Shown here: piece after piece, positions 1-64,000 of the stretch | How positions within the stretch are numbered: the stretch's first letter is position 1 | Layout of the letters: every line of letters starts with the position of its first letter | Source of the DNA: a bacterium | GTDB lineage: Bacteria > Lernaellota > Lernaellaia > JACKCT01 | Reading direction: 5' to 3' | NCBI GenBank assembly: GCA_963674685.2 | Contig: CAXXWT010000005.1 | Coordinates: 711,579-775,578, forward strand | Length of the DNA: 64,000 nucleotides | Program-made: the position numbers and the translations under genes | Notes under the pieces: generated by a model | Database searches by the model: none | The model's input: the letters and a program-made list of their open reading frames with translations, nothing else | What the model was told of the DNA's origin: nothing

Positions 1-1
1 C

Positions 2-3000
2 GGAACGGATTTCGTCACGATCAAGTACGACACCAACGGAAACCAAATCTGGCGGTCGTACTACGACGGCAGCGGGCTTATCGATTACGACAGAGCCATG
101 GATATTGTGGTCGATGAAAACCGGTTCACATACGTCACCGGCGAATCCACCTCCTTGGGTCTCTATTACAACTACGCTACGGTCAAGTATGACCAGAACG
201 GTACAATGCTGTGGGTCGCGAACTACGACGGCGTCGGATTCTATCTGTACCCCGACCGCGCCCGAGCCATCGCCCTGGGACCGGACGGCGACGTCCATGT
301 CACGGGGTATTCCTGGGACCAGGAATATGACTACGGCACCGTGAAATATAACGGCAACACGGGCAGTCAGATTTGGGCCGCGCGATACGACCATACGGAT
401 CATCGCGAAGATTACGCCCGCGACATCGCCGTGGACGCGTGGGGAAATGTCTACGTGACCGGCGAGTCGGAAAGCAATTCGTCTCAAAACGATTTCGCCA
501 CCTTGAAATATGATTCCGACGGCAACGAGCAGTGGGTTCGCCGCTTCAACGGCTCGGCCAATCAGCAAGACGAAGCGGCGGCCGTGGGAGTGGACGATTT
601 CGGATACGCCTACGTCGCCGGCACGGCCCGCAATATATCTTCCCGCAATGATTACGCCATCGTGAAATATTCGCCCGCGGGCGCCGAGCAGTGGGTTTCG
701 TACTACGACAACGGGGGAAACGACCGCGTGACGGCGATGTTTGTCAGCCCCGAAGGCGACCTGTACGTCGCGGGTTATTCCGAAGGCGCGGGAACGGATG
801 AGGATTACGCCCTGGCTGTTTACGATGCCGACGGCAATGAGCAGTGGACGGCTCGTTATTCGAGTCCGGGTTCCCACGAAGATCGCGCGCTGGCCGTGAC
901 CATTGACGATCCGGGCAACGTCTACGTAACCGGCTATGCGTGGAGTTATGGTTCGGGAAGCGACTATGCCACGATATGCTATGACGCCGCGGGCGTAGAG
1001 CAGTGGGTGGTTATATACGACGGGCCTACGGGCGGAACGGACGAGGCCAATGCCGTCGGCGCGGATAACATGGGTGGCGTTTTCGTCACGGGCAGTTCCT
1101 CTTCCGCCGGCACGCGCGACGACATCACCACCATCAAATACATCGACTGCGCAGGATGCGCCATCGACAACGTCTGCTACCTGGACGGTGAAGTGAATCC
1201 TGATAATCCGTGTGACATCTGCCTGGTCGCAAATTCCGACACGAGCTGGTCGGACAACGACGGCGCTTCCTGCGACGACGACCGGTACTGCAACGGAGAT
1301 GACACGTGCATGGGCGGCGAATGCGTCGAACATTCCGGCGACCCTTGCGAAGACGACGGCCTGTGGTGCAACGGCGGTGAAATCTGCAACGAAATGACCG
1401 ATCAGTGCGATCACCAAAATCCGCCGGAGTGCGCGGACGATGGAGTGTTTTGCAACGGCGAGGAATTCTGCAACGAAGACATCGACGATTGCGACCGGCG
1501 AAACGAACCGGTGTGCGCCGACGACGGTTTCTGGTGCAACGGCGAGGAATTCTGCGACGACGGCATCGACGATTGCGGCCACCGAAACGCCCCGGACTGC
1601 TCCGACGACGGCCAGTGGTGCAACGGCGAGGAGTTCTGCGACGAAGACGCCGACCGGTGCGATTCCCGCAATGCGCCGAACTGCGCCGACGACGGTTTCT
1701 ACTGCAATGGCGAGGAATACTGCAACGAGGACGCCGACGACTGCGACAGCCGCAACGCCCCCATCTGCCCGGACGACGGATTGTGGTGCAACGGCGACGA
1801 GTATTGCAATGAGGACATCGACGACTGCGACCGGCGGGATATGCCCGACTGCGCGGACGACGGCCTGTGGTGCAACGGCGAGGAATTCTGCAACGAAGAC
1901 ATCGATCAGTGCAGCCGCCGAAACGAGCCCGACTGCGCGGACGACGGCCAGTGGTGCAACGGCGAAGAATTCTGCAACGAAGACAGCGACCAATGCGACG
2001 CCGAAAATGTCCCCGAGTGCCCGGACGACGGAGTCTACTGCAACGGAAGCGAATATTGCGATGAGGCCGCGGATCAGTGCGACCACGAAAATCCGCCCCT
2101 TTGCCCCGATGACGGACTTTTTTGCAACGGGCAGGAATTCTGCGACGAGGACATTGATGACTGCTCCCACCGCGATCCTCCGGATTGCGGCGACGACGGC
2201 AGTTGGTGCAACGGCGAGGAATACTGCAACGAAGACCTGGGGCAATGCGATCATCAAAACGAGCCGGATTGCTCCGACGACAACCTATGGTGCAACGGCG
2301 TGGAATATTGCAATGAATCCGCGGATCAGTGCGGCCATCGCTATATACCGCGATGCGCCGACGACGGTTTCTGGTGCAACGGCCAGGAATATTGCAATGA
2401 GGATATCGACGGCTGCGACAGCCGGGACGCTCCGGACTGCTCCGACAATTCCCTCTGGTGCGACGGCGCCGAATACTGCAACGAAGACATCGACCAGTGC
2501 GATCACCGCAACGCGCCGAATTGCGCCGATGACGGTTTCTGGTGCAACGGCGAGGAATTCTGCGACGAAAACGCCGATCAGTGCGATTCCCGCAACGCGC
2601 CGGAGTGCGCCGACGACGGTTTCTGGTGCAACGGCGAAGAATTTTGCAATGAAGATATCGACGGCTGCGATTCCCAAAATGCGCCGGAGTGCGCCGACGA
2701 CGGAATATACTGCAACGGCGAGGAATTCTGCGACGAAGACGCCGATGCCTGCGCCAGTCGCGACGCCCCGAACTGCGCCGATGACGGATTCTGGTGCAAT
2801 GGCGAAGAATTCTGCAACGAAAACATCGACGGTTGCGATTCCCAAAATGCCCCCGACTGCCCGGACGACGGACTTTACTGCAACGGAAGCGAGTTTTGCG
2901 ACGAAGACAACGACCAATGCGGCGTGCGCGATATCCCGGAGTGCGCGGACGACGGATTCTGGTGCAACGGGGATGAATTCTGCGACGAGGACGCCGACGC

Positions 3001-3835
3001 ATGCTCCCACTCGTCGACCGCGGCGCTGACCTGCCCCGACGACGGACTGTGGTGCAACGGCGCCGAATCCTGCGACGAGACCGGCGACCGGTGCGTTCAT
3101 GCTTCGTCGCCCGAACTGGTGTGCCCCGACGACGGCCAGTGGTGCAACGGCGAAGAATCCTGCGACGAGGACGCCGATCAGTGCGCCCATTCCATGACGG
3201 CGCAGGATCGCTGCCCCGACGACGGCGTCTGGTGCAACGGGCTGGAGCAATGCAACGAGGCAAGCGACGAATGCATCAGCTCATCCTCCCCGGAACTGAC
3301 CTGCCCCGACGACGGTCAGTGGTGCAACGGCGAAGAATCGTGCGACGAGGATCTGGATGCTTGCGTGCATTCGACGACCGCCCAGGAGATTTGCCCGGAC
3401 GATCAATTGTGGTGCAACGGCGCGGAAATCTGCGACGACCAGCTTGACGAGTGCGCGCACGCCTCCACGCCGGAACTGACGTGCCCCGACGACGGGCAGT
3501 GGTGCAACGGCGAAGAATCCTGCGACGAGGAACTGGATGCGTGCCTGCACTCCACGACGCCGGAAGAACTGTGCCCGGACGATCAGATGTGGTGCAACGG
3601 CGTCGAGTTATGCGACGAGCAAAACGACGAATGCGCCTCCAGCGGCGATCCGTGCGTGGCGCCCATGGAATGCGATGAAGAATCGGATGAGTGTTTGCTT
3701 CCCGACGCAGACGACGATACGGAATTGAATGACGACGACCTCACCGTGGATGACGACGATTCGGAAACCGAGCCGGATGAGGGATACGACTGGGGAGAAG
3801 GCGACCTGAGCGGCGGATGCTGCGCCTATAATTGA
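2..3835 (+). CDS. Giant secreted Cys-rich repeat protein, 5'-truncated by the window edge: SBBP-type beta-propeller repeats, about 27 CNG-type Cys repeats, acidic tail
   Basis: The frame is open from nt 2 (GTDFVTIKYDTNGNQIWRSYYDG...) and continues the blade motif 'G(N/D)VYVTG.S....DYAT.KYD..G...W' seen after M98. A neck 'NPDNPCDIC...WSDNDGASCDDDRYCNG' follows, then 20 x 28-aa and 7 x 30-aa Cys repeats. The Asp-rich tail ends ...DLSGGCCAYN*. Confidence 0.85.
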   Translation, partial: GTDFVTIKYDTNGNQIWRSYYDGSGLIDYDRAMDIVVDENRFTYVTGESTSLGLYYNYATVKYDQNGTMLWVANYDGVGFYLYPDRARAIALGPDGDVHVTGYSWDQEYDYGTVKYNGNTGSQIWAARYDHTDHREDYARDIAVDAWGNVYVTGESESNSSQNDFATLKYDSDGNEQWVRRFNGSANQQDEAAAVGVDDFGYAYVAGTARNISSRNDYAIVKYSPAGAEQWVSYYDNGGNDRVTAMFVSPEGDLYVAGYSEGAGTDEDYALAVYDADGNEQWTARYSSPGSHEDRALAVTIDDPGNVYVTGYAWSYGSGSDYATICYDAAGVEQWVVIYDGPTGGTDEANAVGADNMGGVFVTGSSSSAGTRDDITTIKYIDCAGCAIDNVCYLDGEVNPDNPCDICLVANSDTSWSDNDGASCDDDRYCNGDDTCMGGECVEHSGDPCEDDGLWCNGGEICNEMTDQCDHQNPPECADDGVFCNGEEFCNEDIDDCDRRNEPVCADDGFWCNGEEFCDDGIDDCGHRNAPDCSDDGQWCNGEEFCDEDADRCDSRNAPNCADDGFYCNGEEYCNEDADDCDSRNAPICPDDGLWCNGDEYCNEDIDDCDRRDMPDCADDGLWCNGEEFCNEDIDQCSRRNEPDCADDGQWCNGEEFCNEDSDQCDAENVPECPDDGVYCNGSEYCDEAADQCDHENPPLCPDDGLFCNGQEFCDEDIDDCSHRDPPDCGDDGSWCNGEEYCNEDLGQCDHQNEPDCSDDNLWCNGVEYCNESADQCGHRYIPRCADDGFWCNGQEYCNEDIDGCDSRDAPDCSDNSLWCDGAEYCNEDIDQCDHRNAPNCADDGFWCNGEEFCDENADQCDSRNAPECADDGFWCNGEEFCNEDIDGCDSQNAPECADDGIYCNGEEFCDEDADACASRDAPNCADDGFWCNGEEFCNENIDGCDSQNAPDCPDDGLYCNGSEFCDEDNDQCGVRDIPECADDGFWCNGDEFCDEDADACSHSSTAALTCPDDGLWCNGAESCDETGDRCVHASSPELVCPDDGQWCNGEESCDEDADQCAHSMTAQDRCPDDGVWCNGLEQCNEASDECISSSSPELTCPDDGQWCNGEESCDEDLDACVHSTTAQEICPDDQLWCNGAEICDDQLDECAHASTPELTCPDDGQWCNGEESCDEELDACLHSTTPEELCPDDQMWCNGVELCDEQNDECASSGDPCVAPMECDEESDECLLPDADDDTELNDDDLTVDDDDSETEPDEGYDWGEGDLSGGCCAYN
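1346..3655 (+). repeat. Intragenic tandem array: 84-bp (28-aa) units followed by 90-bp (30-aa) units encoding C-x6-C-x5-C-x6-C modules
   Basis: Unit starts such as tgcgcggacga at 1430 and tgcgccgacga at 1514 are 84 nt apart. Long near-identical stretches (tgcgccgacgacggtttctggtgcaacggcgaggaattctgc) recur. From about 3000 the unit becomes CPDDGQWCNGEESCDED.D.C.HS.T.... (30 aa). Confidence 0.9.
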
Positions 3836-3846
3836 GGAGATTCGAG

Positions 3847-4239
3847 ATGACGGACAGCGAGTGGAAACCGAAATACCTGGGCAAATCCGTTTCCGGGCCG
3901 ATATCCGAAGTCGAGTTGATTCCCTGGAAGGACGGCCCTGTCCTCATCACCCTGGATTGCACCGAATTCACGACCTTGTGTCCCGTCACGCAACAGCCGG
4001 ATTTCGGGCGCCTGGAGATCACCTATATTCCGCGCGAGTATCTCATCGAAACCAAATCTCTGAAACTCTTCCTGCAAGGTTTTCGGGATTATAAAGGATT
4101 CAATGAACAGGTGGTCGCGCATCTGGCCGATGTATTATTCAAACGTACACAGCCCGCGTGGCTTTGCGTGGAAGGTTTTTACAACCGCCGGGGCGGCATC
4201 GGCGTGTCCTGCCGTTGCGAGCGAGGGGAAAAACCATAG
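3847..4239 (+). CDS. queF: NADPH-dependent 7-cyano-7-deazaguanine reductase, unimodular type
   Basis: ATG at 3847 with GAGGA upstream. 'TTLCPVTQQPDFGRLEITYIP' carries the catalytic Cys and QPDF. 'ETKSLKLFLQGFRD' matches the QueF motif. Size is about 130 aa. Confidence 0.85.
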   Translation: MTDSEWKPKYLGKSVSGPISEVELIPWKDGPVLITLDCTEFTTLCPVTQQPDFGRLEITYIPREYLIETKSLKLFLQGFRDYKGFNEQVVAHLADVLFKRTQPAWLCVEGFYNRRGGIGVSCRCERGEKP

Positions 4240-4467
4240 AAAATATGGTCGTTCAAAGGCGCTGAAAACCGGCCCGCCCATTCTTTTTCAGCATTGCCTA
4301 AAACATGATTCGCCTTTTTTAATCCTGTCTTTGGATATATAAAAGATTTACCCATAGATTTTTTTTGATTTCCTGACATAATACGCGGCGAAGACATGAT
4401 ACTTGTGCGCATCTTTATGTCGTGATGTGCAGGTGTAAATTCGATCAAGAGTCAGCGGGGTCCTTAA

Positions 4468-6291
4468 GTGGACGATTTCCTTGCCGATGACAGCCTGGAA
4501 AAATTAGAAGACAGCCTGGAAGTCAAATCCGGGATTTTCGAAAATACCTGGGCGGTCGGGCAGAAAATCGAAAGCCTGTTCGTTATCGAACGGATCGTCG
4601 GCCGGGGCAACTTCGGCCGCGTTTACCAGGCGAAAGACAGTCGCGGCCGCGTATGCGCCGTGAAAACGATCGACCTGCGGCCTGCCGCGCACCCCGAAGC
4701 CGCCAAACGACTCCAAAACAGCTTCACGCGCCTGTTAAGCGCGAAAAATCCGAATCTTGTGCAAACGCAAGAAGCAGGTGAAGCAGGCGGTTTTTATTAT
4801 ATCAAAACGCCTTTTATCAAAGCCCCGTCTCTTTTAAGCGGACTGAACAGGTCGATTCCTCAGGCCAAAGAAGCCGGCGGCATACCGCCGAGGCAATCCC
4901 TTCGGATCATCAAAGCCGCCACGCAGGCCTGCAAAGCCGTCGGATGGGAAATACCCCATTTGAATCTGCTTCCCGGCAACATGTTCGTGACCGGCAACGG
5001 CATCGTCGTCGCCGATTCCGGCATTTTACACGCGCTCCTTCCGGCCATGTCGCCCGGGGAGTTTTCGGCTATGGATTTGTCCGAGTATCGGGCGCCGGAA
5101 GTCAGAGATTGCCTGGAACCGGACGCATCCGCGGATGTGTATTCCGTCGCGAAGTTGATTTACCATCTGGTGTCTCTGGAAAGACCGCCTTTGGTTCTGG
5201 AAGATGTGCCCATCGTCGGCGATTATCCCGACGGCGTCAGAGACCTTTTGCTTTACGCCGCGCAGGAAAATCCCGAAAACCGCTACGCGAATCTCCAACA
5301 GTTCGCCGATGCTTTCGAAAAAGTGCTTAAAGGCGACAGAGTCAGGGCGCCGGTTCATCAGACCAGCAGCGTCCTGGATAAAATTCCTGAAGAAGAGGTT
5401 TTTTCCACCGAACGAAGCGACGTCCCGACTCTCGACGAAGACCTGCCCGAGGATATTCTTTCAAGCGCCGAAGAAATGGCGGCCATGTGGAGAAAGTCCG
5501 AGTCCCCCAGACTGAGGGCCGAATCGGGATATATTGAAAGCGATACGGGACCGGCGGCCGGCGAATCGGTATCCGATGAAGCCGAGGAAGAAGAGCCGGA
5601 GGAAGTCGAGGCCGCCGCAAGCGCCGAACCTGAAGAAACGGCGACGCCCGCGGGCGATGCCGCGATTGCCGCTTCCCGCCCCCGCCCCTTTGACGAAGGC
5701 AAAGCCGCGGAAGAGACCGCCGAAGAAAAAGAGATCACCGAAAAGCCTCCGGCAAAAGCAGCGGCAAAAGCAGAAGTCGAAGAAATATTGGCGCCGCCGA
5801 CGTTCGAAACGGGACTCAGCACCGCCAAAGTGACTGCCATTTCCGTGATCGTCCTCGCGATCATATTTGGAGGCCTGTATATTTTAAGCGACCACCTCAA
5901 GCAGCGGGAAAGCCGGACCAGCGTCATGGACAAGTACCGAAGCGAGGAAAACGCCGCCGAGAATTCCGGCGCCGCCGCGCTTTCCGGAAACGCGGCCTTC
6001 AAGGATACCTTGACGACCGAGGACATCGCGACGGTTGTAAAAAAATACCGGGAAACGACGGACGCCTGCTTTACCATGGCTTCGAAAACATCGGGGCCGA
6101 GCCAGGGCGCGGTCCTGGTCAGTTTTTCGATCCAGCCGGCCGGAAGCGTATCCGACGCGGTGGTGCTGACTTCCACGCTGAACGATCTGGTCGTGGAACA
6201 GTGCCTGCGCAAAGCCGTATTGACCATGCAGTTTCCCGCGTTCAAACGTTCCGCCATGACGGTGAGTTACCCATTTAAATACAAGAAATGA
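4468..6291 (+). CDS. Ser/Thr-kinase-like protein (predicted pseudokinase), acidic linker, TM helix, AgmX/PglI-type C-terminal domain
   Basis: GRGNFGRVYQA (G-loop), VCAVKTI (Lys), YRAPEV and DVYSVA indicate a kinase fold. The catalytic loop reads HLNLLPGN (4957-4980) instead of HRDLKPxN, and DSG replaces DFG. TM segment AISVIVLAIIFGGLYIL. The tail '...CFTMASKT..GAVLVSFSIQPAGSV..EQCLRKAVLTMQFPAF..MTVSYPFKYKK' resembles the AgmX/PglI C-terminal domain. GTG start. Confidence 0.75.
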   Translation: MDDFLADDSLEKLEDSLEVKSGIFENTWAVGQKIESLFVIERIVGRGNFGRVYQAKDSRGRVCAVKTIDLRPAAHPEAAKRLQNSFTRLLSAKNPNLVQTQEAGEAGGFYYIKTPFIKAPSLLSGLNRSIPQAKEAGGIPPRQSLRIIKAATQACKAVGWEIPHLNLLPGNMFVTGNGIVVADSGILHALLPAMSPGEFSAMDLSEYRAPEVRDCLEPDASADVYSVAKLIYHLVSLERPPLVLEDVPIVGDYPDGVRDLLLYAAQENPENRYANLQQFADAFEKVLKGDRVRAPVHQTSSVLDKIPEEEVFSTERSDVPTLDEDLPEDILSSAEEMAAMWRKSESPRLRAESGYIESDTGPAAGESVSDEAEEEEPEEVEAAASAEPEETATPAGDAAIAASRPRPFDEGKAAEETAEEKEITEKPPAKAAAKAEVEEILAPPTFETGLSTAKVTAISVIVLAIIFGGLYILSDHLKQRESRTSVMDKYRSEENAAENSGAAALSGNAAFKDTLTTEDIATVVKKYRETTDACFTMASKTSGPSQGAVLVSFSIQPAGSVSDAVVLTSTLNDLVVEQCLRKAVLTMQFPAFKRSAMTVSYPFKYKK

Positions 6292-7406
6292 ACCAGCCTT
6301 TTAAAATGCGAGCCGCGATCCCAAGCTTTCGAGGACCGGCTGTATTGGGGTTGATTATCCTGATCTTTATCGGCGCCGGATGCGCCGCGCAAAGCGGGCG
6401 CGCCGCCCGCCCCACGCAGGTTCTGGATTTGGGCGCGGGCAAAATCGAGGTCGATCCTTCCGGGGAACTGCCACCCGGTTTCTGGGACTCCTACACTCTG
6501 ATGAAGGAAGGAAACACCCTTTTCGACCGAGGGCGGTATTCTGAAGCGGCCTCTTATTTCAACGCCGCGGCCGAGCGATTCGCCGGAGAGGAGACCGCAT
6601 CCCTGGCCTTGTTCAATCTCGGCGCATGTTACGAAAAAATGGGCGATTACGAACTGGCCCTGCGCAGCTATAAAGCCCTGGAAAAGACCGCCGGCCCGAA
6701 AATATCCCCACAGGAAATCCTCACCCGCCAACTATCCTGCCTGGAGGAACTGGGGCGATGGACCGGGGCCGTCGTCGTTTGCGACCGCCTCCGGGGATTG
6801 CCCGATTTACCCGAACCCGAGCGCATTGACGTTTCGCTTCGGCGCGGCGTCGCCCTGTATAAAAACGGCGATCCGGAAGCGGGAAAAAACGCGCTGAAAA
6901 AAGCGTTGATGGACTACCGGATTTTCGAACGCCGTCAATTGCCGACCAACAAGTATTTCGCCGCCAGAGGATACTTTTTCCTGGGTGAAATATATTTCGA
7001 AAGCTACGAAGCCATTGCCCTGAACGAACGCGGCGACGAACTGCGCTTGCAGCTTGAAGCCAAGGCGGATTATCTTTATCTGGCCAGAATGCAATACCTG
7101 CGCTCCATGCGCACATACGAGGGACGATGGCTGGCGGCGAGCCTGCACAAACTCGGTTATGGCTATGAAACTCTGTATTTTTCCATGAAAAACGCTCCGC
7201 TGCCTGAAGACCTTTCGGAAAGTCAGATCGGGGAATACAAGAAAAAGCTGGAAAAGAGGATTTCCAACCTGTTAAAGAAAGCCGTTGACGCCTATGAAAG
7301 AAATGCCGATCTTGACAAGCGGTTTGAGTTGCAGTCGCCATGGGCGGAAAAGTCCCGCGAGCGGCTTAAATACCTGCGGCAATATTGCGAAGGAATGAGG
7401 GACTGA
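6288..7406 (+). CDS. TPR-repeat lipoprotein
   Basis: The ATG overlaps the upstream stop (ATGA). Signal peptide with lipobox-like LIFIGAGC. TPR-like helices (GNTLFDRGRYSEAASYFNAAA..., LGACYEKMGDYELALRSYKAL). Confidence 0.6.
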   Translation: MNQPFKMRAAIPSFRGPAVLGLIILIFIGAGCAAQSGRAARPTQVLDLGAGKIEVDPSGELPPGFWDSYTLMKEGNTLFDRGRYSEAASYFNAAAERFAGEETASLALFNLGACYEKMGDYELALRSYKALEKTAGPKISPQEILTRQLSCLEELGRWTGAVVVCDRLRGLPDLPEPERIDVSLRRGVALYKNGDPEAGKNALKKALMDYRIFERRQLPTNKYFAARGYFFLGEIYFESYEAIALNERGDELRLQLEAKADYLYLARMQYLRSMRTYEGRWLAASLHKLGYGYETLYFSMKNAPLPEDLSESQIGEYKKKLEKRISNLLKKAVDAYERNADLDKRFELQSPWAEKSRERLKYLRQYCEGMRD

Positions 7407-8167
7407 TGCGAAAAACCCATGTGATCATCGCCGTTGCGGCGCTGGCTTTTCTATGTGCAACGAATCTTTTCGCGCATGATTTCTCCGGCGAAAACTTGAG
7501 TTACGAATTCGGGTGGAAAGGAATCCCCGCCGCCGACGCGACCGTGAAAATCCGGAACGGACAATGCGGCAAACCCTGCTACGGCATCAAGATCGAAATG
7601 AAAGGCAAAAAATATCTCGACCTGTTTTGGAAAGTCCGCGACCGCTTCGAATCCACCTGCCTGAAGGATAATTACGCCACGCAGCGATATGCTTTTTACC
7701 AAAGAGAAGGCAGTTTCAATCTCGATACGGAAATCACTTACAACAAGAAAGCCGGACGGCTGACATCCACGCGCTTTCGCCTGGACAAGAATAAAAACTA
7801 CAAGGATAAATCGGCCCAGCCGGAGGTGATATTCGGCCCCCTGGCTTCGATTCTCTACATGAGATCCAACGCCTTAAACGTCGGCGATGAAAAAAGCGTT
7901 CAGGTGTTCGACGGCAAAAGGACGCACACGCTTTACTGGAAAGTGACGGGCAAAGAAAAAGTGAAAATCGGCATGGGGGAATTCAATGCGCTCAAGCTCA
8001 TGCCCCGCATCACGAAGTCGTCTTCCAAAGATGATGACAGCAAGGTCGAAAAGGTCCGAAAAGTCACGATCTGGGTTTCGGATGATCCGTCCCACACGGT
8101 CCTGAAAATAGAATCCGAAGCTTTTGTCGGCAGCGTCTACGCGGAGCTTGTCAACGGCTGGCCCTGA
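7406..8167 (+). CDS. DUF3108-like secreted protein
   Basis: The ATG at 7406 overlaps the upstream TGA (TGATG). Signal peptide MRKTHVIIAVAALAFLCATNLFA. 'LSYEFGWKGIPAADATVKI' and the beta-rich remainder resemble DUF3108. The track start at 7385 (TTG) is less likely. Confidence 0.5.
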   Translation: MRKTHVIIAVAALAFLCATNLFAHDFSGENLSYEFGWKGIPAADATVKIRNGQCGKPCYGIKIEMKGKKYLDLFWKVRDRFESTCLKDNYATQRYAFYQREGSFNLDTEITYNKKAGRLTSTRFRLDKNKNYKDKSAQPEVIFGPLASILYMRSNALNVGDEKSVQVFDGKRTHTLYWKVTGKEKVKIGMGEFNALKLMPRITKSSSKDDDSKVEKVRKVTIWVSDDPSHTVLKIESEAFVGSVYAELVNGWP

Positions 8168-8210
8168 TAAAAGCAATACGGATTTAACTTTTGTCCTTTA
8201 TGAGAAAAAA

Positions 8211-9023
8211 ATGAAATCCGTTTACCGATCCTTTGTCATACTTGTTGTTTGTTGCACCCTATTGCCGCTTATTATCTCCTGCGCGCAAAAAGACGATGAC
8301 GATGACAGATCGCATGATTCGGTTGCGGCCGTCGATGACGATGATGATGAAAGCCCCGTCAATGACGACAGCGGCGGGTGCGTCGATGATGATCAAAACG
8401 ACGATCTTGACGATGACGTCGATGACGACGCTGATGATGACACAGCTTCGCCTGACGATGACGCGGATGATGACGCGAGCCCCTGCCCCGAAGATATGGC
8501 CTGGATCGATAACGGAAAAATCGACGCATTCTGCATGGACAAATGGGAGGCGTCCCGGCCGGACGCCTCCGCGGATGCAGAAGGCGCGCAAGACGATTAC
8601 GCCGCGTCCGTCGCGGGAGTCATTCCATGGAAACCCGCGGGCAACGCCCAGGCCCTGCAAGCCTGCGCGGACGCCGGGAAAACGCTTTGCACACCGGACC
8701 AGTGGTATTTTGCATGCGCCGGCCCGGACGATCTGGCTTACGCCTACGGCAACGCATACGGGCCGTATACCTGCAACGGCATCGACGCCTTCAGCCCCGA
8801 TCCGCACCACCTGGCGCCTACCGGTTCATTTCCCCAATGCGTAAACCAATGGGGCGTCTATGATCTTAACGGCAACCTCTGGGAGCGCGTTCTGGGCGGC
8901 GACGACACGACCGTGCGGGGCGGCGCGTACAATTGCAGCAATTCGCTGTTGTACCAGCGCTGCGACTACATCCCGGGCTGGACGCCTTCGGCCCTCGGCT
9001 TTCGCTGCTGTAAAACACCTTGA
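8211..9023 (+). CDS. Formylglycine-generating-enzyme (SUMF1/FGE) family lipoprotein with Asp-rich tether
   Basis: ATG at 8211. MKSVYRSFVILVVCCTLLPLIISC is a lipoprotein-type signal peptide, followed by a D-rich linker. The C-terminal 'WGVYDLNGNLWERV...VRGGAY...ALGFRCC' is the FGE-sulfatase domain signature. Confidence 0.75.
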   Translation: MKSVYRSFVILVVCCTLLPLIISCAQKDDDDDRSHDSVAAVDDDDDESPVNDDSGGCVDDDQNDDLDDDVDDDADDDTASPDDDADDDASPCPEDMAWIDNGKIDAFCMDKWEASRPDASADAEGAQDDYAASVAGVIPWKPAGNAQALQACADAGKTLCTPDQWYFACAGPDDLAYAYGNAYGPYTCNGIDAFSPDPHHLAPTGSFPQCVNQWGVYDLNGNLWERVLGGDDTTVRGGAYNCSNSLLYQRCDYIPGWTPSALGFRCCKTP

Positions 9024-9031
9024 CGAAGTGA

Positions 9032-10123
9032 TTAACTTTTATCCTCTTGCCCAAAAGCATCTTCACAGGATATGGGCAACTGCGCGGCGTCGAAGGTTTT
9101 GCTAAGGTGTTTGTCAATGAAATCCGCGTCGTTTGAAATCAGGCATTTGCCGTGGTAACCGGCAAAACAAGGAATGTTCAGGGCCTTTCGCCGGATTTCG
9201 TTCATGGACTCGCGCAGCACGTTCCCCAGAGATATATGCATGAACGGACACGGCAGCACGTCGCCGTAAGGCGTGATGTACAAATTCTTTTTCACGGCGC
9301 CGCAGCCGAATCGCCCGGCGTTGGCGTGCAGATCCGTGCGCACGTTCGGCGATCCATCGACTAATTCCATCAGATATTTCTGGTCGTCTTCATTCAGCAA
9401 CATATCCGACTTGCCCAGCCATCTTCCCGCAGGCGCCGGCATGAGCAGATATATCAGCACCCCGGTTTTTTCCGCCCATTTGAGCAAATCCGTCACACCG
9501 CGCGTGCGCAAAGACTGATGCGTCACGACGGTGTTGACTAAAACCCTGATCCCGGCGTCCAGGGCGCAGCCGACGCCCGTCATGGTTTTTGCGTGCGCGC
9601 CGTCGATTCCGCGAAATGCGTCGTGATCCTTCGCGTCGGCGCTGTCGATGCTGAAAGTCAGGATATCCACGCCGCGCGACTTGATCTCGAACGCTTTTTC
9701 CGGTGTGAGCAATGTGCCGTTTGTCGTGATGGAAATGATATTGCGGCTCGGGCTGCATGCGTTTATGACGTCGAAAAGCCCGTCATAACAAAAAGGCTCG
9801 CCGCCCTCGAAAGAAAAATTGATCGCGCCAAGCTCCATGCACTCCCCGGCCACGCGCCGGTAATCAGCCAAAGTCATCTTGGCCCGCGAGTCGTCGCGCA
9901 GAGCCTGCGCATAGCAATGCCGGCAATTGAGATTGCAATCGTAATCCAGACCGAAATCCACGTACCAAAGCGGCGGCTGATCGGTGAAACGATCCTTGGC
10001 AATCGCTCCCGCCAGGCGCGCGAGCATAAGCGGCTTTTTCGGAAAAAAAGCGTATTTGAGATCAAGCGAAATTTGTCGAAAATCCGTCATGTTCGATGCC
10101 CGAGCCGCCGGCTTTGCCGCCAT
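9032..10123 (-). CDS. Radical SAM protein with SPASM/twitch-like C-terminal extension
   Basis: 'DCNLNCRHCYA' is a CxxxCxxC cluster. 'FEGGEP' is a SAM-binding motif. The C-terminal 'GCGAVKKNLYITPYGDVLPCPF' resembles a SPASM/twitch motif. The start could instead be ATG 10090 (MTDFRQ). Confidence 0.75.
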   Translation of the reverse strand: MAAKPAARASNMTDFRQISLDLKYAFFPKKPLMLARLAGAIAKDRFTDQPPLWYVDFGLDYDCNLNCRHCYAQALRDDSRAKMTLADYRRVAGECMELGAINFSFEGGEPFCYDGLFDVINACSPSRNIISITTNGTLLTPEKAFEIKSRGVDILTFSIDSADAKDHDAFRGIDGAHAKTMTGVGCALDAGIRVLVNTVVTHQSLRTRGVTDLLKWAEKTGVLIYLLMPAPAGRWLGKSDMLLNEDDQKYLMELVDGSPNVRTDLHANAGRFGCGAVKKNLYITPYGDVLPCPFMHISLGNVLRESMNEIRRKALNIPCFAGYHGKCLISNDADFIDKHLSKTFDAAQLPISCEDAFGQEDKS

Positions 10124-10350
10124 GTGAATGGTCTAAAGAAAATCTTTCACAATCGATAAGAAAAGGCAAATAGTCGTTTTTGTCTCGGCGCTTTTGCGAA
10201 TACCTGGTATGGTGTCCGTCACCGCGGAAATCGAGGTATGGCAACATCACGGAAATTCGAAAAATGCGACGATTAACTGGCAATTCACAACAAAGGACGC
10301 AAGGATAAAACTGAGAAGGCTTTATCCAACATTACAGGTGTGACATGACA

Positions 10351-11592
10351 CTAGTCTAGCTGCTGATGCACAAATAAGACACTTAGGTCGCCTCTGAAAA
10401 CTGGCTGATTCGGGATGCATCCCGAATTGTGTCTATATTGTAAATAATATTCATGTTGTCCCTGATTAGCACCAACCAGGCCATTTAATCCAAATCCAAA
10501 CCGCATCTGAGTCGAACTTCCGGGAGCTGTATACACATTTGTGGCTCCGATAGCGGAATTTTGAATGCAAATAGAATTGAAAAGATCATTTATTCTTAAA
10601 TCGAAGGTACATGATGGATTGCTATTATTGAATTCAATAATAGCATTTCCCGTACCAACGACAAAGAAAAATCCATCTTCCGGGGCATCAACTGAGAAAG
10701 AACGAATAGTTTGCCAATCTTCTAATCCCTCCCATGAAACTAATTCTGATGTACAAATACTTTTTGTACCAACGATTCCAAATGGCCCCTGCGGTCCTTG
10801 CGGCCCTTCCGCGCCTGTCGCACCTTGCGGTCCTTCTGGTCCTATTGCGCCTTGTGAGCCTTCTGGACCTGCCGGGCCTTGCGGTCCCTCTGGCCCTGTA
10901 GCACCTTGTGAGCCTTCTGGACCTGCCGGGCCTTGCGGTCCCTCTGGCCCTGTAGCACCTTGTGAGCCTTCTGGACCTGCCGGGCCTTGCGGTCCCTCTG
11001 GCCCTGTCGCACCTTGCGGTCCTTCTGGTCCTATTGCGCCTTGTGAGCCTTCTGGACCTGCCGGGCCTTGCGGTCCCTCTGGCCCTGTAGCACCTTGCGG
11101 TCCCTCTGGCCCTGTCTCGCCTTGCAGTAGATGTGCTTCATCATTAGCCGTAAGGCCGTACTGATTTTCCACCACGATCCTAATGTCTTCATATCCAGCA
11201 TCGAACCACTGTTCGATGTCCCAGCCATCAGAAACTAGTAATGCCTCAATTTGAGAGTCAGTACTATTGGAAGCAATCACAGGAAGTTCTCTTTCGATTT
11301 CAGGATGATTCAACGGATAAACGAAAACTCGGCTGTTGGTCAGATTCTGGCCCAAGATCAGAATCCCGTTTGCGACAAGGTCAGGCTGTGCGATCGAATT
11401 GCCTTTGACCGTTTGAATTATGGGGGCTTGGCCGCTCGTGTCGTCATCAATCCCAACATCATCATCCATGACGTAATCATCATCAATTGCTTCATCATCT
11501 TCATCATTTCCGCCACTGCTCTCGTAGCATCCAAAAGCTACAAAAATTGAAAACACAGTGGTCATCAAAATAACACCTAATAAAGCACGCAT
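10351..11592 (-). CDS. Collagen-like triple-helix-repeat lipoprotein with Asp-rich tether and globular C-terminal domain
   Basis: ATG at 11592 is preceded by [28 protein letters not shown] is a signal peptide with lipobox. A D-rich linker follows, then about 37 uninterrupted G-X-Y triplets ([28 protein letters not shown]...). The roughly 140-aa beta-rich C-terminal domain is possibly C1q/BclA-like, but that is a guess. Confidence 0.85.
10783..11125 (-). repeat. Tandem DNA repeat encoding the G-X-Y region (54-bp unit nested in a 189-bp repeat)
   Basis: The unit ccttgtgagccttctggacctgccgggccttgcggtccctctggccctgtagca recurs back to back from about 10850. caccttgcgg at 10821 recurs at 11010 (189 nt apart). 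Confidence 0.85.
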
Positions 11593-11968
11593 TTTAACCT
11601 CCTTGAGAACTTCTTTATTCATTGCGAACGTTTGAACTCAACCTACTATTCTCATTTGGCACGCAAACAGAAAATTGGAAATTTATGTGCCTATTATTAA
11701 ATTATATTTGTATTGTATTTCCAGCCGAAGCATTTTGTCAACAACATTCTCTTGAATTTGCAAATTACTTAAAATCCTGTAAAACTTCCCGAGGAATTCG
11801 GGAAAGTGCTTTCATACAATATAATAATTTGTCATAATAGTGGGACATTTCTGGTGTTTCAGGTGAAATTCGTCCAACGACTTCGCCGAGGCCATTGACC
11901 TTTTGCGCGTGATGCTGTCCAATAATCTCAACTTTTCCTGTTTCAACTTCAAAAAAGCGGAGTGACTT

Positions 11969-13315
11969 TTGGACCTGATTCTATCGTTTTTAGGCAAAGT
12001 CAGCGGCTTCATCTGGGGGCCGTATTTTCTGATTCCCATGCTGGTCGCCACCGGCGTATTCATCACGATCCGCCTGCGTTTGATTCAATTGCGGGGCCTG
12101 ATTCACGGTTTCCAACTCATCAGCGGAAAGTACGACAAGGATATGGACCCGGGCGAAATCACGCATTTCCAGGCCCTTTCCGCCGCCCTGTCGGCCACCA
12201 TCGGCACGGGCAATATCGCCGGCGTGGCCACGGCGATAGCATCCGGCGGTCCGGGCGCCGTGTTCTGGATGTGGGTCACCGCGGTGCTGGGCATGTCTTT
12301 GAAATTTTCCAGTTGCACACTGGCTGTTTTGTATCGAAAGGAAAACGAAGACGGCACCATCAGCGGCGGCCCGATGCACTACATCACCATCGGGATGAAA
12401 CAGAAATGGCTGGGCTGGCTTTTCGCCCTGTTCGCCATGATCGCCAGCTTCGGCATCGGGAACATGGTCCAGGCCAACTCCGTGGCGGCGCCTTTGGCCG
12501 ACAACTATCACATCCCGAAATTGTTGACCGGACTCGTTCTGGCGGTTTTGACCGGACTCGTCATTATCGGCGGCATCAAACGCATCGCGAACGTGGCCTC
12601 GAAAATCGTTCCCTTCATGTCTCTGGTATACGTCGCGGGCGCGGTTTTGATCCTCATATTGCTCTGGGACAGAATCCCCGGCGCTTTCGCCGAAATATTC
12701 TCCGGCGCTTTTTCCGGGCGCAGCGCGGCGGGAGGCGTAGCCGGTTACACGGTCATGCAGGCCATGCGTTTCGGAATCGCGCGGGGCGTGTTTTCCAACG
12801 AATCGGGCCTGGGCAGCGCGCCCATCGCGCACGCCGCGGCGCGCACCAAGGAACCGGTCCGCGAAGGTCTGGTCGCCATGCTGGGTCCTTTGATCGACAC
12901 GCTGATCATCTGCTCGATGACCGCCCTTGTCATCCTCGTCACCGGCGAGTGGAAAAGCGGTCTGACCGGCGCAACGCTCAGCAGCCAGGCTTTCGACAGC
13001 GCGCTGCCCATAGTCGGACAGGCCGTCGTGTCCTTCGGGTTGGTCTTTTTCGCATTTTCCACGCTGATCAGCTGGTCCTATTACGGCGACCGGAGCACCG
13101 AGTTCATCTTTGGCCCGAGAGCCGTGATGCCTTATCGCATCTTTTACACGCTGCTCATCCCTTTGGGGGCGGCGTTCAAGCTGGAACTGGTGTGGACTTT
13201 TTCCGACATCACCAACGCACTGATGGCGCTGCCGAATCTCATTGCCCTCATCGCGCTTTCCGGGGTTGTCGCCATGGCGACGAAGGACTATTTCAAAAGG
13301 CAGTTCGGAAATTAA
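11969..13315 (+). CDS. Alanine/glycine:cation symporter (AGCS family)
   Basis: Multi-TM protein with 'GTGNIAGVATAIASGGPGAVFWMWVTAVLGM' and 'FSNESGLGSAPIAHAAA', both typical of sodium:alanine symporters. TTG start. Confidence 0.8.
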   Translation: MDLILSFLGKVSGFIWGPYFLIPMLVATGVFITIRLRLIQLRGLIHGFQLISGKYDKDMDPGEITHFQALSAALSATIGTGNIAGVATAIASGGPGAVFWMWVTAVLGMSLKFSSCTLAVLYRKENEDGTISGGPMHYITIGMKQKWLGWLFALFAMIASFGIGNMVQANSVAAPLADNYHIPKLLTGLVLAVLTGLVIIGGIKRIANVASKIVPFMSLVYVAGAVLILILLWDRIPGAFAEIFSGAFSGRSAAGGVAGYTVMQAMRFGIARGVFSNESGLGSAPIAHAAARTKEPVREGLVAMLGPLIDTLIICSMTALVILVTGEWKSGLTGATLSSQAFDSALPIVGQAVVSFGLVFFAFSTLISWSYYGDRSTEFIFGPRAVMPYRIFYTLLIPLGAAFKLELVWTFSDITNALMALPNLIALIALSGVVAMATKDYFKRQFGN

Positions 13316-13582
13316 AATATCTCATAATATTCAAGACTTACACCAACCATCCTTTCCATACGTTACAATCTCGTTACGTTAAAATGCTTTACAGGCATTA
13401 AGCGATATGTTAATTGCCAGACGCTAACTTTTTGTGATTTTCATGACTTTTTCGGGGCAATCAGACTATCGGTTCGGACTAAGCGGACCGGAGTGTGTTC
13501 GTGCATTTTTTTGCATAAACACACAAATATGTGTGCCAGATTTGAACGAAATTGAACGATAAATTTGAAAGGTTGGTTTGCA

Positions 13583-16084
13583 ATGAAGGCCTGGAAGCTG
13601 ATGGCGGTGGTTTTTTCAATTTTCTCGGCAACAGGAGCCTTGGCTGCGCCGGGAGACTGGATTGATCTCGGGGCGATAAGCGGCGCGGATACAATTTACG
13701 AACTTTATGAGGCGTCCAACGGAACCATTTACGTCGGAACCAATGACAACATGGCGTCCGTTAAAAAATCGACGAACGGCGGAGTCAGTTGGTCCAGTAC
13801 AAGCGATCTCTGGCTTGGTACGACGCGGGTTTATTCCATTACAGAGGACTCCGACGGAGTCATTTACGCCGCCTCACAATATTATCCCGGGATTATGCGG
13901 CATGGTTACGTCTATCGGAGCAGCAACGGCGGTTCATCCTGGACCCTGACCTTCAACCCGGATTCCGAATATACATACGATCTCATCTGCGCGCACAACG
14001 ACTATCTCATCGGAGGAACGCAGTATTATACGAGCTTCGAAAACAATGCCCGGGCCATAAGATCAACGGACGGAGCCGATTCATGGGGAACAGCCCGATT
14101 GGGTACGAATGACGGCGTCCGGGTGGTCTTTGAATCCTCCGACAATTATCTTTTCGCCGGCACCGACACCAATGGCGAGTTATGGCGAAGCACGGACAAT
14201 GCCTCGAACTGGTCGCTGATTTTCGAGCCGCCGGGAACCACTATTATTTTGTCGATTGGCGAGGATACAAACGGAAACATATATATCGGAGCGTACCCCA
14301 ACGGAGATATTTTCAAATCCACCGACGGCGGTGCAAACTGGAATTACACGGCTGATGTCGCCGGCGTGAGTTCAATCAGAACTATACTCGGTACATCTGA
14401 TGGAAGCATATATTTCGGACACGTCGGCGATACGGAAATTTACCGCAGCACCGACGGCGGCGATTCCTGGACGGCCGAGGCGCAGTTTTCCAGTACAACA
14501 CATATCAACTCATTGATCGAAAGTTCCGACGGATACATATACGCCGGCGCTGGAAACGACGGCCATGTGTACAAACGCCCCGTCTGCCCCGGAGGCTGCC
14601 TTGCCGACGGCCAATGCTTCGCCAACGGAGAAACGAACCCCGACAATGTCTGCCAGATTTGCGATATTGCTCAATCCGTCGGCGGATGGTCGGACAACGA
14701 CGGTGAAACATGCGACGACGGGCTTTACTGCACCGGGATCGACGAATGCGACGGAGGCACTTGTTCGGCGCATTCCAACGCGCCCTGCCCTGACGACAAC
14801 GTCTGGTGCAACGGCGACGAAACATGCGACGAAGGCACGCACGCCTGCGGCCATTCAGGAACGCCATGTCCCAGCGACGGTGTTTACTGCAACGGCCAGG
14901 AAAGCTGCGACGAGCAAAATGAGCAGTGCGTTCACATCAACGAGCCATGCCCCGACGACGGGCTTTGGTGCAACGGCGACGAAACCTGCGATGAAGGCAA
15001 CTTCCAATGCGGACACACCGGCGACCGTTGCACCGACGACGGGACCTGGTGCAACGGCGCGGAAAGCTGCGATGAAACCGGCGATCAGTGCCTGCATATC
15101 AACGAGCCGTGTCCCGACGACGGGCTTTGGTGCAACGGCATCGAGTCCTGCAATGAAGGTGCGCAAAGTTGCGAAACCACGGGCGATCCCTGCCCTGAGG
15201 ACAACACCTTCTGCAACGGTGAAAACGGCTGCAACGAAGACAACGATGCGTGTGAGCCGGTCAACGTGCCGTGCGGCGACGACGGACTGTGGTGCAACGG
15301 CGTGGAATCCTGCAATGAAATCGACGACCAATGCCTGCACTCAGGCGATCCGTGCCTGCAGGATGATTTCTGGTGCAACGGCGACGAGTATTGCGACGAG
15401 GACGCCGACGAATGCGCGCACGAAGGCAATCCCTGTGACGACGGCGAATTCTGCAACGGCGAAGAAGTTTGCACGGAACCCACGCAGTCCTGCAGCGAGG
15501 GAGCGCCGCCCTGCGTCGACGACGGCCTTTACTGCAATGGCGACGAATCCTGCGACGAAGTGGGCGACGAATGCACCCACGAGGGCAATCCCTGTGACGA
15601 CGGCGTTTTCTGCAACGGCGCGGAAGAATGCGTGGAAGACGGCGACGACTGCGAGCACGGCGAAGATCCATGCCCCGACGACGGCCTCTGGTGCACCGGG
15701 GAAGAATCCTGCAACGAGCAGGAGGAAGAATGCGAGACCACGGGCAATCCCTGCGACGACGGCGAATTCTGCAACGGCGAAGAGACCTGCGATGAAGATA
15801 ACCAGAGCTGCGACGAAGGTGAAGATCCCTGCCCCGACGACGGCTTATATTGCACCGGCGAAGAAAGCTGCGACGAGCAGACCGACGAATGTATGCAATC
15901 GGGCGATCCTTGCGAGTTGAACGAGACCTGCAACGAGCAGGAGGATCAATGCATCGATCTCTTGAGCGACGATGATACGACCTCGGATGATGACTATACA
16001 TCGGACGACGATACGGACGACGAGGAAAGTTCCGGGCGAAGCGGCAGCGACAGCGATGATACCGGCGGCGGCTGCGGATGCTGA
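13583..16084 (+). CDS. Secreted Asp-box (BNR/sortilin-like) beta-propeller head, CNG-type Cys-repeat stalk, acidic tail, C-terminal GCGC
   Basis: Signal peptide MKAWKLMAVVFSIFSATGALA. Six S-x-D-x-G-x-x-W boxes (STNGGVSWS, SSNGGSSWT, STDGADSWG, STDNASNWS, STDGGANWN, STDGGDSWT). Neck 'NPDNVCQIC...WSDNDGETCDDGLYCTG'. About 17 repeats of C.DDG.WCNG.E.C. Ends ...DSDDTGGGCGC*. Confidence 0.85.
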   Translation: MKAWKLMAVVFSIFSATGALAAPGDWIDLGAISGADTIYELYEASNGTIYVGTNDNMASVKKSTNGGVSWSSTSDLWLGTTRVYSITEDSDGVIYAASQYYPGIMRHGYVYRSSNGGSSWTLTFNPDSEYTYDLICAHNDYLIGGTQYYTSFENNARAIRSTDGADSWGTARLGTNDGVRVVFESSDNYLFAGTDTNGELWRSTDNASNWSLIFEPPGTTIILSIGEDTNGNIYIGAYPNGDIFKSTDGGANWNYTADVAGVSSIRTILGTSDGSIYFGHVGDTEIYRSTDGGDSWTAEAQFSSTTHINSLIESSDGYIYAGAGNDGHVYKRPVCPGGCLADGQCFANGETNPDNVCQICDIAQSVGGWSDNDGETCDDGLYCTGIDECDGGTCSAHSNAPCPDDNVWCNGDETCDEGTHACGHSGTPCPSDGVYCNGQESCDEQNEQCVHINEPCPDDGLWCNGDETCDEGNFQCGHTGDRCTDDGTWCNGAESCDETGDQCLHINEPCPDDGLWCNGIESCNEGAQSCETTGDPCPEDNTFCNGENGCNEDNDACEPVNVPCGDDGLWCNGVESCNEIDDQCLHSGDPCLQDDFWCNGDEYCDEDADECAHEGNPCDDGEFCNGEEVCTEPTQSCSEGAPPCVDDGLYCNGDESCDEVGDECTHEGNPCDDGVFCNGAEECVEDGDDCEHGEDPCPDDGLWCTGEESCNEQEEECETTGNPCDDGEFCNGEETCDEDNQSCDEGEDPCPDDGLYCTGEESCDEQTDECMQSGDPCELNETCNEQEDQCIDLLSDDDTTSDDDYTSDDDTDDEESSGRSGSDSDDTGGGCGC

Positions 16085-16122
16085 AATGACAATGTGATTT
16101 GAATCATTTCCTGGGAGAAAAA

Positions 16123-18156
16123 ATGCGACGAATTAGCCTGCTATTGACCTTCATTTTCCTTGCGGCGATTCCTTTCGGCGCCTTCGCACAAACATGGACA
16201 CTGCGCGGCAGCGCTCCATTGTCCACCGGTTTATCGGGAATGGCGATCGGCGGCGACGGAACCCTATACTTCGCTTGCATGGGTAACGGCTTCTATAAAT
16301 CGATCAACCGAGGGCAGACTTGGACCCAGGTCAGCGATCGATATGTAAGAGGTCTCGCCATTGATTCCACCGGAACTCTCTGGGGAATCGACAATGGCTC
16401 CACCCGACTGGTTTACAGCGAAGACGGCGGTGAAACCTGGAATACGACAAACTACTTCCCCAATTACCCGAATAATATAGCTTATGCAGTAATGGTTTCG
16501 AGCGACGATAAGATTTGGGCCGCCGGATACGATAAAGACTCGGACCCAAATTACTTGCGGGTCTACCGAAGCCCCGACGGAGGCAATACTTGGGTAACAC
16601 AGGATACGTTTCCCTATAGCACTACTATTGGGCAATTTCTGTTTGAAACCGATAGTAACACGCTTCTGCTTTGCACGAACCCAAATTACACCTATTACGG
16701 AAGGGTCTTCCGATCAACGAATCAGGGAATCAATTGGTCCCAGACCTTTTATTTCAGTGGCGATAATGGCAGTAATCCGATAACCTTGGCTCAGGACAAT
16801 ACGGGCGCCGTATTTCTGGCTCAACGCTACGATATCTGGAAAAGCGTCGACGACGGCGCGTCTTGGTTTAACCTGCCCAATACACCCGAAGGCGTCTACG
16901 TTTACTACGACATAGAAACGGATTTGGACGGTAATCTGTATGTGCCGGGGTATTCCACCGGTCAATATGTTATATACCGAACAACCGATTCCGGCGCCAC
17001 ATGGGAAACTCCCGCCGCTTTGGAAAACGCGGGGACTATATATTATATTGAAACAGGACCTGACGGCTCTGTTTTCGCCGTAGCTTACGGTGCACACCCC
17101 AGTTATTATTATAAAACTTATGAATTCTGCGACGGCTGCTACATCGGCGGCGTGTGCTACGCGGCGACCGAAATAAATCCTTCCAATCCCTGCGAATTTT
17201 GCGATCCGGCATACTCCAAGACCAACTGGAATAACCGCGACGGCCTGGCCTGTGACGACGGCCAATATTGCAACGGCGACGACACCTGCGTGGCCAGCGC
17301 CTGCACAACCCACGCGGGCAATCCCTGCGCAGACGACGGCTTGTGGTGCAACGGTCAACAGATCTGCGACGAAGGCTCGGACCAATGTTTCAACATTAAC
17401 ATCCCCGACTGTCCCGACGACGGTCTGTGGTGCAACGGGGACGAAGTGTGCGACGAGGTAGCCGACCAGTGTGGCCACACCGGAACGCCCTGCCCCGACG
17501 ACGCCGTGTACTGCAACGGGGACGAGGGATGTGACGATGCAACCGACGAATGCACGCATACCGGCGATCCCTGCCAACAAGACGGCGTTTTCTGCAACGG
17601 TGTCGAGGTCTGCGACGCAGAAGAGGATCAATGCATTTCCCCGGGCGATCCCTGCACCGACGACGGCCTGTATTGCAACGGCAATGATTGGTGCGACGAG
17701 GATTTCGACGAATGCATGCACGAGTACGATGAATCGAATCCTCTGTGCCCGGATGACGGTATTTATTGCAACGGCGACGAAATTTGCGACGAGCAAGGCG
17801 ATCAATGCGGTTCGTCGGGTGACCCTTGCGAAGATGACGGCGAGTTTTGCAATGGAGATGAGGTCTGCGACGAAGAAGCCGCCGAATGCATTAATTCGGG
17901 CGATCCGTGCGAGGAAGATGAAACCTGCAACGAAGATATCGACGAATGTTTGACCGCGGACGATGACACGGCGGACGATGACACAGTGGACGACGATACC
18001 TCCGACGATGATACTGCCGATGACGACACGGTCGATGACGACACAGCCGACGATGACGCCGATGATGACGATGTTGACGCTGATGACGATACTGAAGACG
18101 AACATGCTGACGGAGACGACGATGATGATTCCACCGGCAGCGGATGCGGGTGCTGA
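16123..18156 (+). CDS. Secreted Asp-box beta-propeller head, CNG-type Cys-repeat stalk, DDDTx-repeat acidic tail, C-terminal GCGC
   Basis: Signal peptide MRRISLLLTFIFLAAIPFGAFA. Asp-boxes SINRGQTWT, SEDGGETWN, SPDGGNTWV, STNQGINWS, SVDDGASWF, TTDSGATWE. Neck 'NPSNPCEFC...WNNRDGLACDDGQYCNG'. The tail ADDDTADDDTVDDDTSDDDT... ends STGSGCGC*. Confidence 0.85.
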   Translation: MRRISLLLTFIFLAAIPFGAFAQTWTLRGSAPLSTGLSGMAIGGDGTLYFACMGNGFYKSINRGQTWTQVSDRYVRGLAIDSTGTLWGIDNGSTRLVYSEDGGETWNTTNYFPNYPNNIAYAVMVSSDDKIWAAGYDKDSDPNYLRVYRSPDGGNTWVTQDTFPYSTTIGQFLFETDSNTLLLCTNPNYTYYGRVFRSTNQGINWSQTFYFSGDNGSNPITLAQDNTGAVFLAQRYDIWKSVDDGASWFNLPNTPEGVYVYYDIETDLDGNLYVPGYSTGQYVIYRTTDSGATWETPAALENAGTIYYIETGPDGSVFAVAYGAHPSYYYKTYEFCDGCYIGGVCYAATEINPSNPCEFCDPAYSKTNWNNRDGLACDDGQYCNGDDTCVASACTTHAGNPCADDGLWCNGQQICDEGSDQCFNINIPDCPDDGLWCNGDEVCDEVADQCGHTGTPCPDDAVYCNGDEGCDDATDECTHTGDPCQQDGVFCNGVEVCDAEEDQCISPGDPCTDDGLYCNGNDWCDEDFDECMHEYDESNPLCPDDGIYCNGDEICDEQGDQCGSSGDPCEDDGEFCNGDEVCDEEAAECINSGDPCEEDETCNEDIDECLTADDDTADDDTVDDDTSDDDTADDDTVDDDTADDDADDDDVDADDDTEDEHADGDDDDDSTGSGCGC

Positions 18157-18190
18157 AAATTTTATGAATTGAAAAACAAGAGGTTGTGAG

Positions 18191-20137
18191 ATGGGGAATT
18201 TCAAGATTGCGGCGATGATCCTTTCGCTGCTGTTCATTACGTCCGCGGCGCTTGCCGTCGACGACTCCGAAGAAGATACGGACGTCGCCGAAGCGGCAAA
18301 AGAATTTGATTCGGTCAAATACGAGGAACTTGACGACGAACCGATCTTCGACATGGAGCTTTCCGAAGAATGGGATGAACCGTATGTGTACGAGCCGGAA
18401 GGATTCGGCGAAGATCCGCTCATCACGGCTGTGATGGAAGACGACCTACTGGACGACACCTACGTGAGCGAGAGGTTTTCAGGCACGAATTACGGATATC
18501 GGAACTATTTCTATGCGGGTGCGGAGCTTGGGAAATGGGAATATGCGCTACTCAAAGCCTACCCCTGCCCGACCGCCGGATACGTCACTTCGGCGAAATT
18601 ACACGTCAAAATCGATATCTACAACATACTGTTTGAAGAGGATTTTTACGTCGCCCGCCCAACCTCGTTGTGGGATGAACACCAGGTCGATTGGAATAAC
18701 CGTCCCGGTTATGACGCCAACAGCACCGATCAAACAACGGTTTACGACGGAGACTGGTTTACACTGACGGCGACTAAAGCCGTGCAGCAGGCGTGCAATA
18801 ACGGGCAGGTTAACGGCGGTTTTTACATTTTCCATAAAAACGACTCCCTTCTGGCCGGGGACATTGGAATGCTCAGCGTAGAGGGCAACGGAAACTCGCC
18901 GGTGAGTTATATTCAAATTACTTACGAGGCCGGTTGCGCCATCGGCGGCAAAGTTTATCAAAACAACACGGTCAATCCGGGCAATCCGTGCGAGATCTGT
19001 AAAACGAGCCTGAACCGATATGACTGGTCGGCGCGAAACGGCGTCGCATGCAATGACGGCTTGTACTGCAACGGGACCGATACCTGCTCCAATAGGATCT
19101 GCTCCGTCCATACCGGTGACCCCTGTCCGGAAAACAGCAACGTGTGCGACGGAATTCGTACCTGTAATGAAAGTACCGACTCCTGCAACAACGGCACGCC
19201 CCTGAACTGTAATGATGGAAAAGTTTGCACCGACGATTCCTGCGATCCGATCGCCGGTTGCCAATACGCCGACAACACGGATCCATGCGACGACGGCGTT
19301 TTTTGTAACGGCGACGACACCTGCTCGGGCGGCACGTGTTCCGAGCATGACGGCGATCCCTGCGGCGACGACAACATTTTCTGCAATGGAAACGAGTATT
19401 GCGACACAGAACAGGACGAATGCACACACTCGGGAACGCCCTGCCCCGACGACGGCGAATTCTGCAACGGCCAGGAGTATTGCGAGGAGGCGACCGATCG
19501 TTGCCTGAGAACAGATGCGCCCTGCGGCGACGACGGTGTTTTTTGCAACGGCGTTGAAAGCTGCGACGAAGAATACGACCTATGCCAATCCGCCGGCGAT
19601 CCATGCGGCGGCGACGACGGTCTGTGGTGCACGGGTGAGGATTGGTGCGACGAAGAGGCCGACGAATGCGCCCATGATTACGATGACGAAAATCCCCGCT
19701 GCGCCGACGACGGCCTCTGGTGTAACGGCGACGAAATCTGCGTCGAACTCTTTCAGGAATGTGCCCATGAATTCGACGAAGACAACCTGCGATGCGGCGA
19801 CGACGGCCTGTGGTGCAACGGCGCGGAGAGTTGCGACGAGCAAAACGACGAGTGCGCATCCTCCGGGAACCCTTGTGACGTAAATGAAAGTTGCGTTGAA
19901 GATACGGATGAATGTCTGACGGTCGACGATGACGCCGATGACGACACGGATGACGATACGGATGACGACGCGGACGATGATACGACAGACGACGATGTGG
20001 ACGATGACGATGACGACGATACGGAAACGGACGATGATCTCGTTGATGACGACAGCTCGGATGATGAAGATGACGATCAAGCCGACCTTCGCAGTGGCGG
20101 CGACAGCGATTCCAGCGGCAGCGGATGTGGATGCTGA
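18191..20137 (+). CDS. Secreted DNRLRE/CBM-like beta-sandwich head, CNG-type Cys-repeat stalk, acidic tail, C-terminal GCGC
   Basis: Signal peptide MGNFKIAAMILSLLFITSAALA. The head has 'DDTYVSE...ALLKAY...VTSAKLHVKI...WDEHQVDWNNRP', which fits the DNRLRE-domain logic (low-to-moderate confidence). Neck 'NPGNPCEIC...WSARNGVACNDGLYCNG'. Ends DSSGSGCGC*. Confidence 0.8.
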   Translation: MGNFKIAAMILSLLFITSAALAVDDSEEDTDVAEAAKEFDSVKYEELDDEPIFDMELSEEWDEPYVYEPEGFGEDPLITAVMEDDLLDDTYVSERFSGTNYGYRNYFYAGAELGKWEYALLKAYPCPTAGYVTSAKLHVKIDIYNILFEEDFYVARPTSLWDEHQVDWNNRPGYDANSTDQTTVYDGDWFTLTATKAVQQACNNGQVNGGFYIFHKNDSLLAGDIGMLSVEGNGNSPVSYIQITYEAGCAIGGKVYQNNTVNPGNPCEICKTSLNRYDWSARNGVACNDGLYCNGTDTCSNRICSVHTGDPCPENSNVCDGIRTCNESTDSCNNGTPLNCNDGKVCTDDSCDPIAGCQYADNTDPCDDGVFCNGDDTCSGGTCSEHDGDPCGDDNIFCNGNEYCDTEQDECTHSGTPCPDDGEFCNGQEYCEEATDRCLRTDAPCGDDGVFCNGVESCDEEYDLCQSAGDPCGGDDGLWCTGEDWCDEEADECAHDYDDENPRCADDGLWCNGDEICVELFQECAHEFDEDNLRCGDDGLWCNGAESCDEQNDECASSGNPCDVNESCVEDTDECLTVDDDADDDTDDDTDDDADDDTTDDDVDDDDDDDTETDDDLVDDDSSDDEDDDQADLRSGGDSDSSGSGCGC

Positions 20138-20169
20138 AAATCATTCATTGAAGAATGGGGAGATAAACG

Positions 20170-22134
20170 ATGAGATTTACGTCCTTGTATTTGGTTCTTC
20201 TCCTGACTCTGGCGCTTTGGGCAACAGGATCGTGGGCGGAGGATATAGAAAGTCCGTTCCTGGAATTTGATGAAAACCAGGCCCTTTTATGGGAGAACGC
20301 CGATATCGACTACGAATTTTCTGATATTCAATATTCCGATCCTTTCGGCGAATTTTGGCAGCCTATCGAGATTGACCCGGATGGCGGCGATAATCGACCG
20401 GCGGGACTGCGCAGAAGTATTATTCCCATGGATTCACCCGACGCGGCGGAAACAAGAACGGATTCCATCGGTGTATTGGTCGATTGTTTCCAAAACGAAA
20501 ACAATCCAAGCGAATATGGCTGCGGCACGGATTATATACGAGTGGGATACAGGTATGGTTGGTATCATGCATTATTCAAGGCGGATATCTGCCGGGACGC
20601 CGATGAAATCGTCAGCGCCAGTTTGCGAATCAATATTAAAGGCAACTATCTGGCTACGACGGAATACTTTCGCATCTATGCAATTTCCGATTCCTGGTAC
20701 AGTCCGAACTGGTATGGAACACCAGACTATTATCCCAATGTTTACAGCTCCACATCGGTCAGTTCGGGCACCACGGGATGGGTCTCCTTCAATGCACTCA
20801 ATGCTGCGAAATTGTATTGCGAAGACGGCTATACCAACTGGGGTTTTTTCCTGCGGCATCACGATTCATCCCACAGCATCAATTACATCCATTTCGATTC
20901 GGAAGAGGCCAACAACGACAATCCGGTAACCTTTTACGACGTGACATACATTCTTCGCTGCGACATCGGCGGACAAAAATACGACCATCTGGAAACGAAT
21001 CCGGCGAATCCTTGTCTGGTCTGCGATGTGGACCAGGATTTGGAGCATTGGTCTCTCAACGACGGAGGCGCATGCGACGACGGCGTTTTCTGCAACGGCG
21101 CCGACACTTGCCAGGTCGGATCATGTTCCGTCCACGCCGGCGATCCCTGCCCCGACGACGGTTTGTGGTGCAACGGCGCGGAAAGTTGTAACGAATCGGG
21201 TGGTCAATGCGAGACGACAGGCGCGCCATGTGATTCGGTTTGCCAGGATTGTAATGATACTGCCGACACGTGCGTCGATAACAGCGATTCCTGTAATGAC
21301 GGGCTGTATTGCAACGGCGCGGACACGTGCGCCGGCGGCACCTGTTCGATCCACGCAGGAAATCCCTGCCCCGACAACGGCCTGTTTTGCGACGGCGAAG
21401 AATATTGCGACGAAGTCGGCAATCAATGCGACGTCCAGAACGTTCCGAACTGCGTCAACGACAATCTTTGGTGCAACGGTGAAGAATACTGCGATGAAAC
21501 CCTCAATGCCTGCAGCGCGGAAAATGTTCCGGACTGCTCGGATGACGGTTTATGGTGCAACGGCGAAGAATTCTGCAACGAAAACGACAACGCCTGCGAC
21601 CGGGAAAACATCCCGGACTGCGACGCCGACGACGGCCTCTGGTGCAACGGGATCGAACTTTGCGACGAAGATGCCGACCAGTGCGGACACGAATTCGGCG
21701 ACGGCAATCCGCGCTGCAACGACGGCATTTTCTGCAACGGCGAAGATCCCTGCAACGAGGAAACGGATCAATGCGGCCACGGAGATCAGGATCCATGTAC
21801 CGATGACGGCCTTTGGTGCAACGGTGAAGAATCCTGCGACGAGGTCGGCGACCAATGCCTGCATTCCGGCGATCCCTGCGATGACGGCGAAGAATGCATC
21901 GAAGACAATGACGAATGCATCGACGCCCCTGACGATGACACGGACGATGATACTTCAGACGATGATGCAGATGACGACACGACTTCGCCTGACGATGACG
22001 ATACATCGGACGATGACACCTCAGATGATGACACCATTAGCGATGACGATGATGATGACGAGACCAGCGAACCCGAACAAAGCACCGGCGGAAGCGGCGA
22101 CAGCGACTCCACCGGCAGCGGATGCGGATGCTGA
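20170..22134 (+). CDS. Secreted paralog of 18191-20137 (related beta-sandwich head), CNG-type Cys-repeat stalk, acidic tail, C-terminal GCGC
   Basis: Signal peptide MRFTSLYLVLLLTLALWATGSWA. The head aligns in outline with the previous gene (YHALFKADIC...IVSASLRINIK...). Neck 'NPANPCLVC...WSLNDGGACDDGVFCNG'. Ends DSTGSGCGC*. Confidence 0.8.
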   Translation: MRFTSLYLVLLLTLALWATGSWAEDIESPFLEFDENQALLWENADIDYEFSDIQYSDPFGEFWQPIEIDPDGGDNRPAGLRRSIIPMDSPDAAETRTDSIGVLVDCFQNENNPSEYGCGTDYIRVGYRYGWYHALFKADICRDADEIVSASLRINIKGNYLATTEYFRIYAISDSWYSPNWYGTPDYYPNVYSSTSVSSGTTGWVSFNALNAAKLYCEDGYTNWGFFLRHHDSSHSINYIHFDSEEANNDNPVTFYDVTYILRCDIGGQKYDHLETNPANPCLVCDVDQDLEHWSLNDGGACDDGVFCNGADTCQVGSCSVHAGDPCPDDGLWCNGAESCNESGGQCETTGAPCDSVCQDCNDTADTCVDNSDSCNDGLYCNGADTCAGGTCSIHAGNPCPDNGLFCDGEEYCDEVGNQCDVQNVPNCVNDNLWCNGEEYCDETLNACSAENVPDCSDDGLWCNGEEFCNENDNACDRENIPDCDADDGLWCNGIELCDEDADQCGHEFGDGNPRCNDGIFCNGEDPCNEETDQCGHGDQDPCTDDGLWCNGEESCDEVGDQCLHSGDPCDDGEECIEDNDECIDAPDDDTDDDTSDDDADDDTTSPDDDDTSDDDTSDDDTISDDDDDDETSEPEQSTGGSGDSDSTGSGCGC

Positions 22135-22161
22135 AGTTAAACAATTATCCGGGAGATACTG

Positions 22162-22590
22162 ATGGATACGCCACGAGGATTTTACGAAAACAAGATTTAC
22201 CTGATCATCCAAATCATCGCGGCGGTGTTCATGTTCATCGCCGGCATTTTGCAACTGGCCATGAAACACCAGATGGGATGGTTCTATTTGATTCTGGGTG
22301 TTGGAATGATTTTTATCGGCGTCTTACGCCGCTCATATGCGATCATCGAGTTTCGCACCGACGCCCTCACCTTGAAAAAAGCTCCGGCATTCGCCAGAAA
22401 AATCCTGCCGTATTCGCAGATCACGCATGCGGAAATCGTGTCCGCCAAAAAAGTGAAGTTCCACTATGAAAACGAAGGGCAAAAGGATGTTTTGGCGCTT
22501 CCCCTAAACGGAATTTCCGGGGCCGACCGACTCGAAGTCATGGATATCATCAAATCGAACTTCCGCGTGGAAGAACCTTCGCAATCTTAA
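22162..22590 (+). CDS. Small membrane protein (two TM helices plus a soluble, possibly PH-like, domain)
   Basis: Starts 27 nt after the upstream stop on the same strand. Hydrophobic segments IYLIIQIIAAVFMFIAGILQLA and WFYLILGVGMIFIGVL. No family recognised. Confidence 0.5.
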   Translation: MDTPRGFYENKIYLIIQIIAAVFMFIAGILQLAMKHQMGWFYLILGVGMIFIGVLRRSYAIIEFRTDALTLKKAPAFARKILPYSQITHAEIVSAKKVKFHYENEGQKDVLALPLNGISGADRLEVMDIIKSNFRVEEPSQS

Positions 22591-22595
22591 GGCTC

Positions 22596-23273
22596 GTGAA
22601 AAAAGCACTCCCATACATCATCGCGTCGGCGCTGGCCGTCATCGGGATTCGATATGCCTGGCTTTTTGTCACGGCGCCGGCCCCGAGCGCCACGCTCGCC
22701 GAGACTCCATACCCTGATGAGGATCCGCTGCAAAACGACCTGCCGTCTTTTGCGCCGATCAAGGTGAGTTTCGACGGCGGAATCGCCAAGATCAAACCGC
22801 GAGCCACGTATGAGATCACAGGCGCTGTATGCGGTCTCAATCACCTCAAGCACAGCAAGCTCGTGGGAATTATTCCATACGATCTTTGCCTGAAATGGGG
22901 ACGCCTCGCCACGGAGGACATGAAGGGCAAAGTCACCTTCAAACACGACTCTTTGAGACTGGATTGGGTGCAGGTCAGCCCCGGCGCGCCGGTGGATTTT
23001 CAATATGTTTCGCTGCATTTTTCCAATAATCATCTCATGTGCGCCGACGATGAAGTCTGCAAGGCCATTTCACGGCTGGACCGGGGCGACGTCGTGAAAA
23101 TCACGGGATACCTCGCCGATGCGATCATCACCACCCCCGAACGGGAATGGGACTGGAAAACCAGCATGGACAGGGGCGATACGGGCCTCGGCGCCTGCGA
23201 AACGATCTACGTGACCTCCATCCAGGCGGGAAAAAAGCTATACGGAATCCCCATCGAGCAGTTTGGCAAGTGA
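22596..23273 (+). CDS. N-terminally anchored or secreted hypothetical protein
   Basis: GTG start 5 nt after the upstream stop. MKKALPYIIASALAVIGIRYAWLFV is a signal or anchor segment. No family recognised. Confidence 0.5.
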   Translation: MKKALPYIIASALAVIGIRYAWLFVTAPAPSATLAETPYPDEDPLQNDLPSFAPIKVSFDGGIAKIKPRATYEITGAVCGLNHLKHSKLVGIIPYDLCLKWGRLATEDMKGKVTFKHDSLRLDWVQVSPGAPVDFQYVSLHFSNNHLMCADDEVCKAISRLDRGDVVKITGYLADAIITTPEREWDWKTSMDRGDTGLGACETIYVTSIQAGKKLYGIPIEQFGK

Positions 23274-23294
23274 TCAAAGCAGTCAAGTAAAAAA

Positions 23295-23666
23295 GGTTCT
23301 TCGAGGATTACCGTACTTTAACGCCCACTTCCCCAACTTTGCGAAGAAGAAAATTATTTTTCGCCGCCCAAAAGGGCGGTCGTCGATCCTTGACATTTCC
23401 TTTGGGATGGAAAAGCCCGTCATTTAAGGTTTTGAAAGGACATTTCCCAATTTGGGCGTCAGGAGACCGCGATAAAGCCGCCGATAAATCACCGAATTGT
23501 CGACATGTCTTCCGATCCTTTTATCTTGAAGGGATCGCCCGCGACGTCGATTAAAAACGTCCTTTCAAAACCTATGAGCAAAAATTCCATCCCAAAGGGA
23601 ATGTCAAGGACGAAAAATAATTTTCTTCTTCGTTTCATGATGAAGTACGGTAATCCTCGAAGAACC
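23295..23666. mobile_element. Foldback, MITE-like non-coding element with long segmented inverted arms
   Basis: Perfect or near-perfect inverted pairs: 23295-23317/23644-23666 (23/23), 23342-23363/23611-23632 (22/22), 23387-23410/23587-23610 (23/24), 23427-23441/23559-23573 (15/15). A related terminal 23-mer lies at 49124-49146 (21/23). Confidence 0.7.
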
Positions 23667-23890
23667 ATAAAAAATCCTTATGACACTTGCCCCCCGGAAT
23701 GACGCATTGCGTAAACAAATATTGACAACGCACGCCAGAATCCTTTATTAAGGCTCCGCGCGATCCGATAAGGGACATTTATCGTGCTTTTGAAAAATAA
23801 ATCGCCGATAAATTATCGGCTAAATAAAAAATTCGGCCTTTGCGCCCCGCCTGCCTGTAACTCCACAAAAATCCCCTTCAGGAGACGGCT

Positions 23891-25546
23891 ATGACCCATG
23901 AAAATTACCCTCGGCACTTTATCGACCGCATCATGCCTCAGGAGCAGGCTCTCAAAGAAACCGTCGTAAACGGCGTGCGTATCGTTTCCGGTTTCGCGAC
24001 CTCGGAACCCTCCAGTTTTTATGAGGATTTGTGGGACCATATCCAAAAGGAAGACCTGCGCGACATCAATGTCAAACAGGCGCTTTTCATGGCTCCGCAC
24101 CGCCTTCTCGTCGGAGACGCCCTGGAAAGCAAAGGCATGTTTTCCGGATTCATGGGCCGGGAAGGCAATCCGGGAATCTTCGGCAACATCGCGCAAAAAG
24201 CCAACGCCATTACGCGAAAACTGGAAGGCCTGGATAAGCTCATCGAGCATTTTCGCGAATTGCGGGAGCGAAACATCACCTTCACTTCGGCTTTCACCGG
24301 CGCCGCGCAAAATATGATTATTCCCACTAACGCCATCACGCGTTTGAAATATCCGGCCTACATGGGCCGCAACAAATCCCGCATGGGCATCGTGCACATG
24401 CAGTCCATTCACTTCCCGGACGCCGTGTACTCCATGGGATATGACGACAACCGGGAGCTGATGGTCGATGTCTTTCCGCTGGTCATGACGCCGCCGGATG
24501 AAGAGGGCATGCTCAGTCACGGCGTGGCCAGCGCGGCCAACTCGGAAATGCTGGAAGTGGCCCTGGAGGATACCAAAGCGAAGATTCTCCTGTACCTCAA
24601 TAAAAAATATCCCTTTACCTGGGGCTATGAAGACGCGCCCAACACGATTCACGTGGACAAGTTCCAAAAGGCTGCTAATGAAGGCCGTCTTTTCATCGTC
24701 GAGGATGAGGGAAAAATCCCCTCCCTGCCCGCCGGCTCGTTCGACGCGCCTTCCAAAACGGAAATCGCCATCGCGCAGCACGTGGTCAATCACATCGAAA
24801 TGAATATGGACGTGATGCAGGGGCGCGCCATTCAGGTCGGTATCGGCGGCACCGGCGTCCTGGCCATCAAAGGCCTCATGGACACCAAGTGGACCGGGCG
24901 ATGCTATACTGAAATGCTCGAGCCTTTCACCATGAATCTTTTTGAAGCGGGCAAAATCAGCGGCACGCACTTCATCGAGCGCAACGGCGCGCGCACCATG
25001 GTCGACGGCAAGATCTGCTGCACCTTTACCATGGGCGAAGAAAACCGCGGCTTTTACAGAAAACTCAACCGGAACCGGAGCGTGATTCTCGCTCGGGCCT
25101 CCCGCGTCGTCATATCCGAAGGCTTTTACGGCGGCCTGGGAATCAACAACGTCCTGTCCGTGGATTTCCAGGGGCATATCAACAGCTCCGGCCGGGACAA
25201 GAACCATCACTCCGGCATCGGCGGCGCCGCGACGATCGTGCGCGGCCTGGGCAAAGGAGGCGTCAGTTATCTGTGCTGCAAATCGACGCACAAAAGTCCG
25301 GAAGGCAAACGCCGCTCCTCGATATTCCCCTTCCTGCCCCAGGGAACGCCCGTCGGCATTATCGGGCCGGATCTTATGGGAACGCGCGAAGGCGCTCTCA
25401 CCTTCCTGGTCACGGAGCACGGCGTGGCCAAAATCAACGCGAAAGATCAGCACGAGTTTATCAGATCGATCATTGCCGTGGCGCATCCCGATTACCGGGA
25501 TTGGCTCAAGCAGCGCGCCTGGCAGGAATTCCGCGTCAAAGTGTAA
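23891..25546 (+). CDS. Acetyl-CoA hydrolase/transferase family protein (4-hydroxybutyrate CoA-transferase-like)
   Basis: The C-terminal half reads '...GRAIQVGIGGTGVLAIKGL...YTEML...NNVLSVDFQGHINSS...SGIGGAATIVRG...SSIFPFL...FLVTEHGVAKI...AHPDYRDWL'. This matches the family pattern (GIG..P, DL.GQ, SG.GG, TE.G, AHP.FR). Confidence 0.75.
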   Translation: MTHENYPRHFIDRIMPQEQALKETVVNGVRIVSGFATSEPSSFYEDLWDHIQKEDLRDINVKQALFMAPHRLLVGDALESKGMFSGFMGREGNPGIFGNIAQKANAITRKLEGLDKLIEHFRELRERNITFTSAFTGAAQNMIIPTNAITRLKYPAYMGRNKSRMGIVHMQSIHFPDAVYSMGYDDNRELMVDVFPLVMTPPDEEGMLSHGVASAANSEMLEVALEDTKAKILLYLNKKYPFTWGYEDAPNTIHVDKFQKAANEGRLFIVEDEGKIPSLPAGSFDAPSKTEIAIAQHVVNHIEMNMDVMQGRAIQVGIGGTGVLAIKGLMDTKWTGRCYTEMLEPFTMNLFEAGKISGTHFIERNGARTMVDGKICCTFTMGEENRGFYRKLNRNRSVILARASRVVISEGFYGGLGINNVLSVDFQGHINSSGRDKNHHSGIGGAATIVRGLGKGGVSYLCCKSTHKSPEGKRRSSIFPFLPQGTPVGIIGPDLMGTREGALTFLVTEHGVAKINAKDQHEFIRSIIAVAHPDYRDWLKQRAWQEFRVKV

Positions 25547-25554
25547 AGATCGAT

Positions 25555-26075
25555 CCGGCGATTTCGGGTTTCGGGTTCCGGTGTGCGTGGCGCACCCGCC
25601 CTCGGGTTTCGTGTTTCCCACCTTCGCCTCCGGCTATGGCGTGGCAGGCGGTCTCGGCATTTCGCCCCTGCAAACGTGTGTGGCGCATCGCGGCCCTTCG
25701 GCCGCAACCAAATGTCAATTTCCTTACGGTCCCGTCAGGGGCGACACAAACAGAGCCGCGCACGGCAAATCCACCGAAGCTTTAGCGTAGGTGGATGAGT
25801 AAGCGGGTATATTTCGGCCCTGCAACCAAATGTGATTGTAAGACATTCCTTTCACACCCGAGGGCGGGTGTGCCACACATGACGTGCCCGGGCGAAAGGT
25901 GCATGGCTTCGCCCCTGCAAACGTATGAGGCATATCGCACCCCCCGTGTAGGTCCGGTTTCCAACCGCGACTTGTCTGAGCCGCGCACGGCAGATTCGCC
26001 TGAGTTGTAACGAAGGCGAATGAGTAAGCGGGTGGATTCCGCACCAGCATATGTACGTGGCGCATCGGGACTTTA
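25555..26075. repeat. Cluster of REP-like intergenic repeats (diverged direct duplication of about 230-245 bp carrying several small hairpins)
   Basis: 'cgcccctgcaaacgt.t' occurs at about 25663 and 25908. 'gccgcgcacggca.at' + 7-bp stem + 14-nt loop + stem + 'gagtaagcgggt' occurs at 25754-25808 and 25979-26033. Hairpins at 25593-25608, 25690-25705 and 25853-25872. Confidence 0.75.
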
Positions 26076-26163
26076 ATATGCATTTCGATCTGCCGCCCGC
26101 TTGCGCGGATTCGAGTGAATCTATATTTATATTAGCTCCGACTCTCGAAATCCGGGGTTATGA

Positions 26164-26781
26164 ATGATGCAAAACCATGATCCGAAATACGTGAAGCGCA
26201 TGGAAGCCGAGCGGATTTACCTCCGGCCGCTGATAAGAAGCGACGCCGAGGACGTTTATCACGCCATCGATATTTCCCGAAAAGAGTTAAAACCGTGGAT
26301 GTTCTGGGAACCGGACACGAAAAGCCCGGAAGATACGCTGACCTATATAAAAAGAACGCAGGTATTGCGCCGAAAGCGAATCAACTACGACTTCGGCATG
26401 TTCGATATGTCTTCCTGCCAATATCTGGGCGGATTGGGCATTGCAGGAATCAGCGCCCTTCACCGTTTCGGCGAATTGGGATATTGGGTGCGCACCGATC
26501 GTCATCGGGAGAAAATTGCCTACACGGCTTCCGTTATGATGCTCCGCTTCGCCTTTGAAATCATCAAGCTTCATAAAGTCCGCTCCCGCGCCAACGTCGC
26601 CAACACCGTCAGCATCAATCTCCAGCGCAAGCTCGGATTCAGGCAGGAGGGCGTTTCCCGGGACGACCTGTACGTCAACGGCAAATGGGGCGACCACGTT
26701 TATGTGGGAATGCTCGAAGACGAATACGCCAAGTACAAGAAGAATTTCGACCGCGAAGTTCCCTGGCGGATTATCTATTAA
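26164..26781 (+). CDS. GNAT family N-acetyltransferase (RimJ/RimL-like)
   Basis: 'RIYLRPLIRSDAEDVYHAI', 'ELGYWVRTDRHREKIAYTASVMMLRFAFEIIKLHKVRSRANVANTVSINLQRKLGFRQEG' and 'DHVYVGML' are typical of the Acetyltransf_3-type fold. Confidence 0.7.
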   Translation: MMQNHDPKYVKRMEAERIYLRPLIRSDAEDVYHAIDISRKELKPWMFWEPDTKSPEDTLTYIKRTQVLRRKRINYDFGMFDMSSCQYLGGLGIAGISALHRFGELGYWVRTDRHREKIAYTASVMMLRFAFEIIKLHKVRSRANVANTVSINLQRKLGFRQEGVSRDDLYVNGKWGDHVYVGMLEDEYAKYKKNFDREVPWRIIY

Positions 26782-26832
26782 TAACGAGCCAAGGATATTT
26801 GAGATTTCTGGCTCCGGGTCCCGGGCCTCGTC

Positions 26833-26870
26833 CCTGCATACGTGTGTGGCACAGCCGCCCCCGGCTGTGC
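26833..26870 (+). repeat. REP-like element copy: conserved flank plus 9-bp-stem hairpin
   Basis: cctgcatacgtgtgtg, then gcacagccg (26849-26857), cccc, cggctgtgc (26862-26870). Near-identical to 39581-39618. Confidence 0.75.
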
Positions 26871-26935
26871 AGGGCCATTATCCGGCAAAATTGCACTTCT
26901 TTTTGCAGAACCTTCGGCACACTACCTGCTAGCCC

Positions 26936-28401
26936 CAATACTGTTCACTTAAAGCCCCCTTTCCACGATGCGGCATGTAGGGGAAGCCCGTGGTGGATCG
27001 AGATTTTCCCCTCGTCGTCGTATGGGATAGTTGCTCATCTTCACTTTGACGCCGCGTTTGTTTCTTCGCTCTCGGCTGGAGACCACGCGTTCTTCGAGAA
27101 TTTCTTCCAAGAGCCATCGATGGAATTTCTTTCTAAGCCGAGGGGGGAAAAGGATTTGTTTTTGGGATTTTTCGCCTCACGATGCGCACGGCGTGAACGA
27201 AGGAAAGTTTGTCCGCATCGAGATTGACGCTTTTGGCAGCCTGATGCATCAGATTGCGGATCATGAAGTGGGCCAGCATCAGGCCGAAAAATTCCTGTTT
27301 CACCAAGGCCGGGCTCTTGCTGCGCAACACGATCTTCGCCCCGCGCAGATGGGTTTTGAGTTCATCGAACGCCGTTTCGATCTCCCATCGTTCGTGGTAA
27401 AGCGCCGCCAGTTCCTCCGCCGGCGCGGCCTTCGCGTCAAGAATCGTCGTGATCAGGCGATAAATCGGCTCCGCGTCGGGCTGCCCTTCAAGCCGATACT
27501 CGATAACCCGAACCCGGATTCCGTCCTTGTTGTGTCGTTGCGCTTTTTCCGTCGGATAGATCGTGCTCAGATAGGATCCGTCGGACAGTTGTTTTTCCTT
27601 GCGCCGTACGTTGTTGATTTTGAGTCGCCAAAGCAGGTCCGCGCCGGTTTCGGCCGCCTGTTTCCACAAGGGATAACCGAAAAAATTCCGATCCGCCAGG
27701 CACAGCATCCCCTTTTGCAGATGTCCGACGACCTCTTGGGCCAACGTGATTTCCTGGACGCCGTAGGAACCCATACGCGAGTCGAACAACACGTGGGTGC
27801 CGTTCTCCACCAATGACACAAAACGGATTTTCGGATAACCGCTTTTGCCCCGAGACGCTTTCGGCCGACCGAAAGCCGCTTCGTTCTCATCGGTGTCCGC
27901 CACGTCCAGGGTGCTGCCGTCCAGGCTGACCGTTTTCCATTTTCGATACCACGCACCCGGTGTTTTTCGCGAAGCCAAAGGGCGCACCGAACGGTCGTGA
28001 AGCAAGCGAATCGGCTCGACGCCCAACCGCGTTCGAGCCTGGGATATCCCCGACTTGCCTGCGGTGCGCACCGGCTTCCCCAAAGATGGAAACCACTTGA
28101 TCCCCTCTTGCAAACAACGCAAAACCTCACCGTAGGAAACCTGCATGTACAACGACATGGCGATCACGTAATAGACCATCAAATCCGCCGGCAAATCACG
28201 CTCGCGAACACTGGCTTTACCGCTCTCGTACAAAATCGCCTGTACCTGCTCAAGAGGAAAGGTCATGCCGAGAACCCCAAGACTGATATGATCCGTGACA
28301 CGCATCCCTGGCGGAAGTTCTGCTACTGTTCTTGCCATAGTCGTATCCTCCTTCAATCGAAAGAAGAATACCAGAAAAATTTACTTAAGTGAACAGTATT
28401 G
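26936..28401 (-). mobile_element. IS4-family insertion sequence (1466 bp) with 17-bp perfect terminal inverted repeats and a 10-bp target-site duplication
   Basis: IRs are CAATACTGTTCACTTAA (26936-26952) and TTAAGTGAACAGTATTG (28385-28401). The direct repeat CTGCTAGCCC flanks both ends (26926-26935 and 28402-28411). Confidence 0.9.
27133..28338 (-). CDS. IS4-family DDE transposase
   Basis: ATG at 28338 preceded by GGAGGA. The N-terminal region 'DHISLGVLGMTFPLEQVQAIL..GKASVRERDLPADLMVYYVIAMSLY' resembles the IS4 N-terminal domain. 'YHERWEIETAFDELK' is the Y-x2-R-x3-E-x6-K signature. Confidence 0.85.
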   Translation of the reverse strand: MARTVAELPPGMRVTDHISLGVLGMTFPLEQVQAILYESGKASVRERDLPADLMVYYVIAMSLYMQVSYGEVLRCLQEGIKWFPSLGKPVRTAGKSGISQARTRLGVEPIRLLHDRSVRPLASRKTPGAWYRKWKTVSLDGSTLDVADTDENEAAFGRPKASRGKSGYPKIRFVSLVENGTHVLFDSRMGSYGVQEITLAQEVVGHLQKGMLCLADRNFFGYPLWKQAAETGADLLWRLKINNVRRKEKQLSDGSYLSTIYPTEKAQRHNKDGIRVRVIEYRLEGQPDAEPIYRLITTILDAKAAPAEELAALYHERWEIETAFDELKTHLRGAKIVLRSKSPALVKQEFFGLMLAHFMIRNLMHQAAKSVNLDADKLSFVHAVRIVRRKIPKTNPFPPSA

Positions 28402-28445
28402 CTGCTAGCCCGCATTTCTCCTTCTACCTTAAGATCCGGCTCAGA

Positions 28446-29255
28446 CTACTCGCCTTGAATTTGCCACGCGGGTTTGTTTTTTGCGTAGGAAACATCTATG
28501 TGAGGCGCTTCGAGAAAACGATACACGATCCTGAAAACCTTGCATGACATCAGAAATTGAGAATGGGACAGGCCGGGAATGAACACATTTTCCGCGTCGG
28601 CGTGCGCCATGCTCTCGTGCGGGATGACGTAGATATCGCGATCCGAAGCCACGGTCATGAACCGGATGTGCTTCGGAAATGTTTTCGCGCTTAGATCGCG
28701 CATGAACTCGCTGTCAGGGCGCATCGCGAGAGTCTTGTCCGTGTTGGCGTACTGCGCGGCGTACGTGCCCTGATTCGGCGTCGCCAGCGTGATCAAGGTT
28801 TGCACGTGCTGCGCCAGATCCAGATTGACGATGGCGTACCGTGATATCAGGCCGCCCAGGGAATGGCTTACGATTTCCACGCGCCCTTCACCGGTGGCCC
28901 GCATGACCTCCCGGACGAACTCGGCAAATTCGACGGCGATATTCTCAACTTTCCCCGCCTCGTAACCGAACGCGTAGATCCTGCGCCTTCCGTTCATGCG
29001 TAAGTAAAGGCGCAGCGGCGTCCACGCGCCGCGGTTTCCTCCCAGGCCGTGCACGAGAATCAGCGGCGGGCAGCCGTCCGGCGGCTTGCTTGCGATTTGC
29101 TCCCGCTTTGGAATCGCCAGCGTGTATGCCAGCGTGGACACTACGGCGAACTCGCGCCAGACATCGGGATTCACAGATTGGGCGCCCTTTTTCACCTCGG
29201 CGCCGATTTTGCGGCCCGCAGCCTTGGCCAATCGCAGGAAATCTACAGCTTGCAT
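28446..29255 (-). CDS. Alpha/beta-hydrolase, lipase/esterase-like
   Basis: 'PLILVHGLGGNRGAW' (oxyanion region) and 'IVSHSLGGLISRY' (GxSxG nucleophile elbow). Confidence 0.65.
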   Translation of the reverse strand: MQAVDFLRLAKAAGRKIGAEVKKGAQSVNPDVWREFAVVSTLAYTLAIPKREQIASKPPDGCPPLILVHGLGGNRGAWTPLRLYLRMNGRRRIYAFGYEAGKVENIAVEFAEFVREVMRATGEGRVEIVSHSLGGLISRYAIVNLDLAQHVQTLITLATPNQGTYAAQYANTDKTLAMRPDSEFMRDLSAKTFPKHIRFMTVASDRDIYVIPHESMAHADAENVFIPGLSHSQFLMSCKVFRIVYRFLEAPHIDVSYAKNKPAWQIQGE

Positions 29256-29683
29256 TTACACTCCCCGCATATGACGAAAGTTTTCTGACCCGGCGCGCCG
29301 ACGCTCACAAAAGCATCCGAATCTTTTTCAAGCGAACGTCCGCAACGGCTGCACGGCAACTGACGGTTCGGCGTCATGGGCTGCCAACCGATGACCGCGG
29401 CAAGCTCCTGCTCATCGGCTTTGGAGCCAAGCGCTTCGACGATGTCCAGGCTGCCGTCTACGATGTTTTCCACCATGCGCAGCGAATCTTCCAGAATATT
29501 GCGCACCAGGTTGGATACGGGAACGCGCAGTCGCCGGGCCTGCGCCGCCAGATCGTTGTAAAGAGACTTGGGCACGCGCGTTTGCAGAACCTTGTCCTTC
29601 GGCTCTGGCGCGCCGCGGCCGGTCTTCATGTCGATGACATCGGCGTTTTTGGTTTTTTCGGTTTTCGTGTTTTGGCGTATCAT
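29243..29683 (-). CDS. Ribbon-helix-helix-like DNA-binding protein with C-terminal CxxC...CxxC zinc ribbon
   Basis: 'VLQTRVPKSLYNDLAAQARRLRVPVSNLVRNILEDSL' has an RHH-like pattern. The C-terminus has CSRCG...CGECKC. The stop overlaps the lipase start by 13 nt. I prefer ATG 29683 (MIRQN) because the track start at 29701 would bury the upstream palindrome inside the CDS. Confidence 0.5.
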   Translation of the reverse strand: MIRQNTKTEKTKNADVIDMKTGRGAPEPKDKVLQTRVPKSLYNDLAAQARRLRVPVSNLVRNILEDSLRMVENIVDGSLDIVEALGSKADEQELAAVIGWQPMTPNRQLPCSRCGRSLEKDSDAFVSVGAPGQKTFVICGECKCKL

Positions 29684-29689
29684 GGGCGT

Positions 29690-29712
29690 ATTGTAATACA
29701 AACGATTACAAT
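29690..29712. promoter_or_regulatory. Perfect palindrome ATTGTAAT-N7-ATTACAAT in a divergent promoter region
   Basis: ATTGTAAT at 29690-29697 and ATTACAAT at 29705-29712. It lies between the RHH gene (minus strand) and fur (plus strand). Candidate operator. Confidence 0.4.
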
Positions 29713-29788
29713 GTCAATTATTTTTTACGCTCTTGACATGAGATTCGTTCCTGTCTATATTGCAAATGATTTTCGATAAGGAACCGCC

Positions 29789-30250
29789 ATGACGGCTCTT
29801 GACCAATTCAAAAATTTTGTCGCCAGCTCCAAACTGCGCATGACCCGCGAGCGTGAATTGGTGATTCAAAGCATCGCAATGCATGAAGGCCACTTCACGG
29901 TTTCGGGGATCGTGCGCAAGCTTCAATCCGAAGGATCGGCCGTGGCGCCGTCCACGGTCTATCGCATCATCCCGCACCTTATGGAAGCCGGTCTCATCCG
30001 AAAAGCGCCGCAAGCTGACGCTGACGGCGAACAGGCTTACGAACTCATTCATCGCCGCGAACATCACGATCACCTTATTTGCGATCGCTGCGGCGAAGTC
30101 ATCGAGTTCGTCGAAGAATCCATCGAGCGCGCGCAGGAAAAGGTGGCGGCGAAATATGGATACAAACTAAAGAAGCATAATCTGGAACTGCACGGCGTGT
30201 GCCGGGCGTGCCAGGAGAAAATCATCGAAAAGGCGGTGCGGGCATGGTGA
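29789..30250 (+). CDS. fur: Fur family transcriptional regulator
   Basis: Winged-helix N-terminus, 'HHDHLICDRCGEVIEF' and 'LHGVCRAC' metal-site motifs, about 150 aa. Confidence 0.85.
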   Translation: MTALDQFKNFVASSKLRMTRERELVIQSIAMHEGHFTVSGIVRKLQSEGSAVAPSTVYRIIPHLMEAGLIRKAPQADADGEQAYELIHRREHHDHLICDRCGEVIEFVEESIERAQEKVAAKYGYKLKKHNLELHGVCRACQEKIIEKAVRAW

Positions 30251-30468
30251 ATAACTCTTCGCATCAATGCTCCTGTAGCCGCCGGGGCGGCCGCCGCTCG
30301 CGGGATTTGCGCTGTCACTGCGGCAAATTGCTGGCGAAATTGAGCCCCGACGGCATCGTGATTCGCTGCCCGCGTTGCAAGCGGGAGATGGTTGTCAGCA
30401 TGGCGGATTTGATCGTCAATCTGGACAAGGGCTGGTCGGAGGTGTCCTTCATAGAAAAAACCGCCTGA
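30244..30468 (+). CDS. Com-like zinc-ribbon protein
   Basis: The ATG at 30244 overlaps the fur stop (ATGGTGA). 'LRCHCGKLLAKLSPDGIVIRCPRCKREMVV' has the CxC...CPRC spacing of Mu Com-type Zn ribbons. Confidence 0.5.
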   Translation: MVNNSSHQCSCSRRGGRRSRDLRCHCGKLLAKLSPDGIVIRCPRCKREMVVSMADLIVNLDKGWSEVSFIEKTA

Positions 30469-30517
30469 AAAAATACGTAACTCATTTTAACGAGGCCTGA
30501 GATCGTCAAAGAATCCT

Positions 30518-30561
30518 GAGCCCGATTGACCGGGAGAAATCCCGGCGGTCGGGCTCTTTTT
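30518..30561 (+). terminator. Rho-independent terminator
   Basis: gagcccga (30518-30525) pairs with tcgggctc (30549-30556). An inner ccggga/tcccgg stem is present, followed by TTTTT. Confidence 0.7.
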
Positions 30562-30574
30562 ATTGGGGATAATT

Positions 30575-31267
30575 ATGGAAGAAACAATGCAGCTTTTCAC
30601 CGAATACCTTGCCAAACGGGGCATTCACCTTAGCAACGTCCATAAAAAAATATGCGTGGCCGCCTTCGACATGCACGACCACTTCACCCTGGAGGATCTG
30701 TGCGCGCGCTTTCAGGACATCTGCGCGGCGCAGGTGGAAGCCGTGCTTTCCCAACTCGTCTGCTCAGGCCTCGTGCGCAAGGTCATTTTCCGCGAGGACA
30801 ACATCGTTTACGAGCACGTTTACGGGCACATCCACCACGATCACCTGGTCTGCCTGGGATGTGGAAAGATCGAGGAATTCACGCACCCGGACATCGAGAT
30901 CAATCAGGCCGACGTGGCGAAGGAATATGGATTCAAGATGCTGCGCCACAGTCTTCGCATCGAAGGCCTGTGTTCGGTTTGCCGGAAAAAATCCCGCGCC
31001 ACGGACGTCGCGCCGCCGCCGAAGATGCTTCACCGCGCGGAAATCCCCTTGAGCATGATCGGAAACGGGGAGCGGGTCCGCGTCGCCCTGATTCGCGGCG
31101 GCCGGGAAATCAAACAGCGTCTTTTTTCGATGGGACTTTGCGAAGGCGACGACGTGGAGATTTTAAAAAACACCTTCGCCGGTCCCCTCACCATCCGCGT
31201 CAAAGACTGCCGCATCGCCGTCGGCCACGGCATTGCGCACAAAATTTTCGTCAAAAGAAATTCTTAA
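30575..31267 (+). CDS. Fur-family regulator fused to a C-terminal FeoA (SH3-like) domain
   Basis: The N-terminal half has 'HHDHLVCLGCGKIEEF...IEGLCSVC' (Fur). The C-terminal half has 'IGNGERVRVALIRGGREIKQRLFSMGLCEGDDVEILKNTFAGPLTIRVKDCRIAVGHGIAHKIFV' (FeoA pattern). Confidence 0.75.
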   Translation: MEETMQLFTEYLAKRGIHLSNVHKKICVAAFDMHDHFTLEDLCARFQDICAAQVEAVLSQLVCSGLVRKVIFREDNIVYEHVYGHIHHDHLVCLGCGKIEEFTHPDIEINQADVAKEYGFKMLRHSLRIEGLCSVCRKKSRATDVAPPPKMLHRAEIPLSMIGNGERVRVALIRGGREIKQRLFSMGLCEGDDVEILKNTFAGPLTIRVKDCRIAVGHGIAHKIFVKRNS

Positions 31268-31296
31268 AAAATGTTTTCGTGAAAGGAGAATCATTC

Positions 31297-31533
31297 ATGA
31301 CCACGCTCAACGAACTCAAACCCGGCGAACGGGCCATCGTGCTCAAAATCGCTGGAGGCGGCGAATCGAGACGCCGTCTCATGGACATGGGAGTGGGCAA
31401 AGGCGTCCCGATAAAAGTGGACAAAACAGCCCCTCTCGGCGATCCCATCGACATTACGATCAAGGGTTATCACCTCTCGCTGCGCAAGGAGGACGCGAAA
31501 AACATCCTGGTCAGGGAGGTGAAAAATGGCTGA
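31297..31533 (+). CDS. feoA: Ferrous iron transport protein A
   Basis: 78 aa, AAGGAGA RBS. '[35 protein letters not shown]...[25 protein letters not shown]'. It appears only as the tail of the spurious track ORF 30652-31533. Confidence 0.85.
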
Positions 31534-33901
31534 AAATTTCACCATCGCACTGGCGGGCAACCCCAACAGCGGCAAGACCACGATTTTCAACAACCTGGTC
31601 GGCGCCAAAGAACACGTGGGCAACTGGCCCGGCGTCACGGTCGAGAAAAAATCCGGAACGATCCGCCGTGACGACGCTCAAATCGAGGTCGTCGACCTGC
31701 CCGGCGCATATTCCCTGACGGCTTTTTCCATGGAGGAAATCATCGCCAGAGATTTCATCGTCGAGGAAAGGCCGGACGTGGTCGTGAACATCGTGGACGC
31801 CTCCAATCTCGAACGCAATCTCTACCTCACCGTCCAACTTCGCGAACTGGGCGCGAAGGTCGTCATCGCCCTCAACATGTCCGATATCGCCGAGAAGAGG
31901 GGCGTCAAGATCAACGCGGAGCGCCTGGAAAAATTGCTCGGCGCGGCGGTCGTTCCCACCGTCGGCAACAAAAACCGGGGAATGGACTCTTTAATGAAAG
32001 TCGCCCTGGAAGTGGGGCGCGGACAAAAAACTCTTTGCGAAGCGCCGCTGCGCTACGGCAGGGAACTCGAAGAACACTTATCGGAACTGGAGAAATTCCT
32101 GGAAGGCGAAAAGGAGATCGTCGATAAGTACGGCGCGAAATGGCTTCTCATCAAAGCCCTGGAGCGAGACGATATCATCCTGAAAAAGCTGGGCGCCCTG
32201 CCCGTCTGGCCCGGATTGAGCAAAGCTCTCGATCAGGTGGAAGGGCATCTTCGCGACGTGTACGACGACGAGGCGGATTCGATCATCGCCGACGCCCGTT
32301 ACGGCTTCATCGCCGGGGCGATTAAAGACGCCGTGCGCCGACCGAGCGAATCGCGCCTGACCATGTCCGACAAAATTGACAAAATCGTCACCAACCGCTT
32401 TTTAGGCATCCCCATCTTCATGGCGGCGTTATGGCTGGTCTTCAAACTGACGTTTCAGATCGGCGAAATCCCCATGGGCTGGCTGGAAGCCTTGTTCGAA
32501 GGGATCAGCGGCCTTTTCGATCCCATGGCCGACGGCGCGCTCAAAAGCCTGATCGTCGACGGCGTCATCGGCGGCGTGGGCAGCGTGCTGGGATTCTTCC
32601 CGCTGATCCTCATGCTTTTCATCGCCATCGCGATCCTCGAAGACTCGGGATACATGGCCAGAGCCGCCTTCATCATGGACCGGATCATGAACAAGGTCGG
32701 GCTTCACGGAAAAAGTTTTCTGCCCATGGTCATCGGATTCGGCTGCACCGTGCCCGCCATTTACGCCACGCGCACGCTGGAAAACAAAAAAGACCGATTG
32801 ATCACATTGCTCGTCGCTCCGCTCATGAGTTGCGGCGCGCGCCTTCCCGTTTACGTTCTTTTAATCGGCGCGTTCTTTGCGTCGCGACCCGACTCTTTCC
32901 AGGCCAATTTACTGACCGGCATATACGTCCTGGGAATCGTGCTGGCGATTGTCATGGCCAAGGTGTTTCGCAAAACCCTTCTTCCCGGCGTGGGAGCGCC
33001 TTTCGTCATGGAGCTTCCGCCATACCGGATGCCCACGCTCAAAGGCGTCTTGCTTCACACCTGGGAACGGGGCTGGCTTTACTTGAAAAAAGCCGGCGGC
33101 GTCATCCTGGCGGTCTCCGTCATCTTATGGGCGCTGATGAGTTTTCCCAAAGCCGACAATGCAGTGTTCGAATCCAAGCTTGGGGAAGTTGAGAAAGTCC
33201 ACGCGCAAAGACTCAAAGCGTCCGGCGTCGACGCCGAAGCTGAAACGCTCCTTTACACGCAAACCGTCGCGGATCTGGAAAACGCCATGGGGTCACGCGA
33301 TCTTGAAGCCAGCCTCGCCGGCTCCATCGGCCGCGTGATGGAGCCTTTCATCCGTCCCCTGGGATACGACTGGCGCGTGGGCATCAGCCTTCTCGCCGGT
33401 TTCGCCGCCAAGGAAGTCGTCGTCGGCGCCATGGGAACCATTTACAGCATCGGCTCCGAAGAAGACGAGGAGTCTTTGCCTCTGCGGGAGAAAATTGGCA
33501 AGGATCCGAAGTACAGTCCCGCCATGGCCCTATCTCTCATGGTTTTCACGCTGATTTATCTGCCGTGCATGGTCGCCATGGCGGTTTGGCACAAGGAGGC
33601 CGGAAGCCGGTGGAAATGGACGATTTTTCTGATCGTCTACACGACGGTCCTGGCCTGGGTCATGGCTTTCGGAACGTATAACATCGCTCCCGCCTTCGGC
33701 GTCGAGAAAGCCTCGGAAGAAGCGGCGGCGGAAAACGAGGAACCCTGGGTCGAATATCTAAAAGTCCCGGAAGTCGACGACGCCCTTAAAGCCAAGCCGA
33801 CGCAACAGGACACAGGGGAAAACACCGCGTTGACAAAAGACCCGCAATCCGTCGCCGGCGTGGATATTGAGACATCGCCGAACATCAACTCAAACCAATA
33901 A
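31526..33901 (+). CDS. feoB: Ferrous iron transporter B
   Basis: N-terminal G-domain '[20 protein letters not shown]...VTVEKK...[10 protein letters not shown]'. Polytopic membrane domain. 8-nt overlap with feoA. Confidence 0.95.
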
Positions 33902-33915
33902 TTCAGGAGAAAACC

Positions 33916-34095
33916 ATGACGGAGATTGTCATCGTCACACTCATCATCGGAGTCGCCGCCGGCTGGCTGGCCCATCGGATCATACAATCCACGCAATGCA
34001 AAGATTCCCCCTGCGGCGCGTGCGGATGCGCCTGCATGAAAAACGCGATCGCCGATCCGCCGGAAGGAAAACATCAAGTTACGCGCATCGATTGA
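33916..34095 (+). CDS. FeoB-associated Cys-rich small membrane protein (59 aa, absent from the ORF track)
   Basis: AGGAGA RBS at 33905-33910. The translation is MTEIVIVTLIIGVAAGWLAHRIIQSTQCKDSPCGACGCACMKNAIADPPEGKHQVTRID*: one TM helix followed by a Cys cluster, 14 nt after the feoB stop. Confidence 0.7.
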   Translation: MTEIVIVTLIIGVAAGWLAHRIIQSTQCKDSPCGACGCACMKNAIADPPEGKHQVTRID

Positions 34096-34156
34096 TTTAA
34101 TCGTTGCCCGAAAAAAACAGATCAAATGGAAGACAAAAACATCAAGGAGCAAACCA

Positions 34157-35290
34157 ATGACCAAAATCAAAGCAATTTTCACCATGCTGGCCGTATTTAT
34201 CCTCGCCAACTTCGCCACGGCGCAGGCGGAGGATAACGCGAACTGGTACGATACTCTCACTATGGAAGGCATGATCGACGCCAGGGCCGTGTACAAGGCT
34301 TTCGACGTAGACGCCGAAGACGTGGATAAACTCAACACCAGCGATATTCAGGTGCGTTACGCGGGACTGGGCGCGGTTATCGAGCCATCGGATTTCGTCG
34401 AGGGATACATTCTTTTCCTGTTCGAGGAATTCTACGGCGGCCGCGAGGATGCGCCCTTCGCATATTTCGGCGACGGAAGCGAGAATTTCGACATGGACGA
34501 AGGATGGTTGAAGCTGCATTACCAGGGCGCGTATTTCCGCATGGGAAAAGGCTACCTTCCCTTCACGCACGAGTCGACCTTCGCCGTGAAGGACCCCATG
34601 ACCTGGTACTTCGGCGACTGCCGTCATTCCCTGCTCGAAATCGGATACGAGCACGACTACGGCGCGCTTTCATTCGGCGCGTTCAATGGCGACTTCGACA
34701 ACGCGGACGAAGACGGCAAGCCGGCGGACGATGCGATCGACGATTTCGTCCTTCACGCCCACGTGAATCCCCTGGCCGGCGTGGAAGGCTACGATCTGGA
34801 AATCGGCGGCGGATATTTAAGCGACATTACGGAAGCCGCCGTGGGAGCGGACTTCATCGATCCAAACAGCAACTACGAAACCAATGTGCCGGGCTACTCC
34901 GGTTATCTGCATTTCGAAGGGGAATTTTCCGACAACGTGGGACTCGGCGTCGAACTGGAATACGCGACATCGGGACGGTTCGACAAGGAAAACTATGTGG
35001 ACGCCTCAGGAGAGGAAACCGCCGTCAGCGTCGTCAACGCGGAAGTCCAGGTTCCTTTCGCGCATAAACACTGGATCGGCGCGAAGTACGAATCGATCTC
35101 GGGACTGGACTGGCTCAACACCGCGCAATACGACAAGAATTTCGAACCGACGGAGTTCTCCAGCTATAGCGGATTCGCCGGAACTGCCATCCTGGAGCCG
35201 GTTACGCTGGCTTTCCAGTTCACCAGCGGCGTGGACGACGAATCCAACACGCTCACGGAAGTGACATTCCAAACACTGCTGGAGTTTTAG
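34157..35290 (+). CDS. Outer-membrane beta-barrel, porin-like protein
   Basis: AAGGAG RBS. Signal peptide MTKIKAIFTMLAVFILANFATAQA. Alternating beta-strand pattern rich in aromatic residues and Gly. C-terminal ...TLLEF (terminal Phe). Confidence 0.6.
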   Translation: MTKIKAIFTMLAVFILANFATAQAEDNANWYDTLTMEGMIDARAVYKAFDVDAEDVDKLNTSDIQVRYAGLGAVIEPSDFVEGYILFLFEEFYGGREDAPFAYFGDGSENFDMDEGWLKLHYQGAYFRMGKGYLPFTHESTFAVKDPMTWYFGDCRHSLLEIGYEHDYGALSFGAFNGDFDNADEDGKPADDAIDDFVLHAHVNPLAGVEGYDLEIGGGYLSDITEAAVGADFIDPNSNYETNVPGYSGYLHFEGEFSDNVGLGVELEYATSGRFDKENYVDASGEETAVSVVNAEVQVPFAHKHWIGAKYESISGLDWLNTAQYDKNFEPTEFSSYSGFAGTAILEPVTLAFQFTSGVDDESNTLTEVTFQTLLEF

Positions 35291-35372
35291 CCGCCTTAAG
35301 TGAATAGAAAACGCCGGGCGAAGCGGCTTTCGCGCAAGTCACTGCGTGAAGCTATTCTTCGCCCGGCTTTCT

Positions 35373-36119
35373 TTATCTTGCAAAAAGCTCTTTCAATAAC
35401 GCCTTGACCGCCCTTTCATCCCGGCGCATCTGATGCGCCACGCCGGGAAGCATAACGGCCTTCGCCCTGCCCCCCGACGCCTTCGCCAGAATTTCCAGAT
35501 GCTCCGGCGGCACGGTCTCATCCTCGCTTCCATGCAGGAGCGTGATTTCCTTCGCCTTGCAGTACGGCATGGCGTCTTTGGGAACGATCTTCAAAAAACC
35601 CGCCGCCCAGCTATCGGCGTCGCCGTCGTAACCGGCGCGAATCATTCCCGCCTTGCGATAGATTTCGAACCAATCCCCAGGATCGTCGTTGACGCCGAGA
35701 AACTCATAATCCGCCGGCGCGGCGAAAGTGATGAGGCGATGTATCCTTTCGTCGCGCTCCGCCGTTACAATTGATGTCGCGCCGCCGGCGGAGGAACCGA
35801 CCACGATATAATCGCTCCGCGGGCCGTAATGATCGTCCAGGCGGCCCAGCACGGCGATCAGGTCCAAAGGCCATTTATCGACTTCCAGGTTCCCGCCGGA
35901 CTCGCCGGTTCCCCGAAAGTTGAAAATGGCCACATCATAGCCCAGTGGGCAAATCCGCCTTGCGAGTCCCGCGTATCCCTCGTCATTCGGTTCCGGCGAC
36001 GCCATGTGCGGCGCGGGCAGGCCGTGCGCCAACACGACGCACCGGGCCGCATCAGCCTTTGCGAAGAAAAGCTTGCCTTTTATCTTCACATCATCTTTTG
36101 TCAACGCCTCGAATTCCAT
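35373..36119 (-). CDS. Alpha/beta-hydrolase (dienelactone-hydrolase/BAAT-like)
   Basis: 'CVVLAHGL', 'IVVGSSAGGATS' (G-x-S-x-G) and a C-terminal 'GVAHQM' histidine region. Confidence 0.6.
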   Translation of the reverse strand: MEFEALTKDDVKIKGKLFFAKADAARCVVLAHGLPAPHMASPEPNDEGYAGLARRICPLGYDVAIFNFRGTGESGGNLEVDKWPLDLIAVLGRLDDHYGPRSDYIVVGSSAGGATSIVTAERDERIHRLITFAAPADYEFLGVNDDPGDWFEIYRKAGMIRAGYDGDADSWAAGFLKIVPKDAMPYCKAKEITLLHGSEDETVPPEHLEILAKASGGRAKAVMLPGVAHQMRRDERAVKALLKELFAR

Positions 36120-36196
36120 TTTTTCTTTTTAAGCAGACAGTTTTTTCTCTTAAAAAAAAGGAACCGCCGACAAAGCGATTCCCTTTTTTCTATCCA

Positions 36197-36280
36197 TGCA
36201 GAAGGGGGGATTCGAACCCCCACACCCGTAAGGGCACCAGCCCCTCAAGCTGGCGCGTCTACCAATTCCACCACTTCTGC
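36197..36280 (-). tRNA. tRNA-Leu (anticodon GAG), long variable arm, no encoded CCA
   Basis: The reverse complement is GCAGAAGTGGTGGAATTGGTAGACGCGCCAGCTTGAGGGGCTGGTGCCCTTACGGGTGTGGGGGTTCGAATCCCCCCTTCTGCA. Acceptor GCAGAAG/CTTCTGC, anticodon stem CCAGC/GCTGG, loop TTGAGGG. It closely parallels E. coli leuU. Confidence 0.95.
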
Positions 36281-36308
36281 ATATTGTAAAAGACCCTGAG
36301 ATTCTATT

Positions 36309-36875
36309 TTAATTCGTATCCGTTTTGGGCTCAGCTTCCTTTTCATCCGTCTGAGGCGATTTTTCGCCTTCAGCCGGAGCATCGGCTTTTGCTTCTTCGC
36401 CGGTTGCGCCCGCGTCGCCGGCGGCATTCGCATCCTCGGCTTTCGGCTCATCGGCTTTCGCCGCATCCGCGGCCTCATCGGCGGGCTTGGCGGCGTTAGC
36501 CTCGGCGGCGTTCGCATCTTCCGCGGCCGCTTCGCCAGCCGCCTTGTTATCGGCCTCTGTCGCCGGGACCGCTTCTTGGGGCTCGGCGGTCTGCTGCTGC
36601 GTTGTCTGCTCATTTTCCAGTTCGTCCAACACCGACGAACCCGTCTTACCGCTTAGATAAGCCAGCACCAGGCAGTTGATCATGAAAGCCACGGCCCCAT
36701 ATTTCGTCAGACTGGTCAGAAAACCGCCGGCGCCGGAGGAGCCGAAAACGGTGTTCGAACTGCCGCCGCCGAACATGGCGCCGAGGTCGGCCCCTTTGCC
36801 GGTTTGCAGCAGGATGACCAGAATCAGGAAAACCGAAACGATCACGTGAAAAATTGTCAGTATAATTGTCAGCAT
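36309..36875 (-). CDS. secG: Preprotein translocase subunit SecG with a long Ala/Glu/Asp/Lys-rich C-terminal extension
   Basis: ATG at 36875 with GAGGAGG upstream. 'MLTIILTIFHVIVSVFLILVILLQTGKGADLGAMFGGGSSNTVFGSSGA' is the SecG core, followed by a second TM segment. About 115 low-complexity residues follow. Confidence 0.85.
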   Translation of the reverse strand: MLTIILTIFHVIVSVFLILVILLQTGKGADLGAMFGGGSSNTVFGSSGAGGFLTSLTKYGAVAFMINCLVLAYLSGKTGSSVLDELENEQTTQQQTAEPQEAVPATEADNKAAGEAAAEDANAAEANAAKPADEAADAAKADEPKAEDANAAGDAGATGEEAKADAPAEGEKSPQTDEKEAEPKTDTN

Positions 36876-36945
36876 ATACTCATGCCTCCTCAATCAGGCG
36901 CGGCACTTTACTCATTCATGAAAAGGATTGCAAGGGGTTCAAAAA

Positions 36946-37287
36946 TCAAACGCTTTCCATGGATTCTTTTTCGCATTGGTTGATTTTCATGTTGCAATCG
37001 ATGACGCAAAGCCACAATTCTTTCGTATCGTCTGACGCGCAGTTCATGCTGCAATCGTCGAACAAATCATTGCACTGATCCAGTTCATCGGGGCTATACC
37101 AGTTGGAGCATTCGACCATTTCCTGTTCACATGCGTTATGGCACGGCACGGACACTTCCCGGCAGTCTCCGATGCATTCGTTTTCTTCATCCGGGTCATC
37201 GTCGTCATCGTCGCTTTCACAAAACAGCACCGGAAGCGTTATCGCGACCACGAACGCAAAGATACAAAAGCCCTTCAGTAATTTCAT
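36946..37287 (-). CDS. Small secreted acidic Cys-rich protein
   Basis: ATG at 37287 (AGGAG 9 nt upstream). Signal peptide MKLLKGFCIFAFVVAITLPVLFC, then DDDDDDPDEE, then 11 Cys within about 70 aa (CIGDCREVSVPCHNACEQEMVEC...). Confidence 0.6.
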   Translation of the reverse strand: MKLLKGFCIFAFVVAITLPVLFCESDDDDDDPDEENECIGDCREVSVPCHNACEQEMVECSNWYSPDELDQCNDLFDDCSMNCASDDTKELWLCVIDCNMKINQCEKESMESV

Positions 37288-37336
37288 CACCGGCATCTCC
37301 TAATAATTCGTTTACTGACGGATGATTTCATTCAAA

Positions 37337-38086
37337 TTACTTGAATTGCACAATGCGCGCGAAGGAATCGACCTTGAGCGAAGCGCCGCCGACCAGAGCC
37401 CCGTCGATGTCCGGGCAGGCCATGAGTTCGTCCACGTTGTCCGGCTTGACGCTGCCGCCGTACTGGATGCGCACTTTTTGCGCCAGATCCGCGTCGTAAA
37501 GCTCACCGAGAATCTTGCGGATAAATGCGTGCACTTCCTGCGCCTGATCCGGCGTGGCCACTTTGCCCGTCCCGATAGCCCAGACCGGCTCGTAAGCCAG
37601 AACCATTTTTCCCACATCGGAAGCGTCCAAACCGTCCAGACCCTCGCGCACCTGCGTTTCGATCAAATCCAGCGTGCCGCCGGCTTCGCGAACTTCGAGT
37701 TTTTCCCCGATGCAGTAAATCGGCGTCAACCCGGCGGCCAGCAGCGATCTGATTTTAGCGTTGCACGCGCCGCTGGTTTCTCCGTAATACTGCCTGCGCT
37801 CCGAGTGTCCGACCACGCCATATTTCGCCCCGACGCTTTTGACCATGGCCGCGGACACGTCCCCGGTGTAAGCGCCTTCATTTTCGGCCCGAATCTCCTG
37901 CGCTCCCACATCGACGGCGCTGCCGGCGACGGCGGCCGCGACGGATTCGATGAACGGATAGGGGGGAATCAGCACAACGTCGCGATCCGTTTCACCGACG
38001 GCTTTCACGAGTCCCTGCGCCAGCGCTTTCGCTGAATTTAAGTCCGTATACATTTTCCAGTTTCCGGCGAGAATATAACGACGCAT
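37337..38086 (-). CDS. tpiA: Triose-phosphate isomerase
   Basis: 'AGNWKMY', 'VGHSERR', 'AYEPVWAIGTG', 'YGGSVKP', 'GALVGGASL'. Confidence 0.95.
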   Translation of the reverse strand: MRRYILAGNWKMYTDLNSAKALAQGLVKAVGETDRDVVLIPPYPFIESVAAAVAGSAVDVGAQEIRAENEGAYTGDVSAAMVKSVGAKYGVVGHSERRQYYGETSGACNAKIRSLLAAGLTPIYCIGEKLEVREAGGTLDLIETQVREGLDGLDASDVGKMVLAYEPVWAIGTGKVATPDQAQEVHAFIRKILGELYDADLAQKVRIQYGGSVKPDNVDELMACPDIDGALVGGASLKVDSFARIVQFK

Positions 38087-38141
38087 TTTCTACCTCTCCC
38101 CTTTTATGTGGCGGTCAAGAAATTCAAGTTTTTCGGAAAAC

Positions 38142-38288
38142 TTGTCATTCCGACTGAAGCGAAGCGAAGTGGAGGAATCCCTTTAACGATGAGTGAGTAT
38201 TTAATTGACGTAAACATTTTTGCAAGGTCATCACGTCTCATTGAAGGGATTTCTCGACTCGTCCTGACGGACTCCCTCGAAATGACAA
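38142..38288. repeat. Intergenic inverted-repeat, MITE-like element between tpiA and pgk
   Basis: The left arm is ttgtcattccgac...ggaggaatccct (38142-38182). The reverse complement of the right arm (38246-38288) reads ttgtcatttcgag...gagaaatccct. Both arms share ttgtcatt...aatccct ends. The arms are imperfect. Confidence 0.5.
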
Positions 38289-38327
38289 CTTGTTGATTTT
38301 TCATCTTGTCAATGAACCGACAGCCTT

Positions 38328-39539
38328 TTACGCGGTGGGTTGTTCCTCTTCTTCCATCTCCAAAGCGGCCAATCCCGGCAAAACCTTGCCTTCCAGAAGC
38401 TCCAATGACGCCCCGCCGCCCGTGGAGATATGGGTGATTTTATCGGCCACGCCCGCGGCCTTGACGGCGGCCACCGAATCCCCGCCCCCGACGACGCTCA
38501 GGGCTTCAACCTCGGCGACGGCGTGGGCCACGGCGAAAGTCCCCGCGGCGAATTCCTCGATCTCGAACACGCCCATGGGTCCGTTCCAGATGATGGTTTT
38601 CGCGCCACCCAGAACTTCGGCGAATGCTTCCCGGGTTTTCGGGCCGATATCCAGGCCCATCTCGTCGCTTTCGAATCCGCCGGATTCCACGATGCGGCTG
38701 GCCACGCCCGCCTCCATCTTCGTGGCCACCACGTGATCCGTGGGAAGGTGAATCTGCACGCCCTTGTCTTGGGCGGAGCGCAGGATGTCTTTGGCCAGAT
38801 GGAGCTTGCCCGGCTCCACCTTGCTTTTCCCGACCTTTTCTCCGCGGGCTTTCAAGAATGTGTACGCCATGGCCCCGCCGATCAAAATGGAGTCCACGCG
38901 CTCGATCAGGTTTTTAATCACGCCGACTTTGTCGGACACCTTGGCGCCGCCCAGAATCGCCAGAACCGGCCGGGCGGGATCTTCCATGGCCAGCTTGAAA
39001 TACTGGATTTCCTTTCTCATGAGAAATCCGGCGCATTTTTCCTTGACCAGGCGCGGCAGCGCGTCGATGGATGTATGAGCCCTGTGGGAGGAGCCGAAGG
39101 CGTCATTGACGTAAACGTCGGTGAACTCGGCGAAGGCCCTGGCCAGATCCGGGTCGTTGGTTTTTTCCCCGGGATGAAAACGCAGATTTTCCAGCACCAT
39201 GATCTCGGCGTCCTTGATCTGATTGGCCCAGATCTTGACCCCGTCGGAAATGACCTCGGGCGCCTGCACCACGTCGCGGCGCAGCACTTCGGCCAGGCGC
39301 GCGGCGACGGGCTCCATGGAATACCGGGGATCCTTGGAGCCTTGCTTGGGCCGTCCCAGGTGACTGGCGACGATCAAGCGGGCTTCGTTGCGCAGAGCAT
39401 AGCGAATCGTCGGAACGACCGCTTTAATCCGCGTGTCGTCGGTGATCTCGCCCTTGTCGTTCATGGGCACGTTCAAATCGGCCCGAAGAAAAACCCGCTT
39501 GCCGTTCAGGTCGATTTCGTCAATGAATTTTATTGTCAT
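38328..39539 (-). CDS. pgk: Phosphoglycerate kinase
   Basis: ATG at 39539 (MTIKFIDEIDLNGKRVFLRADLNVP). '...ASHLGRP...', 'GGAKVSDK', 'GGGDSVAA'. The track start at 39632 lies in the REP-containing spacer. Confidence 0.95.
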   Translation of the reverse strand: MTIKFIDEIDLNGKRVFLRADLNVPMNDKGEITDDTRIKAVVPTIRYALRNEARLIVASHLGRPKQGSKDPRYSMEPVAARLAEVLRRDVVQAPEVISDGVKIWANQIKDAEIMVLENLRFHPGEKTNDPDLARAFAEFTDVYVNDAFGSSHRAHTSIDALPRLVKEKCAGFLMRKEIQYFKLAMEDPARPVLAILGGAKVSDKVGVIKNLIERVDSILIGGAMAYTFLKARGEKVGKSKVEPGKLHLAKDILRSAQDKGVQIHLPTDHVVATKMEAGVASRIVESGGFESDEMGLDIGPKTREAFAEVLGGAKTIIWNGPMGVFEIEEFAAGTFAVAHAVAEVEALSVVGGGDSVAAVKAAGVADKITHISTGGGASLELLEGKVLPGLAALEMEEEEQPTA

Positions 39540-39580
39540 GAAATGCCTTCCAAATGGAGGAATTGGACCAGGATTCAGGG

Positions 39581-39618
39581 CCTGCAAACGCGCGTGGCAC
39601 AGCCGCCCTCGGCTGTGC
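39581..39618 (+). repeat. REP-like element copy between gap and pgk
   Basis: cctgcaaacgcgcgtg, then gcacagccg (39597-39605), ccct, cggctgtgc (39610-39618). Confidence 0.75.
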
Positions 39619-39686
39619 AATTTTGCATACATAACCTCAGATTTGCGTTTCTTTTCACCCTGGACCCGAGACCCGGAACCCGATTC

Positions 39687-40736
39687 TTACAGCTTCGCTC
39701 CGACCATGGCCGCCAGGTCCACGAGGCGGCAGGAGTAACCCCATTCATTATCATACCAGGACAATACTTTCAGCGTTTTTTTGCCGATCATTTTCGTAAA
39801 GCCCGGATCGAAAATGGAACTGTGCGAGTCGCCGGTGAAATCCACGCTGACCATGGGCGCGGGGGCGTATCCCAGAATGCCCTTCAGCGCGCCTTCGGAA
39901 GCCTTTTTCATGGCCTTGTTGACATCGTCCGCGGTGGCGGCTTTGCCCAGGTTGACGGTCAGGTCGACGAGGCTGACGTTGGCCGTCGGCACGCGCACAG
40001 CCATGCCGTCGAGTTTGCCGTTGAGCTTCGGCAAAACCAGGCCGATGGCCTTGGCGGCGCCGGTTTTCGTGGGAATCATGGACATGGCCGCGGCCCTGGC
40101 GCGCCGAAGATCCTTGTGCGGGGCGTCCAGAAGGCGCTGATCGCTAGTGTAGGCGTGAATGGTGGTCATCAGGCCGTTTTTGATCTGGAAATTGTCGTCC
40201 AGCACCTTCGCCACGGGGGCCAGGCAGTTGGTAGTGCAGCTGGCGTTGCTGATGATGTGGTGCTTTTTCGGATCGTAGACATTGTCGTTGACGCCCAGGA
40301 CGAACGTGCCGTCCACGCTCTTTTTGGAATAACCGAATTTTTTCAGTTCTTCGGCGTCGCTTTCCTTGGACGGAGCGCTGAGGATGACCTTTTTTGCTCC
40401 GGCTTTCAGGTGCATGGACGCTTTGGCCGGCGAAAGGAAAAGTCCCGTGGAATCGATGACGATGTCCACATTCAGCTTGTCCCAGGGCAAGTCGGCGGGA
40501 TTGCGCTCGGCGAAAACCTTGATTTTGCTCGATCCGGCGACCAGGTTGCCGCCTTTGATGCCGACGTCTTTGGGATACGTTCCCATGACCGAGTCGTATT
40601 TGAACAAATGGGCCAGCGTGGCCGGATCGGTGATGTCGTTGACGGCCACGACTTTGATCTTTTTGGTCGCCAGCGCCCTGTGCAGAACGCTGCGTCCGAT
40701 ACGCCCGAACCCGTTAATGCCGACGCGAATTGCCAT
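39687..40736 (-). CDS. gap: Type I glyceraldehyde-3-phosphate dehydrogenase
   Basis: 'MAIRVGINGFGRIGR', 'SNASCTTNCLAP' (catalytic Cys), 'WYDNEWGYS'. Confidence 0.95.
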   Translation of the reverse strand: MAIRVGINGFGRIGRSVLHRALATKKIKVVAVNDITDPATLAHLFKYDSVMGTYPKDVGIKGGNLVAGSSKIKVFAERNPADLPWDKLNVDIVIDSTGLFLSPAKASMHLKAGAKKVILSAPSKESDAEELKKFGYSKKSVDGTFVLGVNDNVYDPKKHHIISNASCTTNCLAPVAKVLDDNFQIKNGLMTTIHAYTSDQRLLDAPHKDLRRARAAAMSMIPTKTGAAKAIGLVLPKLNGKLDGMAVRVPTANVSLVDLTVNLGKAATADDVNKAMKKASEGALKGILGYAPAPMVSVDFTGDSHSSIFDPGFTKMIGKKTLKVLSWYDNEWGYSCRLVDLAAMVGAKL

Positions 40737-40770
40737 GATTTCACCTCTTGGTCGTTTTTATGAAACAGCT

Positions 40771-40802
40771 TTCGAATCTTTTGAAAAAGCCCAAGATTCG
40801 AA
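40771..40802. promoter_or_regulatory. 10-bp perfect inverted repeat upstream of gap (TTCGAATCTT-N12-AAGATTCGAA)
   Basis: 40771-40780 and 40793-40802, 35-66 nt upstream of the gap start codon. Candidate operator. No regulator assigned. Confidence 0.3.
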
Positions 40803-40890
40803 AATTGGATTATCACAAAGCGCACCGCCGTTCAAGAGATCAAAGCCGGCATGGCGCCGAGTTTCGACGCGACCAACAACGATATGCCTT

Positions 40891-42456
40891 CTACTTCGAA
40901 TACACGGAAAGATCGCGCCAGCGTTCGCCGGCGTCACGTATAAGCGGCATCACTTCGTCACGAAAAGCCGGATCGGCGAAAGCGCTAGCGAAGTCGCGAG
41001 CCATTGTCCCGCCGTCGCGCAGGTCTATCCAAACATCGGGCAGAAATCCGCGCCCCTCTCGGAAATTCTCGCCGGCTAATATATTTCGTATAGTTGGGAC
41101 AAAGACTCGGAGGCCGGTTTTCGGCAAACGATACGGCATATCACTAATAAAGTTCATTGCTCCATTAGAATTCGTCCCGATCCCCACAGCACCCAATGCA
41201 CGGCGACTCGTAAGGACCGCCTCTTCACAAGCCGAAGAACAATAATCGTCCACGATTAGCATCATGTCTCCGGCAAATGGATCTTCCGCCCTGCCATTTA
41301 ATACAAACCTCCTGGTGGAAAATTCCGAAAAGGGCGTCCCCCGTCGCACAACGGCATTACTCACCAAGGTCCACAAATCATTAGGAACCCAGAAACGTAT
41401 TTTCCGGATTGAATCCCAATCTCGCTTCGTATGAGACAGCATTTCCGTCATCCAGTTGATCCGTCCTTGGCTCGTCGTCTCGCTGTTTAATAAGACAGGA
41501 GTCACACCTTCAAATGGGTTCGCCTTCAATGATTTCATCCACCAGTTAAAATACTCATTCCCACCCCCAAGATTTCCCTGAAGGTCAACGACAATCACAC
41601 GTGACTGATTGACCTCAGGGGCATAACGCGGCAAATCCCACAGGAATTTTGAATACTCTTCGTGGTTTCTACTGAAAGAGCCCAGGCGAAAGTATGTCGT
41701 TTCCCCCGTCTCTACACTGAGTAACTCCTTTAATTTTGCATTTGTTCTATTATTGGACAGTCTGTTGACAGCTATCTCGATGTATTCCTCGGTTCCATCA
41801 GGTCGCCGGAAACGGCAAGATATGGGCTGCTTGGAAGTTTTCGACAAATAGATTAGGCGCAGGCCGAAATGCCACTTATCTTCCTTTTTTATAGCCGCGA
41901 AATGCAGATCCTTTTCCAAGTCAAATCCCGGGCACTCGACTAATTGCGCGCCTTCAATGAAATCTGAGGAGGAAAGGCCTGCATCTACAAAAAGACCGTC
42001 CCCGGAACTTATCCAAAGATCCGCAACGTATGGATGTGTTCTACTGGGTTGTATTTTTCGGCAATTTGTCGGCCTGGGGTAAAAGCCCAAGTGATGATCC
42101 TCGACCTGATTGATGAAGTGTTCGATGATCTGCGCGAAGTCGCAGGTCGAAAATACTTCACTCTTGCCGTCAATCGCTCTTCGGCCCTCCGCAAACATGG
42201 CGTTCCAATCCTTGCCCTGGGCCCGGTAGTAATCATATCCGGCGTAGCCGGTTCGAATTATACGTTCAAAAACCGCCCAGTCGTGCTGGGCGTCGCTCCG
42301 GCTAATATCAACGGGTGACGGACGCCTCCAGTCGCTTGGTTTTACAATAAGATCGAAGTACGAGGGGGCTAAATGAACGATACACACGATAAGGATCGCC
42401 GCCGTGATAATGAGTACAATTGTGGCAAGCAGAAAGTATTTAATTAATCGTTTCAT
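40891..42456 (-). CDS. S41-family (tail-specific/Tricorn-core-like) peptidase, N-terminally anchored
   Basis: 'VIVVDLQGNLGGGNEY' resembles the D-x-R-x-N-x-GG region. 'MLIVDDYCSSACEEAVL' resembles the Ser nucleophile region. N-terminal TM segment KYFLLATIVLIITAAILIVCIV. The start could be 42456, 42474 or 42492. Confidence 0.55.
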   Translation of the reverse strand: MKRLIKYFLLATIVLIITAAILIVCIVHLAPSYFDLIVKPSDWRRPSPVDISRSDAQHDWAVFERIIRTGYAGYDYYRAQGKDWNAMFAEGRRAIDGKSEVFSTCDFAQIIEHFINQVEDHHLGFYPRPTNCRKIQPSRTHPYVADLWISSGDGLFVDAGLSSSDFIEGAQLVECPGFDLEKDLHFAAIKKEDKWHFGLRLIYLSKTSKQPISCRFRRPDGTEEYIEIAVNRLSNNRTNAKLKELLSVETGETTYFRLGSFSRNHEEYSKFLWDLPRYAPEVNQSRVIVVDLQGNLGGGNEYFNWWMKSLKANPFEGVTPVLLNSETTSQGRINWMTEMLSHTKRDWDSIRKIRFWVPNDLWTLVSNAVVRRGTPFSEFSTRRFVLNGRAEDPFAGDMMLIVDDYCSSACEEAVLTSRRALGAVGIGTNSNGAMNFISDMPYRLPKTGLRVFVPTIRNILAGENFREGRGFLPDVWIDLRDGGTMARDFASAFADPAFRDEVMPLIRDAGERWRDLSVYSK

Positions 42457-42665
42457 GAGAAAACTAAAAGACATGCATAAGGAAATTGTCAACCTCCGGT
42501 CTTTTCGTTATCCAATGAGGCTGGGATTATCTCTTTCCTTCTCGACCTGATTTCCCACCGGCCGTTTCGGCCCCGCCCGGTTTTTTTCCTTGAATCATTG
42601 CGCCAATCGCATTAGCATAGCTTTCTTGACTCTTGAAATTCATTGATCCGTGGAGGTTAGCCGTG

Positions 42666-43658
42666 ATGAAGCTCGAAGAAACTTTTATGCATTTTTTGCT
42701 CGAACACCAGGAGCGGCATAAAAGAACTCTTAACTTCCTGATTTTGATGGAAAATATCGTCGCCGCGGCCAAATACGTCCAGCACTATTACCGGTCCGCC
42801 GCCCTTCACGGAAATCTGGATCACGCGGGCAGAATCAACGTGCAGGGCGAGGTGCAGATGCGCCTGGACCTCATGGCCCACGAGATCATGATGCACTATC
42901 TCCATGAGTCCAAGCAGGTCATCGAAGCAGTCAGCGAGGAAGTCACCGAGGAAATCACCCTCGAAGAAAACGGCCGGTATTTCGTTTATTTCGATCCGCT
43001 GGACGGCTCCAGCAACGTGCGCCACAGCCTGCCCGTGGGCATTTTATTCGGCATCGCCAAAAGAAATTTCGACGGGCCGGAGGATTATCATCTCCGGCGC
43101 GGCTGCGAGTTCATCGCCGCGGGCATGTTTCTAATTCCCACCGGCGTGTTCACGTTCGCTCTCAAAGACGCCGGGGCCTGGCGTTTCATTCAGGATCCTT
43201 CCGGCATCTACATCAGGCCGACGAAGATCATGATCCCGAACAACCCGAAAAACTTCGAGCTTTCCTGGAACTCGTCGAATCGCCTGACTTTTTCTAAAAC
43301 CGTGCAAAAATGGCTGAAGGATTATGAAGAAGCCTTCAAATTCCGATACGCCGGCAGCCTGGCGGTGGACTTCCACCGGCTTTTGGACAACGGGGGCATG
43401 TTCATGTACCCGGCCGTCGTCAACCACCCCATCCCGGGCAAGAACCGCCCGCAGGGCAAGCTTCGCCTCATGTACGAATGCGCCGTGACGGCGCTCATTG
43501 TCCGAGAAGCCGGCGGAACGGCCATCGATGAAAACGGCGAGGACATCCTCAGCATTCAGCCGGTCAACCGCCACCAGCGCTCCGCGCTCTATATCGGAAG
43601 CAAGGAAGTGGTAAAAAGCATTCGCGACGTTCTCAAAGCGGATTTACCGGCATCCTGA
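42666..43658 (+). CDS. fbp: Class 1 fructose-1,6-bisphosphatase
   Basis: GGAGG lies 9 nt upstream of ATG 42666. 'YFDPLDGSSN', 'RYAGSLAVDFHR', 'GGMFMYP', 'GKLRLMYECAVTALIVREAGG'. Confidence 0.9.
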   Translation: MKLEETFMHFLLEHQERHKRTLNFLILMENIVAAAKYVQHYYRSAALHGNLDHAGRINVQGEVQMRLDLMAHEIMMHYLHESKQVIEAVSEEVTEEITLEENGRYFVYFDPLDGSSNVRHSLPVGILFGIAKRNFDGPEDYHLRRGCEFIAAGMFLIPTGVFTFALKDAGAWRFIQDPSGIYIRPTKIMIPNNPKNFELSWNSSNRLTFSKTVQKWLKDYEEAFKFRYAGSLAVDFHRLLDNGGMFMYPAVVNHPIPGKNRPQGKLRLMYECAVTALIVREAGGTAIDENGEDILSIQPVNRHQRSALYIGSKEVVKSIRDVLKADLPAS

Positions 43659-43799
43659 AAATTAAGGAAAAAAGGGGCAAGGGGAAAGAGAAAAGAGCCT
43701 GAACGCGGGTGGCGTCTGTGAGCGCCAGCGAGCTTACGCTTGTCCGTGCTTAATAGATCCTCTTAATATTGTAGTTGAATATTATGAACCGCGCGTGAT

Positions 43800-44168
43800 C
43801 TACGCGCCTTCGGGGATGTTGAAACACCGAGCCAGATCGCCGCAGCCTTTGGCTTCGGTGACGCATTGCATAAGCCAGTCGCTTAAGTCGGCGGCATATT
43901 CCACGCACTGCTCGATATCGAGATCATCGGTAAAACCGCACTCGTCGATTTTACGGCAGGCGATTTCGATCTTGTCCTCCTCGGAGGCGTCATCGTCGTC
44001 ATCGTCGTCATCATCGTCATCATCGTCGTCATCGTCATCGTCGTCGTCATCCCCGCCGGCGCCGTCGCAGGCCGAGGCAGTCACCGACAAAAATGATATC
44101 AGCAATAAGCAAAGCATGAATGCGAGTTTTTCGAAAATCGCTGTCGAGCCGGAATCCTCAAACTTCAT
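43800..44168 (-). CDS. Small lipoprotein-like protein with a run of 21 Asp and one degenerate copy of the Cys module found in 56477-57736
   Basis: Signal peptide ...MLCLLLISFLSVTASAC, then GAGG + D x21 (GAC/GAT run 43988-44050), then 'ACRKIDECGFTDDLDIEQCVEYAADLSDWLMQCVTEAKGCGDLARC'. Confidence 0.6.
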   Translation of the reverse strand: MKFEDSGSTAIFEKLAFMLCLLLISFLSVTASACDGAGGDDDDDDDDDDDDDDDDDDDDDASEEDKIEIACRKIDECGFTDDLDIEQCVEYAADLSDWLMQCVTEAKGCGDLARCFNIPEGA

Positions 44169-44306
44169 TTGAACACCCGTCCTGGTGCGTGGGCAAGGAA
44201 AAACTATCTTCCCTGATTCTACGTAGAACCATGGAAAAATCCAGCGATTGAATTTCTTTTAAGGTTCATCGGACGGTTGATTCGCGCACGGCGAATGCGA
44301 TCACGC

Positions 44307-44507
44307 TCAACTGAATCCGCTGCTTGGAGCGCAACCGCCGCGGGAATCGCCGCTTTTTTTGGATAAGGAACTCAAAGAAGCGATCTGTTTTTCCGTATTT
44401 TTCGAGGAGCAATGCTTGCAGGGTTGCGCTTCGCCGGATGCGGATATGGAAACCAGCTTCTCGAAAACCTCACCGCAATCCTTGCATTTGTAGACGTACA
44501 TCGGCAT
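44307..44507 (-). CDS. FmdB-family zinc-ribbon protein
   Basis: 'MPMYVYKCKDCGEVFEKLVSIS....PCKHCSS' has the CxxC...CxxC_SSSS pattern. Confidence 0.75.
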   Translation of the reverse strand: MPMYVYKCKDCGEVFEKLVSISASGEAQPCKHCSSKNTEKQIASLSSLSKKSGDSRGGCAPSSGFS

Positions 44508-44742
44508 CACTTGTCGTCCTTTATTTTTAATTGATTATCTTTTGCGCCGGCGTCGCCGCCCGCCGGGCGGCATTCGGGGCGCAGTCAGGTCGATACGCCG
44601 AGTCGCGGCAATATCACCGCCTGTAAAAGCACCCAGCCGACGATTACCAAAGCGATAATTAATGCATCCATAACCACCTCACCCACGATTCAGTCTTTGC
44701 ATTTTGATTTGTCGGGAAAATCATAATCCTATACCCCCCGTT

Positions 44743-45168
44743 TCAGGAGTCCTCCACGCAGACGCATCGCCTCATGCAGCCTAAAAGCTCGATCAAATGT
44801 TCGTTGTTAAGGCTATAAAAGGATTTCCCGTCCCGCTTTTCCGTTTTCACCAGGCCCACCAAGCGCAGGGTTTTGAGCTGCTGCGAAATCACGGCCTGTT
44901 TTTGATCCAATTCCCGGGCCAGATCCCCCACGCACGTTTCCCGGCGGGAAAGCTCGTCGACAATCCTCAATCGCACCGGGTGCGCGACGGCTTTGAGTAT
45001 TTCCGAAATTTTTTCGGATTGCGTCTCGCTGAAAATCTCATTTGAGTTGATGGGCAAGGCGCCCCCCTTTTCTATATTGCTAAATATAAATATATTGATA
45101 TTTGCTAAACAAGTCAATAAAAAACCGTCGCCTGTGTTCGTGGACATCCGATTGACATTGAGCCTCAA
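44743..45168 (-). CDS. ArsR/SmtB family transcriptional regulator
   Basis: 'LKAVAHPVRLRIVDELSRRETCVGDLARELDQKQAVISQQLKTLRLVGLVKTEKRDGKSFYSL' is a wHTH domain. The start is uncertain (an internal Met at 45147 is possible). Confidence 0.8.
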   Translation of the reverse strand: MRLNVNRMSTNTGDGFLLTCLANINIFIFSNIEKGGALPINSNEIFSETQSEKISEILKAVAHPVRLRIVDELSRRETCVGDLARELDQKQAVISQQLKTLRLVGLVKTEKRDGKSFYSLNNEHLIELLGCMRRCVCVEDS

Positions 45169-45259
45169 TCTCCCGTAATCGCCATGTTTAATCCGATGTT
45201 GGCTTGACAGAATTTTGGAAATTGCCTATGACCTTTTCGTGCCTAAAGGCGCTTTTCAC

Positions 45260-45331
45260 GGCGACGTGGCCAAGTGGTAAGGCAAAGGTCTGCAAAACCT
45301 TCATTCACCGGTTCAAATCCGGTCGTCGCCT
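45260..45331 (+). tRNA. tRNA-Cys (anticodon GCA)
   Basis: GGCGACG TG GCC AAGTGGTAA GGC A AAGGT CTGCAAA ACCTT CATTC ACCGG TTCAAAT CCGGT CGTCGCC T. Clean cloverleaf with U73 discriminator. Confidence 0.95.
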
Positions 45332-45337
45332 TTGAGT

Positions 45338-45375
45338 AAAAGCCGGGGCTTGACGAAGCTTCGGCTTTTTTTTAT
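45338..45375 (+). terminator. Rho-independent terminator after tRNA-Cys
   Basis: aaaagccg...cggctttt stem followed by a T-run (45362-45373). Confidence 0.6.
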
Positions 45376-45391
45376 CCCCGCATTTGCCCTC

Positions 45392-45421
45392 TTAACCTTT
45401 CCGGGCTGAATATGTTATAGT
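45392..45421 (+). promoter_or_regulatory. Candidate sigma-70 promoter with extended -10 (TTAACC-N18-TATAGT, TGt upstream)
   Basis: ttaacc at 45392-45397. tgt + tatagt at 45413-45421, about 32 nt upstream of ATG 45454. The paralog has the same 'atgttata.t' box. Confidence 0.35.
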
Positions 45422-45453
45422 TTTGCGCTGAATGGGCTTTGGAGGTTTTACAA

Positions 45454-47196
45454 ATGACATATCGTAATCATCGAAAATCGCTATTTTTTCTCACCCGCTA
45501 CTCATTGGCGTTTGTAATCGCCTTGCTCCTGCAAGTCGCCGCGCCGCACTTCGCTTACGCGCAAGCGGAAGCTCCTGAATTTGACGTCAACACGACGGTC
45601 ACTAACGATCAATTGAATCCGGTTATCGCCGAAGATGCGCAGGGGCGTTTTGTCGTCGTCTGGGAATCGGAGGATCAGGACGGAAGCGACACGGGAGTCT
45701 TCGCCCGTTTATTCAACGCGCAGGCGAATCCCAGGAGCGCCGAGTTTCAGGTCAATACTTACGTCAATGACAATCAGGACACGCCGTCCGTCGCCATGGC
45801 CGATGGCGGGCGATTCGTCGTCGTCTGGCAATCTCAACGACAGGACGGAGACGACAACGGCATTTACGGCCAGCGCTTCAATTCGGACGGATTCGCCATG
45901 GGTAGCGAATTTCGCGTGAACACTCGAACGGGCGACGAGCAAAGAAGACCCGACGTGGCCTGCGACGCAGGCGGCAATTTCGTCGTTGTGTGGGACTCGA
46001 ACAATCAGGACGGTTCCCGCGAGGGGATTTACGGCCAGCGTTACGACCGGGACGGCAATGTCCTGGGCGGCGAGTTTCGAATCAACACGAATACGAACTA
46101 CCGCCAGAATGATCCGTCAATCGGCATGGACCGGGGCGGCAATTTCGTCGTGGTATGGGTTTCCGACAGGCAGGACGGAAGCGACAACGGGATTTTCGGT
46201 CAATTGTTCGACAGCCAGGGCAATCCTCGCGGCGGTGAATTCCAGGTCAATACGACGATCAATAATTCTCAGGACGCGCCCGCGGTCGCCATGGACGCGA
46301 CCGGAGCCTTCGTCGTGGCCTGGAACTCTTCACCGGCCTTCACCCCGGACGTTTACGGAAGGCGATTCGATCCCGACGGCAATCCCCTGGGCGTGGATTT
46401 CGTCGTGGCCTTCGCCTGGGCCGATTATGTCGACACTCCGGATGTTTCCATCGACCAGGCGGGGAACTTTGTGGTGACCTACGAATCCAGCGCCGACGAG
46501 GGAAACACCAACAACGCTTACGCCAGACTTTACGGAAGCGACGGCGCCGCGCAGGGCAATCCTTTCATGATCAACATTTATGAGTCCGGCGAACAGGGCA
46601 ATCCGGTGTCGGTTCTTCGCGAGGACGGTTCTTTCGTCGCCGCATGGCACTCGGCGAATCAGGACGGAAACGGATACGGAGTATTCGGACGGCTTTTCAA
46701 TTGCACGTCGGATCCCGAATGCGACGACGGTCTGTATTGCAACGGCGTCGAAACATGCGTCCAATATCTTTGCACCGACGGTGAAACGGTGGAATGCCCC
46801 GACGACGGCATTTGGTGCAACGGCGAAGAAATATGCGCCGAGGAAGCGAACGAGTGCGTTTCCGCGGGAGACCCTTGCGATCTGGACGAGACTTGCGATG
46901 AAGAAGCACAGGAATGCATTGGCGAGCCGGATGACGACGCCGACGATGACATAGACGACGACGTGGACGATGATGTGGATGACGACGTGAATGATGATAT
47001 GAACGATGACGCCGACGACGACATCGATGATGATTTCTGGCCGGACGACGATAGCGACGACGACACGGGCGACGACGATACGGGCAGCGATGACGATGAC
47101 GATGACGACGATGACGACAATGATGACGATGATGACGAACTGGCCGACGAGGACTCGGACGTGGATGAGACCGGCGGCAGCGGTTGCGGCTGCTGA
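45454..47196 (+). CDS. Secreted seven-repeat (about 55 aa each) beta-propeller-like head, short CNG-type Cys stalk, long poly-Asp tail, C-terminal GCGC
   Basis: GGAGG lies 8 nt upstream. Signal peptide ...LAFVIALLLQVAAPHFAYA. Seven repeats of 'EF.VNT.....Q..P.VA.D..G.FVVVW.S..QDGS..GI.GQ.F...G...G'. 'CDDGLYCNGVETC...CPDDGIWCNGEEIC'. Ends DETGGSGCGC*. Confidence 0.85.
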   Translation: MTYRNHRKSLFFLTRYSLAFVIALLLQVAAPHFAYAQAEAPEFDVNTTVTNDQLNPVIAEDAQGRFVVVWESEDQDGSDTGVFARLFNAQANPRSAEFQVNTYVNDNQDTPSVAMADGGRFVVVWQSQRQDGDDNGIYGQRFNSDGFAMGSEFRVNTRTGDEQRRPDVACDAGGNFVVVWDSNNQDGSREGIYGQRYDRDGNVLGGEFRINTNTNYRQNDPSIGMDRGGNFVVVWVSDRQDGSDNGIFGQLFDSQGNPRGGEFQVNTTINNSQDAPAVAMDATGAFVVAWNSSPAFTPDVYGRRFDPDGNPLGVDFVVAFAWADYVDTPDVSIDQAGNFVVTYESSADEGNTNNAYARLYGSDGAAQGNPFMINIYESGEQGNPVSVLREDGSFVAAWHSANQDGNGYGVFGRLFNCTSDPECDDGLYCNGVETCVQYLCTDGETVECPDDGIWCNGEEICAEEANECVSAGDPCDLDETCDEEAQECIGEPDDDADDDIDDDVDDDVDDDVNDDMNDDADDDIDDDFWPDDDSDDDTGDDDTGSDDDDDDDDDDNDDDDDELADEDSDVDETGGSGCGC

Positions 47197-47242
47197 CGCG
47201 AATTTACGTACGCAAAAAAATCCCATTGAAAAGGTCATTAAG

Positions 47243-47273
47243 GGCCGCCTGCTTTGACAAGGCGGCCTTTTTT
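47243..47273 (+). terminator. Rho-independent terminator
   Basis: ggccgcct (47243-47250) pairs with aggcggcc (47260-47267), followed by TTTTTT. Confidence 0.75.
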
Positions 47274-47300
47274 ATTACTTTATAAATCTTTGCGGAAACA

Positions 47301-47309
47301 TGTTATAAT
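47301..47309 (+). promoter_or_regulatory. Candidate extended -10 promoter element (TGtTATAAT)
   Basis: tgttataat lies 33 nt upstream of ATG 47342. No good -35 box is present. Confidence 0.35.
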
Positions 47310-47341
47310 CATTTTCGATATAACTTTGGGGGTTTGATCCA

Positions 47342-49078
47342 ATGTTTCCGGCGATTCAAAAAAACCTTTCATGCTCTAATTTTACGCGTTTTTTCGTCAC
47401 CGCCCTTGTATTGATTATAACCGCGGCGCCCCGACTAAGCGCGGCGCAGGTCGTTTCCCCGGAGTTTCTCGTCAACACGGCCAACACGGACGCCCAAACC
47501 AATCCGGCAATCGCCGCCGACGCGCAGGGGCGTTTTGTCATCGTCTGGGAATCGGAAGCCCAGGACGGCAGCGACATGGGAATTTACGCCCGTCTCTTTA
47601 GCGCGCGGGCCGAACCCCGGACCGGCGAGTTCCAAGTCAATACAACCACAACCTTCAACCAAAGCGCTCCTTCCGCGGCCATGGCCGACGGAGGTCGATT
47701 CATCGTTGTCTGGAATTCGGATTATCATGAAACGGAAGGCGGCGGGATATACGGACAACGCTACAATTCCGACGGCATTGCCCAGGGGAGCGAGTTTCGA
47801 ATCGGCAATATGAACTACCACCACCAGGAAAGGCCCGACGTGGATTGCGACGCGTACGGAGACTTCACGGTCGTTTGGGACTCCCGCGACCAGGACGGCT
47901 CTGCCGAGGGCGTATTCGGCAGGGTTTACGACCGGAACGGAAATGCCCTGGGCGACGAATTTCAGATCAATACGACGACGAGCAACGGACAGGTCAATCC
48001 GTCCATCGGCATGGACAGAGGAGGATATTTCGTCGTCGTATGGCGCTCCTATAATCAGGACGGAAGCGGCTCCGGTATATACGGACGGCTGTACGACGAC
48101 ATGGGCAACGCCTTAACCGCCGAGTTTCAAGTCAATACGACGACCTATTTGAACCAGTCGTCGCCGGCGGTCGCCATGGACTCGACCGGAGCTTTCGTCG
48201 TGGTCTGGACGGATTGGTCGGCCGGAACCGGTTTTTCGAAAATCGTGGGACAACGATTCAACGCCGGCGGCGGATTGCGCGGCGCCGAGTTTACCGTCGC
48301 ATCCGCTTTGATTTACTCTTATGAGAATGCCGACATTTCAACGGACCTGTCCGGAAACTTCATGGCGACGTACAACTCCAGTTCCAACGACGTCTATGGT
48401 CGAAGTTACGGAAGCGACGGCGAAGCCCTGACTCCCTCGGCCATCGTGAACTATTATTGGCCCCTGGTGCAAAGTTATTCGAGCAACGTACTCAGAGAAG
48501 ACGGCTCATATATCGTCGCCTGGCAATCCATGAACCAGGACGGAAGCGATTACGGAATCATCGGGCGGCTTTTCGAATGCTCCGAAGACGCCGACTGCGA
48601 CGACGGTGTATTTTGCAACGGCGCCGAGTCGTGCGCCAATAGGCTTTGCGCCGAAGGCGATGCGATTCCATGCCCTGACGACGGATTGTGGTGCTCCGGC
48701 GACGAATATTGCGACGAGGGCGCTGACCAGTGCCTATCCACGGGCGATCCCTGCGATATCGACCAAACCTGCGACGAGGATCTTGACGAGTGCGTCGATG
48801 ATCCCGATGACGATGTGGATGACGACGTGAATGACGATGTGGACGACGATGTGGACGACGATGTGGATGACGACACTTTGGATGATGATACGGGCGATGA
48901 CGACACCGGCGACGACGATACGGGCGATGACGACTCGGTGGATGACGACACTTCAGACGACGACAGTCTTAATGACGACGCGGACGATGACGACGCGGCT
49001 GACGATGACACCGAAGAATCCTTCACAGGCGACGACGACATGGACTCCACGGGTTCCGACGATTGCTGCGGATGTTAG
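47342..49078 (+). CDS. Paralog of 45454-47196: seven-repeat head, short Cys stalk, poly-Asp tail, C-terminal CCGC
   Basis: Same repeat consensus (EFQVNTTTTFNQSAPSAAMADGGRFIVVWNS...). 'CDDGVFCNGAESC...CPDDGLWCSGDEYC'. The tail DDDVDDDVNDDVDDDV...DDDTGDDDTG... ends STGSDDCCGC* (TAG stop). Confidence 0.85.
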   Translation: MFPAIQKNLSCSNFTRFFVTALVLIITAAPRLSAAQVVSPEFLVNTANTDAQTNPAIAADAQGRFVIVWESEAQDGSDMGIYARLFSARAEPRTGEFQVNTTTTFNQSAPSAAMADGGRFIVVWNSDYHETEGGGIYGQRYNSDGIAQGSEFRIGNMNYHHQERPDVDCDAYGDFTVVWDSRDQDGSAEGVFGRVYDRNGNALGDEFQINTTTSNGQVNPSIGMDRGGYFVVVWRSYNQDGSGSGIYGRLYDDMGNALTAEFQVNTTTYLNQSSPAVAMDSTGAFVVVWTDWSAGTGFSKIVGQRFNAGGGLRGAEFTVASALIYSYENADISTDLSGNFMATYNSSSNDVYGRSYGSDGEALTPSAIVNYYWPLVQSYSSNVLREDGSYIVAWQSMNQDGSDYGIIGRLFECSEDADCDDGVFCNGAESCANRLCAEGDAIPCPDDGLWCSGDEYCDEGADQCLSTGDPCDIDQTCDEDLDECVDDPDDDVDDDVNDDVDDDVDDDVDDDTLDDDTGDDDTGDDDTGDDDSVDDDTSDDDSLNDDADDDDAADDDTEESFTGDDDMDSTGSDDCCGC

Positions 49079-49250
49079 TCCGTATTCCCAACCGTCTAAA
49101 CGCCCTCGCAACAAAACCTGGTGAGTACGGTAATCTCCGAAGAACCAAATATCTTTCCTTTTGCGTGTGAATTAACTTAAATGGCGTAATTCGTGTCCAT
49201 GATAAAAGCGGATGGAATCGTTTTTAAAACTTTGGGATGAAAAAAAGAAA

Positions 49251-50126
49251 ATGAGTTTCGAAAGCAAAACCAATATTTATCGCATATCGGTCCTCTTTTT
49301 GCTCGCCGTTTCCATGGGCGTAACCGCGTGCGCGAAAAGCATTTCGCCCCGGCAATCGTCCGACGATGTGCGCGTGATCAATGACGTAAGCTATTACGAT
49401 GGCAAATCGAAGGATGAATTCCGGCACAAGCTGGATATTTATCTTCCCCGCGAAGGCAAAAAATGGCCCACCGTCGTCTTCATCCACGGCGGCGCCTGGG
49501 TTATGGGTGGAAAGCGCCTGGTGAGCAACGTGGCGTACGCGCTGGCGGAAAACGGCGTGGCCTGCGTCAGCGTTAATTACCGCCTCACACCGAGGGTTCA
49601 GCATCCGGGACACGTGAAGGACGTGGCTCGGGCCATAGCATGGACGAGAAAGAACCTGGCTAAATACGGCGCGGATACCGACGCGCTTTTTATCTCGGGT
49701 CACAGCGCCGGATCTCACCTCGCGTCCCTGGTGAGCCTGGACGGCAAATATTTGAAAAAATACAGAATCGACAACCGTAAGCTGGCCGGCGTGATCGCCA
49801 TTTCCGGCGTTTACGAGATCAATCACGAGGTTTTCGAGCCGGTTTTCACCGAGGACCGAAAGGTCTGGGCGGATGCGTCGCCCATCAACCACATCGACAA
49901 ATCCTCTCCGCCCTTTCTGGTGCTGTTCGCGGAAAACGACATGGACCTGCATGTGCCTCTGATCAATCAGGCCGAAGATTTTTACGAGGAATTGCAGCGC
50001 GCCGGCGTGGATGCGTCGATCAAGGAAATCAGGCGAACCAACCATAAAACCATCATCAGCCGAATCGGCAACAGGCATAGCGCCACGCTTAGCGCCATGC
50101 TCGATTTTATCGACGATCATCGTTGA
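49251..50126 (+). CDS. Alpha/beta-hydrolase (esterase/lipase, Abhydrolase_3-like), lipoprotein-type signal
   Basis: 'VVFIHGGAWVMGGK' (HGG oxyanion motif), 'ISGHSAGSHLAS' (GxSxG) and the signal peptide ...LLAVSMGVTAC. The start could be 49212. Confidence 0.7.
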   Translation: MSFESKTNIYRISVLFLLAVSMGVTACAKSISPRQSSDDVRVINDVSYYDGKSKDEFRHKLDIYLPREGKKWPTVVFIHGGAWVMGGKRLVSNVAYALAENGVACVSVNYRLTPRVQHPGHVKDVARAIAWTRKNLAKYGADTDALFISGHSAGSHLASLVSLDGKYLKKYRIDNRKLAGVIAISGVYEINHEVFEPVFTEDRKVWADASPINHIDKSSPPFLVLFAENDMDLHVPLINQAEDFYEELQRAGVDASIKEIRRTNHKTIISRIGNRHSATLSAMLDFIDDHR

Positions 50127-50178
50127 CGGGCTATCCGGCTTCGGCAATAGATTAGTTTGCGAATTCGGCGTTGTTAAC

Positions 50179-51315
50179 TCAAATAATCCTGTCACTCGAT
50201 TTCGGACCGAAGGGATTTTCAAGTTCGCGCGAAAGCGCCAGCAGGAAGTCCCGGTTATCGGCCTGGAGATACCGGCAACGGCCGCCCATGCGGTTGAAGC
50301 TTTTGTTGAAGCGCAAATAGTAATCCGGATTGTCTTCCGGCGGCTCGCCTTTCGTCCAGTCCCAGTGCGACTTCGCCAGATCAACGACAAAGATATAATG
50401 ATCGTCGATTGATTCGCCCCTTTGTCGACTGAGGTTCTGCGCCATGGACAGGGACTTTTCAAAAATCATGGGGCTCATCACGGCGCTGCCCACGGACATG
50501 TACACGCCGCCGTCGATGCGGCTGACGCCTTCGGCGAAGGTCAGAAAATCCCGCAGGGCGCAACGCCCGACAGCCGCACCGTGGTTCATGGGATGATTGT
50601 AGATGATGTCGTGACCGATCATCGGATGTCCCGTAAAGGGAATGTCCAAGTCATACGCCCCGGCCTGGACGCTGATGTTTTTATGCGGATGGGGTATTTC
50701 CATGCGTCCCGGTTTCAAATCGAACTTACTTATGACGCCAAGCAGATCGGCGGCCGCCGCCGCGCGGTCGGCGTCCGAATCCATTTCCTCGCACGCCGCG
50801 CGTTTCAACTCGGCCGGTTCGGGCAGGTTCAGGCCGCCGCCGGCGATCATCGCCCCGACGGACTGCCCGTAGCCCTTGCCTTCGTACGCGCCGACGATCA
50901 GGGCGAGATTGATGTAGAATCCCGTCTCCTGCCAGTTTCCGAATTCACCCCGGCTGACGTTGCCCCTGACGTCCTCGCTGGTTTCGCCGTGAAACGCGAA
51001 TTCCCAGTCGTGAATGATGCCCGCGCCGTTCGTGGCCAGATGCGTCAGCCATCCCTTTTCCATCATGCGCCTCAGCACCGGCGCCAGCCCGTTTTTGATG
51101 GAATGCGCGCCGAAGGCCAGCATCACCGGTTTGTCATTTTCCAAAGCGCGCTTAATGCGGCCGGCGCACTCTTCGACCAGGGCCTTGCGCGGTCCGGAAA
51201 ATTCCGGCACGGGCGCGTCGGCCATCACCATGTCGTGCGCGACGCTTTTTTTGTTTTGCCTTTCGGCAAGAGGTTTCATAATCAATCGCGTACGGTCCAG
51301 CCCGTGATGCGGCAT
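50179..51315 (-). CDS. Hypothetical protein, possibly with a deoxyhypusine-synthase-like fold
   Basis: 'PVMLAFGAHSIKNGLAPVLRRMMEKGWLTHLATNGAGIIHDWEFAF' loosely parallels the DS-family '...SSGLRE.I..L......D.lVTTAGG.EED' region. Weak assignment made by eye only. Confidence 0.3.
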   Translation of the reverse strand: MPHHGLDRTRLIMKPLAERQNKKSVAHDMVMADAPVPEFSGPRKALVEECAGRIKRALENDKPVMLAFGAHSIKNGLAPVLRRMMEKGWLTHLATNGAGIIHDWEFAFHGETSEDVRGNVSRGEFGNWQETGFYINLALIVGAYEGKGYGQSVGAMIAGGGLNLPEPAELKRAACEEMDSDADRAAAAADLLGVISKFDLKPGRMEIPHPHKNISVQAGAYDLDIPFTGHPMIGHDIIYNHPMNHGAAVGRCALRDFLTFAEGVSRIDGGVYMSVGSAVMSPMIFEKSLSMAQNLSRQRGESIDDHYIFVVDLAKSHWDWTKGEPPEDNPDYYLRFNKSFNRMGGRCRYLQADNRDFLLALSRELENPFGPKSSDRII

Positions 51316-51330
51316 TGGTTTTCCTTTTTT

Positions 51331-53295
51331 CTAACGGCTTGCGTTCAGAATTTTAAGCAATTTATCCAACTGCGAGTAATCGGGAATGATCATGTCGGCG
51401 CCGGCGCGGATCAGGCGGCTGCGTTTGGCCGCGTTCAGACCAAAGCGACGCACTTCGTCGCCGGCCACGCCCACGGCGAAGCCCCCGCGCTTGCGCGTTT
51501 CGCGAATCTCCACCGGCCCGTCGCCGAAAGCCACAAGCCCCGGCGCGTCGGGTCCGACTTCCTTGAGTATCCTGTCCAGAACGATGCGCTTGGCCTCTTT
51601 TGTCGCGTCGCCCACGGCGCCGTAAATCCTGCCTTCGAATAAATCGGCGTAGCCCAGCGCCGTCGCCTCGTCGATGAGGTCTTGCTGATCTGTGCCCGAA
51701 GCCAGATAAAGACGCGCGCCGGATTCATGCAGCGCGCCAAGCAGCGCCACGGCGTTTTTCATCGTAAAATCTTCGACGGCAAGTTCGCCGCGATTGAATT
51801 TTCCGACGCGGTCCCGAACCATCTTCATCAAATCCTCGTTAAAAATATTTTTATAGCCGAACTCGTCGAGGATTTCGTCGTCGGAAACGCATTTGAACTC
51901 CCGCACCATCCTCACCAGGCCCTGCATTTGAATCAGGGTTTGAATGCCCGTGGATTTGTCGATGAAATCCCGCACTCGATCCACGACACGGTGGTAAAGG
52001 GAGTCGTCCGCCGAATCGAATTTCGGGCCGAGGATCGCGCGGACCATCATCGGCTCCATGATCCGCTCCCAGCCTTCTCGGAGGCACGAGATGGTGCCGT
52101 CGTGATCGAAAATCACGTGCGTGACTTTGCCCGGCGCCCCGCGATCCGTGACGCCTTCGAAATCGGTTCCCTCGACGAATCGCGACTGCCGCGTATCCTC
52201 CGCCAGTTCCGGGCGGTAGATGTAGTCGGGCCGGGCGCCGACGGCCGTAACTTCCTCGGGAGTCGCCGCGCCGGTCTGCTGGAGTTTCTGCACGGTGATG
52301 AACGCGACGATGTTGCCCAGCGCGGCGGCGATCTCCGGCTGCGCGCCCGCCGCCAGGGAAAGCGCCGTGCCCGCCAGAAGCGAATCTCCCGCGCCCACGG
52401 GATCCGTTTTGCCCAGAACCTGAATCGCCGGAATCTCATGCAGCCCGGCGTCATCGCGCAAAGCCAGTCCACGCGCCCCGCGCGTCACCATGACGGGCCG
52501 GCCGTTTTGCTCGTAAAATTTTTCGGCGGCGCCAATGGCGTCTTGCCGCAAAACCTTTGCTGCGCGCGGATATTTTTTCCCGATGCGTGCGGCGGCCTCG
52601 TGATCGTTGATCTTTAAAAATACTTGCGGGTAGGCGTGGCTGTAGCGGCGGCTGTCGACGATGAATGTCTTGTCCGCATTTTCTTTGATGAGGCGGTTCA
52701 ATCCGTTGCGGAAATATTCGCTGTTGTGGATGCTTCCTGCGGTCTGCTCGTTGATGACGACGACCTGCAACCGTGGCAAAGCCTGCGTCAGCGCATCCAG
52801 AAGGCGATCCGCGCATTCATCCGACAAGCGGTTGAAGTTGCCGAAATCCACGCGGTTGGATTCTTCGTCATCCACGTGGGGTTTGACGAAAGTATGCGTG
52901 GCCCAGCCGCTTTGCTGCATGAGCAATCCTTCGCAACGCACTTTTTTGCTCTGCAGGATGCGCTGCATCTCCCGGCCCCAGGGATCGTCGCCGATGACGC
53001 CGAAGATTTGTATGTCACGGCATCCCAGGACCACCATATTATTGACAACGTTGCCCGCGCCGCCCAGTTCGCAGTGCTGCCGTGCTACGGGCCGCGTCGG
53101 AAGGCCGGTCTCCAGGGATATTTCCCGCGCCGCTTCGTCGATGAACCAATAGACATCCAGGCAAAAATCGCCCAGCACGCCGACGCGGGTTCGGGAAATG
53201 TCATCGACCAGTTTCTTCAAATCGCCGTCGGTCAGAGCCTCGAATCCCATCCTGGCTTTCAAGTGGTGGTCTCCTTTTGCAGACTTATGGGACAT
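51331..53295 (-). CDS. Fusion protein: PfkB-family sugar kinase (RfaE domain I-like) plus HAD-superfamily phosphatase
   Basis: The N-terminal half has 'VGVLGDFCLDVYWFID...ELGGAGNVVNNMVVLG...GVIGDD' and 'DPVGAGDSLLAG' (PfkB signature). The C-terminal half has 'VIFDHDGTI' (DxDGT), 'LASGTD' and 'FGDGPVE'. Confidence 0.7.
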   Translation of the reverse strand: MSHKSAKGDHHLKARMGFEALTDGDLKKLVDDISRTRVGVLGDFCLDVYWFIDEAAREISLETGLPTRPVARQHCELGGAGNVVNNMVVLGCRDIQIFGVIGDDPWGREMQRILQSKKVRCEGLLMQQSGWATHTFVKPHVDDEESNRVDFGNFNRLSDECADRLLDALTQALPRLQVVVINEQTAGSIHNSEYFRNGLNRLIKENADKTFIVDSRRYSHAYPQVFLKINDHEAAARIGKKYPRAAKVLRQDAIGAAEKFYEQNGRPVMVTRGARGLALRDDAGLHEIPAIQVLGKTDPVGAGDSLLAGTALSLAAGAQPEIAAALGNIVAFITVQKLQQTGAATPEEVTAVGARPDYIYRPELAEDTRQSRFVEGTDFEGVTDRGAPGKVTHVIFDHDGTISCLREGWERIMEPMMVRAILGPKFDSADDSLYHRVVDRVRDFIDKSTGIQTLIQMQGLVRMVREFKCVSDDEILDEFGYKNIFNEDLMKMVRDRVGKFNRGELAVEDFTMKNAVALLGALHESGARLYLASGTDQQDLIDEATALGYADLFEGRIYGAVGDATKEAKRIVLDRILKEVGPDAPGLVAFGDGPVEIRETRKRGGFAVGVAGDEVRRFGLNAAKRSRLIRAGADMIIPDYSQLDKLLKILNASR

Positions 53296-53354
53296 TATTT
53301 ATAGCGCTATCGCCGCGGCGCTTCAATTCCCCGCAATGCGTTTTCAATCGCCCG

Positions 53355-54761
53355 TTAGCGAAACAGATTCCTCAATAAAACACTCAGACCGACGAGGCCC
53401 GTGCGCGTTTCATGCAGAGGATTTCTCATAAGCCGCCGCATACGCCCGAGGACGATCCGGGGACGGAAATAAAAGCGCAGCCACGCGTTTTTCAAAATTT
53501 TCCTCCAGCGCTTCGGCGAAACATCCGAGGCGAAAAGCAGCGAATCGCCGGTGGTGAAATAATCCTCCCACGGCCTGTTAAAAAGCGCGCCCTCGGCCTT
53601 TAGCTGCTTATACAATGCGCTGCCTGGCAGCGGCTTGAAAAGATTGAATGTAGCCAGGTCCGCATCCAGACTCAGGGCGAAACGGATATTTTCCTCGGCT
53701 TCGGCCTCACCCTCCCAGGGAAAACCGAGAATGAAATTAACCTTGCATTCCATACCCGTCGCCCGGGTCATGCGGCAGACCTCGGCCGCGCGATGAAGGT
53801 CGATGGGCTTATTGATTCGCTTTTGCGTTTCCGAAATAGCGGACTCGACGCCGTAGATCACGTGATAACATCCGGCGCGGGCCATGAGGCGCAGCAGATT
53901 GTCATCCACCGTATCGACGCGGGAAAAGCAATTCCATGTGATCTTCAAATCCTTTTCGAGGATGCCTTCGCACAGTCCGCGCATGTTTTTCTTCTGTAAC
54001 GTCGGACCTTCGTCGAAAAAACGAAAATCTTTAATGCCGTACTTTTGGCGACACAAGTCAACTTCCGCCAGAAAACTATCCACGCTTCGATAGCGAATCG
54101 TGTCGGCGAAAACGCTCTTACTGCAAAACGCACATTTCATGGGGCATCCGCGGGAAAACAAAATGCCCGTTGTCGGCAAAGATGCGTAGTTGCCGGGATC
54201 GGGGACGTAACGCTCGACGCGCACCGCGTCGCGATCTGGAAACGGCAAGGCGTCAAGATCGCCGATCAATTCCCGACCCGCATTGACGCGCACGCGGCCT
54301 CCCTGCCTGTAGGCCAGGCCCTCGATGGACTCAAAATCCCGGCTCTTTTGCATCGCGCGAAAAATTTCCACGAGGGTTTTTTCCCCTTCGCCGAAAACGA
54401 GACAATCGAATACGGGAAATTCTTCCAGCGTTTCTTTCGGCAGAGCCGATGCGTGGAATCCGCCCAGGACTGCCGGCGTGTTCGGCCACCTGCGTTTGAC
54501 GCGGCGGGCGATGGCCGCGGCGACGCCGACGTTGGTGGTATAGGAGCTTATCCCCACGATTCCCGGAGGGCTTTTGTATAAAGCCCGCCGAAGCACCCCA
54601 ACGTAATTTCGTTCCAGGCTTAAATCCAAAACCTCGCAGTCATAACCGCTTTTTTTGAGATAGGCGGATATGTATAGCAGAGACAGCGGAATTTCGGTTC
54701 CGGGCAAATTGAAAAGCGCGCCTTGAATATTGGGCGGCTGTATCAGCAGGACATCGGCCAT
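53355..54761 (-). CDS. B12-binding-domain radical SAM protein (class B)
   Basis: N-terminal 'VLLIQPP...LLYISAYLKKSGYDCEVLDL...VGISSYT' (cobalamin-binding Rossmann region). 'FSRGCPMKCAFCS' is CxxxCxxC. The start overlaps the upstream stop (TGATG). Confidence 0.8.
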   Translation of the reverse strand: MADVLLIQPPNIQGALFNLPGTEIPLSLLYISAYLKKSGYDCEVLDLSLERNYVGVLRRALYKSPPGIVGISSYTTNVGVAAAIARRVKRRWPNTPAVLGGFHASALPKETLEEFPVFDCLVFGEGEKTLVEIFRAMQKSRDFESIEGLAYRQGGRVRVNAGRELIGDLDALPFPDRDAVRVERYVPDPGNYASLPTTGILFSRGCPMKCAFCSKSVFADTIRYRSVDSFLAEVDLCRQKYGIKDFRFFDEGPTLQKKNMRGLCEGILEKDLKITWNCFSRVDTVDDNLLRLMARAGCYHVIYGVESAISETQKRINKPIDLHRAAEVCRMTRATGMECKVNFILGFPWEGEAEAEENIRFALSLDADLATFNLFKPLPGSALYKQLKAEGALFNRPWEDYFTTGDSLLFASDVSPKRWRKILKNAWLRFYFRPRIVLGRMRRLMRNPLHETRTGLVGLSVLLRNLFR

Positions 54762-56452
54762 CAGGAGCCTTCCCGCCCGGCCAGTTGCGTTTCGGAATAC
54801 ACGTCATGCCCGACTTTTGGCTCCGGAAAATTTCGATCTTGGTATGGGCGAAACAGGTTCTTTTCGAGGATCGTCCTGTTTTCTTCAATAAACTTCGTCA
54901 CCTCGGCGTTTTTACTTGAGTCATGCCCTTTTTTCAAAAGGATGTAGCCGTCTTCGAATTGCGTCACGCCGTACTGACCACCCGCGACAATCTTTTCCAG
55001 ATCATCCAAATATTGATTTCGCTCCATGAGATATTCGAAGGAAAAAAGATCGACGTAAATATAATCCTCGACGACGTCGTTTCGAAACCACTCAAAAGAA
55101 CGCAGCCGCCCGCGGCCGCGCATGAGGCTTTTGGGGAAAAGATTCCACTGGGCGCGAACAAAAGCCCCCTCCGGTATCGCTTCGGGGATTTCCCAGCCGA
55201 GCTTGTCGTGGGCGGTTTGCTCGTAATATCGCCCGTCGTAATGAATGTTCAAAGGCAGCGGTCCGGCGATCATCGGCGGCCAAATGATGCGCGCCACGAA
55301 AGTCAAAAATACTACACTCAGCATCATATAGGGCGCGTTCATCATGCCGAAACTGTTTTCGCGAAAATATTTATAAAGCGCGCTTGCGCCCATGGCAAAA
55401 CACGCCATGAGAATGCCGGTCAGATAAAAATAGTTGTTGTGAATGAAAATATTGGGGCTGTAAATTCCCGCATAAACGTTCTGATAAGTGATGAGCGGAA
55501 CCATGCCGGATGTCGTCAAAAAGATCATGGCGATTTCCGGCAACGCGCACAAAAAATATCCGCCCGCCAGCACCGGGATAAAAAGAAAAGACAAGAGCAA
55601 CGCCAGGTGCGCGGCGTTGGCTTCGATAAAAATCTGCTTGATAGTGAAAATCGGCCGCGTCGCCATGGACACAAAGGCTTCGCCGACGGTTTCGCCGTAG
55701 GCCGCAAGATGCACTTCCTTGGCGGATACGGATACGTTGTAGCGGCTCGACAAAAAAGCGGCGATGATGAGCATGCACGCCAGAAGCGCCGCGCATATCA
55801 AAAACGGCGTTTTGGCGTGCCTGGCTTTCGGCTCGCGCCGCCAGGCGAGCAATCCGATCAGAACCGCCATGAACATCAGATTCACTTTTCCCAGCCCGGC
55901 GAAAACCAATAGCAGCGCGGAAAGCCCGGGCCATCCTTTGGCCCGTGCAAGGAAAAACGCGGGAAAAAACGGCGCGGATAAAAGATAACTGCGCCACCCC
56001 ATCAGGGCGAAAGCCCACAAGTACGCATTGCAGGCCAGAGCGATAATCACGACAAGCCCCACCCAGGGATTGCGTGAAATTTGCACCGCCAGCAGATATG
56101 ACAAAAACAGCGCTGCGGTCAAAGCTCCGATCTGCAAAACCAGCAGCGTATAGACGCTCGGGATAACAGCGTAAAACAACATGCCGACGTATTGAAGCGG
56201 TTCCAGGGTCAGAAAAAACCAGGACGTAGGATTGAAATTTATGGCGGCGAAAACTCCGTCGCTGCGCGCCATCTCGAAAATCTGCGTCATCTGCTGAATG
56301 TCGAAATGCGTCACGTCAAGGCAAAGATATTTTTTGTGCGCGATATAAAAAACCACGACGAAAAACACGGCGCACACAAAAAGGGCCGCGACGGTTGGAA
56401 GATTCAGTTTACGCAAACGGCCGGATTTCACGTGATCCCCGATGTTCATCAA
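54761..56452 (-). CDS. Polytopic membrane protein, DUF2079-like (GT-C-type glycosyltransferase-like)
   Basis: At least 10 hydrophobic segments. An N-proximal 'THFDIQQMTQIFEMARSDG' and 'LEPLQYVGMLFYAVIPSVYTLLVLQ' resemble the DUF2079 'fDLg.f.Q' and 'HfsP...Q' motifs. Large C-terminal soluble domain. Confidence 0.5.
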   Translation of the reverse strand: MMNIGDHVKSGRLRKLNLPTVAALFVCAVFFVVVFYIAHKKYLCLDVTHFDIQQMTQIFEMARSDGVFAAINFNPTSWFFLTLEPLQYVGMLFYAVIPSVYTLLVLQIGALTAALFLSYLLAVQISRNPWVGLVVIIALACNAYLWAFALMGWRSYLLSAPFFPAFFLARAKGWPGLSALLLVFAGLGKVNLMFMAVLIGLLAWRREPKARHAKTPFLICAALLACMLIIAAFLSSRYNVSVSAKEVHLAAYGETVGEAFVSMATRPIFTIKQIFIEANAAHLALLLSFLFIPVLAGGYFLCALPEIAMIFLTTSGMVPLITYQNVYAGIYSPNIFIHNNYFYLTGILMACFAMGASALYKYFRENSFGMMNAPYMMLSVVFLTFVARIIWPPMIAGPLPLNIHYDGRYYEQTAHDKLGWEIPEAIPEGAFVRAQWNLFPKSLMRGRGRLRSFEWFRNDVVEDYIYVDLFSFEYLMERNQYLDDLEKIVAGGQYGVTQFEDGYILLKKGHDSSKNAEVTKFIEENRTILEKNLFRPYQDRNFPEPKVGHDVYSETQLAGREGS

Positions 56453-56476
56453 ACTTATTCGGCAACGCCCCGGATT

Positions 56477-57736
56477 TTATGGCTCTTCTTCCGAGTCCTG
56501 CGCGAGGCATTGATCGGCAATCGCCGGGCACTCGCTTTGAAGGACGCAATTCCTTTTGAGTTGCGACCAGCCTTCGATGCACGTCTGCTGGCAATCCAAC
56601 TGGGCCTGCGCGTCGATAAGCCCGCACTCCGACATTTTTGCGCAGCATGACGCGCATTCGTTGGTCACATCTTCTTCGAGAGCCCCTTTGGCCTCCAGGC
56701 ATCCGTCCAGATCAACGCACGGCGAAGCGAGCATGCACTGCCTTTCCGCGTCGCTGAATTCTATAGGGCAATTCTCGATGCACAAATCGTATTCCCAGTC
56801 ATTCAAAGCCGCGCATTCAATCAGCCGCAGGCAAACGTCGATGCACTGGGAACCGGCGATATCCATGCACTTCTCCGCGTCGTCGCAGATTTCCTGGCCC
56901 GCCAGGCAAAGCGCTATCTCCAGATCCCATTCCTCCTCGCAAAGGATGTAGCAGTCATCTTCGTCGGCGGTGGTCAGCTCACAAACCACGGCGGCGTCGC
57001 AGGCCAAAAGGCACAATTCGCTGGGCAACTCCTCCAGCGCGCACTGGGATTCTATGTCGTCGCACTCCTGCCGTAAGACGCAGTCTTTGGCCGGATCGTC
57101 CATTCCGTCTTCGCAATAATCCACACAGTCCAGCGCCCCGTCGGAAACCGAGAATCCGCAGCTTTCGAGCTTATCACAGACCTGCGTGCAATCCGTGGAA
57201 GGATGCAGATCGACGCAGTGGTCGGGGGCTTTTTCGCAGTCGGCTTTGCGCAGACATTCCCGCTGGGTTTTCGTCCACTCACCGACGCAGGTCTCGACGC
57301 ATTCCTCGGGCTCCATATCCATCCAGGGGCACGCCATCAACTCGATGCAAAGCTCCGCGCAGCTTTCTTCTTCCGATTCAATGAAACAAAGCTCTTCGAT
57401 CCGGTCGCAATCCGCCGCGGCGATGCAATCCTGAATCCGCACGGTCCATTCGTCTTCGCACCAGGGCATGCACAGTTCGCGGTCCGTCAGCAGGCCGCAG
57501 TCGTCGATGCGTGAGCAGCTTTGTTTGCAGCGTTTTTTGCGAAGATGCTCGGGATCGTTCGGATCGAATTCCTCGATACTTTTCATGCGCTCGGCGCGCC
57601 GGTTCATTTCGTCCATCAGATCGCGAAAAGGATCTTCGGCGAAAGCGCCGTACGCTAAAACAACGGCCATGAAAACGCAGTACGCGCCGAAGACGGCCAT
57701 TCGATTTTGTAAAAAAGATTTGTTCATTGCTCGCAA
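56477..57736 (-). CDS. Secreted acidic protein made of six repeats of about 57 aa, each with 8 Cys
   Basis: Signal peptide ...MAVFGAYCVFMAVVLAYGAFA. Six units follow C-x3-C-x5-C-x9/10-C-x3-C-x10-C-x5/6-C-x5/6-C (for example CKQSCSRIDDCGLLTDRELCMPWCEDEWTVRIQDCIAAADCDRIEELC). Confidence 0.75.
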   Translation of the reverse strand: MRAMNKSFLQNRMAVFGAYCVFMAVVLAYGAFAEDPFRDLMDEMNRRAERMKSIEEFDPNDPEHLRKKRCKQSCSRIDDCGLLTDRELCMPWCEDEWTVRIQDCIAAADCDRIEELCFIESEEESCAELCIELMACPWMDMEPEECVETCVGEWTKTQRECLRKADCEKAPDHCVDLHPSTDCTQVCDKLESCGFSVSDGALDCVDYCEDGMDDPAKDCVLRQECDDIESQCALEELPSELCLLACDAAVVCELTTADEDDCYILCEEEWDLEIALCLAGQEICDDAEKCMDIAGSQCIDVCLRLIECAALNDWEYDLCIENCPIEFSDAERQCMLASPCVDLDGCLEAKGALEEDVTNECASCCAKMSECGLIDAQAQLDCQQTCIEGWSQLKRNCVLQSECPAIADQCLAQDSEEEP

Positions 57737-57968
57737 ATCCGATTGATACCAGTATCTACGAACGCGCCGGAAGAACTGTCAAGGCGTTATTCATTTTTCC
57801 CGGGATAGCCGAGATCCCAAACCGACCCGTATTGACGGGCTTTTGCATTTTTACATAGAGTGTCATTTAGGTTCCATGAGAGCAGATCAAAACAAAATTC
57901 GACCTTTGAATAAGCGTGACATTCGACGCTGCATTGATTATTGCGCGCGTAAGGAATTGGAGGAAAAT

Positions 57969-59759
57969 ATGGCGAGTGATCCTTATTTCGTGGATGAGTC
58001 CCACCCGTGGTTTTCGCCCGAAGCCGGCTGGCCCGACGAGGTTCCCAAGAACACGACTTTTGAAAAGCGCGTTCTCGGCGACATCCTGCGTGAAACGGCG
58101 AAAAAATATCCCGACAAACCGGCCATGTGGTTCCAGGGCGCTTATATGAACTACCGGGATCTGGACGACTACGTGGACCGCGTGGCGACGGCCCTGGCCA
58201 ATCTGGGTTTGAAAAAACCCGACGTCGTGGCTTTGCTTTTGCCCAACTCATTTCAATACGTGGTCTGTTATTACGCCTGTCAGCGCCTCGGGCTGATCGT
58301 TTCCGGCTGCAACCCGACGTACAAGGCCGGGGAAATTCTACACCAGCTCAAAACGGTGAACGCCAAGGCCATGATCGTTCTGGACATCCTCTACGCCGAC
58401 GCCGTGGCTCCGATCCGCAAAGACAGCCCGGTCCAGATCTACATCAAATCCAACATCACCGACCTGCTCGGACTTTCGCCGATCAAGAAACTGCTCGGCA
58501 ACATGCTCGGCAAGATCCCCAAGGCCGACGTGCCTGACGCCAAGGATTTCAAGGATATGCTCAAGACCGCTCCGGCGGTTCCGAAGGTCAACGTGGACGC
58601 CGACGACACGGCGACCTTCATCATGACCGGCGGAACCACCGGCGTTCCCAAAGCGGCGGTTCTGTCTCATTTCAACTGCGTGTCGAATGCGTACCAATGC
58701 TCCCTCTGGCTGTTCAAGGTCAAAGCCGGCTCCGGCGTCATCGGCATCCTGCCGCTATTTCACAGCTTCGCCATGACCTGCGTGATGAATATTTCCATCA
58801 TGCTCGGCTGCTGGATGATCCTTTATCCCAAGCCCCCCGAAATGGAGGTTTTGTGCAAGGACATCACGAAACTCAGCCCGCCCGAGGGAACGATGTTTCC
58901 CGGCGCCGAAGTCCTCTTCAAGCGCCTGGCCGAGTTCCCCGACGTGGGCAAATACGACTTGGCGGGAAAAATCAATCTGGCGGTTTCCGGCGCCGGCCCC
59001 CTTCATCGCCCTGTTCAGGAAGCCTATGAAAGAATCACCAAAGGCCGCCTGGCGGAAGGCTACGGCCTGACCGAATCGACGCCCGTGGTCAGCGCGCATC
59101 CCTTCTGGGGCAACCGCAAGATCGGGACTATCGGCCTGCCCTTCCCCGGCACCGAATGGCGGATCGTGGACATCAGCGATCCTTCGGTCGTGATCAACCC
59201 GGGCGAAATGACGAAAGACGACGACGGCGAGGTCATCCCCAAGTCCGGCGAGTTGATCGTGGCCGGACCGCAGGTCATGGTCGGATATTTGAATCAGCCC
59301 GGCGAAACCGCGTCCCACATCGTCGCAATGGACGGCAAGCAATGGCTTTTAACCGGCGACATCGGCTTCATGGACGAACAGGGCCGCATTTCCATCAACG
59401 ACAGAAAGAAGCAACTGATTAAAAACAAGGGGTGGTCCGTGTTCCCGACGGAGGTCGAAACCTTGATGATGGGACACGAAGCGGTCAACGAATGCGCCGT
59501 GGCCGGCATCCCCGAAGCCGAGACCGCCGGAGAGACCATCAAGGCCTGGGTCGTTTTGCATCCCGAATTCGAGGGAAAAGTCACCAGCGAAGATCTCACG
59601 AAGTGGGCCAAGGAAAACATGACCTTCTACAAGGTTCCGAAGCACATCGAGATCATCGGCGAGATACCCAAAAGCGCCATCGGCAAGGTGATGCGTCGGA
59701 CATTGCAGGAAGCCGATCCGCTCTACATCGAACATAAGAAAAAGCGCTCCGAAGCCTGA
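57969..59759 (+). CDS. Long-chain-fatty-acid--CoA ligase (AMP-binding family)
   Basis: GGAGG RBS. 'TGGTTGVPKAAVLSH', 'EGYGLTES', 'TGDIGFMDEQGRISINDRKKQLIK', 'PKSAIGKVMRR'. Confidence 0.9.
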   Translation: MASDPYFVDESHPWFSPEAGWPDEVPKNTTFEKRVLGDILRETAKKYPDKPAMWFQGAYMNYRDLDDYVDRVATALANLGLKKPDVVALLLPNSFQYVVCYYACQRLGLIVSGCNPTYKAGEILHQLKTVNAKAMIVLDILYADAVAPIRKDSPVQIYIKSNITDLLGLSPIKKLLGNMLGKIPKADVPDAKDFKDMLKTAPAVPKVNVDADDTATFIMTGGTTGVPKAAVLSHFNCVSNAYQCSLWLFKVKAGSGVIGILPLFHSFAMTCVMNISIMLGCWMILYPKPPEMEVLCKDITKLSPPEGTMFPGAEVLFKRLAEFPDVGKYDLAGKINLAVSGAGPLHRPVQEAYERITKGRLAEGYGLTESTPVVSAHPFWGNRKIGTIGLPFPGTEWRIVDISDPSVVINPGEMTKDDDGEVIPKSGELIVAGPQVMVGYLNQPGETASHIVAMDGKQWLLTGDIGFMDEQGRISINDRKKQLIKNKGWSVFPTEVETLMMGHEAVNECAVAGIPEAETAGETIKAWVVLHPEFEGKVTSEDLTKWAKENMTFYKVPKHIEIIGEIPKSAIGKVMRRTLQEADPLYIEHKKKRSEA

Positions 59760-59793
59760 TCGAAGCGCCGCAATAAATCGTCGAGTTAAAAAA

Positions 59794-59821
59794 ATCCGGC
59801 CTGCGTTAAACCAGGCCGGAT
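59794..59821. terminator. Bidirectional rho-independent terminator between convergent genes
   Basis: atccggcctg (59794-59803) pairs with caggccggat (59812-59821). It is flanked by an A-run upstream and a T-rich tract downstream. Confidence 0.75.
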
Positions 59822-59846
59822 TTCTTTTCTTGAATATTCAAGGCGA

Positions 59847-60368
59847 TCAAACGCCGTCGAGAATGATCGGATTCTGGCTTTCGAACCAGGTTTCGGGACT
59901 TTCCAGATATTCGATGCTCGAAAGCAAAAGAGCCTTATGGGCTTTTTCCTCGCGTGACATGATTTCGAAAAATCGTCTCGCTTCGGCGTTTTCCGTGTTC
60001 TTGGCGGCTTCGGCGAAGAATTTGATTCCCTTGTCCTCGAATTCGACGCCGGCCTTGAGCACGGCCAGATCGTCGGCTTCGCCGGGAAATTTCGCTTCCG
60101 GATTATTGATAGCCTCCGAGAAAATCGTTTTTCCTTCCATGGCGTCAAGGCCCATGGTCTTGGCGTCCTTCGGCGACTCCTGCCCGTCGATGATTCCCGT
60201 CATGACCTTCTTGATGATGCTTTTATGCTTCAGCTCTTCCTTTGCCAGAAACCGCAAGATATCTTTGCCGAAAGGATGCTTCGATCGCTCGACTCCGTTG
60301 CGATAAAGCGTATAACCCTCTTCTTCGGTTTTGATGGCCAGATCGTATGCCCGCTTTAAGTCACTCAT
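59847..60368 (-). CDS. Ferritin-like (rubrerythrin-type four-helix-bundle) protein
   Basis: Duplicated 'E..G..(F/L)Y....' and 'A.EE..H' helices: 'KTEEEGYTLY...LAKEELKHKSII' and 'GVEFEDKGIKFF...MSREEKAHKALL'. Confidence 0.6.
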   Translation of the reverse strand: MSDLKRAYDLAIKTEEEGYTLYRNGVERSKHPFGKDILRFLAKEELKHKSIIKKVMTGIIDGQESPKDAKTMGLDAMEGKTIFSEAINNPEAKFPGEADDLAVLKAGVEFEDKGIKFFAEAAKNTENAEARRFFEIMSREEKAHKALLLSSIEYLESPETWFESQNPIILDGV

Positions 60369-60404
60369 TCAATAACCTCCTCGCGCAAACGTTAATTCAA
60401 TAAC

Positions 60405-60890
60405 TTAAGCGCCAACGTGAATGCCCTCTTCATATTCCTCAAAGAACAGCGGGGCTTTTTTATAAAACGCCAGTTCCGCTTTCAATGTCCTCTCATGGCC
60501 TTTCTCGAATTCCACAAGGTACTCGAACATGACGCGGCTTGTTTCGCCTTCGGCGGTTTTTGCGCCGTTCTTATACAGTTTCTGCGCATCCCGCTCACGC
60601 TCGATGGCGAAAAGAAGCAGCTCTTCGATGGAAGCATCGCCGGAAATGGTTTCTTCCGGATGCGCGGATTTCCATTGTTCCGGAACCACCGGCCTGTCGC
60701 CGGTGATTTTCTTATATTCGGCGTTGAGAATGGCCCGGTGTTTTCTTTCCTCTTTTGCCAGGCTGTTGAATTTTTCCTTGATGATGGGATTGGGGATGCG
60801 CCTTGCCAGATCCTGGTAAAATTTCGCGGCGTCCTTTTCCTTTTTGATGGCGATTCCGAGAATTTCCAGTTTCGTCAGTCCGCGATACAT
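60405..60890 (-). CDS. Ferritin-like (rubrerythrin-type) protein, paralog-like neighbour
   Basis: 'IKKEKDAAKFYQDLA...LAKEERKHRAIL' and 'IERERDAQKLYKNGA...VEFEKGHERTLK'. Confidence 0.6.
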   Translation of the reverse strand: MYRGLTKLEILGIAIKKEKDAAKFYQDLARRIPNPIIKEKFNSLAKEERKHRAILNAEYKKITGDRPVVPEQWKSAHPEETISGDASIEELLLFAIERERDAQKLYKNGAKTAEGETSRVMFEYLVEFEKGHERTLKAELAFYKKAPLFFEEYEEGIHVGA

Positions 60891-61150
60891 TCATTCCCCC
60901 CTGTTTTGAATTCCCCTGATCGAAAAATGCCAAACATTGAAATTGGCATAATAAGTTAACATGTCCGATTTTGAATTGCCATAAAGGATATAATTTCGTT
61001 TTCTTTTTAACACAAATGCCTCGCCGCATGTCATAATAGGCGATAAAGGAGGCCGCAGGGTCGCATTTGCTTAAGCTTAAGCGGCACTTGACACTCAAAA
61101 CGGCGCTCCCGTAGCATTGCATGATTATAACGCCGGGAGATTCACCAGGC

Positions 61151-61801
61151 ATGCGTACGAAAATTCTGATTTCAGCCGCGGTATTCGTCGGGCTTTTGAC
61201 CGTGTGGAACTATTTCAGCACCCCGAAACCCCCCGTTCTGGGACTTGAGAGACCCGTCATTGACAGAACCGTTTTCAGCGGAGATGCGGCGAAAAATCCT
61301 GCCGCCGCCAGAGCCGCGCAAAGGCGGAAGGAAAAACAGGAGAAAATGAAAAAGAACACGGCCGCCGACGCCGATTCCGAGCAGGATGAAGAAAAAAGCG
61401 GTTTACTGAAAAACTTTTTCAACAATGCCGACGACGGCGGGGCAAACGTGAAAAAAAGTCCGGCGGCCGCCAGAACCGGCAAGAAGGCACCATTTAAGCC
61501 GAACCGTTCGATTTCCACTCGATCGAACGTCAAAAAGAACAAAAATGATTTTTTGGCCAAAAGAAGAGAAGCCCGTAAAAAACGTATGGAAGCGCGCAGA
61601 AAAGCCCGCGAGGAAAGAGCCGCCAATAACGATAACAACGCCGGCGACAACGAAGCGATTGACAATGAGCCTCCGGAATTGGCGCCCGAGGAATACGAAC
61701 CCGAACCACCCGTCGATGAACCCGAATACGAGCCCGAAGAAACGGACAATATCGATGCCGGAGCGCCGGCTGCGGAGGAAGAAGGAGAAATCATCGAATG
61801 A
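61151..61801 (+). CDS. N-terminally anchored low-complexity Lys/Glu/Ala-rich protein
   Basis: MRTKILISAAVFVGLLTVWNYF is a TM segment. The rest is K/R/E/A-rich with no recognisable domain. Confidence 0.45.
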   Translation: MRTKILISAAVFVGLLTVWNYFSTPKPPVLGLERPVIDRTVFSGDAAKNPAAARAAQRRKEKQEKMKKNTAADADSEQDEEKSGLLKNFFNNADDGGANVKKSPAAARTGKKAPFKPNRSISTRSNVKKNKNDFLAKRREARKKRMEARRKAREERAANNDNNAGDNEAIDNEPPELAPEEYEPEPPVDEPEYEPEETDNIDAGAPAAEEEGEIIE

Positions 61802-61826
61802 CGGATGCTCGTGGGCGGTGAATTGA

Positions 61827-64000
61827 ATGAAAAGGAAAATCCTTCTAGTCACATGTGAAAAACCCGTCAAGACCGGATTGCCGGCGACGGGCGGCGCGCT
61901 TCGCGTACAGGGATTGGCCAGGGGCCTTCAGGCCCACGGGCACGAGGTTATGCTTTCCATTCCTGCCGAAGCCCTGGTCGAAGATGATTCGCCCGAAGTC
62001 AAAAAATGGGCTCACGAGCCGGAGAAACTGGCCGAACTGATATTCGGACTCATGCCCGACGTGGTGCTTTTAGAGCAATGGGGGCTGGCGGCCTATCTGC
62101 CGAGCATGGATATCCCTCTGGCCGTCGACCTGCACGGGCCCCTGACTTTGGAAAACACATTCAAGCAAAGCGGCAATTTTCGAACGGACGCTTTGACAAA
62201 AATCGAAGCCCTGTCCAAAGCCGACCTGCTGGTGGTTCCCGGACGAGCGCAGCGCCAATACTTCATGACCTGGTTTCTTCTCGCCGGCGCCGATCCCCAA
62301 GCCCCGCCCATCGTGACCGCGCCGGTCAGCATGGACAAGCCGAATATCAAGCGCCGAATCGGCAAGAATCCGACCATCGTTTTCGGAGGCGCCGCCTGGC
62401 CCTGGATCGATCCTTTTCCCGGTCTCGCCGTCGCGGGAAAAACCGCCGAAAAGATACCGTCGGCGCAAATCGCTCTTTACGTGGGCAGTCCGGCCCTGAC
62501 CTCCGATCACCCCCTGTACCAGATCAATAAGGACGTATTCGCCGATTACGAAAAGCAGCTTCGTGGTCTTAATGCCGTCAGGAATTATGGATTCGTGGCT
62601 CACGACGAGCTTTTGAAACACTACGCTTCGGCCAGAGCGGCCCTGGATATATACAAACCGAATCCCGAACGCGACCTGGCCTACTCGACGCGAACCGTCG
62701 AATATTTAAGTTGCGGGCTGCCGGTCATCACATCGAATAACATGGAACTCGCCGAACCGGTCCGCCGTTTCGACGCCGGCTGGGTGGTCGAAGCCGACGA
62801 TGAAAAGGCCATCGCCGACGCCGTTTACCAGGCGCTGACCGACGAAAAAACCGTCAAACGCAAAAGCGCGGGCGCTCTCAAACTTTCCGGCGAACTTTTC
62901 GACCACAAAAACGCGACGCGGCAGCTGGCGCAGTGGATCGCCGATCCGAAACGCCGCGAGGGCGGCAAAAGCCTCATGTCGGATTTCCGCGACTACTATC
63001 GCGGCGAGTCCGTGGAACTGATCACGGCGGCGCAAAAAGACGCGGCCAAGGTCAACGAAGAACTGCGCGCCGTTTCCCTGGATTATCAGAAGCAGCTGAC
63101 CGACAAGGATCGCCGTTACGACGAACTCGCGACGGAACTGCGTAAAAAGGCGGGGGAACACGACGAACGCGTCGGGAAACTCGTCGAGCAGCATCGCGAG
63201 GAACTTGACGAATACCGGAAGGATATCCGGCGGCTGCAGGAAAAGCTGGAAGGGTTCCAGGAAAAGGCCGACGAAAAAATCAAGGGCATCGAAAAGGATT
63301 TTCAAGAGCAGTCCGACGACCTGGAAGAGGAAGTCCGCCGGCTGAACCGGGAAAAGGAAGAAACCCGGCAAAAGCACCAGGATGAAATTAAAACCCTGAT
63401 CCTCAAGCACGAAAGCCAACTGGCCGAACTGCGCACACGCGCCGCGCAGGACGCGCAAAAAGCCGAGGAGCGATTCAGCGCGGAAGTCGAGAAAGCGCAG
63501 AAGCGCCGCGAGGACCATGAAAACGAACTGAAAATCGTCAACCGGGAAAAACAGGACGCGGCCAAAGAGCACGCCCGGGAAACCAGGGAACTCACCAAGC
63601 GTTTTGAGAAAGAAATTTCCGATACGCGCATGAAATCCGAAAACGCCGAAAGCAAATGGCGCGACAAGACGTCCGCGGAAATCGAAAAGCGCGAATTGCA
63701 GATCAAAGAGCTTTCCAGCGAGCTTCAAAGCGTCAACAGGGAAAAGCAGGCCCTGGCCGACGCGCACAACCTGGAAATCAAGCAGCTGATCATCGAGCAT
63801 GAAAAGGCCTTGAATCTACTTCGGCAAAAAGCCCACGACGAAGAATTGGAAGCCAGAAGGCGGCTGACCCGTGAAGCGGAAAAGCGCGAGGACCTGGAAA
63901 AGGAACTCAGCGCGGAAATCAAGCGGCTCAATCTGGGCTCTCAGGCCGCGGCGCGAAAAGCGGATGACGAGATCAAGGATCTGACCAGACGCTACGAAGA
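61827..64000 (+). CDS. GT-B-fold glycosyltransferase (GT4-like) fused to a long coiled-coil; 3'-truncated by the window edge; absent from the ORF track
   Basis: ATG at 61827 (MKRKILLVTCEKPVKTGLPATGGALRVQGLARGLQAHGHEV...). The frame stays open to nt 64000. '...STRTVEYLSCGLPVITSNNMELAEPV...GWVV' is the GT-B C-terminal motif. From about aa 400 the sequence is heptad-like and E/K/R/L-rich (EELDEYRKDIRRLQEKLEGFQEKADEKIKGIEKDF...). Confidence 0.7.
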   Translation, partial: MKRKILLVTCEKPVKTGLPATGGALRVQGLARGLQAHGHEVMLSIPAEALVEDDSPEVKKWAHEPEKLAELIFGLMPDVVLLEQWGLAAYLPSMDIPLAVDLHGPLTLENTFKQSGNFRTDALTKIEALSKADLLVVPGRAQRQYFMTWFLLAGADPQAPPIVTAPVSMDKPNIKRRIGKNPTIVFGGAAWPWIDPFPGLAVAGKTAEKIPSAQIALYVGSPALTSDHPLYQINKDVFADYEKQLRGLNAVRNYGFVAHDELLKHYASARAALDIYKPNPERDLAYSTRTVEYLSCGLPVITSNNMELAEPVRRFDAGWVVEADDEKAIADAVYQALTDEKTVKRKSAGALKLSGELFDHKNATRQLAQWIADPKRREGGKSLMSDFRDYYRGESVELITAAQKDAAKVNEELRAVSLDYQKQLTDKDRRYDELATELRKKAGEHDERVGKLVEQHREELDEYRKDIRRLQEKLEGFQEKADEKIKGIEKDFQEQSDDLEEEVRRLNREKEETRQKHQDEIKTLILKHESQLAELRTRAAQDAQKAEERFSAEVEKAQKRREDHENELKIVNREKQDAAKEHARETRELTKRFEKEISDTRMKSENAESKWRDKTSAEIEKRELQIKELSSELQSVNREKQALADAHNLEIKQLIIEHEKALNLLRQKAHDEELEARRRLTREAEKREDLEKELSAEIKRLNLGSQAAARKADDEIKDLTRRYE

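Follow-up and report, generated by a model that had tools for sequence, protein, structure and literature searches.

A 64-kb stretch of bacterial DNA (the window) was found to carry seven genes, A to G, with a common plan: a Sec signal peptide, a variable head, a neck (in five of the seven), four-Cys repeats, an Asp-rich linker and a terminal Cys motif. The reading that we favor, at a probability of roughly 55%, is that the products are displayed ligand-binding proteins held by a MYXO-CTERM-related tag that needs no cleavage. Under this reading, a diderm Lernaellota (FEN-1099) bacterium would export them through Sec as nonenzymatic display proteins, and each head, a β-propeller or a CBM96-type β-sandwich, would bind a ligand, most likely a glycan, at the tip of a rigid rod. 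The rod would consist of four-Cys repeats, each forming one β-hairpin and presumably disulfide stapled, with a Cys-rich neck connecting it to the head in five of the seven proteins. Beyond it, a flexible, strongly negative Asp-rich tether would lead to a G-(G/S)-C-(C/G)-G-C end. Tether and terminal motif would together form the lineage's C-terminal anchoring tag, encoded already "cut" and so requiring no intramembrane cleavage by a myxosortase, and the terminal Cys would be modified or linked (through a lipid or through a disulfide or thioether), holding the protein on the cell envelope.

Gene family and Cys-rich stalk

All seven genes lie on the forward strand. Open reading frames and gaps confirmed the tandem array that had been described for B to E, which are separated by 38, 34 and 32 nt, and the three further members outside it (A, F and G) proved to have the same architecture. 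Gene A (2 to 3835; 5'-truncated at the window edge) encodes an SBBP β-propeller head, a neck from nt 1148, 28 stalk repeats (nt 1271 to 3694), an acidic linker (3695 to 3811) and the ending GGCCAYN (3812 to 3832). Gene B (13583 to 16084; 833 amino acids [aa]) has a signal peptide ending in GALA|AP, a BNR/Asp-box propeller head, a neck from nt 14585, 15 repeats (14711 to 15952), a linker (15953 to 16063) and GGGCGC (16064 to 16081). In gene C (16123 to 18156; 677 aa), a signal peptide and a BNR/sortilin-type propeller head are followed by a neck from nt 17128, eight repeats (17251 to 17949), a linker (17950 to 18135) and GSGCGC (18136 to 18153). Genes D (18191 to 20137; 648 aa) and E (20170 to 22134; 654 aa) both encode a signal peptide and a DNRLRE head, which in D is a DNRLRE/CBM96 β-sandwich. 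The neck begins at nt 18935 in D and nt 20959 in E, nine repeats occupy 19049 to 19915 (one of them an embedded Dicty_CTDC-type repeat) and 21073 to 21918, linkers 19916 to 20116 and 21919 to 22113, and GSGCGC 20117 to 20134 and 22114 to 22131, respectively. Gene F (45454 to 47196; 580 aa) encodes a signal peptide and a head of seven 55-aa repeats, probably a propeller. It has no neck, and its two repeats plus cap (46720 to 46917) lead to an 85-aa acidic linker (46918 to 47172) and GGSGCGC (47173 to 47193). Gene G (47342 to 49078; 578 aa), a paralogue of F that also lacks the neck, has two repeats plus cap (48596 to 48793), a linker (48794 to 49060) and DCCGC (49061 to 49075). The signal peptide cleavage sites read ALA|A, AFA|Q, ALA|V or SWA|E; none has a lipobox Cys, which ruled out classical bacterial lipoproteins. 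The array is neighbored by genes for a Na:Ala symporter, a small membrane protein, an unknown 225-aa protein and an acetyl-CoA hydrolase. A collagen-like gene and further secreted repeat proteins were also observed close to the family genes.

As had been proposed, the neck (C..C...NP.NPC..C......W....G..C.DG..CNG) is present in A to E and absent from F and G, and four-Cys repeats are present in all seven proteins, with regular-expression counts of 28, 15, 8, 9, 9, 2 and 2 from A to G. The repeat has a period of 25 to 30 aa with four Cys each and appears in Tandem Repeats Finder as DNA arrays of 81 to 90 nt. The assertion that it belongs to no named family held at the level of hidden Markov models: Pfam, NCBIfam and PDB sequence models gave no match, and NCBIfam and Pfam searches of the window stalks stayed empty even at E ≤ 10. 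Rigid stalks have been proposed for Cys-rich tandem repeats of bacterial extracellular proteins such as TIGR04201 (the TraA repeat model), TIGR02232 and DUF4215 (PF13948). None of these models matched the window stalks, although PF13948 also occurs on some homologues of the window proteins. A resemblance was seen to Dicty_CTDC (PF00526), which shares the four-Cys skeleton C-x-D-D-G-x-x-C ... D/E-x-C ... C but differs in its period of 24 aa (27 to 30 aa in the window), in having CT for CNG and in three loops that are one residue longer in the window. PF00526 did not match whole proteins or the stalk of B; the single embedded repeat in D scored 20.3 bits (E = 5e-4) against a gathering score of 27, and local hhalign of the stalk gave a probability of 87% (E = 3.8e-6) over only 20 columns of short, Cys-biased profiles. 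Intermediate repeat forms (CDDGLFCTGxDTCSGGSC) were found in homologues.

The original prediction had envisaged a disulfide-stapled rod. Both AlphaFold2 runs of the stalk returned one β-hairpin per repeat (best pLDDT, 89.9; one of five models confident), with the disulfides themselves presumed. The nearest solved fold of the predicted four-repeat rod was, weakly, the Cys-rich stalk of the Entamoeba histolytica Gal/GalNAc lectin heavy chain (PDB 9gjc/9gjb), which likewise joins a Cys-rich stalk to a carbohydrate-recognition function; this match, from the one confident model, was not significant (E = 0.022; TM score, 0.34; 18 to 21% identity). The stalk is carried by about 1,670 protein clusters (50% identity) in at least five phyla. 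It forms an uncurated Cys-rich repeat family under very diverse heads.

A lineage-restricted C-terminal tail

All seven proteins end in an acidic linker and a Cys motif (GSGCGC, GGGCGC, GGSGCGC, DCCGC or GGCCAYN), a combination found on no other open reading frame within the window. Linkers are 41% Asp and span 37 to 89 aa in the window and 13 to 120 aa in the wider family. Among stalk homologues, 43 of 120 in one set and 28 of 117 in a second had an acidic linker with a Cys ending, most commonly GGCCGC (12) and GCGC (7) in the 120-homologue set, and GG or SG directly preceded the Cys motif in 48 of 71 tailed homologues. Between orthologues, the final 8 or 9 residues were conserved and linker length varied. 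The stop codon directly follows the Cys motif, with 32 to 38 nt to the next array gene, and translation past the stop codons of the window genes reached no hydrophobic stretch or helix. Thus, the annotated C termini are genuine. The tail is modular: it was also found where the stalk repeat is absent, on a transglutaminase-like/Big_1 protein, a GDSL lipase and three proteins that Pfam left unmatched, as well as on a disintegrin-like and an FG-GAP protein having just one or two regular-expression repeat matches. Among the loci fetched, the Asp linker with GCGC or CCGC and no transmembrane helix was restricted to Lernaellota-type loci, several "uncultured bacterium" metagenome-assembled genomes (MAGs) having been placed in Lernaellota by association rather than phylogeny. 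The source genome itself was closest to FEN-1099 MAGs (Lernaellota), and its PGK had "Candidatus Lernaella" and "Candidatus Alcyoniella" as nearest taxon-named relatives.

GCGC is the published signature motif of MYXO-CTERM, whose Cys MrtX needs for cleavage; lipidation of this Cys has been proposed, with the cut falling just distal to it, and the enzyme that modifies this invariant Cys is still unknown. The window proteins carry this signature, with the invariant Cys close to the C terminus, and share with MYXO-CTERM proteins and TraA a signal peptide, a variable head, a Cys-rich stalk, a disordered linker and Gly-Cys-Gly-Cys or Cys-Cys-Gly near the C terminus. Further, Myxococcota homologues of the window stalk bear MYXO-CTERM itself (..SGCGC, a helix and RRR), scoring 17 to 20 bits on TIGR03901.2 against a cutoff of 20. 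The window proteins differ in their poly-Asp linker and in belonging to Lernaellota rather than Myxococcota, and their tail was rejected as a true MYXO-CTERM (TIGR03901), as it has neither transmembrane helix nor Arg cluster and gave no match to the model even at E ≤ 10. The end that they encode corresponds to the C terminus proposed for MYXO-CTERM proteins after MrtX cleavage. A search of the 64-kb window and the fetched loci revealed no myxosortase of the CPBP family (MrtX, MrtC or MrtP), and no candidate Cys-modifying or sorting enzyme was present in the window or recurred beside tail genes in 21 Lernaellota-type stretches. We suggest, tentatively, that the tail may be a MYXO-CTERM relative with no transmembrane helix and no cleavage step, representing an undescribed class of anchoring signal on many unrelated secreted proteins of Lernaellota, whose terminal Cys would be lipidated or linked in the periplasm. 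Against reading it as a tag, a membrane-embedded acyltransferase would have difficulty with a soluble periplasmic C terminus on a strongly anionic linker, and simple disulfide formation or metal binding could account for the terminal Cys pair.

An alternative view is that the proteins are a released matrix or scaffold that has no membrane anchor, in which the terminal Cys pair cross-links molecules through intermolecular disulfides or binds metal and poly-Asp binds Ca2+ or mineral. The terminal vicinal or CXC cysteines outside the four-Cys unit of the stalk, the Asp content of the linkers, the neighboring collagen-like gene and additional secreted repeat proteins, and the release of TraA via the type II secretion system when its tag is lacking are consistent with it. 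However, in other phyla the same stalk has bona fide anchors in place of the tail (MYXO-CTERM, dockerin, or helix plus basic tags); the homologues in Binatia have dockerin-like ends, and the window proteins themselves have no dockerin repeat. The ending GG/SG-C-C/G-G-C is also conserved too tightly for a generic free cysteine. Finally, lipoproteins predicted in the source lineage show the design of the tail in mirror image, with a lipobox Cys followed by a Gly and poly-Asp, which argues for a membrane-proximal role of Cys and poly-Asp. Release into a matrix is thus unlikely.

Anchoring by an uncleaved tag has a formal analogy in eukaryotic prenylation motifs: CAAX boxes must be cut behind their lipidated Cys by an Rce1-type enzyme, just as MYXO-CTERM depends on MrtX, whereas Rab-type CC and CXC termini need none, as would be the case for the GCGC, CCGC and CCAYN ends. 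The analogy stops there, since Rab-type substrates are cytosolic and are modified by cytosolic prenyltransferases, while the window proteins are Sec exported and no prenyltransferase is implicated. If the proteins are anchored, Cys modification would be possible with neither a transmembrane helix nor a myxosortase, which would separate this step of the MYXO-CTERM pathway from myxosortase cleavage. A tag pretrimmed to its Cys motif would then be a natural experiment, and comparative genomics of Lernaellota and Myxococcota could point to a shared enzyme. The candidate phylum would also place poly-Asp spacers beside anchor cysteines at both protein ends.

Evolution of heads and stalks

The genome of a relative holds a syntenic six-gene array. 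In agreement with the expectation that heads are more variable than stalks, aa identity between orthologues was 46 to 62% for heads and 77 to 79% for stalks, and head dN was 2 to 4 times stalk dN. The family had also been called diversifying, but head dN/dS was below 1 in every computable pair (0.13 to 0.32; head dS was saturated for E/r6), so diversifying selection is not demonstrated. Breakpoints anticipated at the neck were recovered in the related genome, where recombination or gene conversion tracts start just past the neck, stalk tracts of 96 to 100% nucleotide identity adjoin heads that are about 50% identical, and the head cassettes of r2 and r6 lie between conserved flanks. No recent exchange was seen among the seven genes of the source genome. 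This mosaic pattern is best explained by growth of the family through tandem duplication, with stalks kept or homogenized by recombination while heads diverge.

Faster head evolution and flanked head cassettes would also be compatible with kin or partner recognition of the TraA type, in which polymorphic heads mediate homotypic cell-cell recognition and stalk and tag serve display only. The original prediction had likened the layout to that of TraA. The plan of variable head, Cys-rich stalk and Cys signal stood, and the resemblance is more specific than was then appreciated because the terminal GCGC is the MYXO-CTERM signature; helix, Arg cluster, TIGR04201, PA14 and adjacent TraB partner had no counterpart. 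A TraA-type receptor (PA14, TIGR04201 and MYXO-CTERM, with TraB) was not supported: no head of A to G contains PA14, TIGR04201 is unmatched, and no TraB/OmpA-type partner gene is adjacent. Moreover, head dN/dS indicates purifying selection, orthologous heads stay syntenic in two genomes, and the heads come from glycan-binding or propeller families. Collectively, these data make kin recognition quite improbable.

Heads

The two Asp-box propellers and two DNRLRE/CBM-like sandwiches proposed for the array were borne out: domain models identified BNR/Asp-box/sortilin-type propellers in B and C, and the D and E heads matched DNRLRE_dom NF033679 (E = 8e-16 and 4e-11, respectively) and also CBM96. 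Domain models likewise assigned the head of A to SBBP propellers. That the propeller heads are glycoside hydrolases (sialidase, GH74 or GH43-like) and the proteins tethered polysaccharide degraders is very unlikely, for although Lernaellota are predicted to degrade polymers and weak matches were obtained to BNR_2, Glyco_hydro_43 and the glycosylhydrolase family F510_1955 (E = 1.7e-18; 67 bits, where the cutoff is 175), every match to a catalytic family was far under its curated cutoff, no catalytic motif was identified, and the heads of D and E are a carbohydrate-binding module. The repeat family and the poly-Asp spacers would be of use in annotating the surface proteome of Lernaellota and their presumed polymer-capture machinery.

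On homologues, the same stalk carries FG-GAP, Kelch, SBBP, BNR, CBM96, LamG, peptidase C1 and disintegrin heads. Thus, the family is modular, with one stalk and many heads. The head of seven 55-aa repeats that had been ascribed to both F and G was recovered by regular expression in F, while six repeats were counted in G.

Architecture of the stalk proteins

As predicted, genes B (13583-16084), C (16123-18156), D (18191-20137) and E (20170-22134) form a tandem array of four plus-strand ORFs separated by 38, 34 and 32 nt, and three further members of the family are present at 2-3835 (gene A, the 5' part of which lies beyond the window edge), 45454-47196 (gene F) and 47342-49078 (gene G). Scans of the array for promoters and terminators gave chance-level signal only. 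Every complete protein of the seven opens with a type-I signal peptide, and the cleavage sites (slashes in ..ALA/A, AFA/Q, ALA/V and SWA/E) have no lipobox cysteine. The head that follows is a BNR/Asp-box/sortilin-type propeller in B and C, an SBBP propeller in A, and a DNRLRE domain (NF033679; E 8e-16 and 4e-11) with Pfam CBM96 matches in D and E; in the heads of F and G, seven and six 55-aa repeats, respectively, were detected by regular expression. After the head, A to E share a conserved neck, C..C...NP.NPC..C......W....G..C.DG..CNG.D.C..G.C.

All seven proteins carry a stalk of 25-30-aa repeats with four cysteines each (consensus PC.DDG.(W/F/Y)CNG.E.C(D/N)E..D.C...G), present in 28, 15, 8, 9, 9, 2 and 2 copies in A to G. 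At the DNA level the stalks are 81-90-nt tandem arrays whose copies are only ~62-76% identical, which argues that the repeats are old. A short cap (GDPC....C.E..DEC) separates the repeats from an Asp-dominated linker of 37-89 aa, and the proteins end in GSGCGC (C, D and E), GGGCGC (B), GGSGCGC (F), DCCGC (G) or GGCCAYN (A). No window ORF besides the seven ends in an acidic linker and Cys motif. A secreted, modular head-on-rod architecture can be assigned to these proteins with high confidence.

Relatives, predicted fold and evolution of the stalk

Searches of the stalk against Pfam-A, NCBIfam (including TIGR02232, TIGR04201 and TIGR03901) and PDB sequences gave no match beyond noise even at E <= 10, the noise-level matches in the stalk and tail searches being EGF_2 (E 0.07-0.3) and YjzC (0.05). 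The expectation that the repeat falls outside named families was therefore borne out, there being no usable match for the stalk in any of the three collections, and no window protein qualifies as a member by the HMMs of PF00526, TIGR04201 or TIGR02232. 'CysRRep', a repeat from a 2026 HGT preprint, was rejected as the stalk repeat because its pattern is different (Cx6-9Cx5-7Cx8-11Cx7-8CC). Gene D contains one embedded repeat of the slime-mould Dicty_CTDC type (PF00526, E 5e-4, under the gathering score), and homologues combine CTDC-type (CDDGNxCTxDxCxxGxC), intermediate (CDDGLFCTGxDTCSGGSC) and window-type CNG repeats. Local profile-profile comparison of 60 CNG with 60 CTDC-type repeats gave a probability of 87% (E 3.8e-6 over 20 columns). 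Collectively, the embedded repeat, the mixed and intermediate homologues and the profile comparison suggest, with moderate confidence, that the stalk repeat belongs to the slime-mould-repeat superfamily as an undescribed branch with a longer period.

A first AlphaFold2 run on five repeats with 38 sequences was unusable (pLDDT 52). When four in-register repeats were modeled with a 58-sequence alignment, one of five models was confident (pLDDT 89.9; the other four, 52-57). The prediction contains one beta-hairpin per repeat, at equal positions in this run and in the earlier, low-confidence one. Foldseek of the predicted stalk against PDB returned nothing at E <= 1e-3; the best-ranked structure, the Cys-rich stalk in the heavy chain of the Entamoeba Gal/GalNAc lectin, was not a significant match (E 0.022, TM 0.34). 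On this modeling, a disulfide-stapled rod is plausible.

A five-repeat profile matched 1,671 of 1.84 billion cluster representatives (50% identity) at an E of 1e-3 or less; 795 of them remained at a limit of 1e-10, and 224 at 1e-30. Among homologues the stalk bears FG-GAP, Kelch, SBBP, BNR, CBM96, LamG, peptidase C1, disintegrin, NosD, DUF1566 and other heads. Given this diversity, the original prediction of one chassis with many heads is correct at the family level. C termini vary as well. Planctomycetota homologues carry terminal tags that combine a transmembrane helix with basic residues, and a dockerin-like C-terminal module that finishes in C-x-C (..LQCPC, ..LLCAC) is found on stalk homologues from Binatia and uncultured Myxococcales MAGs (fetched loci L030, L036, L041, L042, L044, L052 and L062), a sequence feature that suggests that another phylum anchors this chassis in a cohesin-dockerin manner.

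In a related metagenomic genome (JGI Ga0675942_0000892), a Na:Ala-symporter remnant is followed downstream by a syntenic array of six genes, in which r3-r6 are collinear orthologues of B-E, r1 is an extra C-like gene and r2 an extra E-like gene. Orthologous heads are 46-62% identical and stalks 77-79%, and heads exceed stalks 2-4-fold in dN. Wherever it could be computed, dN/dS was <1 (orthologue heads 0.13-0.27 and stalks 0.07-0.12; heads of paralogues r2 and r6, 0.32), with dS saturated. The heads of r1 and r4 are ~45-55% identical in DNA, compared with 96-100% for the stalk tract of aa 410-530, in which third codon positions are 0.85-1.0 identical; the switch in identity lies ~40 residues beyond the neck motif NPxNPC. 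Between r2 and r6, identity is 79-91% in the N-terminal 80 aa and 91-97% in the stalk (aa 381-540), and the head core flanked by these two is 55-68% identical. These data are direct evidence for recombination or gene conversion that maintains stalk similarity in the relative between genes with different heads. No recent gene conversion was found among the seven genes of the window, the best tracts being 72-92% identical and most of them shorter than ~230 nt.

The acidic, cysteine-terminated tail

The acidic linker and Cys motif, together termed the tail, end 43 of the 120 best stalk homologues, with endings that include GGCCGC (12), GCGC (7), GGCCG (4) and GGCCGCD (3); WPxGxVxGG precedes the Cys motif in 21 of the 43. 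A second set of stalk representatives had the tail in 28 of 117. In the 71 pooled tail proteins the linker spans 13-120 aa (median 37) and is 41% Asp, and 48 have GG or SG ahead of the first Cys. Orthologues conserve the last 8-9 residues while their linkers gain or lose units. Searches of the tail in Pfam, NCBIfam and PDB sequences returned nothing usable.

Six of the seven family genes stop with TGA directly after ..TGC/TGT, and one with TAG. A transmembrane helix hidden behind stop read-through or recoding was rejected, since read-through yields short peptides that meet further stops and have no hydrophobic stretch. Because of this, and because only 32-38 nt lie between the stop and the following gene, the termini are genuine.

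The tail also occurs without the stalk. In Lernaellota-type loci, stalk-less carriers comprise one GDSL lipase, one transglutaminase-like/Big_1 protein and three others without Pfam match, and a disintegrin-like and an FG-GAP protein bear the tail with just one or two regular-expression repeat matches (all such carriers: L008 5364-8276; L015 11911-13248 and 13318-14838; L017 12222-12974; L029 12431-13927; L076 11088-12119; L081 6794-10528). Its presence on proteins with few or no stalk repeats indicates that the tail is an independent module. Among fetched loci it was confined to MAGs labeled FEN-1099 and a few similar 'uncultured bacterium' MAGs, with CAZQAE01, CAYSHR01, CAZEDX01 and CAZPJD01 as carriers of the latter kind. 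Lernaellota-type loci further encode predicted lipoproteins whose mature part begins with the lipobox Cys, Gly and poly-Asp (for example, VTASAC/DGAGG followed by 21 Asp), a start that mirrors the ...poly-Asp-Gly-Gly-Cys-Cys-Gly-Cys of the tail. They are encoded in the window at 8148-9023 (+) and 43800-44174 (-) and in L005, L006, L011, L015, L017, L046, L053 and L081; none was found among fetched loci of other phyla.

All-against-all BLASTP of the ORFs of 21 Lernaellota-type stretches revealed no conserved partner or sorting enzyme near tail genes, the recurrent families being solely ABC ATPases of generic type and shadow ORFs in alternate frames, and no partner enzyme for the tail was found in the window. 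The tail is modular, is restricted to one lineage among fetched loci, takes the place of known anchors on the stalk, matches MYXO-CTERM in motif and is mirrored by lipoproteins; together these features argue, with medium confidence, that it is a sorting or anchoring signal. The system is best filed as an uncurated slime-mould-type Cys-repeat branch combined with a Cys-terminal tag that lacks a transmembrane helix; no description of such a tag, or of poly-Asp lipoprotein linkers, was found in the literature.

Proposed display at the cell surface and genomic setting

In the best-supported model, to which we assign an overall confidence of about 0.55, the proteins would be exported by Sec and oxidatively folded, a rigid rod of beta-hairpin repeats would present a head that binds glycans or ligands, the poly-Asp linker would serve as a flexible, self-repelling spacer, and the terminal GCGC/CCGC would be the anchoring tag of this lineage, a MYXO-CTERM relative that needs no intramembrane cleavage. 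The chemistry of the tail (lipid, disulfide or other) and the ligands of the heads can be proposed with low confidence. Release of the proteins into a matrix cross-linked by disulfides is an unlikely alternative to this anchored display.

The layout had also been likened to the receptor TraA of M. xanthus. A 'GCGC motif' is described for the published MYXO-CTERM logo, and its Cys residues are needed for cleavage by the CPBP protease MrtX; in the working model the Cys is lipidated, the protein is cut just distal to it, and the T2SS transports it to the surface (Haft 2023 bioRxiv 10.1101/2023.06.07.544157; PMC11980579). Myxococcota stalk homologues end in ..SGCGC/GCECG, a hydrophobic helix and RRR, and score 17-20 bits on TIGR03901.2 (MYXO-CTERM; cut-off 20). 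Since the published model places the cut just distal to the Cys, the Lernaellota termini correspond to the proposed end of a processed MYXO-CTERM protein. The window proteins work in the manner of MYXO-CTERM clients, TraA among them, but lack three of the four testable features of MYXO-CTERM. That they are TraA-like recognition receptors is doubtful. The heads of F and G weakly resemble PDIAV-lipoprotein and GH43 models. It is improbable that the family proteins are tethered glycosidases.

The window PGK is closest to MAG proteins, its nearest taxon-named relatives being Candidatus Lernaella stagnicola (62%) and Ca. Alcyoniella australis (59%), and FEN-1099 MAGs (FR-FEN-1099-1, fen_1099 and HK-STAS-FEN-2) gave the best genome matches to protein D. 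These matches place the source organism in Ca. Lernaellota (FEN-1099), a candidate phylum of inferred polysaccharide and protein degraders in anoxic waters (PMC9324843). The siderophore-porin homologue encoded in the window is consistent with a diderm envelope. The stretch is ordinary chromosomal DNA with pgk, gap, tpi, fbp, feoAB and an IS4 element, the transposase of which (NF033592, E 5e-67) lies at 27133-28356 (-) between the array and feoAB.

A two-helix small membrane protein of no assigned family is encoded directly downstream of the array both in the window (22162-22590, +) and in the related genome (L001 20883-21299). Downstream of A, genes for a 130-aa protein, a Ser/Thr kinase, a TPR protein and DUF3108 (3847-8167) are syntenic with a CAZQAE01 contig (L054 12254-16792), where the A-like protein ends in GGCCAYD and its gene is broken by a masked N-run. 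A collagen triple-helix repeat protein (10351-11622, -; 27-nt DNA repeats at 10796-11125) adjoins a radical SAM/SPASM enzyme (9032-10123, -) and an FGE-sulfatase-domain lipoprotein (8124-9023, +), neighbors that may form a cassette for maturing a collagen-like secreted protein. Encoded at 53355-54761 (-) is a B12-binding radical SAM enzyme with similarity to BchE/ApyD/HpnJ, all matches falling under their cut-offs.

Follow-up and report, generated by a model that had tools for sequence, protein, structure and literature searches.

Several proteins encoded in the 64-kb stretch of DNA analysed here (the window) stop at a Gly-Cys-Gly-Cys motif that follows a poly-Asp (polyD) segment. The initial annotation read these ends as a possible sorting or modification signal that has no transmembrane helix. 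The locus therefore raises the question of whether such a tail is a signal in its own right and, if so, of what kind.

Architecture of the focal protein

The focal gene occupies positions 16123-18156 of the forward strand, as do all of its parts given below. The reading frame is open from a TTG at 16099; the likelier start is the ATG at 16123, which also encodes the first Met of P0001, the database copy of the protein. Searches of public assemblies returned no exact match to the protein from either start codon, and no exact record of P0078. The translation begins with a Sec-type signal peptide (MRRISLLLTFIFLAAIPFGAFA; 16123-16188), modelled by AF2 as a helix at residues 2-14 and followed by the propeller. 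The beta-propeller head (16192-17130) is BNR/Sortilin-Vps10-like by Pfam (BNR, BNR_2, Sortilin-Vps10) and F510_1955-like by NCBIfam, with an AF2 pLDDT of approximately 85-94 (residues 24-336). A Cys-rich stalk, recognised from the sequence, was placed at 17128-17949. It comprises repeats of approximately 28 residues (PCxDDGxWCNGxExCDExxDxC), holds 40 Cys in total, and gave no sequence matches in Pfam, NCBIfam or the PDB. AF2 models it as beta-hairpin repeats at a pLDDT of 50-80.

The stalk is followed by a polyD tether built of DDDTx units (17950-18135), delimited by sequence, Tandem Repeats Finder and AF2. The 15-bp period initially noticed in the linker DNA was recovered by Tandem Repeats Finder as 6.6 copies at 17959-18057. 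The last 64 residues (614-677) are predicted to be disordered, with an AF2 pLDDT below 40. The terminal tag, G-S-G-C-G-C plus a TGA stop, lies at 18136-18156 and was defined by the sequence and by translation of the downstream frames.

Tagged proteins in the window

Tails of this kind were located on six further genes, all on the forward strand. A paralog with a propeller head (13565-16084) has its linker at 15953-16069 and ends in GGGCGC (16064-16081) and TGA. DNRLRE/CBM96 heads are found on two paralogs that end in GSGCGC and TGA, at 18191-20137 (linker 19916-20122, tail 20117-20134) and 20170-22134 (linker 21919-22119, tail 22114-22131). Two paralogs have PDIAV-like heads. The one at 45439-47196 has a repeat head with only 12 repeat Cys, a linker at 46918-47181, the tail GSGCGC at 47176-47193 and a TGA stop; the one at 47342-49078 has a linker at 48794-49063, the tail DDCCGC at 49058-49075 and a TAG stop. 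The remaining gene (98-3835) encodes a protein with an SBBP propeller and 120 repeat Cys. The tail of this protein, DWGEGDLSGGCCAYN, has GCCAYN at 3815-3832 and represents a degenerate copy of a second tail type, WPEGxVTGGCCGC.

The seven C-termini were exactly as first listed: GGGCGC (16084), GSGCGC (18156, 20137, 22134 and 47196), DDCCGC (49078) and GGCCAYN (3835). The accompanying description of the linkers was accurate in length (39-90 residues after the last repeat Cys) and inaccurate in calling them almost pure Asp, as Asp and Glu together make up 44-65%. Lys and Arg account for 0.6%. All seven proteins have type I signal peptides, whose cleavage sites are AxA-like. Where the tail is CCGC, it brings three Cys to a repeat set whose Cys count is even.

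At least two Cys within the last eight residues were found in 10 of the 257 window ORFs (six-frame, at least 100 amino acids), and seven of these 10 are the tail genes. Tail codons vary synonymously among the paralogs (GGA/GGG/GGT/GGC, TGC/TGT) while the residues are constant, which argues for selection on the peptide. Six tail genes terminate with TGA, the most frequent stop of the window overall (21 of 46 genes); the seventh terminates with TAG.

Truncation and read-through

The tails might be MYXO-CTERM signals truncated by assembly error, frameshift or read-through, and a few distant homologues (P0036, P0262) do carry Gly-Cys, a helix and an Arg cluster. However, as the initial annotation had claimed, there is no hidden helix: 150 nt downstream of each of the seven genes, translated in three frames, held no helix with a basic cluster. 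All hydrophobic stretches in this DNA belong to the genes that follow, as their signal peptides or first helix, and these genes each have a start codon of their own. Over 100 independent genes, drawn from many assemblies, end at the Cys motif, with TGA, TAG and TAA all in use. Related loci, with approximately 2,000 ORFs, showed no polyD followed by a C-terminal helix, and a wider search through approximately 2,600 ORFs gave a single tripartite-like C-terminus. Truncation, an objection that the initial annotation had raised against its own reading, is thus already refuted by these results, and its residual probability is vanishingly small. Selenocysteine read-through of TGA was also considered and rejected, because TAG and TAA tails exist and the downstream DNA has no continuation-like sequence.

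Distribution beyond the window

Enrichment of the tail beyond the paralogs of the window, on which the initial reading had been made to depend, was strong. A terminal Cys tail was present in 62 of 120 database homologues, and a DNA pattern scan of GTDB genomes identified at least 51 long ORFs that end in polyD-GCGC. Approximately 65 of the 118 GTDB pattern matches were false, being short out-of-frame hits from Acidobacteriota and other phyla among the matches listed. Among the matches listed, the genuine ORFs are confined to eight MAGs, three labelled FEN/FEN-1099 and five labelled only 'bacterium', and the richest MAGs hold at least 15, 12, 8, 6 and 6 of them. As the pattern required GCGC, the invariance of GCGC in alignment A2 is by construction.

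Approximately 19 further genuine ORFs with C-terminal polyD were collected at the same loci without pattern selection. Each has a Cys within its last 1-5 residues, and their endings comprise GCGC, ACGC, GCAC, CCGC, GCA, GCSF, CGCGG, CGGT and MCA. The C-terminal polyD linker thus comes with a terminal Cys (approximately 19 of 19 unselected cases). A 45-position tail profile, which is low-complexity and has no statistical power, returned 0 matches from 1.84 billion representatives at E<=0.001. The second tail type was found in metagenomes on 14 ORFs, every one of which has a stalk holding dozens of Cys. Some of these tails run 1-6 residues beyond the last Cys, so the carboxylate of that Cys need not be free. 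Use of the tag appears to extend across a Lernaellota-related lineage (FEN-1099).

One explanation of this distribution is that the tail is a functionless, lineage-specific cassette of low complexity, polyD and a handful of codons, that recombination or slippage carried to the 3' ends of various genes and that has since simply been inherited. PolyD linkers are indeed a general idiom of these genomes, N-termini included, and the 15-bp tandem repeats of the linker DNA are liable to slip. However, the terminal Cys is found in all of the unselected cases even though linker length and sequence are free to vary, and codons differ synonymously over conserved tail residues. The tail also persists in genomes whose PGK is only approximately 60% identical to that of the window, and homologues bear recognised sorting domains at its position (see below). 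We regard a functionless cassette as highly improbable.

Cargo of the tail

The unrelated heads noted within the window were borne out in the GTDB ORFs and widened to many enzyme families. Heads among the at least 51 ORFs include Peptidase_C25 (6), Kelch (4), M14 (3), S8 (3), PKD, M28, GH43 and trypsin-like domains, and nearly all of the full-length ORFs have Sec signal peptides. The tail therefore recurs on unrelated secreted cargo. It also occupies the position of known sorting signals in cargo homologues. In the C25 peptidases, the closest relatives (P0241-P0249) end in polyD-GCGC, more distant ones (P0251-P0253) carry the T9SS sorting domain PF18962, and P0262 has a MYXO-CTERM (TIGR03901, 30.1 bits, above cutoff; TIGR03382, 25.8 bits).

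The cargo bears on a possible role in redox chemistry or metal handling, in which the tail would be a flexible CXC arm that shuffles stalk disulfides or captures metal. Models for such an arm are the Cys-Gly-Cys end of the sulfhydryl oxidase Erv2 and CXC mimics of protein disulfide isomerase. The tail is indeed paired with a Cys-rich stalk in each of the seven window proteins and in each of the 14 second-type metagenome ORFs. Against this, only approximately eight of the 51 listed polyD-GCGC ORFs have Cys-rich repeats, some GTDB polyD-GCGC proteins contain only 2-4 Cys in total, the GTDB cargo consists of ordinary hydrolases, and single-Cys variants (GCA, GCSF) are unable to form a CXC disulfide. 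Known redox tails (Erv2 Cys-Gly-Cys, thioredoxin reductase GCUG, MerA CC) likewise place a Cys pair on a flexible C-terminal arm, but theirs serve the active site of their own enzyme, whereas the cargo here is unrelated and often has no other Cys. The tagged proteins (propellers, CBM96, peptidases, GH43) have no FAD or thioredoxin domain. With tails largely on cargo that lacks Cys-rich repeats, the redox arm is already largely contradicted and is highly improbable.

Comparison with known C-terminal signals

No description of the polyD-GCGC tail was found, whether as a Pfam or NCBIfam model or in a paper. The initial annotation compared the tail with MYXO-CTERM (TIGR03901 / TIGR03382 'GC_trans_RRR', myxosortase MrtX) and stressed the absence of a helix and Arg cluster. 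That contrast held, but the link was understated, as the MYXO-CTERM signature is literally a 'generic GCGC motif' (PMC11980579). The same paper gives the order of TraA as signal peptide, head, Cys-rich repeats, disordered region and tag, proposes that the TraA Cys is lipidated and the protein then cut on its distal side, and describes the enzyme that modifies the MYXO-CTERM Cys as unidentified (PMC11980579).

The tails share several features with MYXO-CTERM. The invariant Cys and Gly-Cys are present, six window proteins end in GCGC or CCGC, and a disordered region precedes the signature. Signal peptides, varied cargo and many tagged proteins per genome are common to both, the Sec-exported heads include head plus Cys-rich-repeat proteins such as TraA, and the same cargo families bear one tag or the other among homologues. 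The systems differ in that the tagged proteins stop right after the Cys, with no helix in the downstream frames and no Arg cluster at the C-terminus. NCBIfam gave 0 matches to the tails, at E<=1 for whole proteins and E<=10 for isolated tails. P0036, which ends in GCGC, a helix and RRARR, served as a positive control, as did P0262, and scored 21.4 bits against TIGR03901, above cutoff. The polyD-GCGC tag would also need no cleavage to reach the proposed mature end. The MAGs in which it was found are labelled FEN-1099 or unclassified, and none is demonstrably from Myxococcota. It looks like an undescribed tag that keeps the MYXO-CTERM Cys signature without the membrane helix.

Eukaryotic CaaX and Rab prenylation signals (CaaX, -CXC, -CC, -CCXX) likewise consist of a short, helix-less Cys motif at the very end of the protein. 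The tail Cys lies within the last four residues, and the spread of variants (CGC, CCGC, CCG, GCA, GCSF) is comparable. However, CaaX/Rab proteins are cytosolic substrates of soluble prenyltransferases, whereas the tail proteins have Sec signal peptides and are exported. The two kinds of signal are connected by the CPBP/Rce1 protease superfamily, which serves both long MYXO-CTERM and short CaaX signals according to the myxosortase papers.

Like the T9SS CTD, PEP-CTERM, GlyGly-CTERM, PGF-CTERM and LPXTG signals, the tail is a modular tag on many unrelated secreted hydrolases and adhesins per lineage. The T9SS CTD is a folded beta-sandwich and most other such signals are tripartite, whereas the tail is neither tripartite nor folded, being made up of disordered acidic sequence and 1-3 terminal Cys.

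Search for a processing enzyme or partner

The 64-kb window contained no CPBP/myxosortase, Lgt-like or other candidate enzyme and no prenyltransferase domain. No processing enzyme was seen in the gene contexts of P0010 and P0036. The genes put forward as candidates in the initial annotation gave no evidence of involvement. The FGE-like gene (8124-9023) showed nothing specific to tails, the radical SAM/SPASM gene (9032-10123) had no equivalog match, and the genes at 22162-23273 had 0 NCBIfam matches and are not conserved beside tails (approximately 50 loci). Neighbourhood clustering of approximately 50 loci gave no recurrent partner gene beside tail genes. The only repeated neighbour, a B12-binding radical SAM paralog (four loci, approximately 30% identity), was judged coincidental.

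Proposed function of the tail

The absence of truncation, the wide recurrence and the unrelated heads support the original idea of a helix-less sorting or modification signal. On balance, polyD plus a terminal Gly-Cys(-Gly-Cys) is probably a modular C-terminal sorting or anchoring tag of Sec-exported proteins. The signal peptide would export the protein, the variable head would be its working part, the disordered and strongly acidic polyD segment would act as a tether, and the terminal Cys thiol or thiols would provide the attachment point. With the GCGC signature present and the helix and Arg cluster absent, the protein would be synthesised already at the end proposed for a myxosortase-cleaved MYXO-CTERM protein.

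The tail Cys is probably modified on its thiol, by a putative chemistry. A lipid would be the most likely attachment and would hold the protein at the cell surface; the modification of the Cys, its lipid nature and the surface location of the protein are all inferred. To our knowledge, no bacterial enzyme lipidates a helix-less soluble periplasmic C-terminus, which counts against the tag reading, and a strongly anionic tether should be repelled by membranes, which argues against lipid anchoring. That the window contained no candidate enzyme, and approximately 50 loci no recurrent partner gene, also weighs against the tag reading. More tentatively, a new envelope pathway may recognise the short helix-less Gly-Cys motif and covalently anchor exported proteins by the thiol, probably to lipid; we consider this possible but rather doubtful. 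Such a pathway would be to the periplasm what CaaX/Rab lipidation is to the cytosol, and the tag would be a natural 'pre-cleaved' MYXO-CTERM that needs neither membrane helix nor myxosortase. Its modifying enzyme could be the same transferase as proposed for MYXO-CTERM.

Alternatively, the tail may be a thiol or disulfide tether, with the terminal Cys pair bonding (by disulfide or metal) to a Cys of an envelope partner or of other tagged proteins. This would give a covalently linked surface layer that needs no periplasmic energy or lipid donor, and no lipid would have to be attached to a C-terminus that lacks a hold on the membrane. CCGC tails leave at least one Cys with no intrachain partner, unless a signal-peptide Cys stays in the mature protein; one-, two- and three-Cys variants are all tolerated; and no lipid-transfer enzyme was found nearby in the window. 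However, Lernaellota have been described from anoxic zones (PMC9324843). Extracellular disulfides are fragile in such reducing conditions, no conserved partner was identified at approximately 50 loci, and the parallels with MYXO-CTERM and N-terminal lipoproteins point to lipid. We judge a disulfide tether unlikely.

All established prokaryotic C-terminal sorting signals of the MYXO-CTERM class are described with three parts: a motif, a membrane helix and a basic cluster. If the tag reading is right, a tag of Gly-Cys alone would make the helix non-essential for Cys-based sorting, and would offer a handle on which enzyme modifies the MYXO-CTERM Cys. The processing enzyme could be sought directly by comparing genomes that have the tail with genomes that lack it. 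Annotation would gain concretely from an HMM or rule for the tail, since annotators could then recognise a large share of the proteins that an uncultured phylum secretes or displays on its surface, proteases and glycosidases among them.

PolyD lipoproteins in the same genomes

Eleven lipoproteins from the window and related loci have a DDDTx tether directly after the lipobox Cys, so polyD serves in these genomes as a spacer beside a known lipid anchor. An example is a small lipoprotein encoded on the reverse strand at 43800-44168, where the lipobox Cys (…VTASAC) is followed at once by a polyD run; the ten others come from related loci. The tail is its mirror image, polyD then Gly-Cys in place of Cys then polyD. 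The two differ in that the Cys of N-terminal lipoproteins (Lgt/Lsp) ends a membrane-embedded signal peptide, whereas the tag has no hydrophobic segment to present its Cys to a membrane enzyme; the tail Cys is C-terminal and the signal peptides of the tagged proteins are of type I. The FGE-like gene at 8124-9023 itself encodes a polyD lipoprotein.

C-terminal ends and architecture of the window proteins

The seven tail genes of the window, all on the forward strand, were translated, and the C-terminal ends listed in the initial annotation were confirmed in each. The proteins end in GGGCGC (13565-16084), GSGCGC (the focal gene, 16099-18156, and 18191-20137, 20170-22134 and 45439-47196), DDCCGC (47342-49078) and GGCCAYN (98-3835). 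The stop codon is TGA in six genes and TAG in one; TGA is the most frequent stop among window genes overall (21 of 46). A tight, operon-like row (13565-22134) contains four of them, separated by 27 to 38 nt. Tail residues are kept among the paralogs despite synonymous codon differences.

All seven proteins comprise a Sec signal peptide, a variable head, a Cys-rich stalk, a linker and the tail. Heads are BNR/Sortilin-like or SBBP propellers, DNRLRE/CBM96, or PDIAV-like repeats. The stalk repeat unit (approximately 28 aa, PCxDDGxWCNGxExCDExxDxC) had no Pfam, NCBIfam or PDB sequence match, and stalk Cys totals are all even (120, 68, 40, 46, 46, 12 and 12). In an AlphaFold2 model of the focal protein, the propeller was predicted confidently, the hairpin repeats with moderate confidence, and the final 64 residues as disordered (pLDDT <40).

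Between the last repeat Cys and the tail lie 39 to 90 residues in each protein. These linkers are acidic but not, as initially described, almost pure Asp: Asp and Glu together make up 44-65%. Linker DNA of the focal gene contains a 15-bp tandem repeat of 6.6 copies (17959-18057). A DDD-T-[A/V/T/I] idiom, with approximately 2.3 D-[ST]-[AILVMT] triplets per linker, was observed in the focal gene (17950-18135), the other six genes and loci L003-L117 from the DNA pattern scans. The triplet is of the same form as the sequon for general O-glycosylation in Bacteroidota; judged by this resemblance, the polyD tethers could therefore carry glycans.

The 150 nt 3' of each stop were inspected in all frames, and neither a helix nor a basic cluster was present, in agreement with the earlier proposal that no hidden helix follows the Cys. 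The only hydrophobic stretches in these regions belong to the genes that follow, as their signal peptides or first helix.

Distribution of the tail

The tail is enriched beyond the paralogs in which it was first noted. Of the 120 focal-protein homologues listed, 62 terminate in a Cys tail, and two types were distinguished: type a, as in the focal protein, is polyD followed by [GS]x-GCGC at the stop; type b is [LVI]WP[EK]GxV[TS]GGCCGC, at times with 1 to 6 further residues. The GGCCAYN end in the window represents a degenerate form of type b. A scan of a single genome for each GTDB species with the exact DNA pattern DDDD-x(0-10)-GCGC-TGA gave at least 118 loci. Among the matches listed were 51 long ORFs ending in polyD-GCGC (hence at least 51), all from eight MAGs (at least 15, 12, 8, 6, 6, 2, 1 and 1 per MAG). 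Three of these MAGs bear the label FEN or FEN-1099, and the other five are unclassified ('bacterium'). Independent homologue, GTDB and metagenome ORFs end alike, and no helix follows the seven window genes in any frame, which refutes the idea that the tails are truncation artefacts.

Approximately 65 other GTDB matches were short and out-of-frame and were discarded. Many matches in Acidobacteriota, Bryobacterales, Vicinamibacterales and Chloroflexota had a fixed length of 56 nt (L006, L011-L013, L016-L020 and approximately 55 other loci). These were rejected as ORF ends, the frame reading merely RPAGRSxRPRGGCGC, and are probably some conserved GC-rich element on another frame or strand.

A profile of the tail gave no significant match among 1.84 billion proteins, an outcome of its low complexity, and no exact-sequence match to the focal protein or to homologue P0078 was found in public assemblies. 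The named entries nearest to the window phosphoglycerate kinase belong to a 'Deltaproteobacteria bacterium' MAG (68% identity), Candidatus Lernaella stagnicola (62%) and Candidatus Alcyoniella australis (59%), suggesting that the window derives from the Lernaellota (FEN-1099) lineage. Lernaellota have been described as proteolytic and saccharolytic, with peak abundance in anoxic water (PMC9324843).

Independence of the tail from its cargo

Only approximately 8 of the 51 listed GTDB ORFs contain Cys-rich repeats, and several have merely 2 to 4 Cys in the whole protein. Their heads include Peptidase_C25 (6), Kelch (4), M14 (3), S8 (3), PKD (3), M28 (2), GH43, trypsin-like and FG-GAP domains, and a typical Sec signal peptide opens nearly all full-length members. 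The claim that the tail sits on unrelated heads therefore holds, and extends to diverse secreted enzymes and binding domains. A built-in CXC redox or metal arm would suit the Cys-rich window proteins but is very unlikely, since some tailed cargo has no further Cys and some tail variants hold a single Cys.

For an unbiased check, ORFs with C-terminal polyD outside the pattern selection were collected from the same loci. All of the approximately 19 genuine cases had a Cys within the last 1 to 5 residues (GCGC, ACGC, GCAC, CCGC, GCA, GCSF, CGCGG, CGGT or MCA). The constants are thus an acidic tether and then Gly-Cys close to the C-terminus. Tails of type b were found on Cys-repeat proteins only (14 of 14 ORFs, metagenome pattern scan). 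At loci L122, L125 and L128 (metagenome contigs JAANMU01...), some type b ends run past the Cys motif, to GGCCGCGDNGSD and CCGCGDNGKDD, so the final Cys need not be the C-terminal residue.

Comparison with known sorting signals

MYXO-CTERM consists of a signature "with a generic GCGC motif", a membrane helix and an Arg cluster, and its model substrate TraA comprises a signal peptide, head, Cys-rich repeats, disordered region and tag (PMC11980579, an experimental myxosortase study). There, the Cys is proposed to be lipidated by an unidentified transferase, MrtX to cleave distal to it, and the type II secretion system to take the protein to the surface (PMC11980579). The window proteins have the same layout but end at GCGC. 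The tail shares the signature, cargo logic and evolutionary neighbourhood of MYXO-CTERM, but tests showed it to lack two of the three parts that define that signal, the helix and the Arg cluster; the tails matched no model in NCBIfam or Pfam. For these reasons the tail is not a MYXO-CTERM member, but a variant related to that signal class. No description of a helix-less GCGC terminus was found in the literature covered, an incomplete set that included the articles on myxosortases and the one describing Lernaellota.

Full sorting signals occur in homologues of the cargo. Homologue P0036 ends in GCGC, a helix and RRARR (TIGR03901, 21.4 bits; cutoff 20). Among C25 peptidases, the nearest relatives of a tail-bearing member (P0241-P0249) end in polyD-GCGC, more distant ones (P0251-P0253) carry the T9SS sorting domain PF18962, and P0262 carries MYXO-CTERM (TIGR03901, 30.1 bits; TIGR03382, 25.8 bits). 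The tail thus occupies the position of recognised sorting domains. This equivalence, the strict polyD-Cys coupling and the synonymous variation in tail codons contradict a low-complexity cassette without function, which is very improbable.

In the tail loci, no ORF had both polyD and a C-terminal helix. A broader scan of approximately 2,600 ORFs gave only one tripartite-like C-terminus. A Metallophos protein (locus L120, contig Ga0675942_0000034, 14160-15467) ends in VCGG, about 20 aa, a hydrophobic helix and RRRR. This end looks tripartite but matched no NCBIfam sorting model, and the gene adjoins genes with GGCCGC, AGCCG and EGCCG tails.

Proposed function and neighbouring genes

Eleven N-terminal lipoproteins from the window and related loci carry a DDDTx tether directly after the lipobox Cys (for example LVASCGGDDDD and LVACGDDDDD). 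PolyD is therefore this lineage's spacer at a known lipid anchor, and the tail resembles this arrangement in reverse. One of the eleven is a small window protein with an N-terminal Cys and a run of 21 Asp (43800-44168, reverse strand). In this protein and two others of the window, an Asp/Glu-rich stretch comes immediately after the N-terminal Cys; the other two are an FGE-sulfatase-like protein ending in GFRCCKTP (8124-9023, forward strand) and one carrying collagen-like GPEGPQG repeats (10351-11622, reverse strand); the lipobox scan picked up only the first of the three.

We lean slightly towards reading the tail as a C-terminal tag for sorting or anchoring that relies on Cys and lacks a helix. 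Export would proceed through the Sec system, polyD would serve as the tether, and the protein would be attached through its terminal thiol(s), for which a lipid is the likeliest partner, though itself a tentative assignment. The anatomy, distribution, modularity, relation to known signals and lipoprotein counterpart described above are shown by the data, whereas we infer that the Cys is modified, by what chemistry, and where the protein finally resides. The boldest reading, a distinct pathway in the periplasm that parallels CaaX lipidation, may perhaps apply. No bacterial enzyme is known to attach a lipid to a soluble C-terminus in the periplasm, and no candidate modifying enzyme was found within the 64-kb window, so mechanism is the main weakness of the tag reading. 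Tethering to a partner in the envelope through a disulfide or a metal bridge would sidestep the lipid-donor problem, but no partner was identified and we consider this unlikely.

Neighbourhood clustering of approximately 50 tail loci gave no recurrent partner gene beside tail genes, and the neighbourhoods of homologues P0010 and P0036 contained no processing enzyme. The genes at 22162-23273, initially suggested as candidates for tail processing, were not found beside tail genes elsewhere. The first encodes a small two-helix membrane protein (22134-22590; weak EbsA-like/DUF308 match) and starts 27 nt past the tail gene that ends at 22134, whose frame it shares, although two stops intervene; neither it nor 22596-23273 had an NCBIfam match. 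A B12-binding radical SAM protein (53355-54761, reverse strand) has homologues of approximately 25-33% identity in tail-bearing loci L040, L056 and L109, and probably belongs to a large paralog family rather than being a tail partner. An IS4-family DDE transposase (Nterm_IS4 and DDE_Tnp_1; 27133-28356, reverse strand) lies between the two tail-gene groups. An iron-uptake block (29789-35290) encodes Fur, a Fur-FeoA fusion, FeoB and a secreted LbtU siderophore porin-like protein, the last scoring slightly below cutoff (87 against 90 bits).
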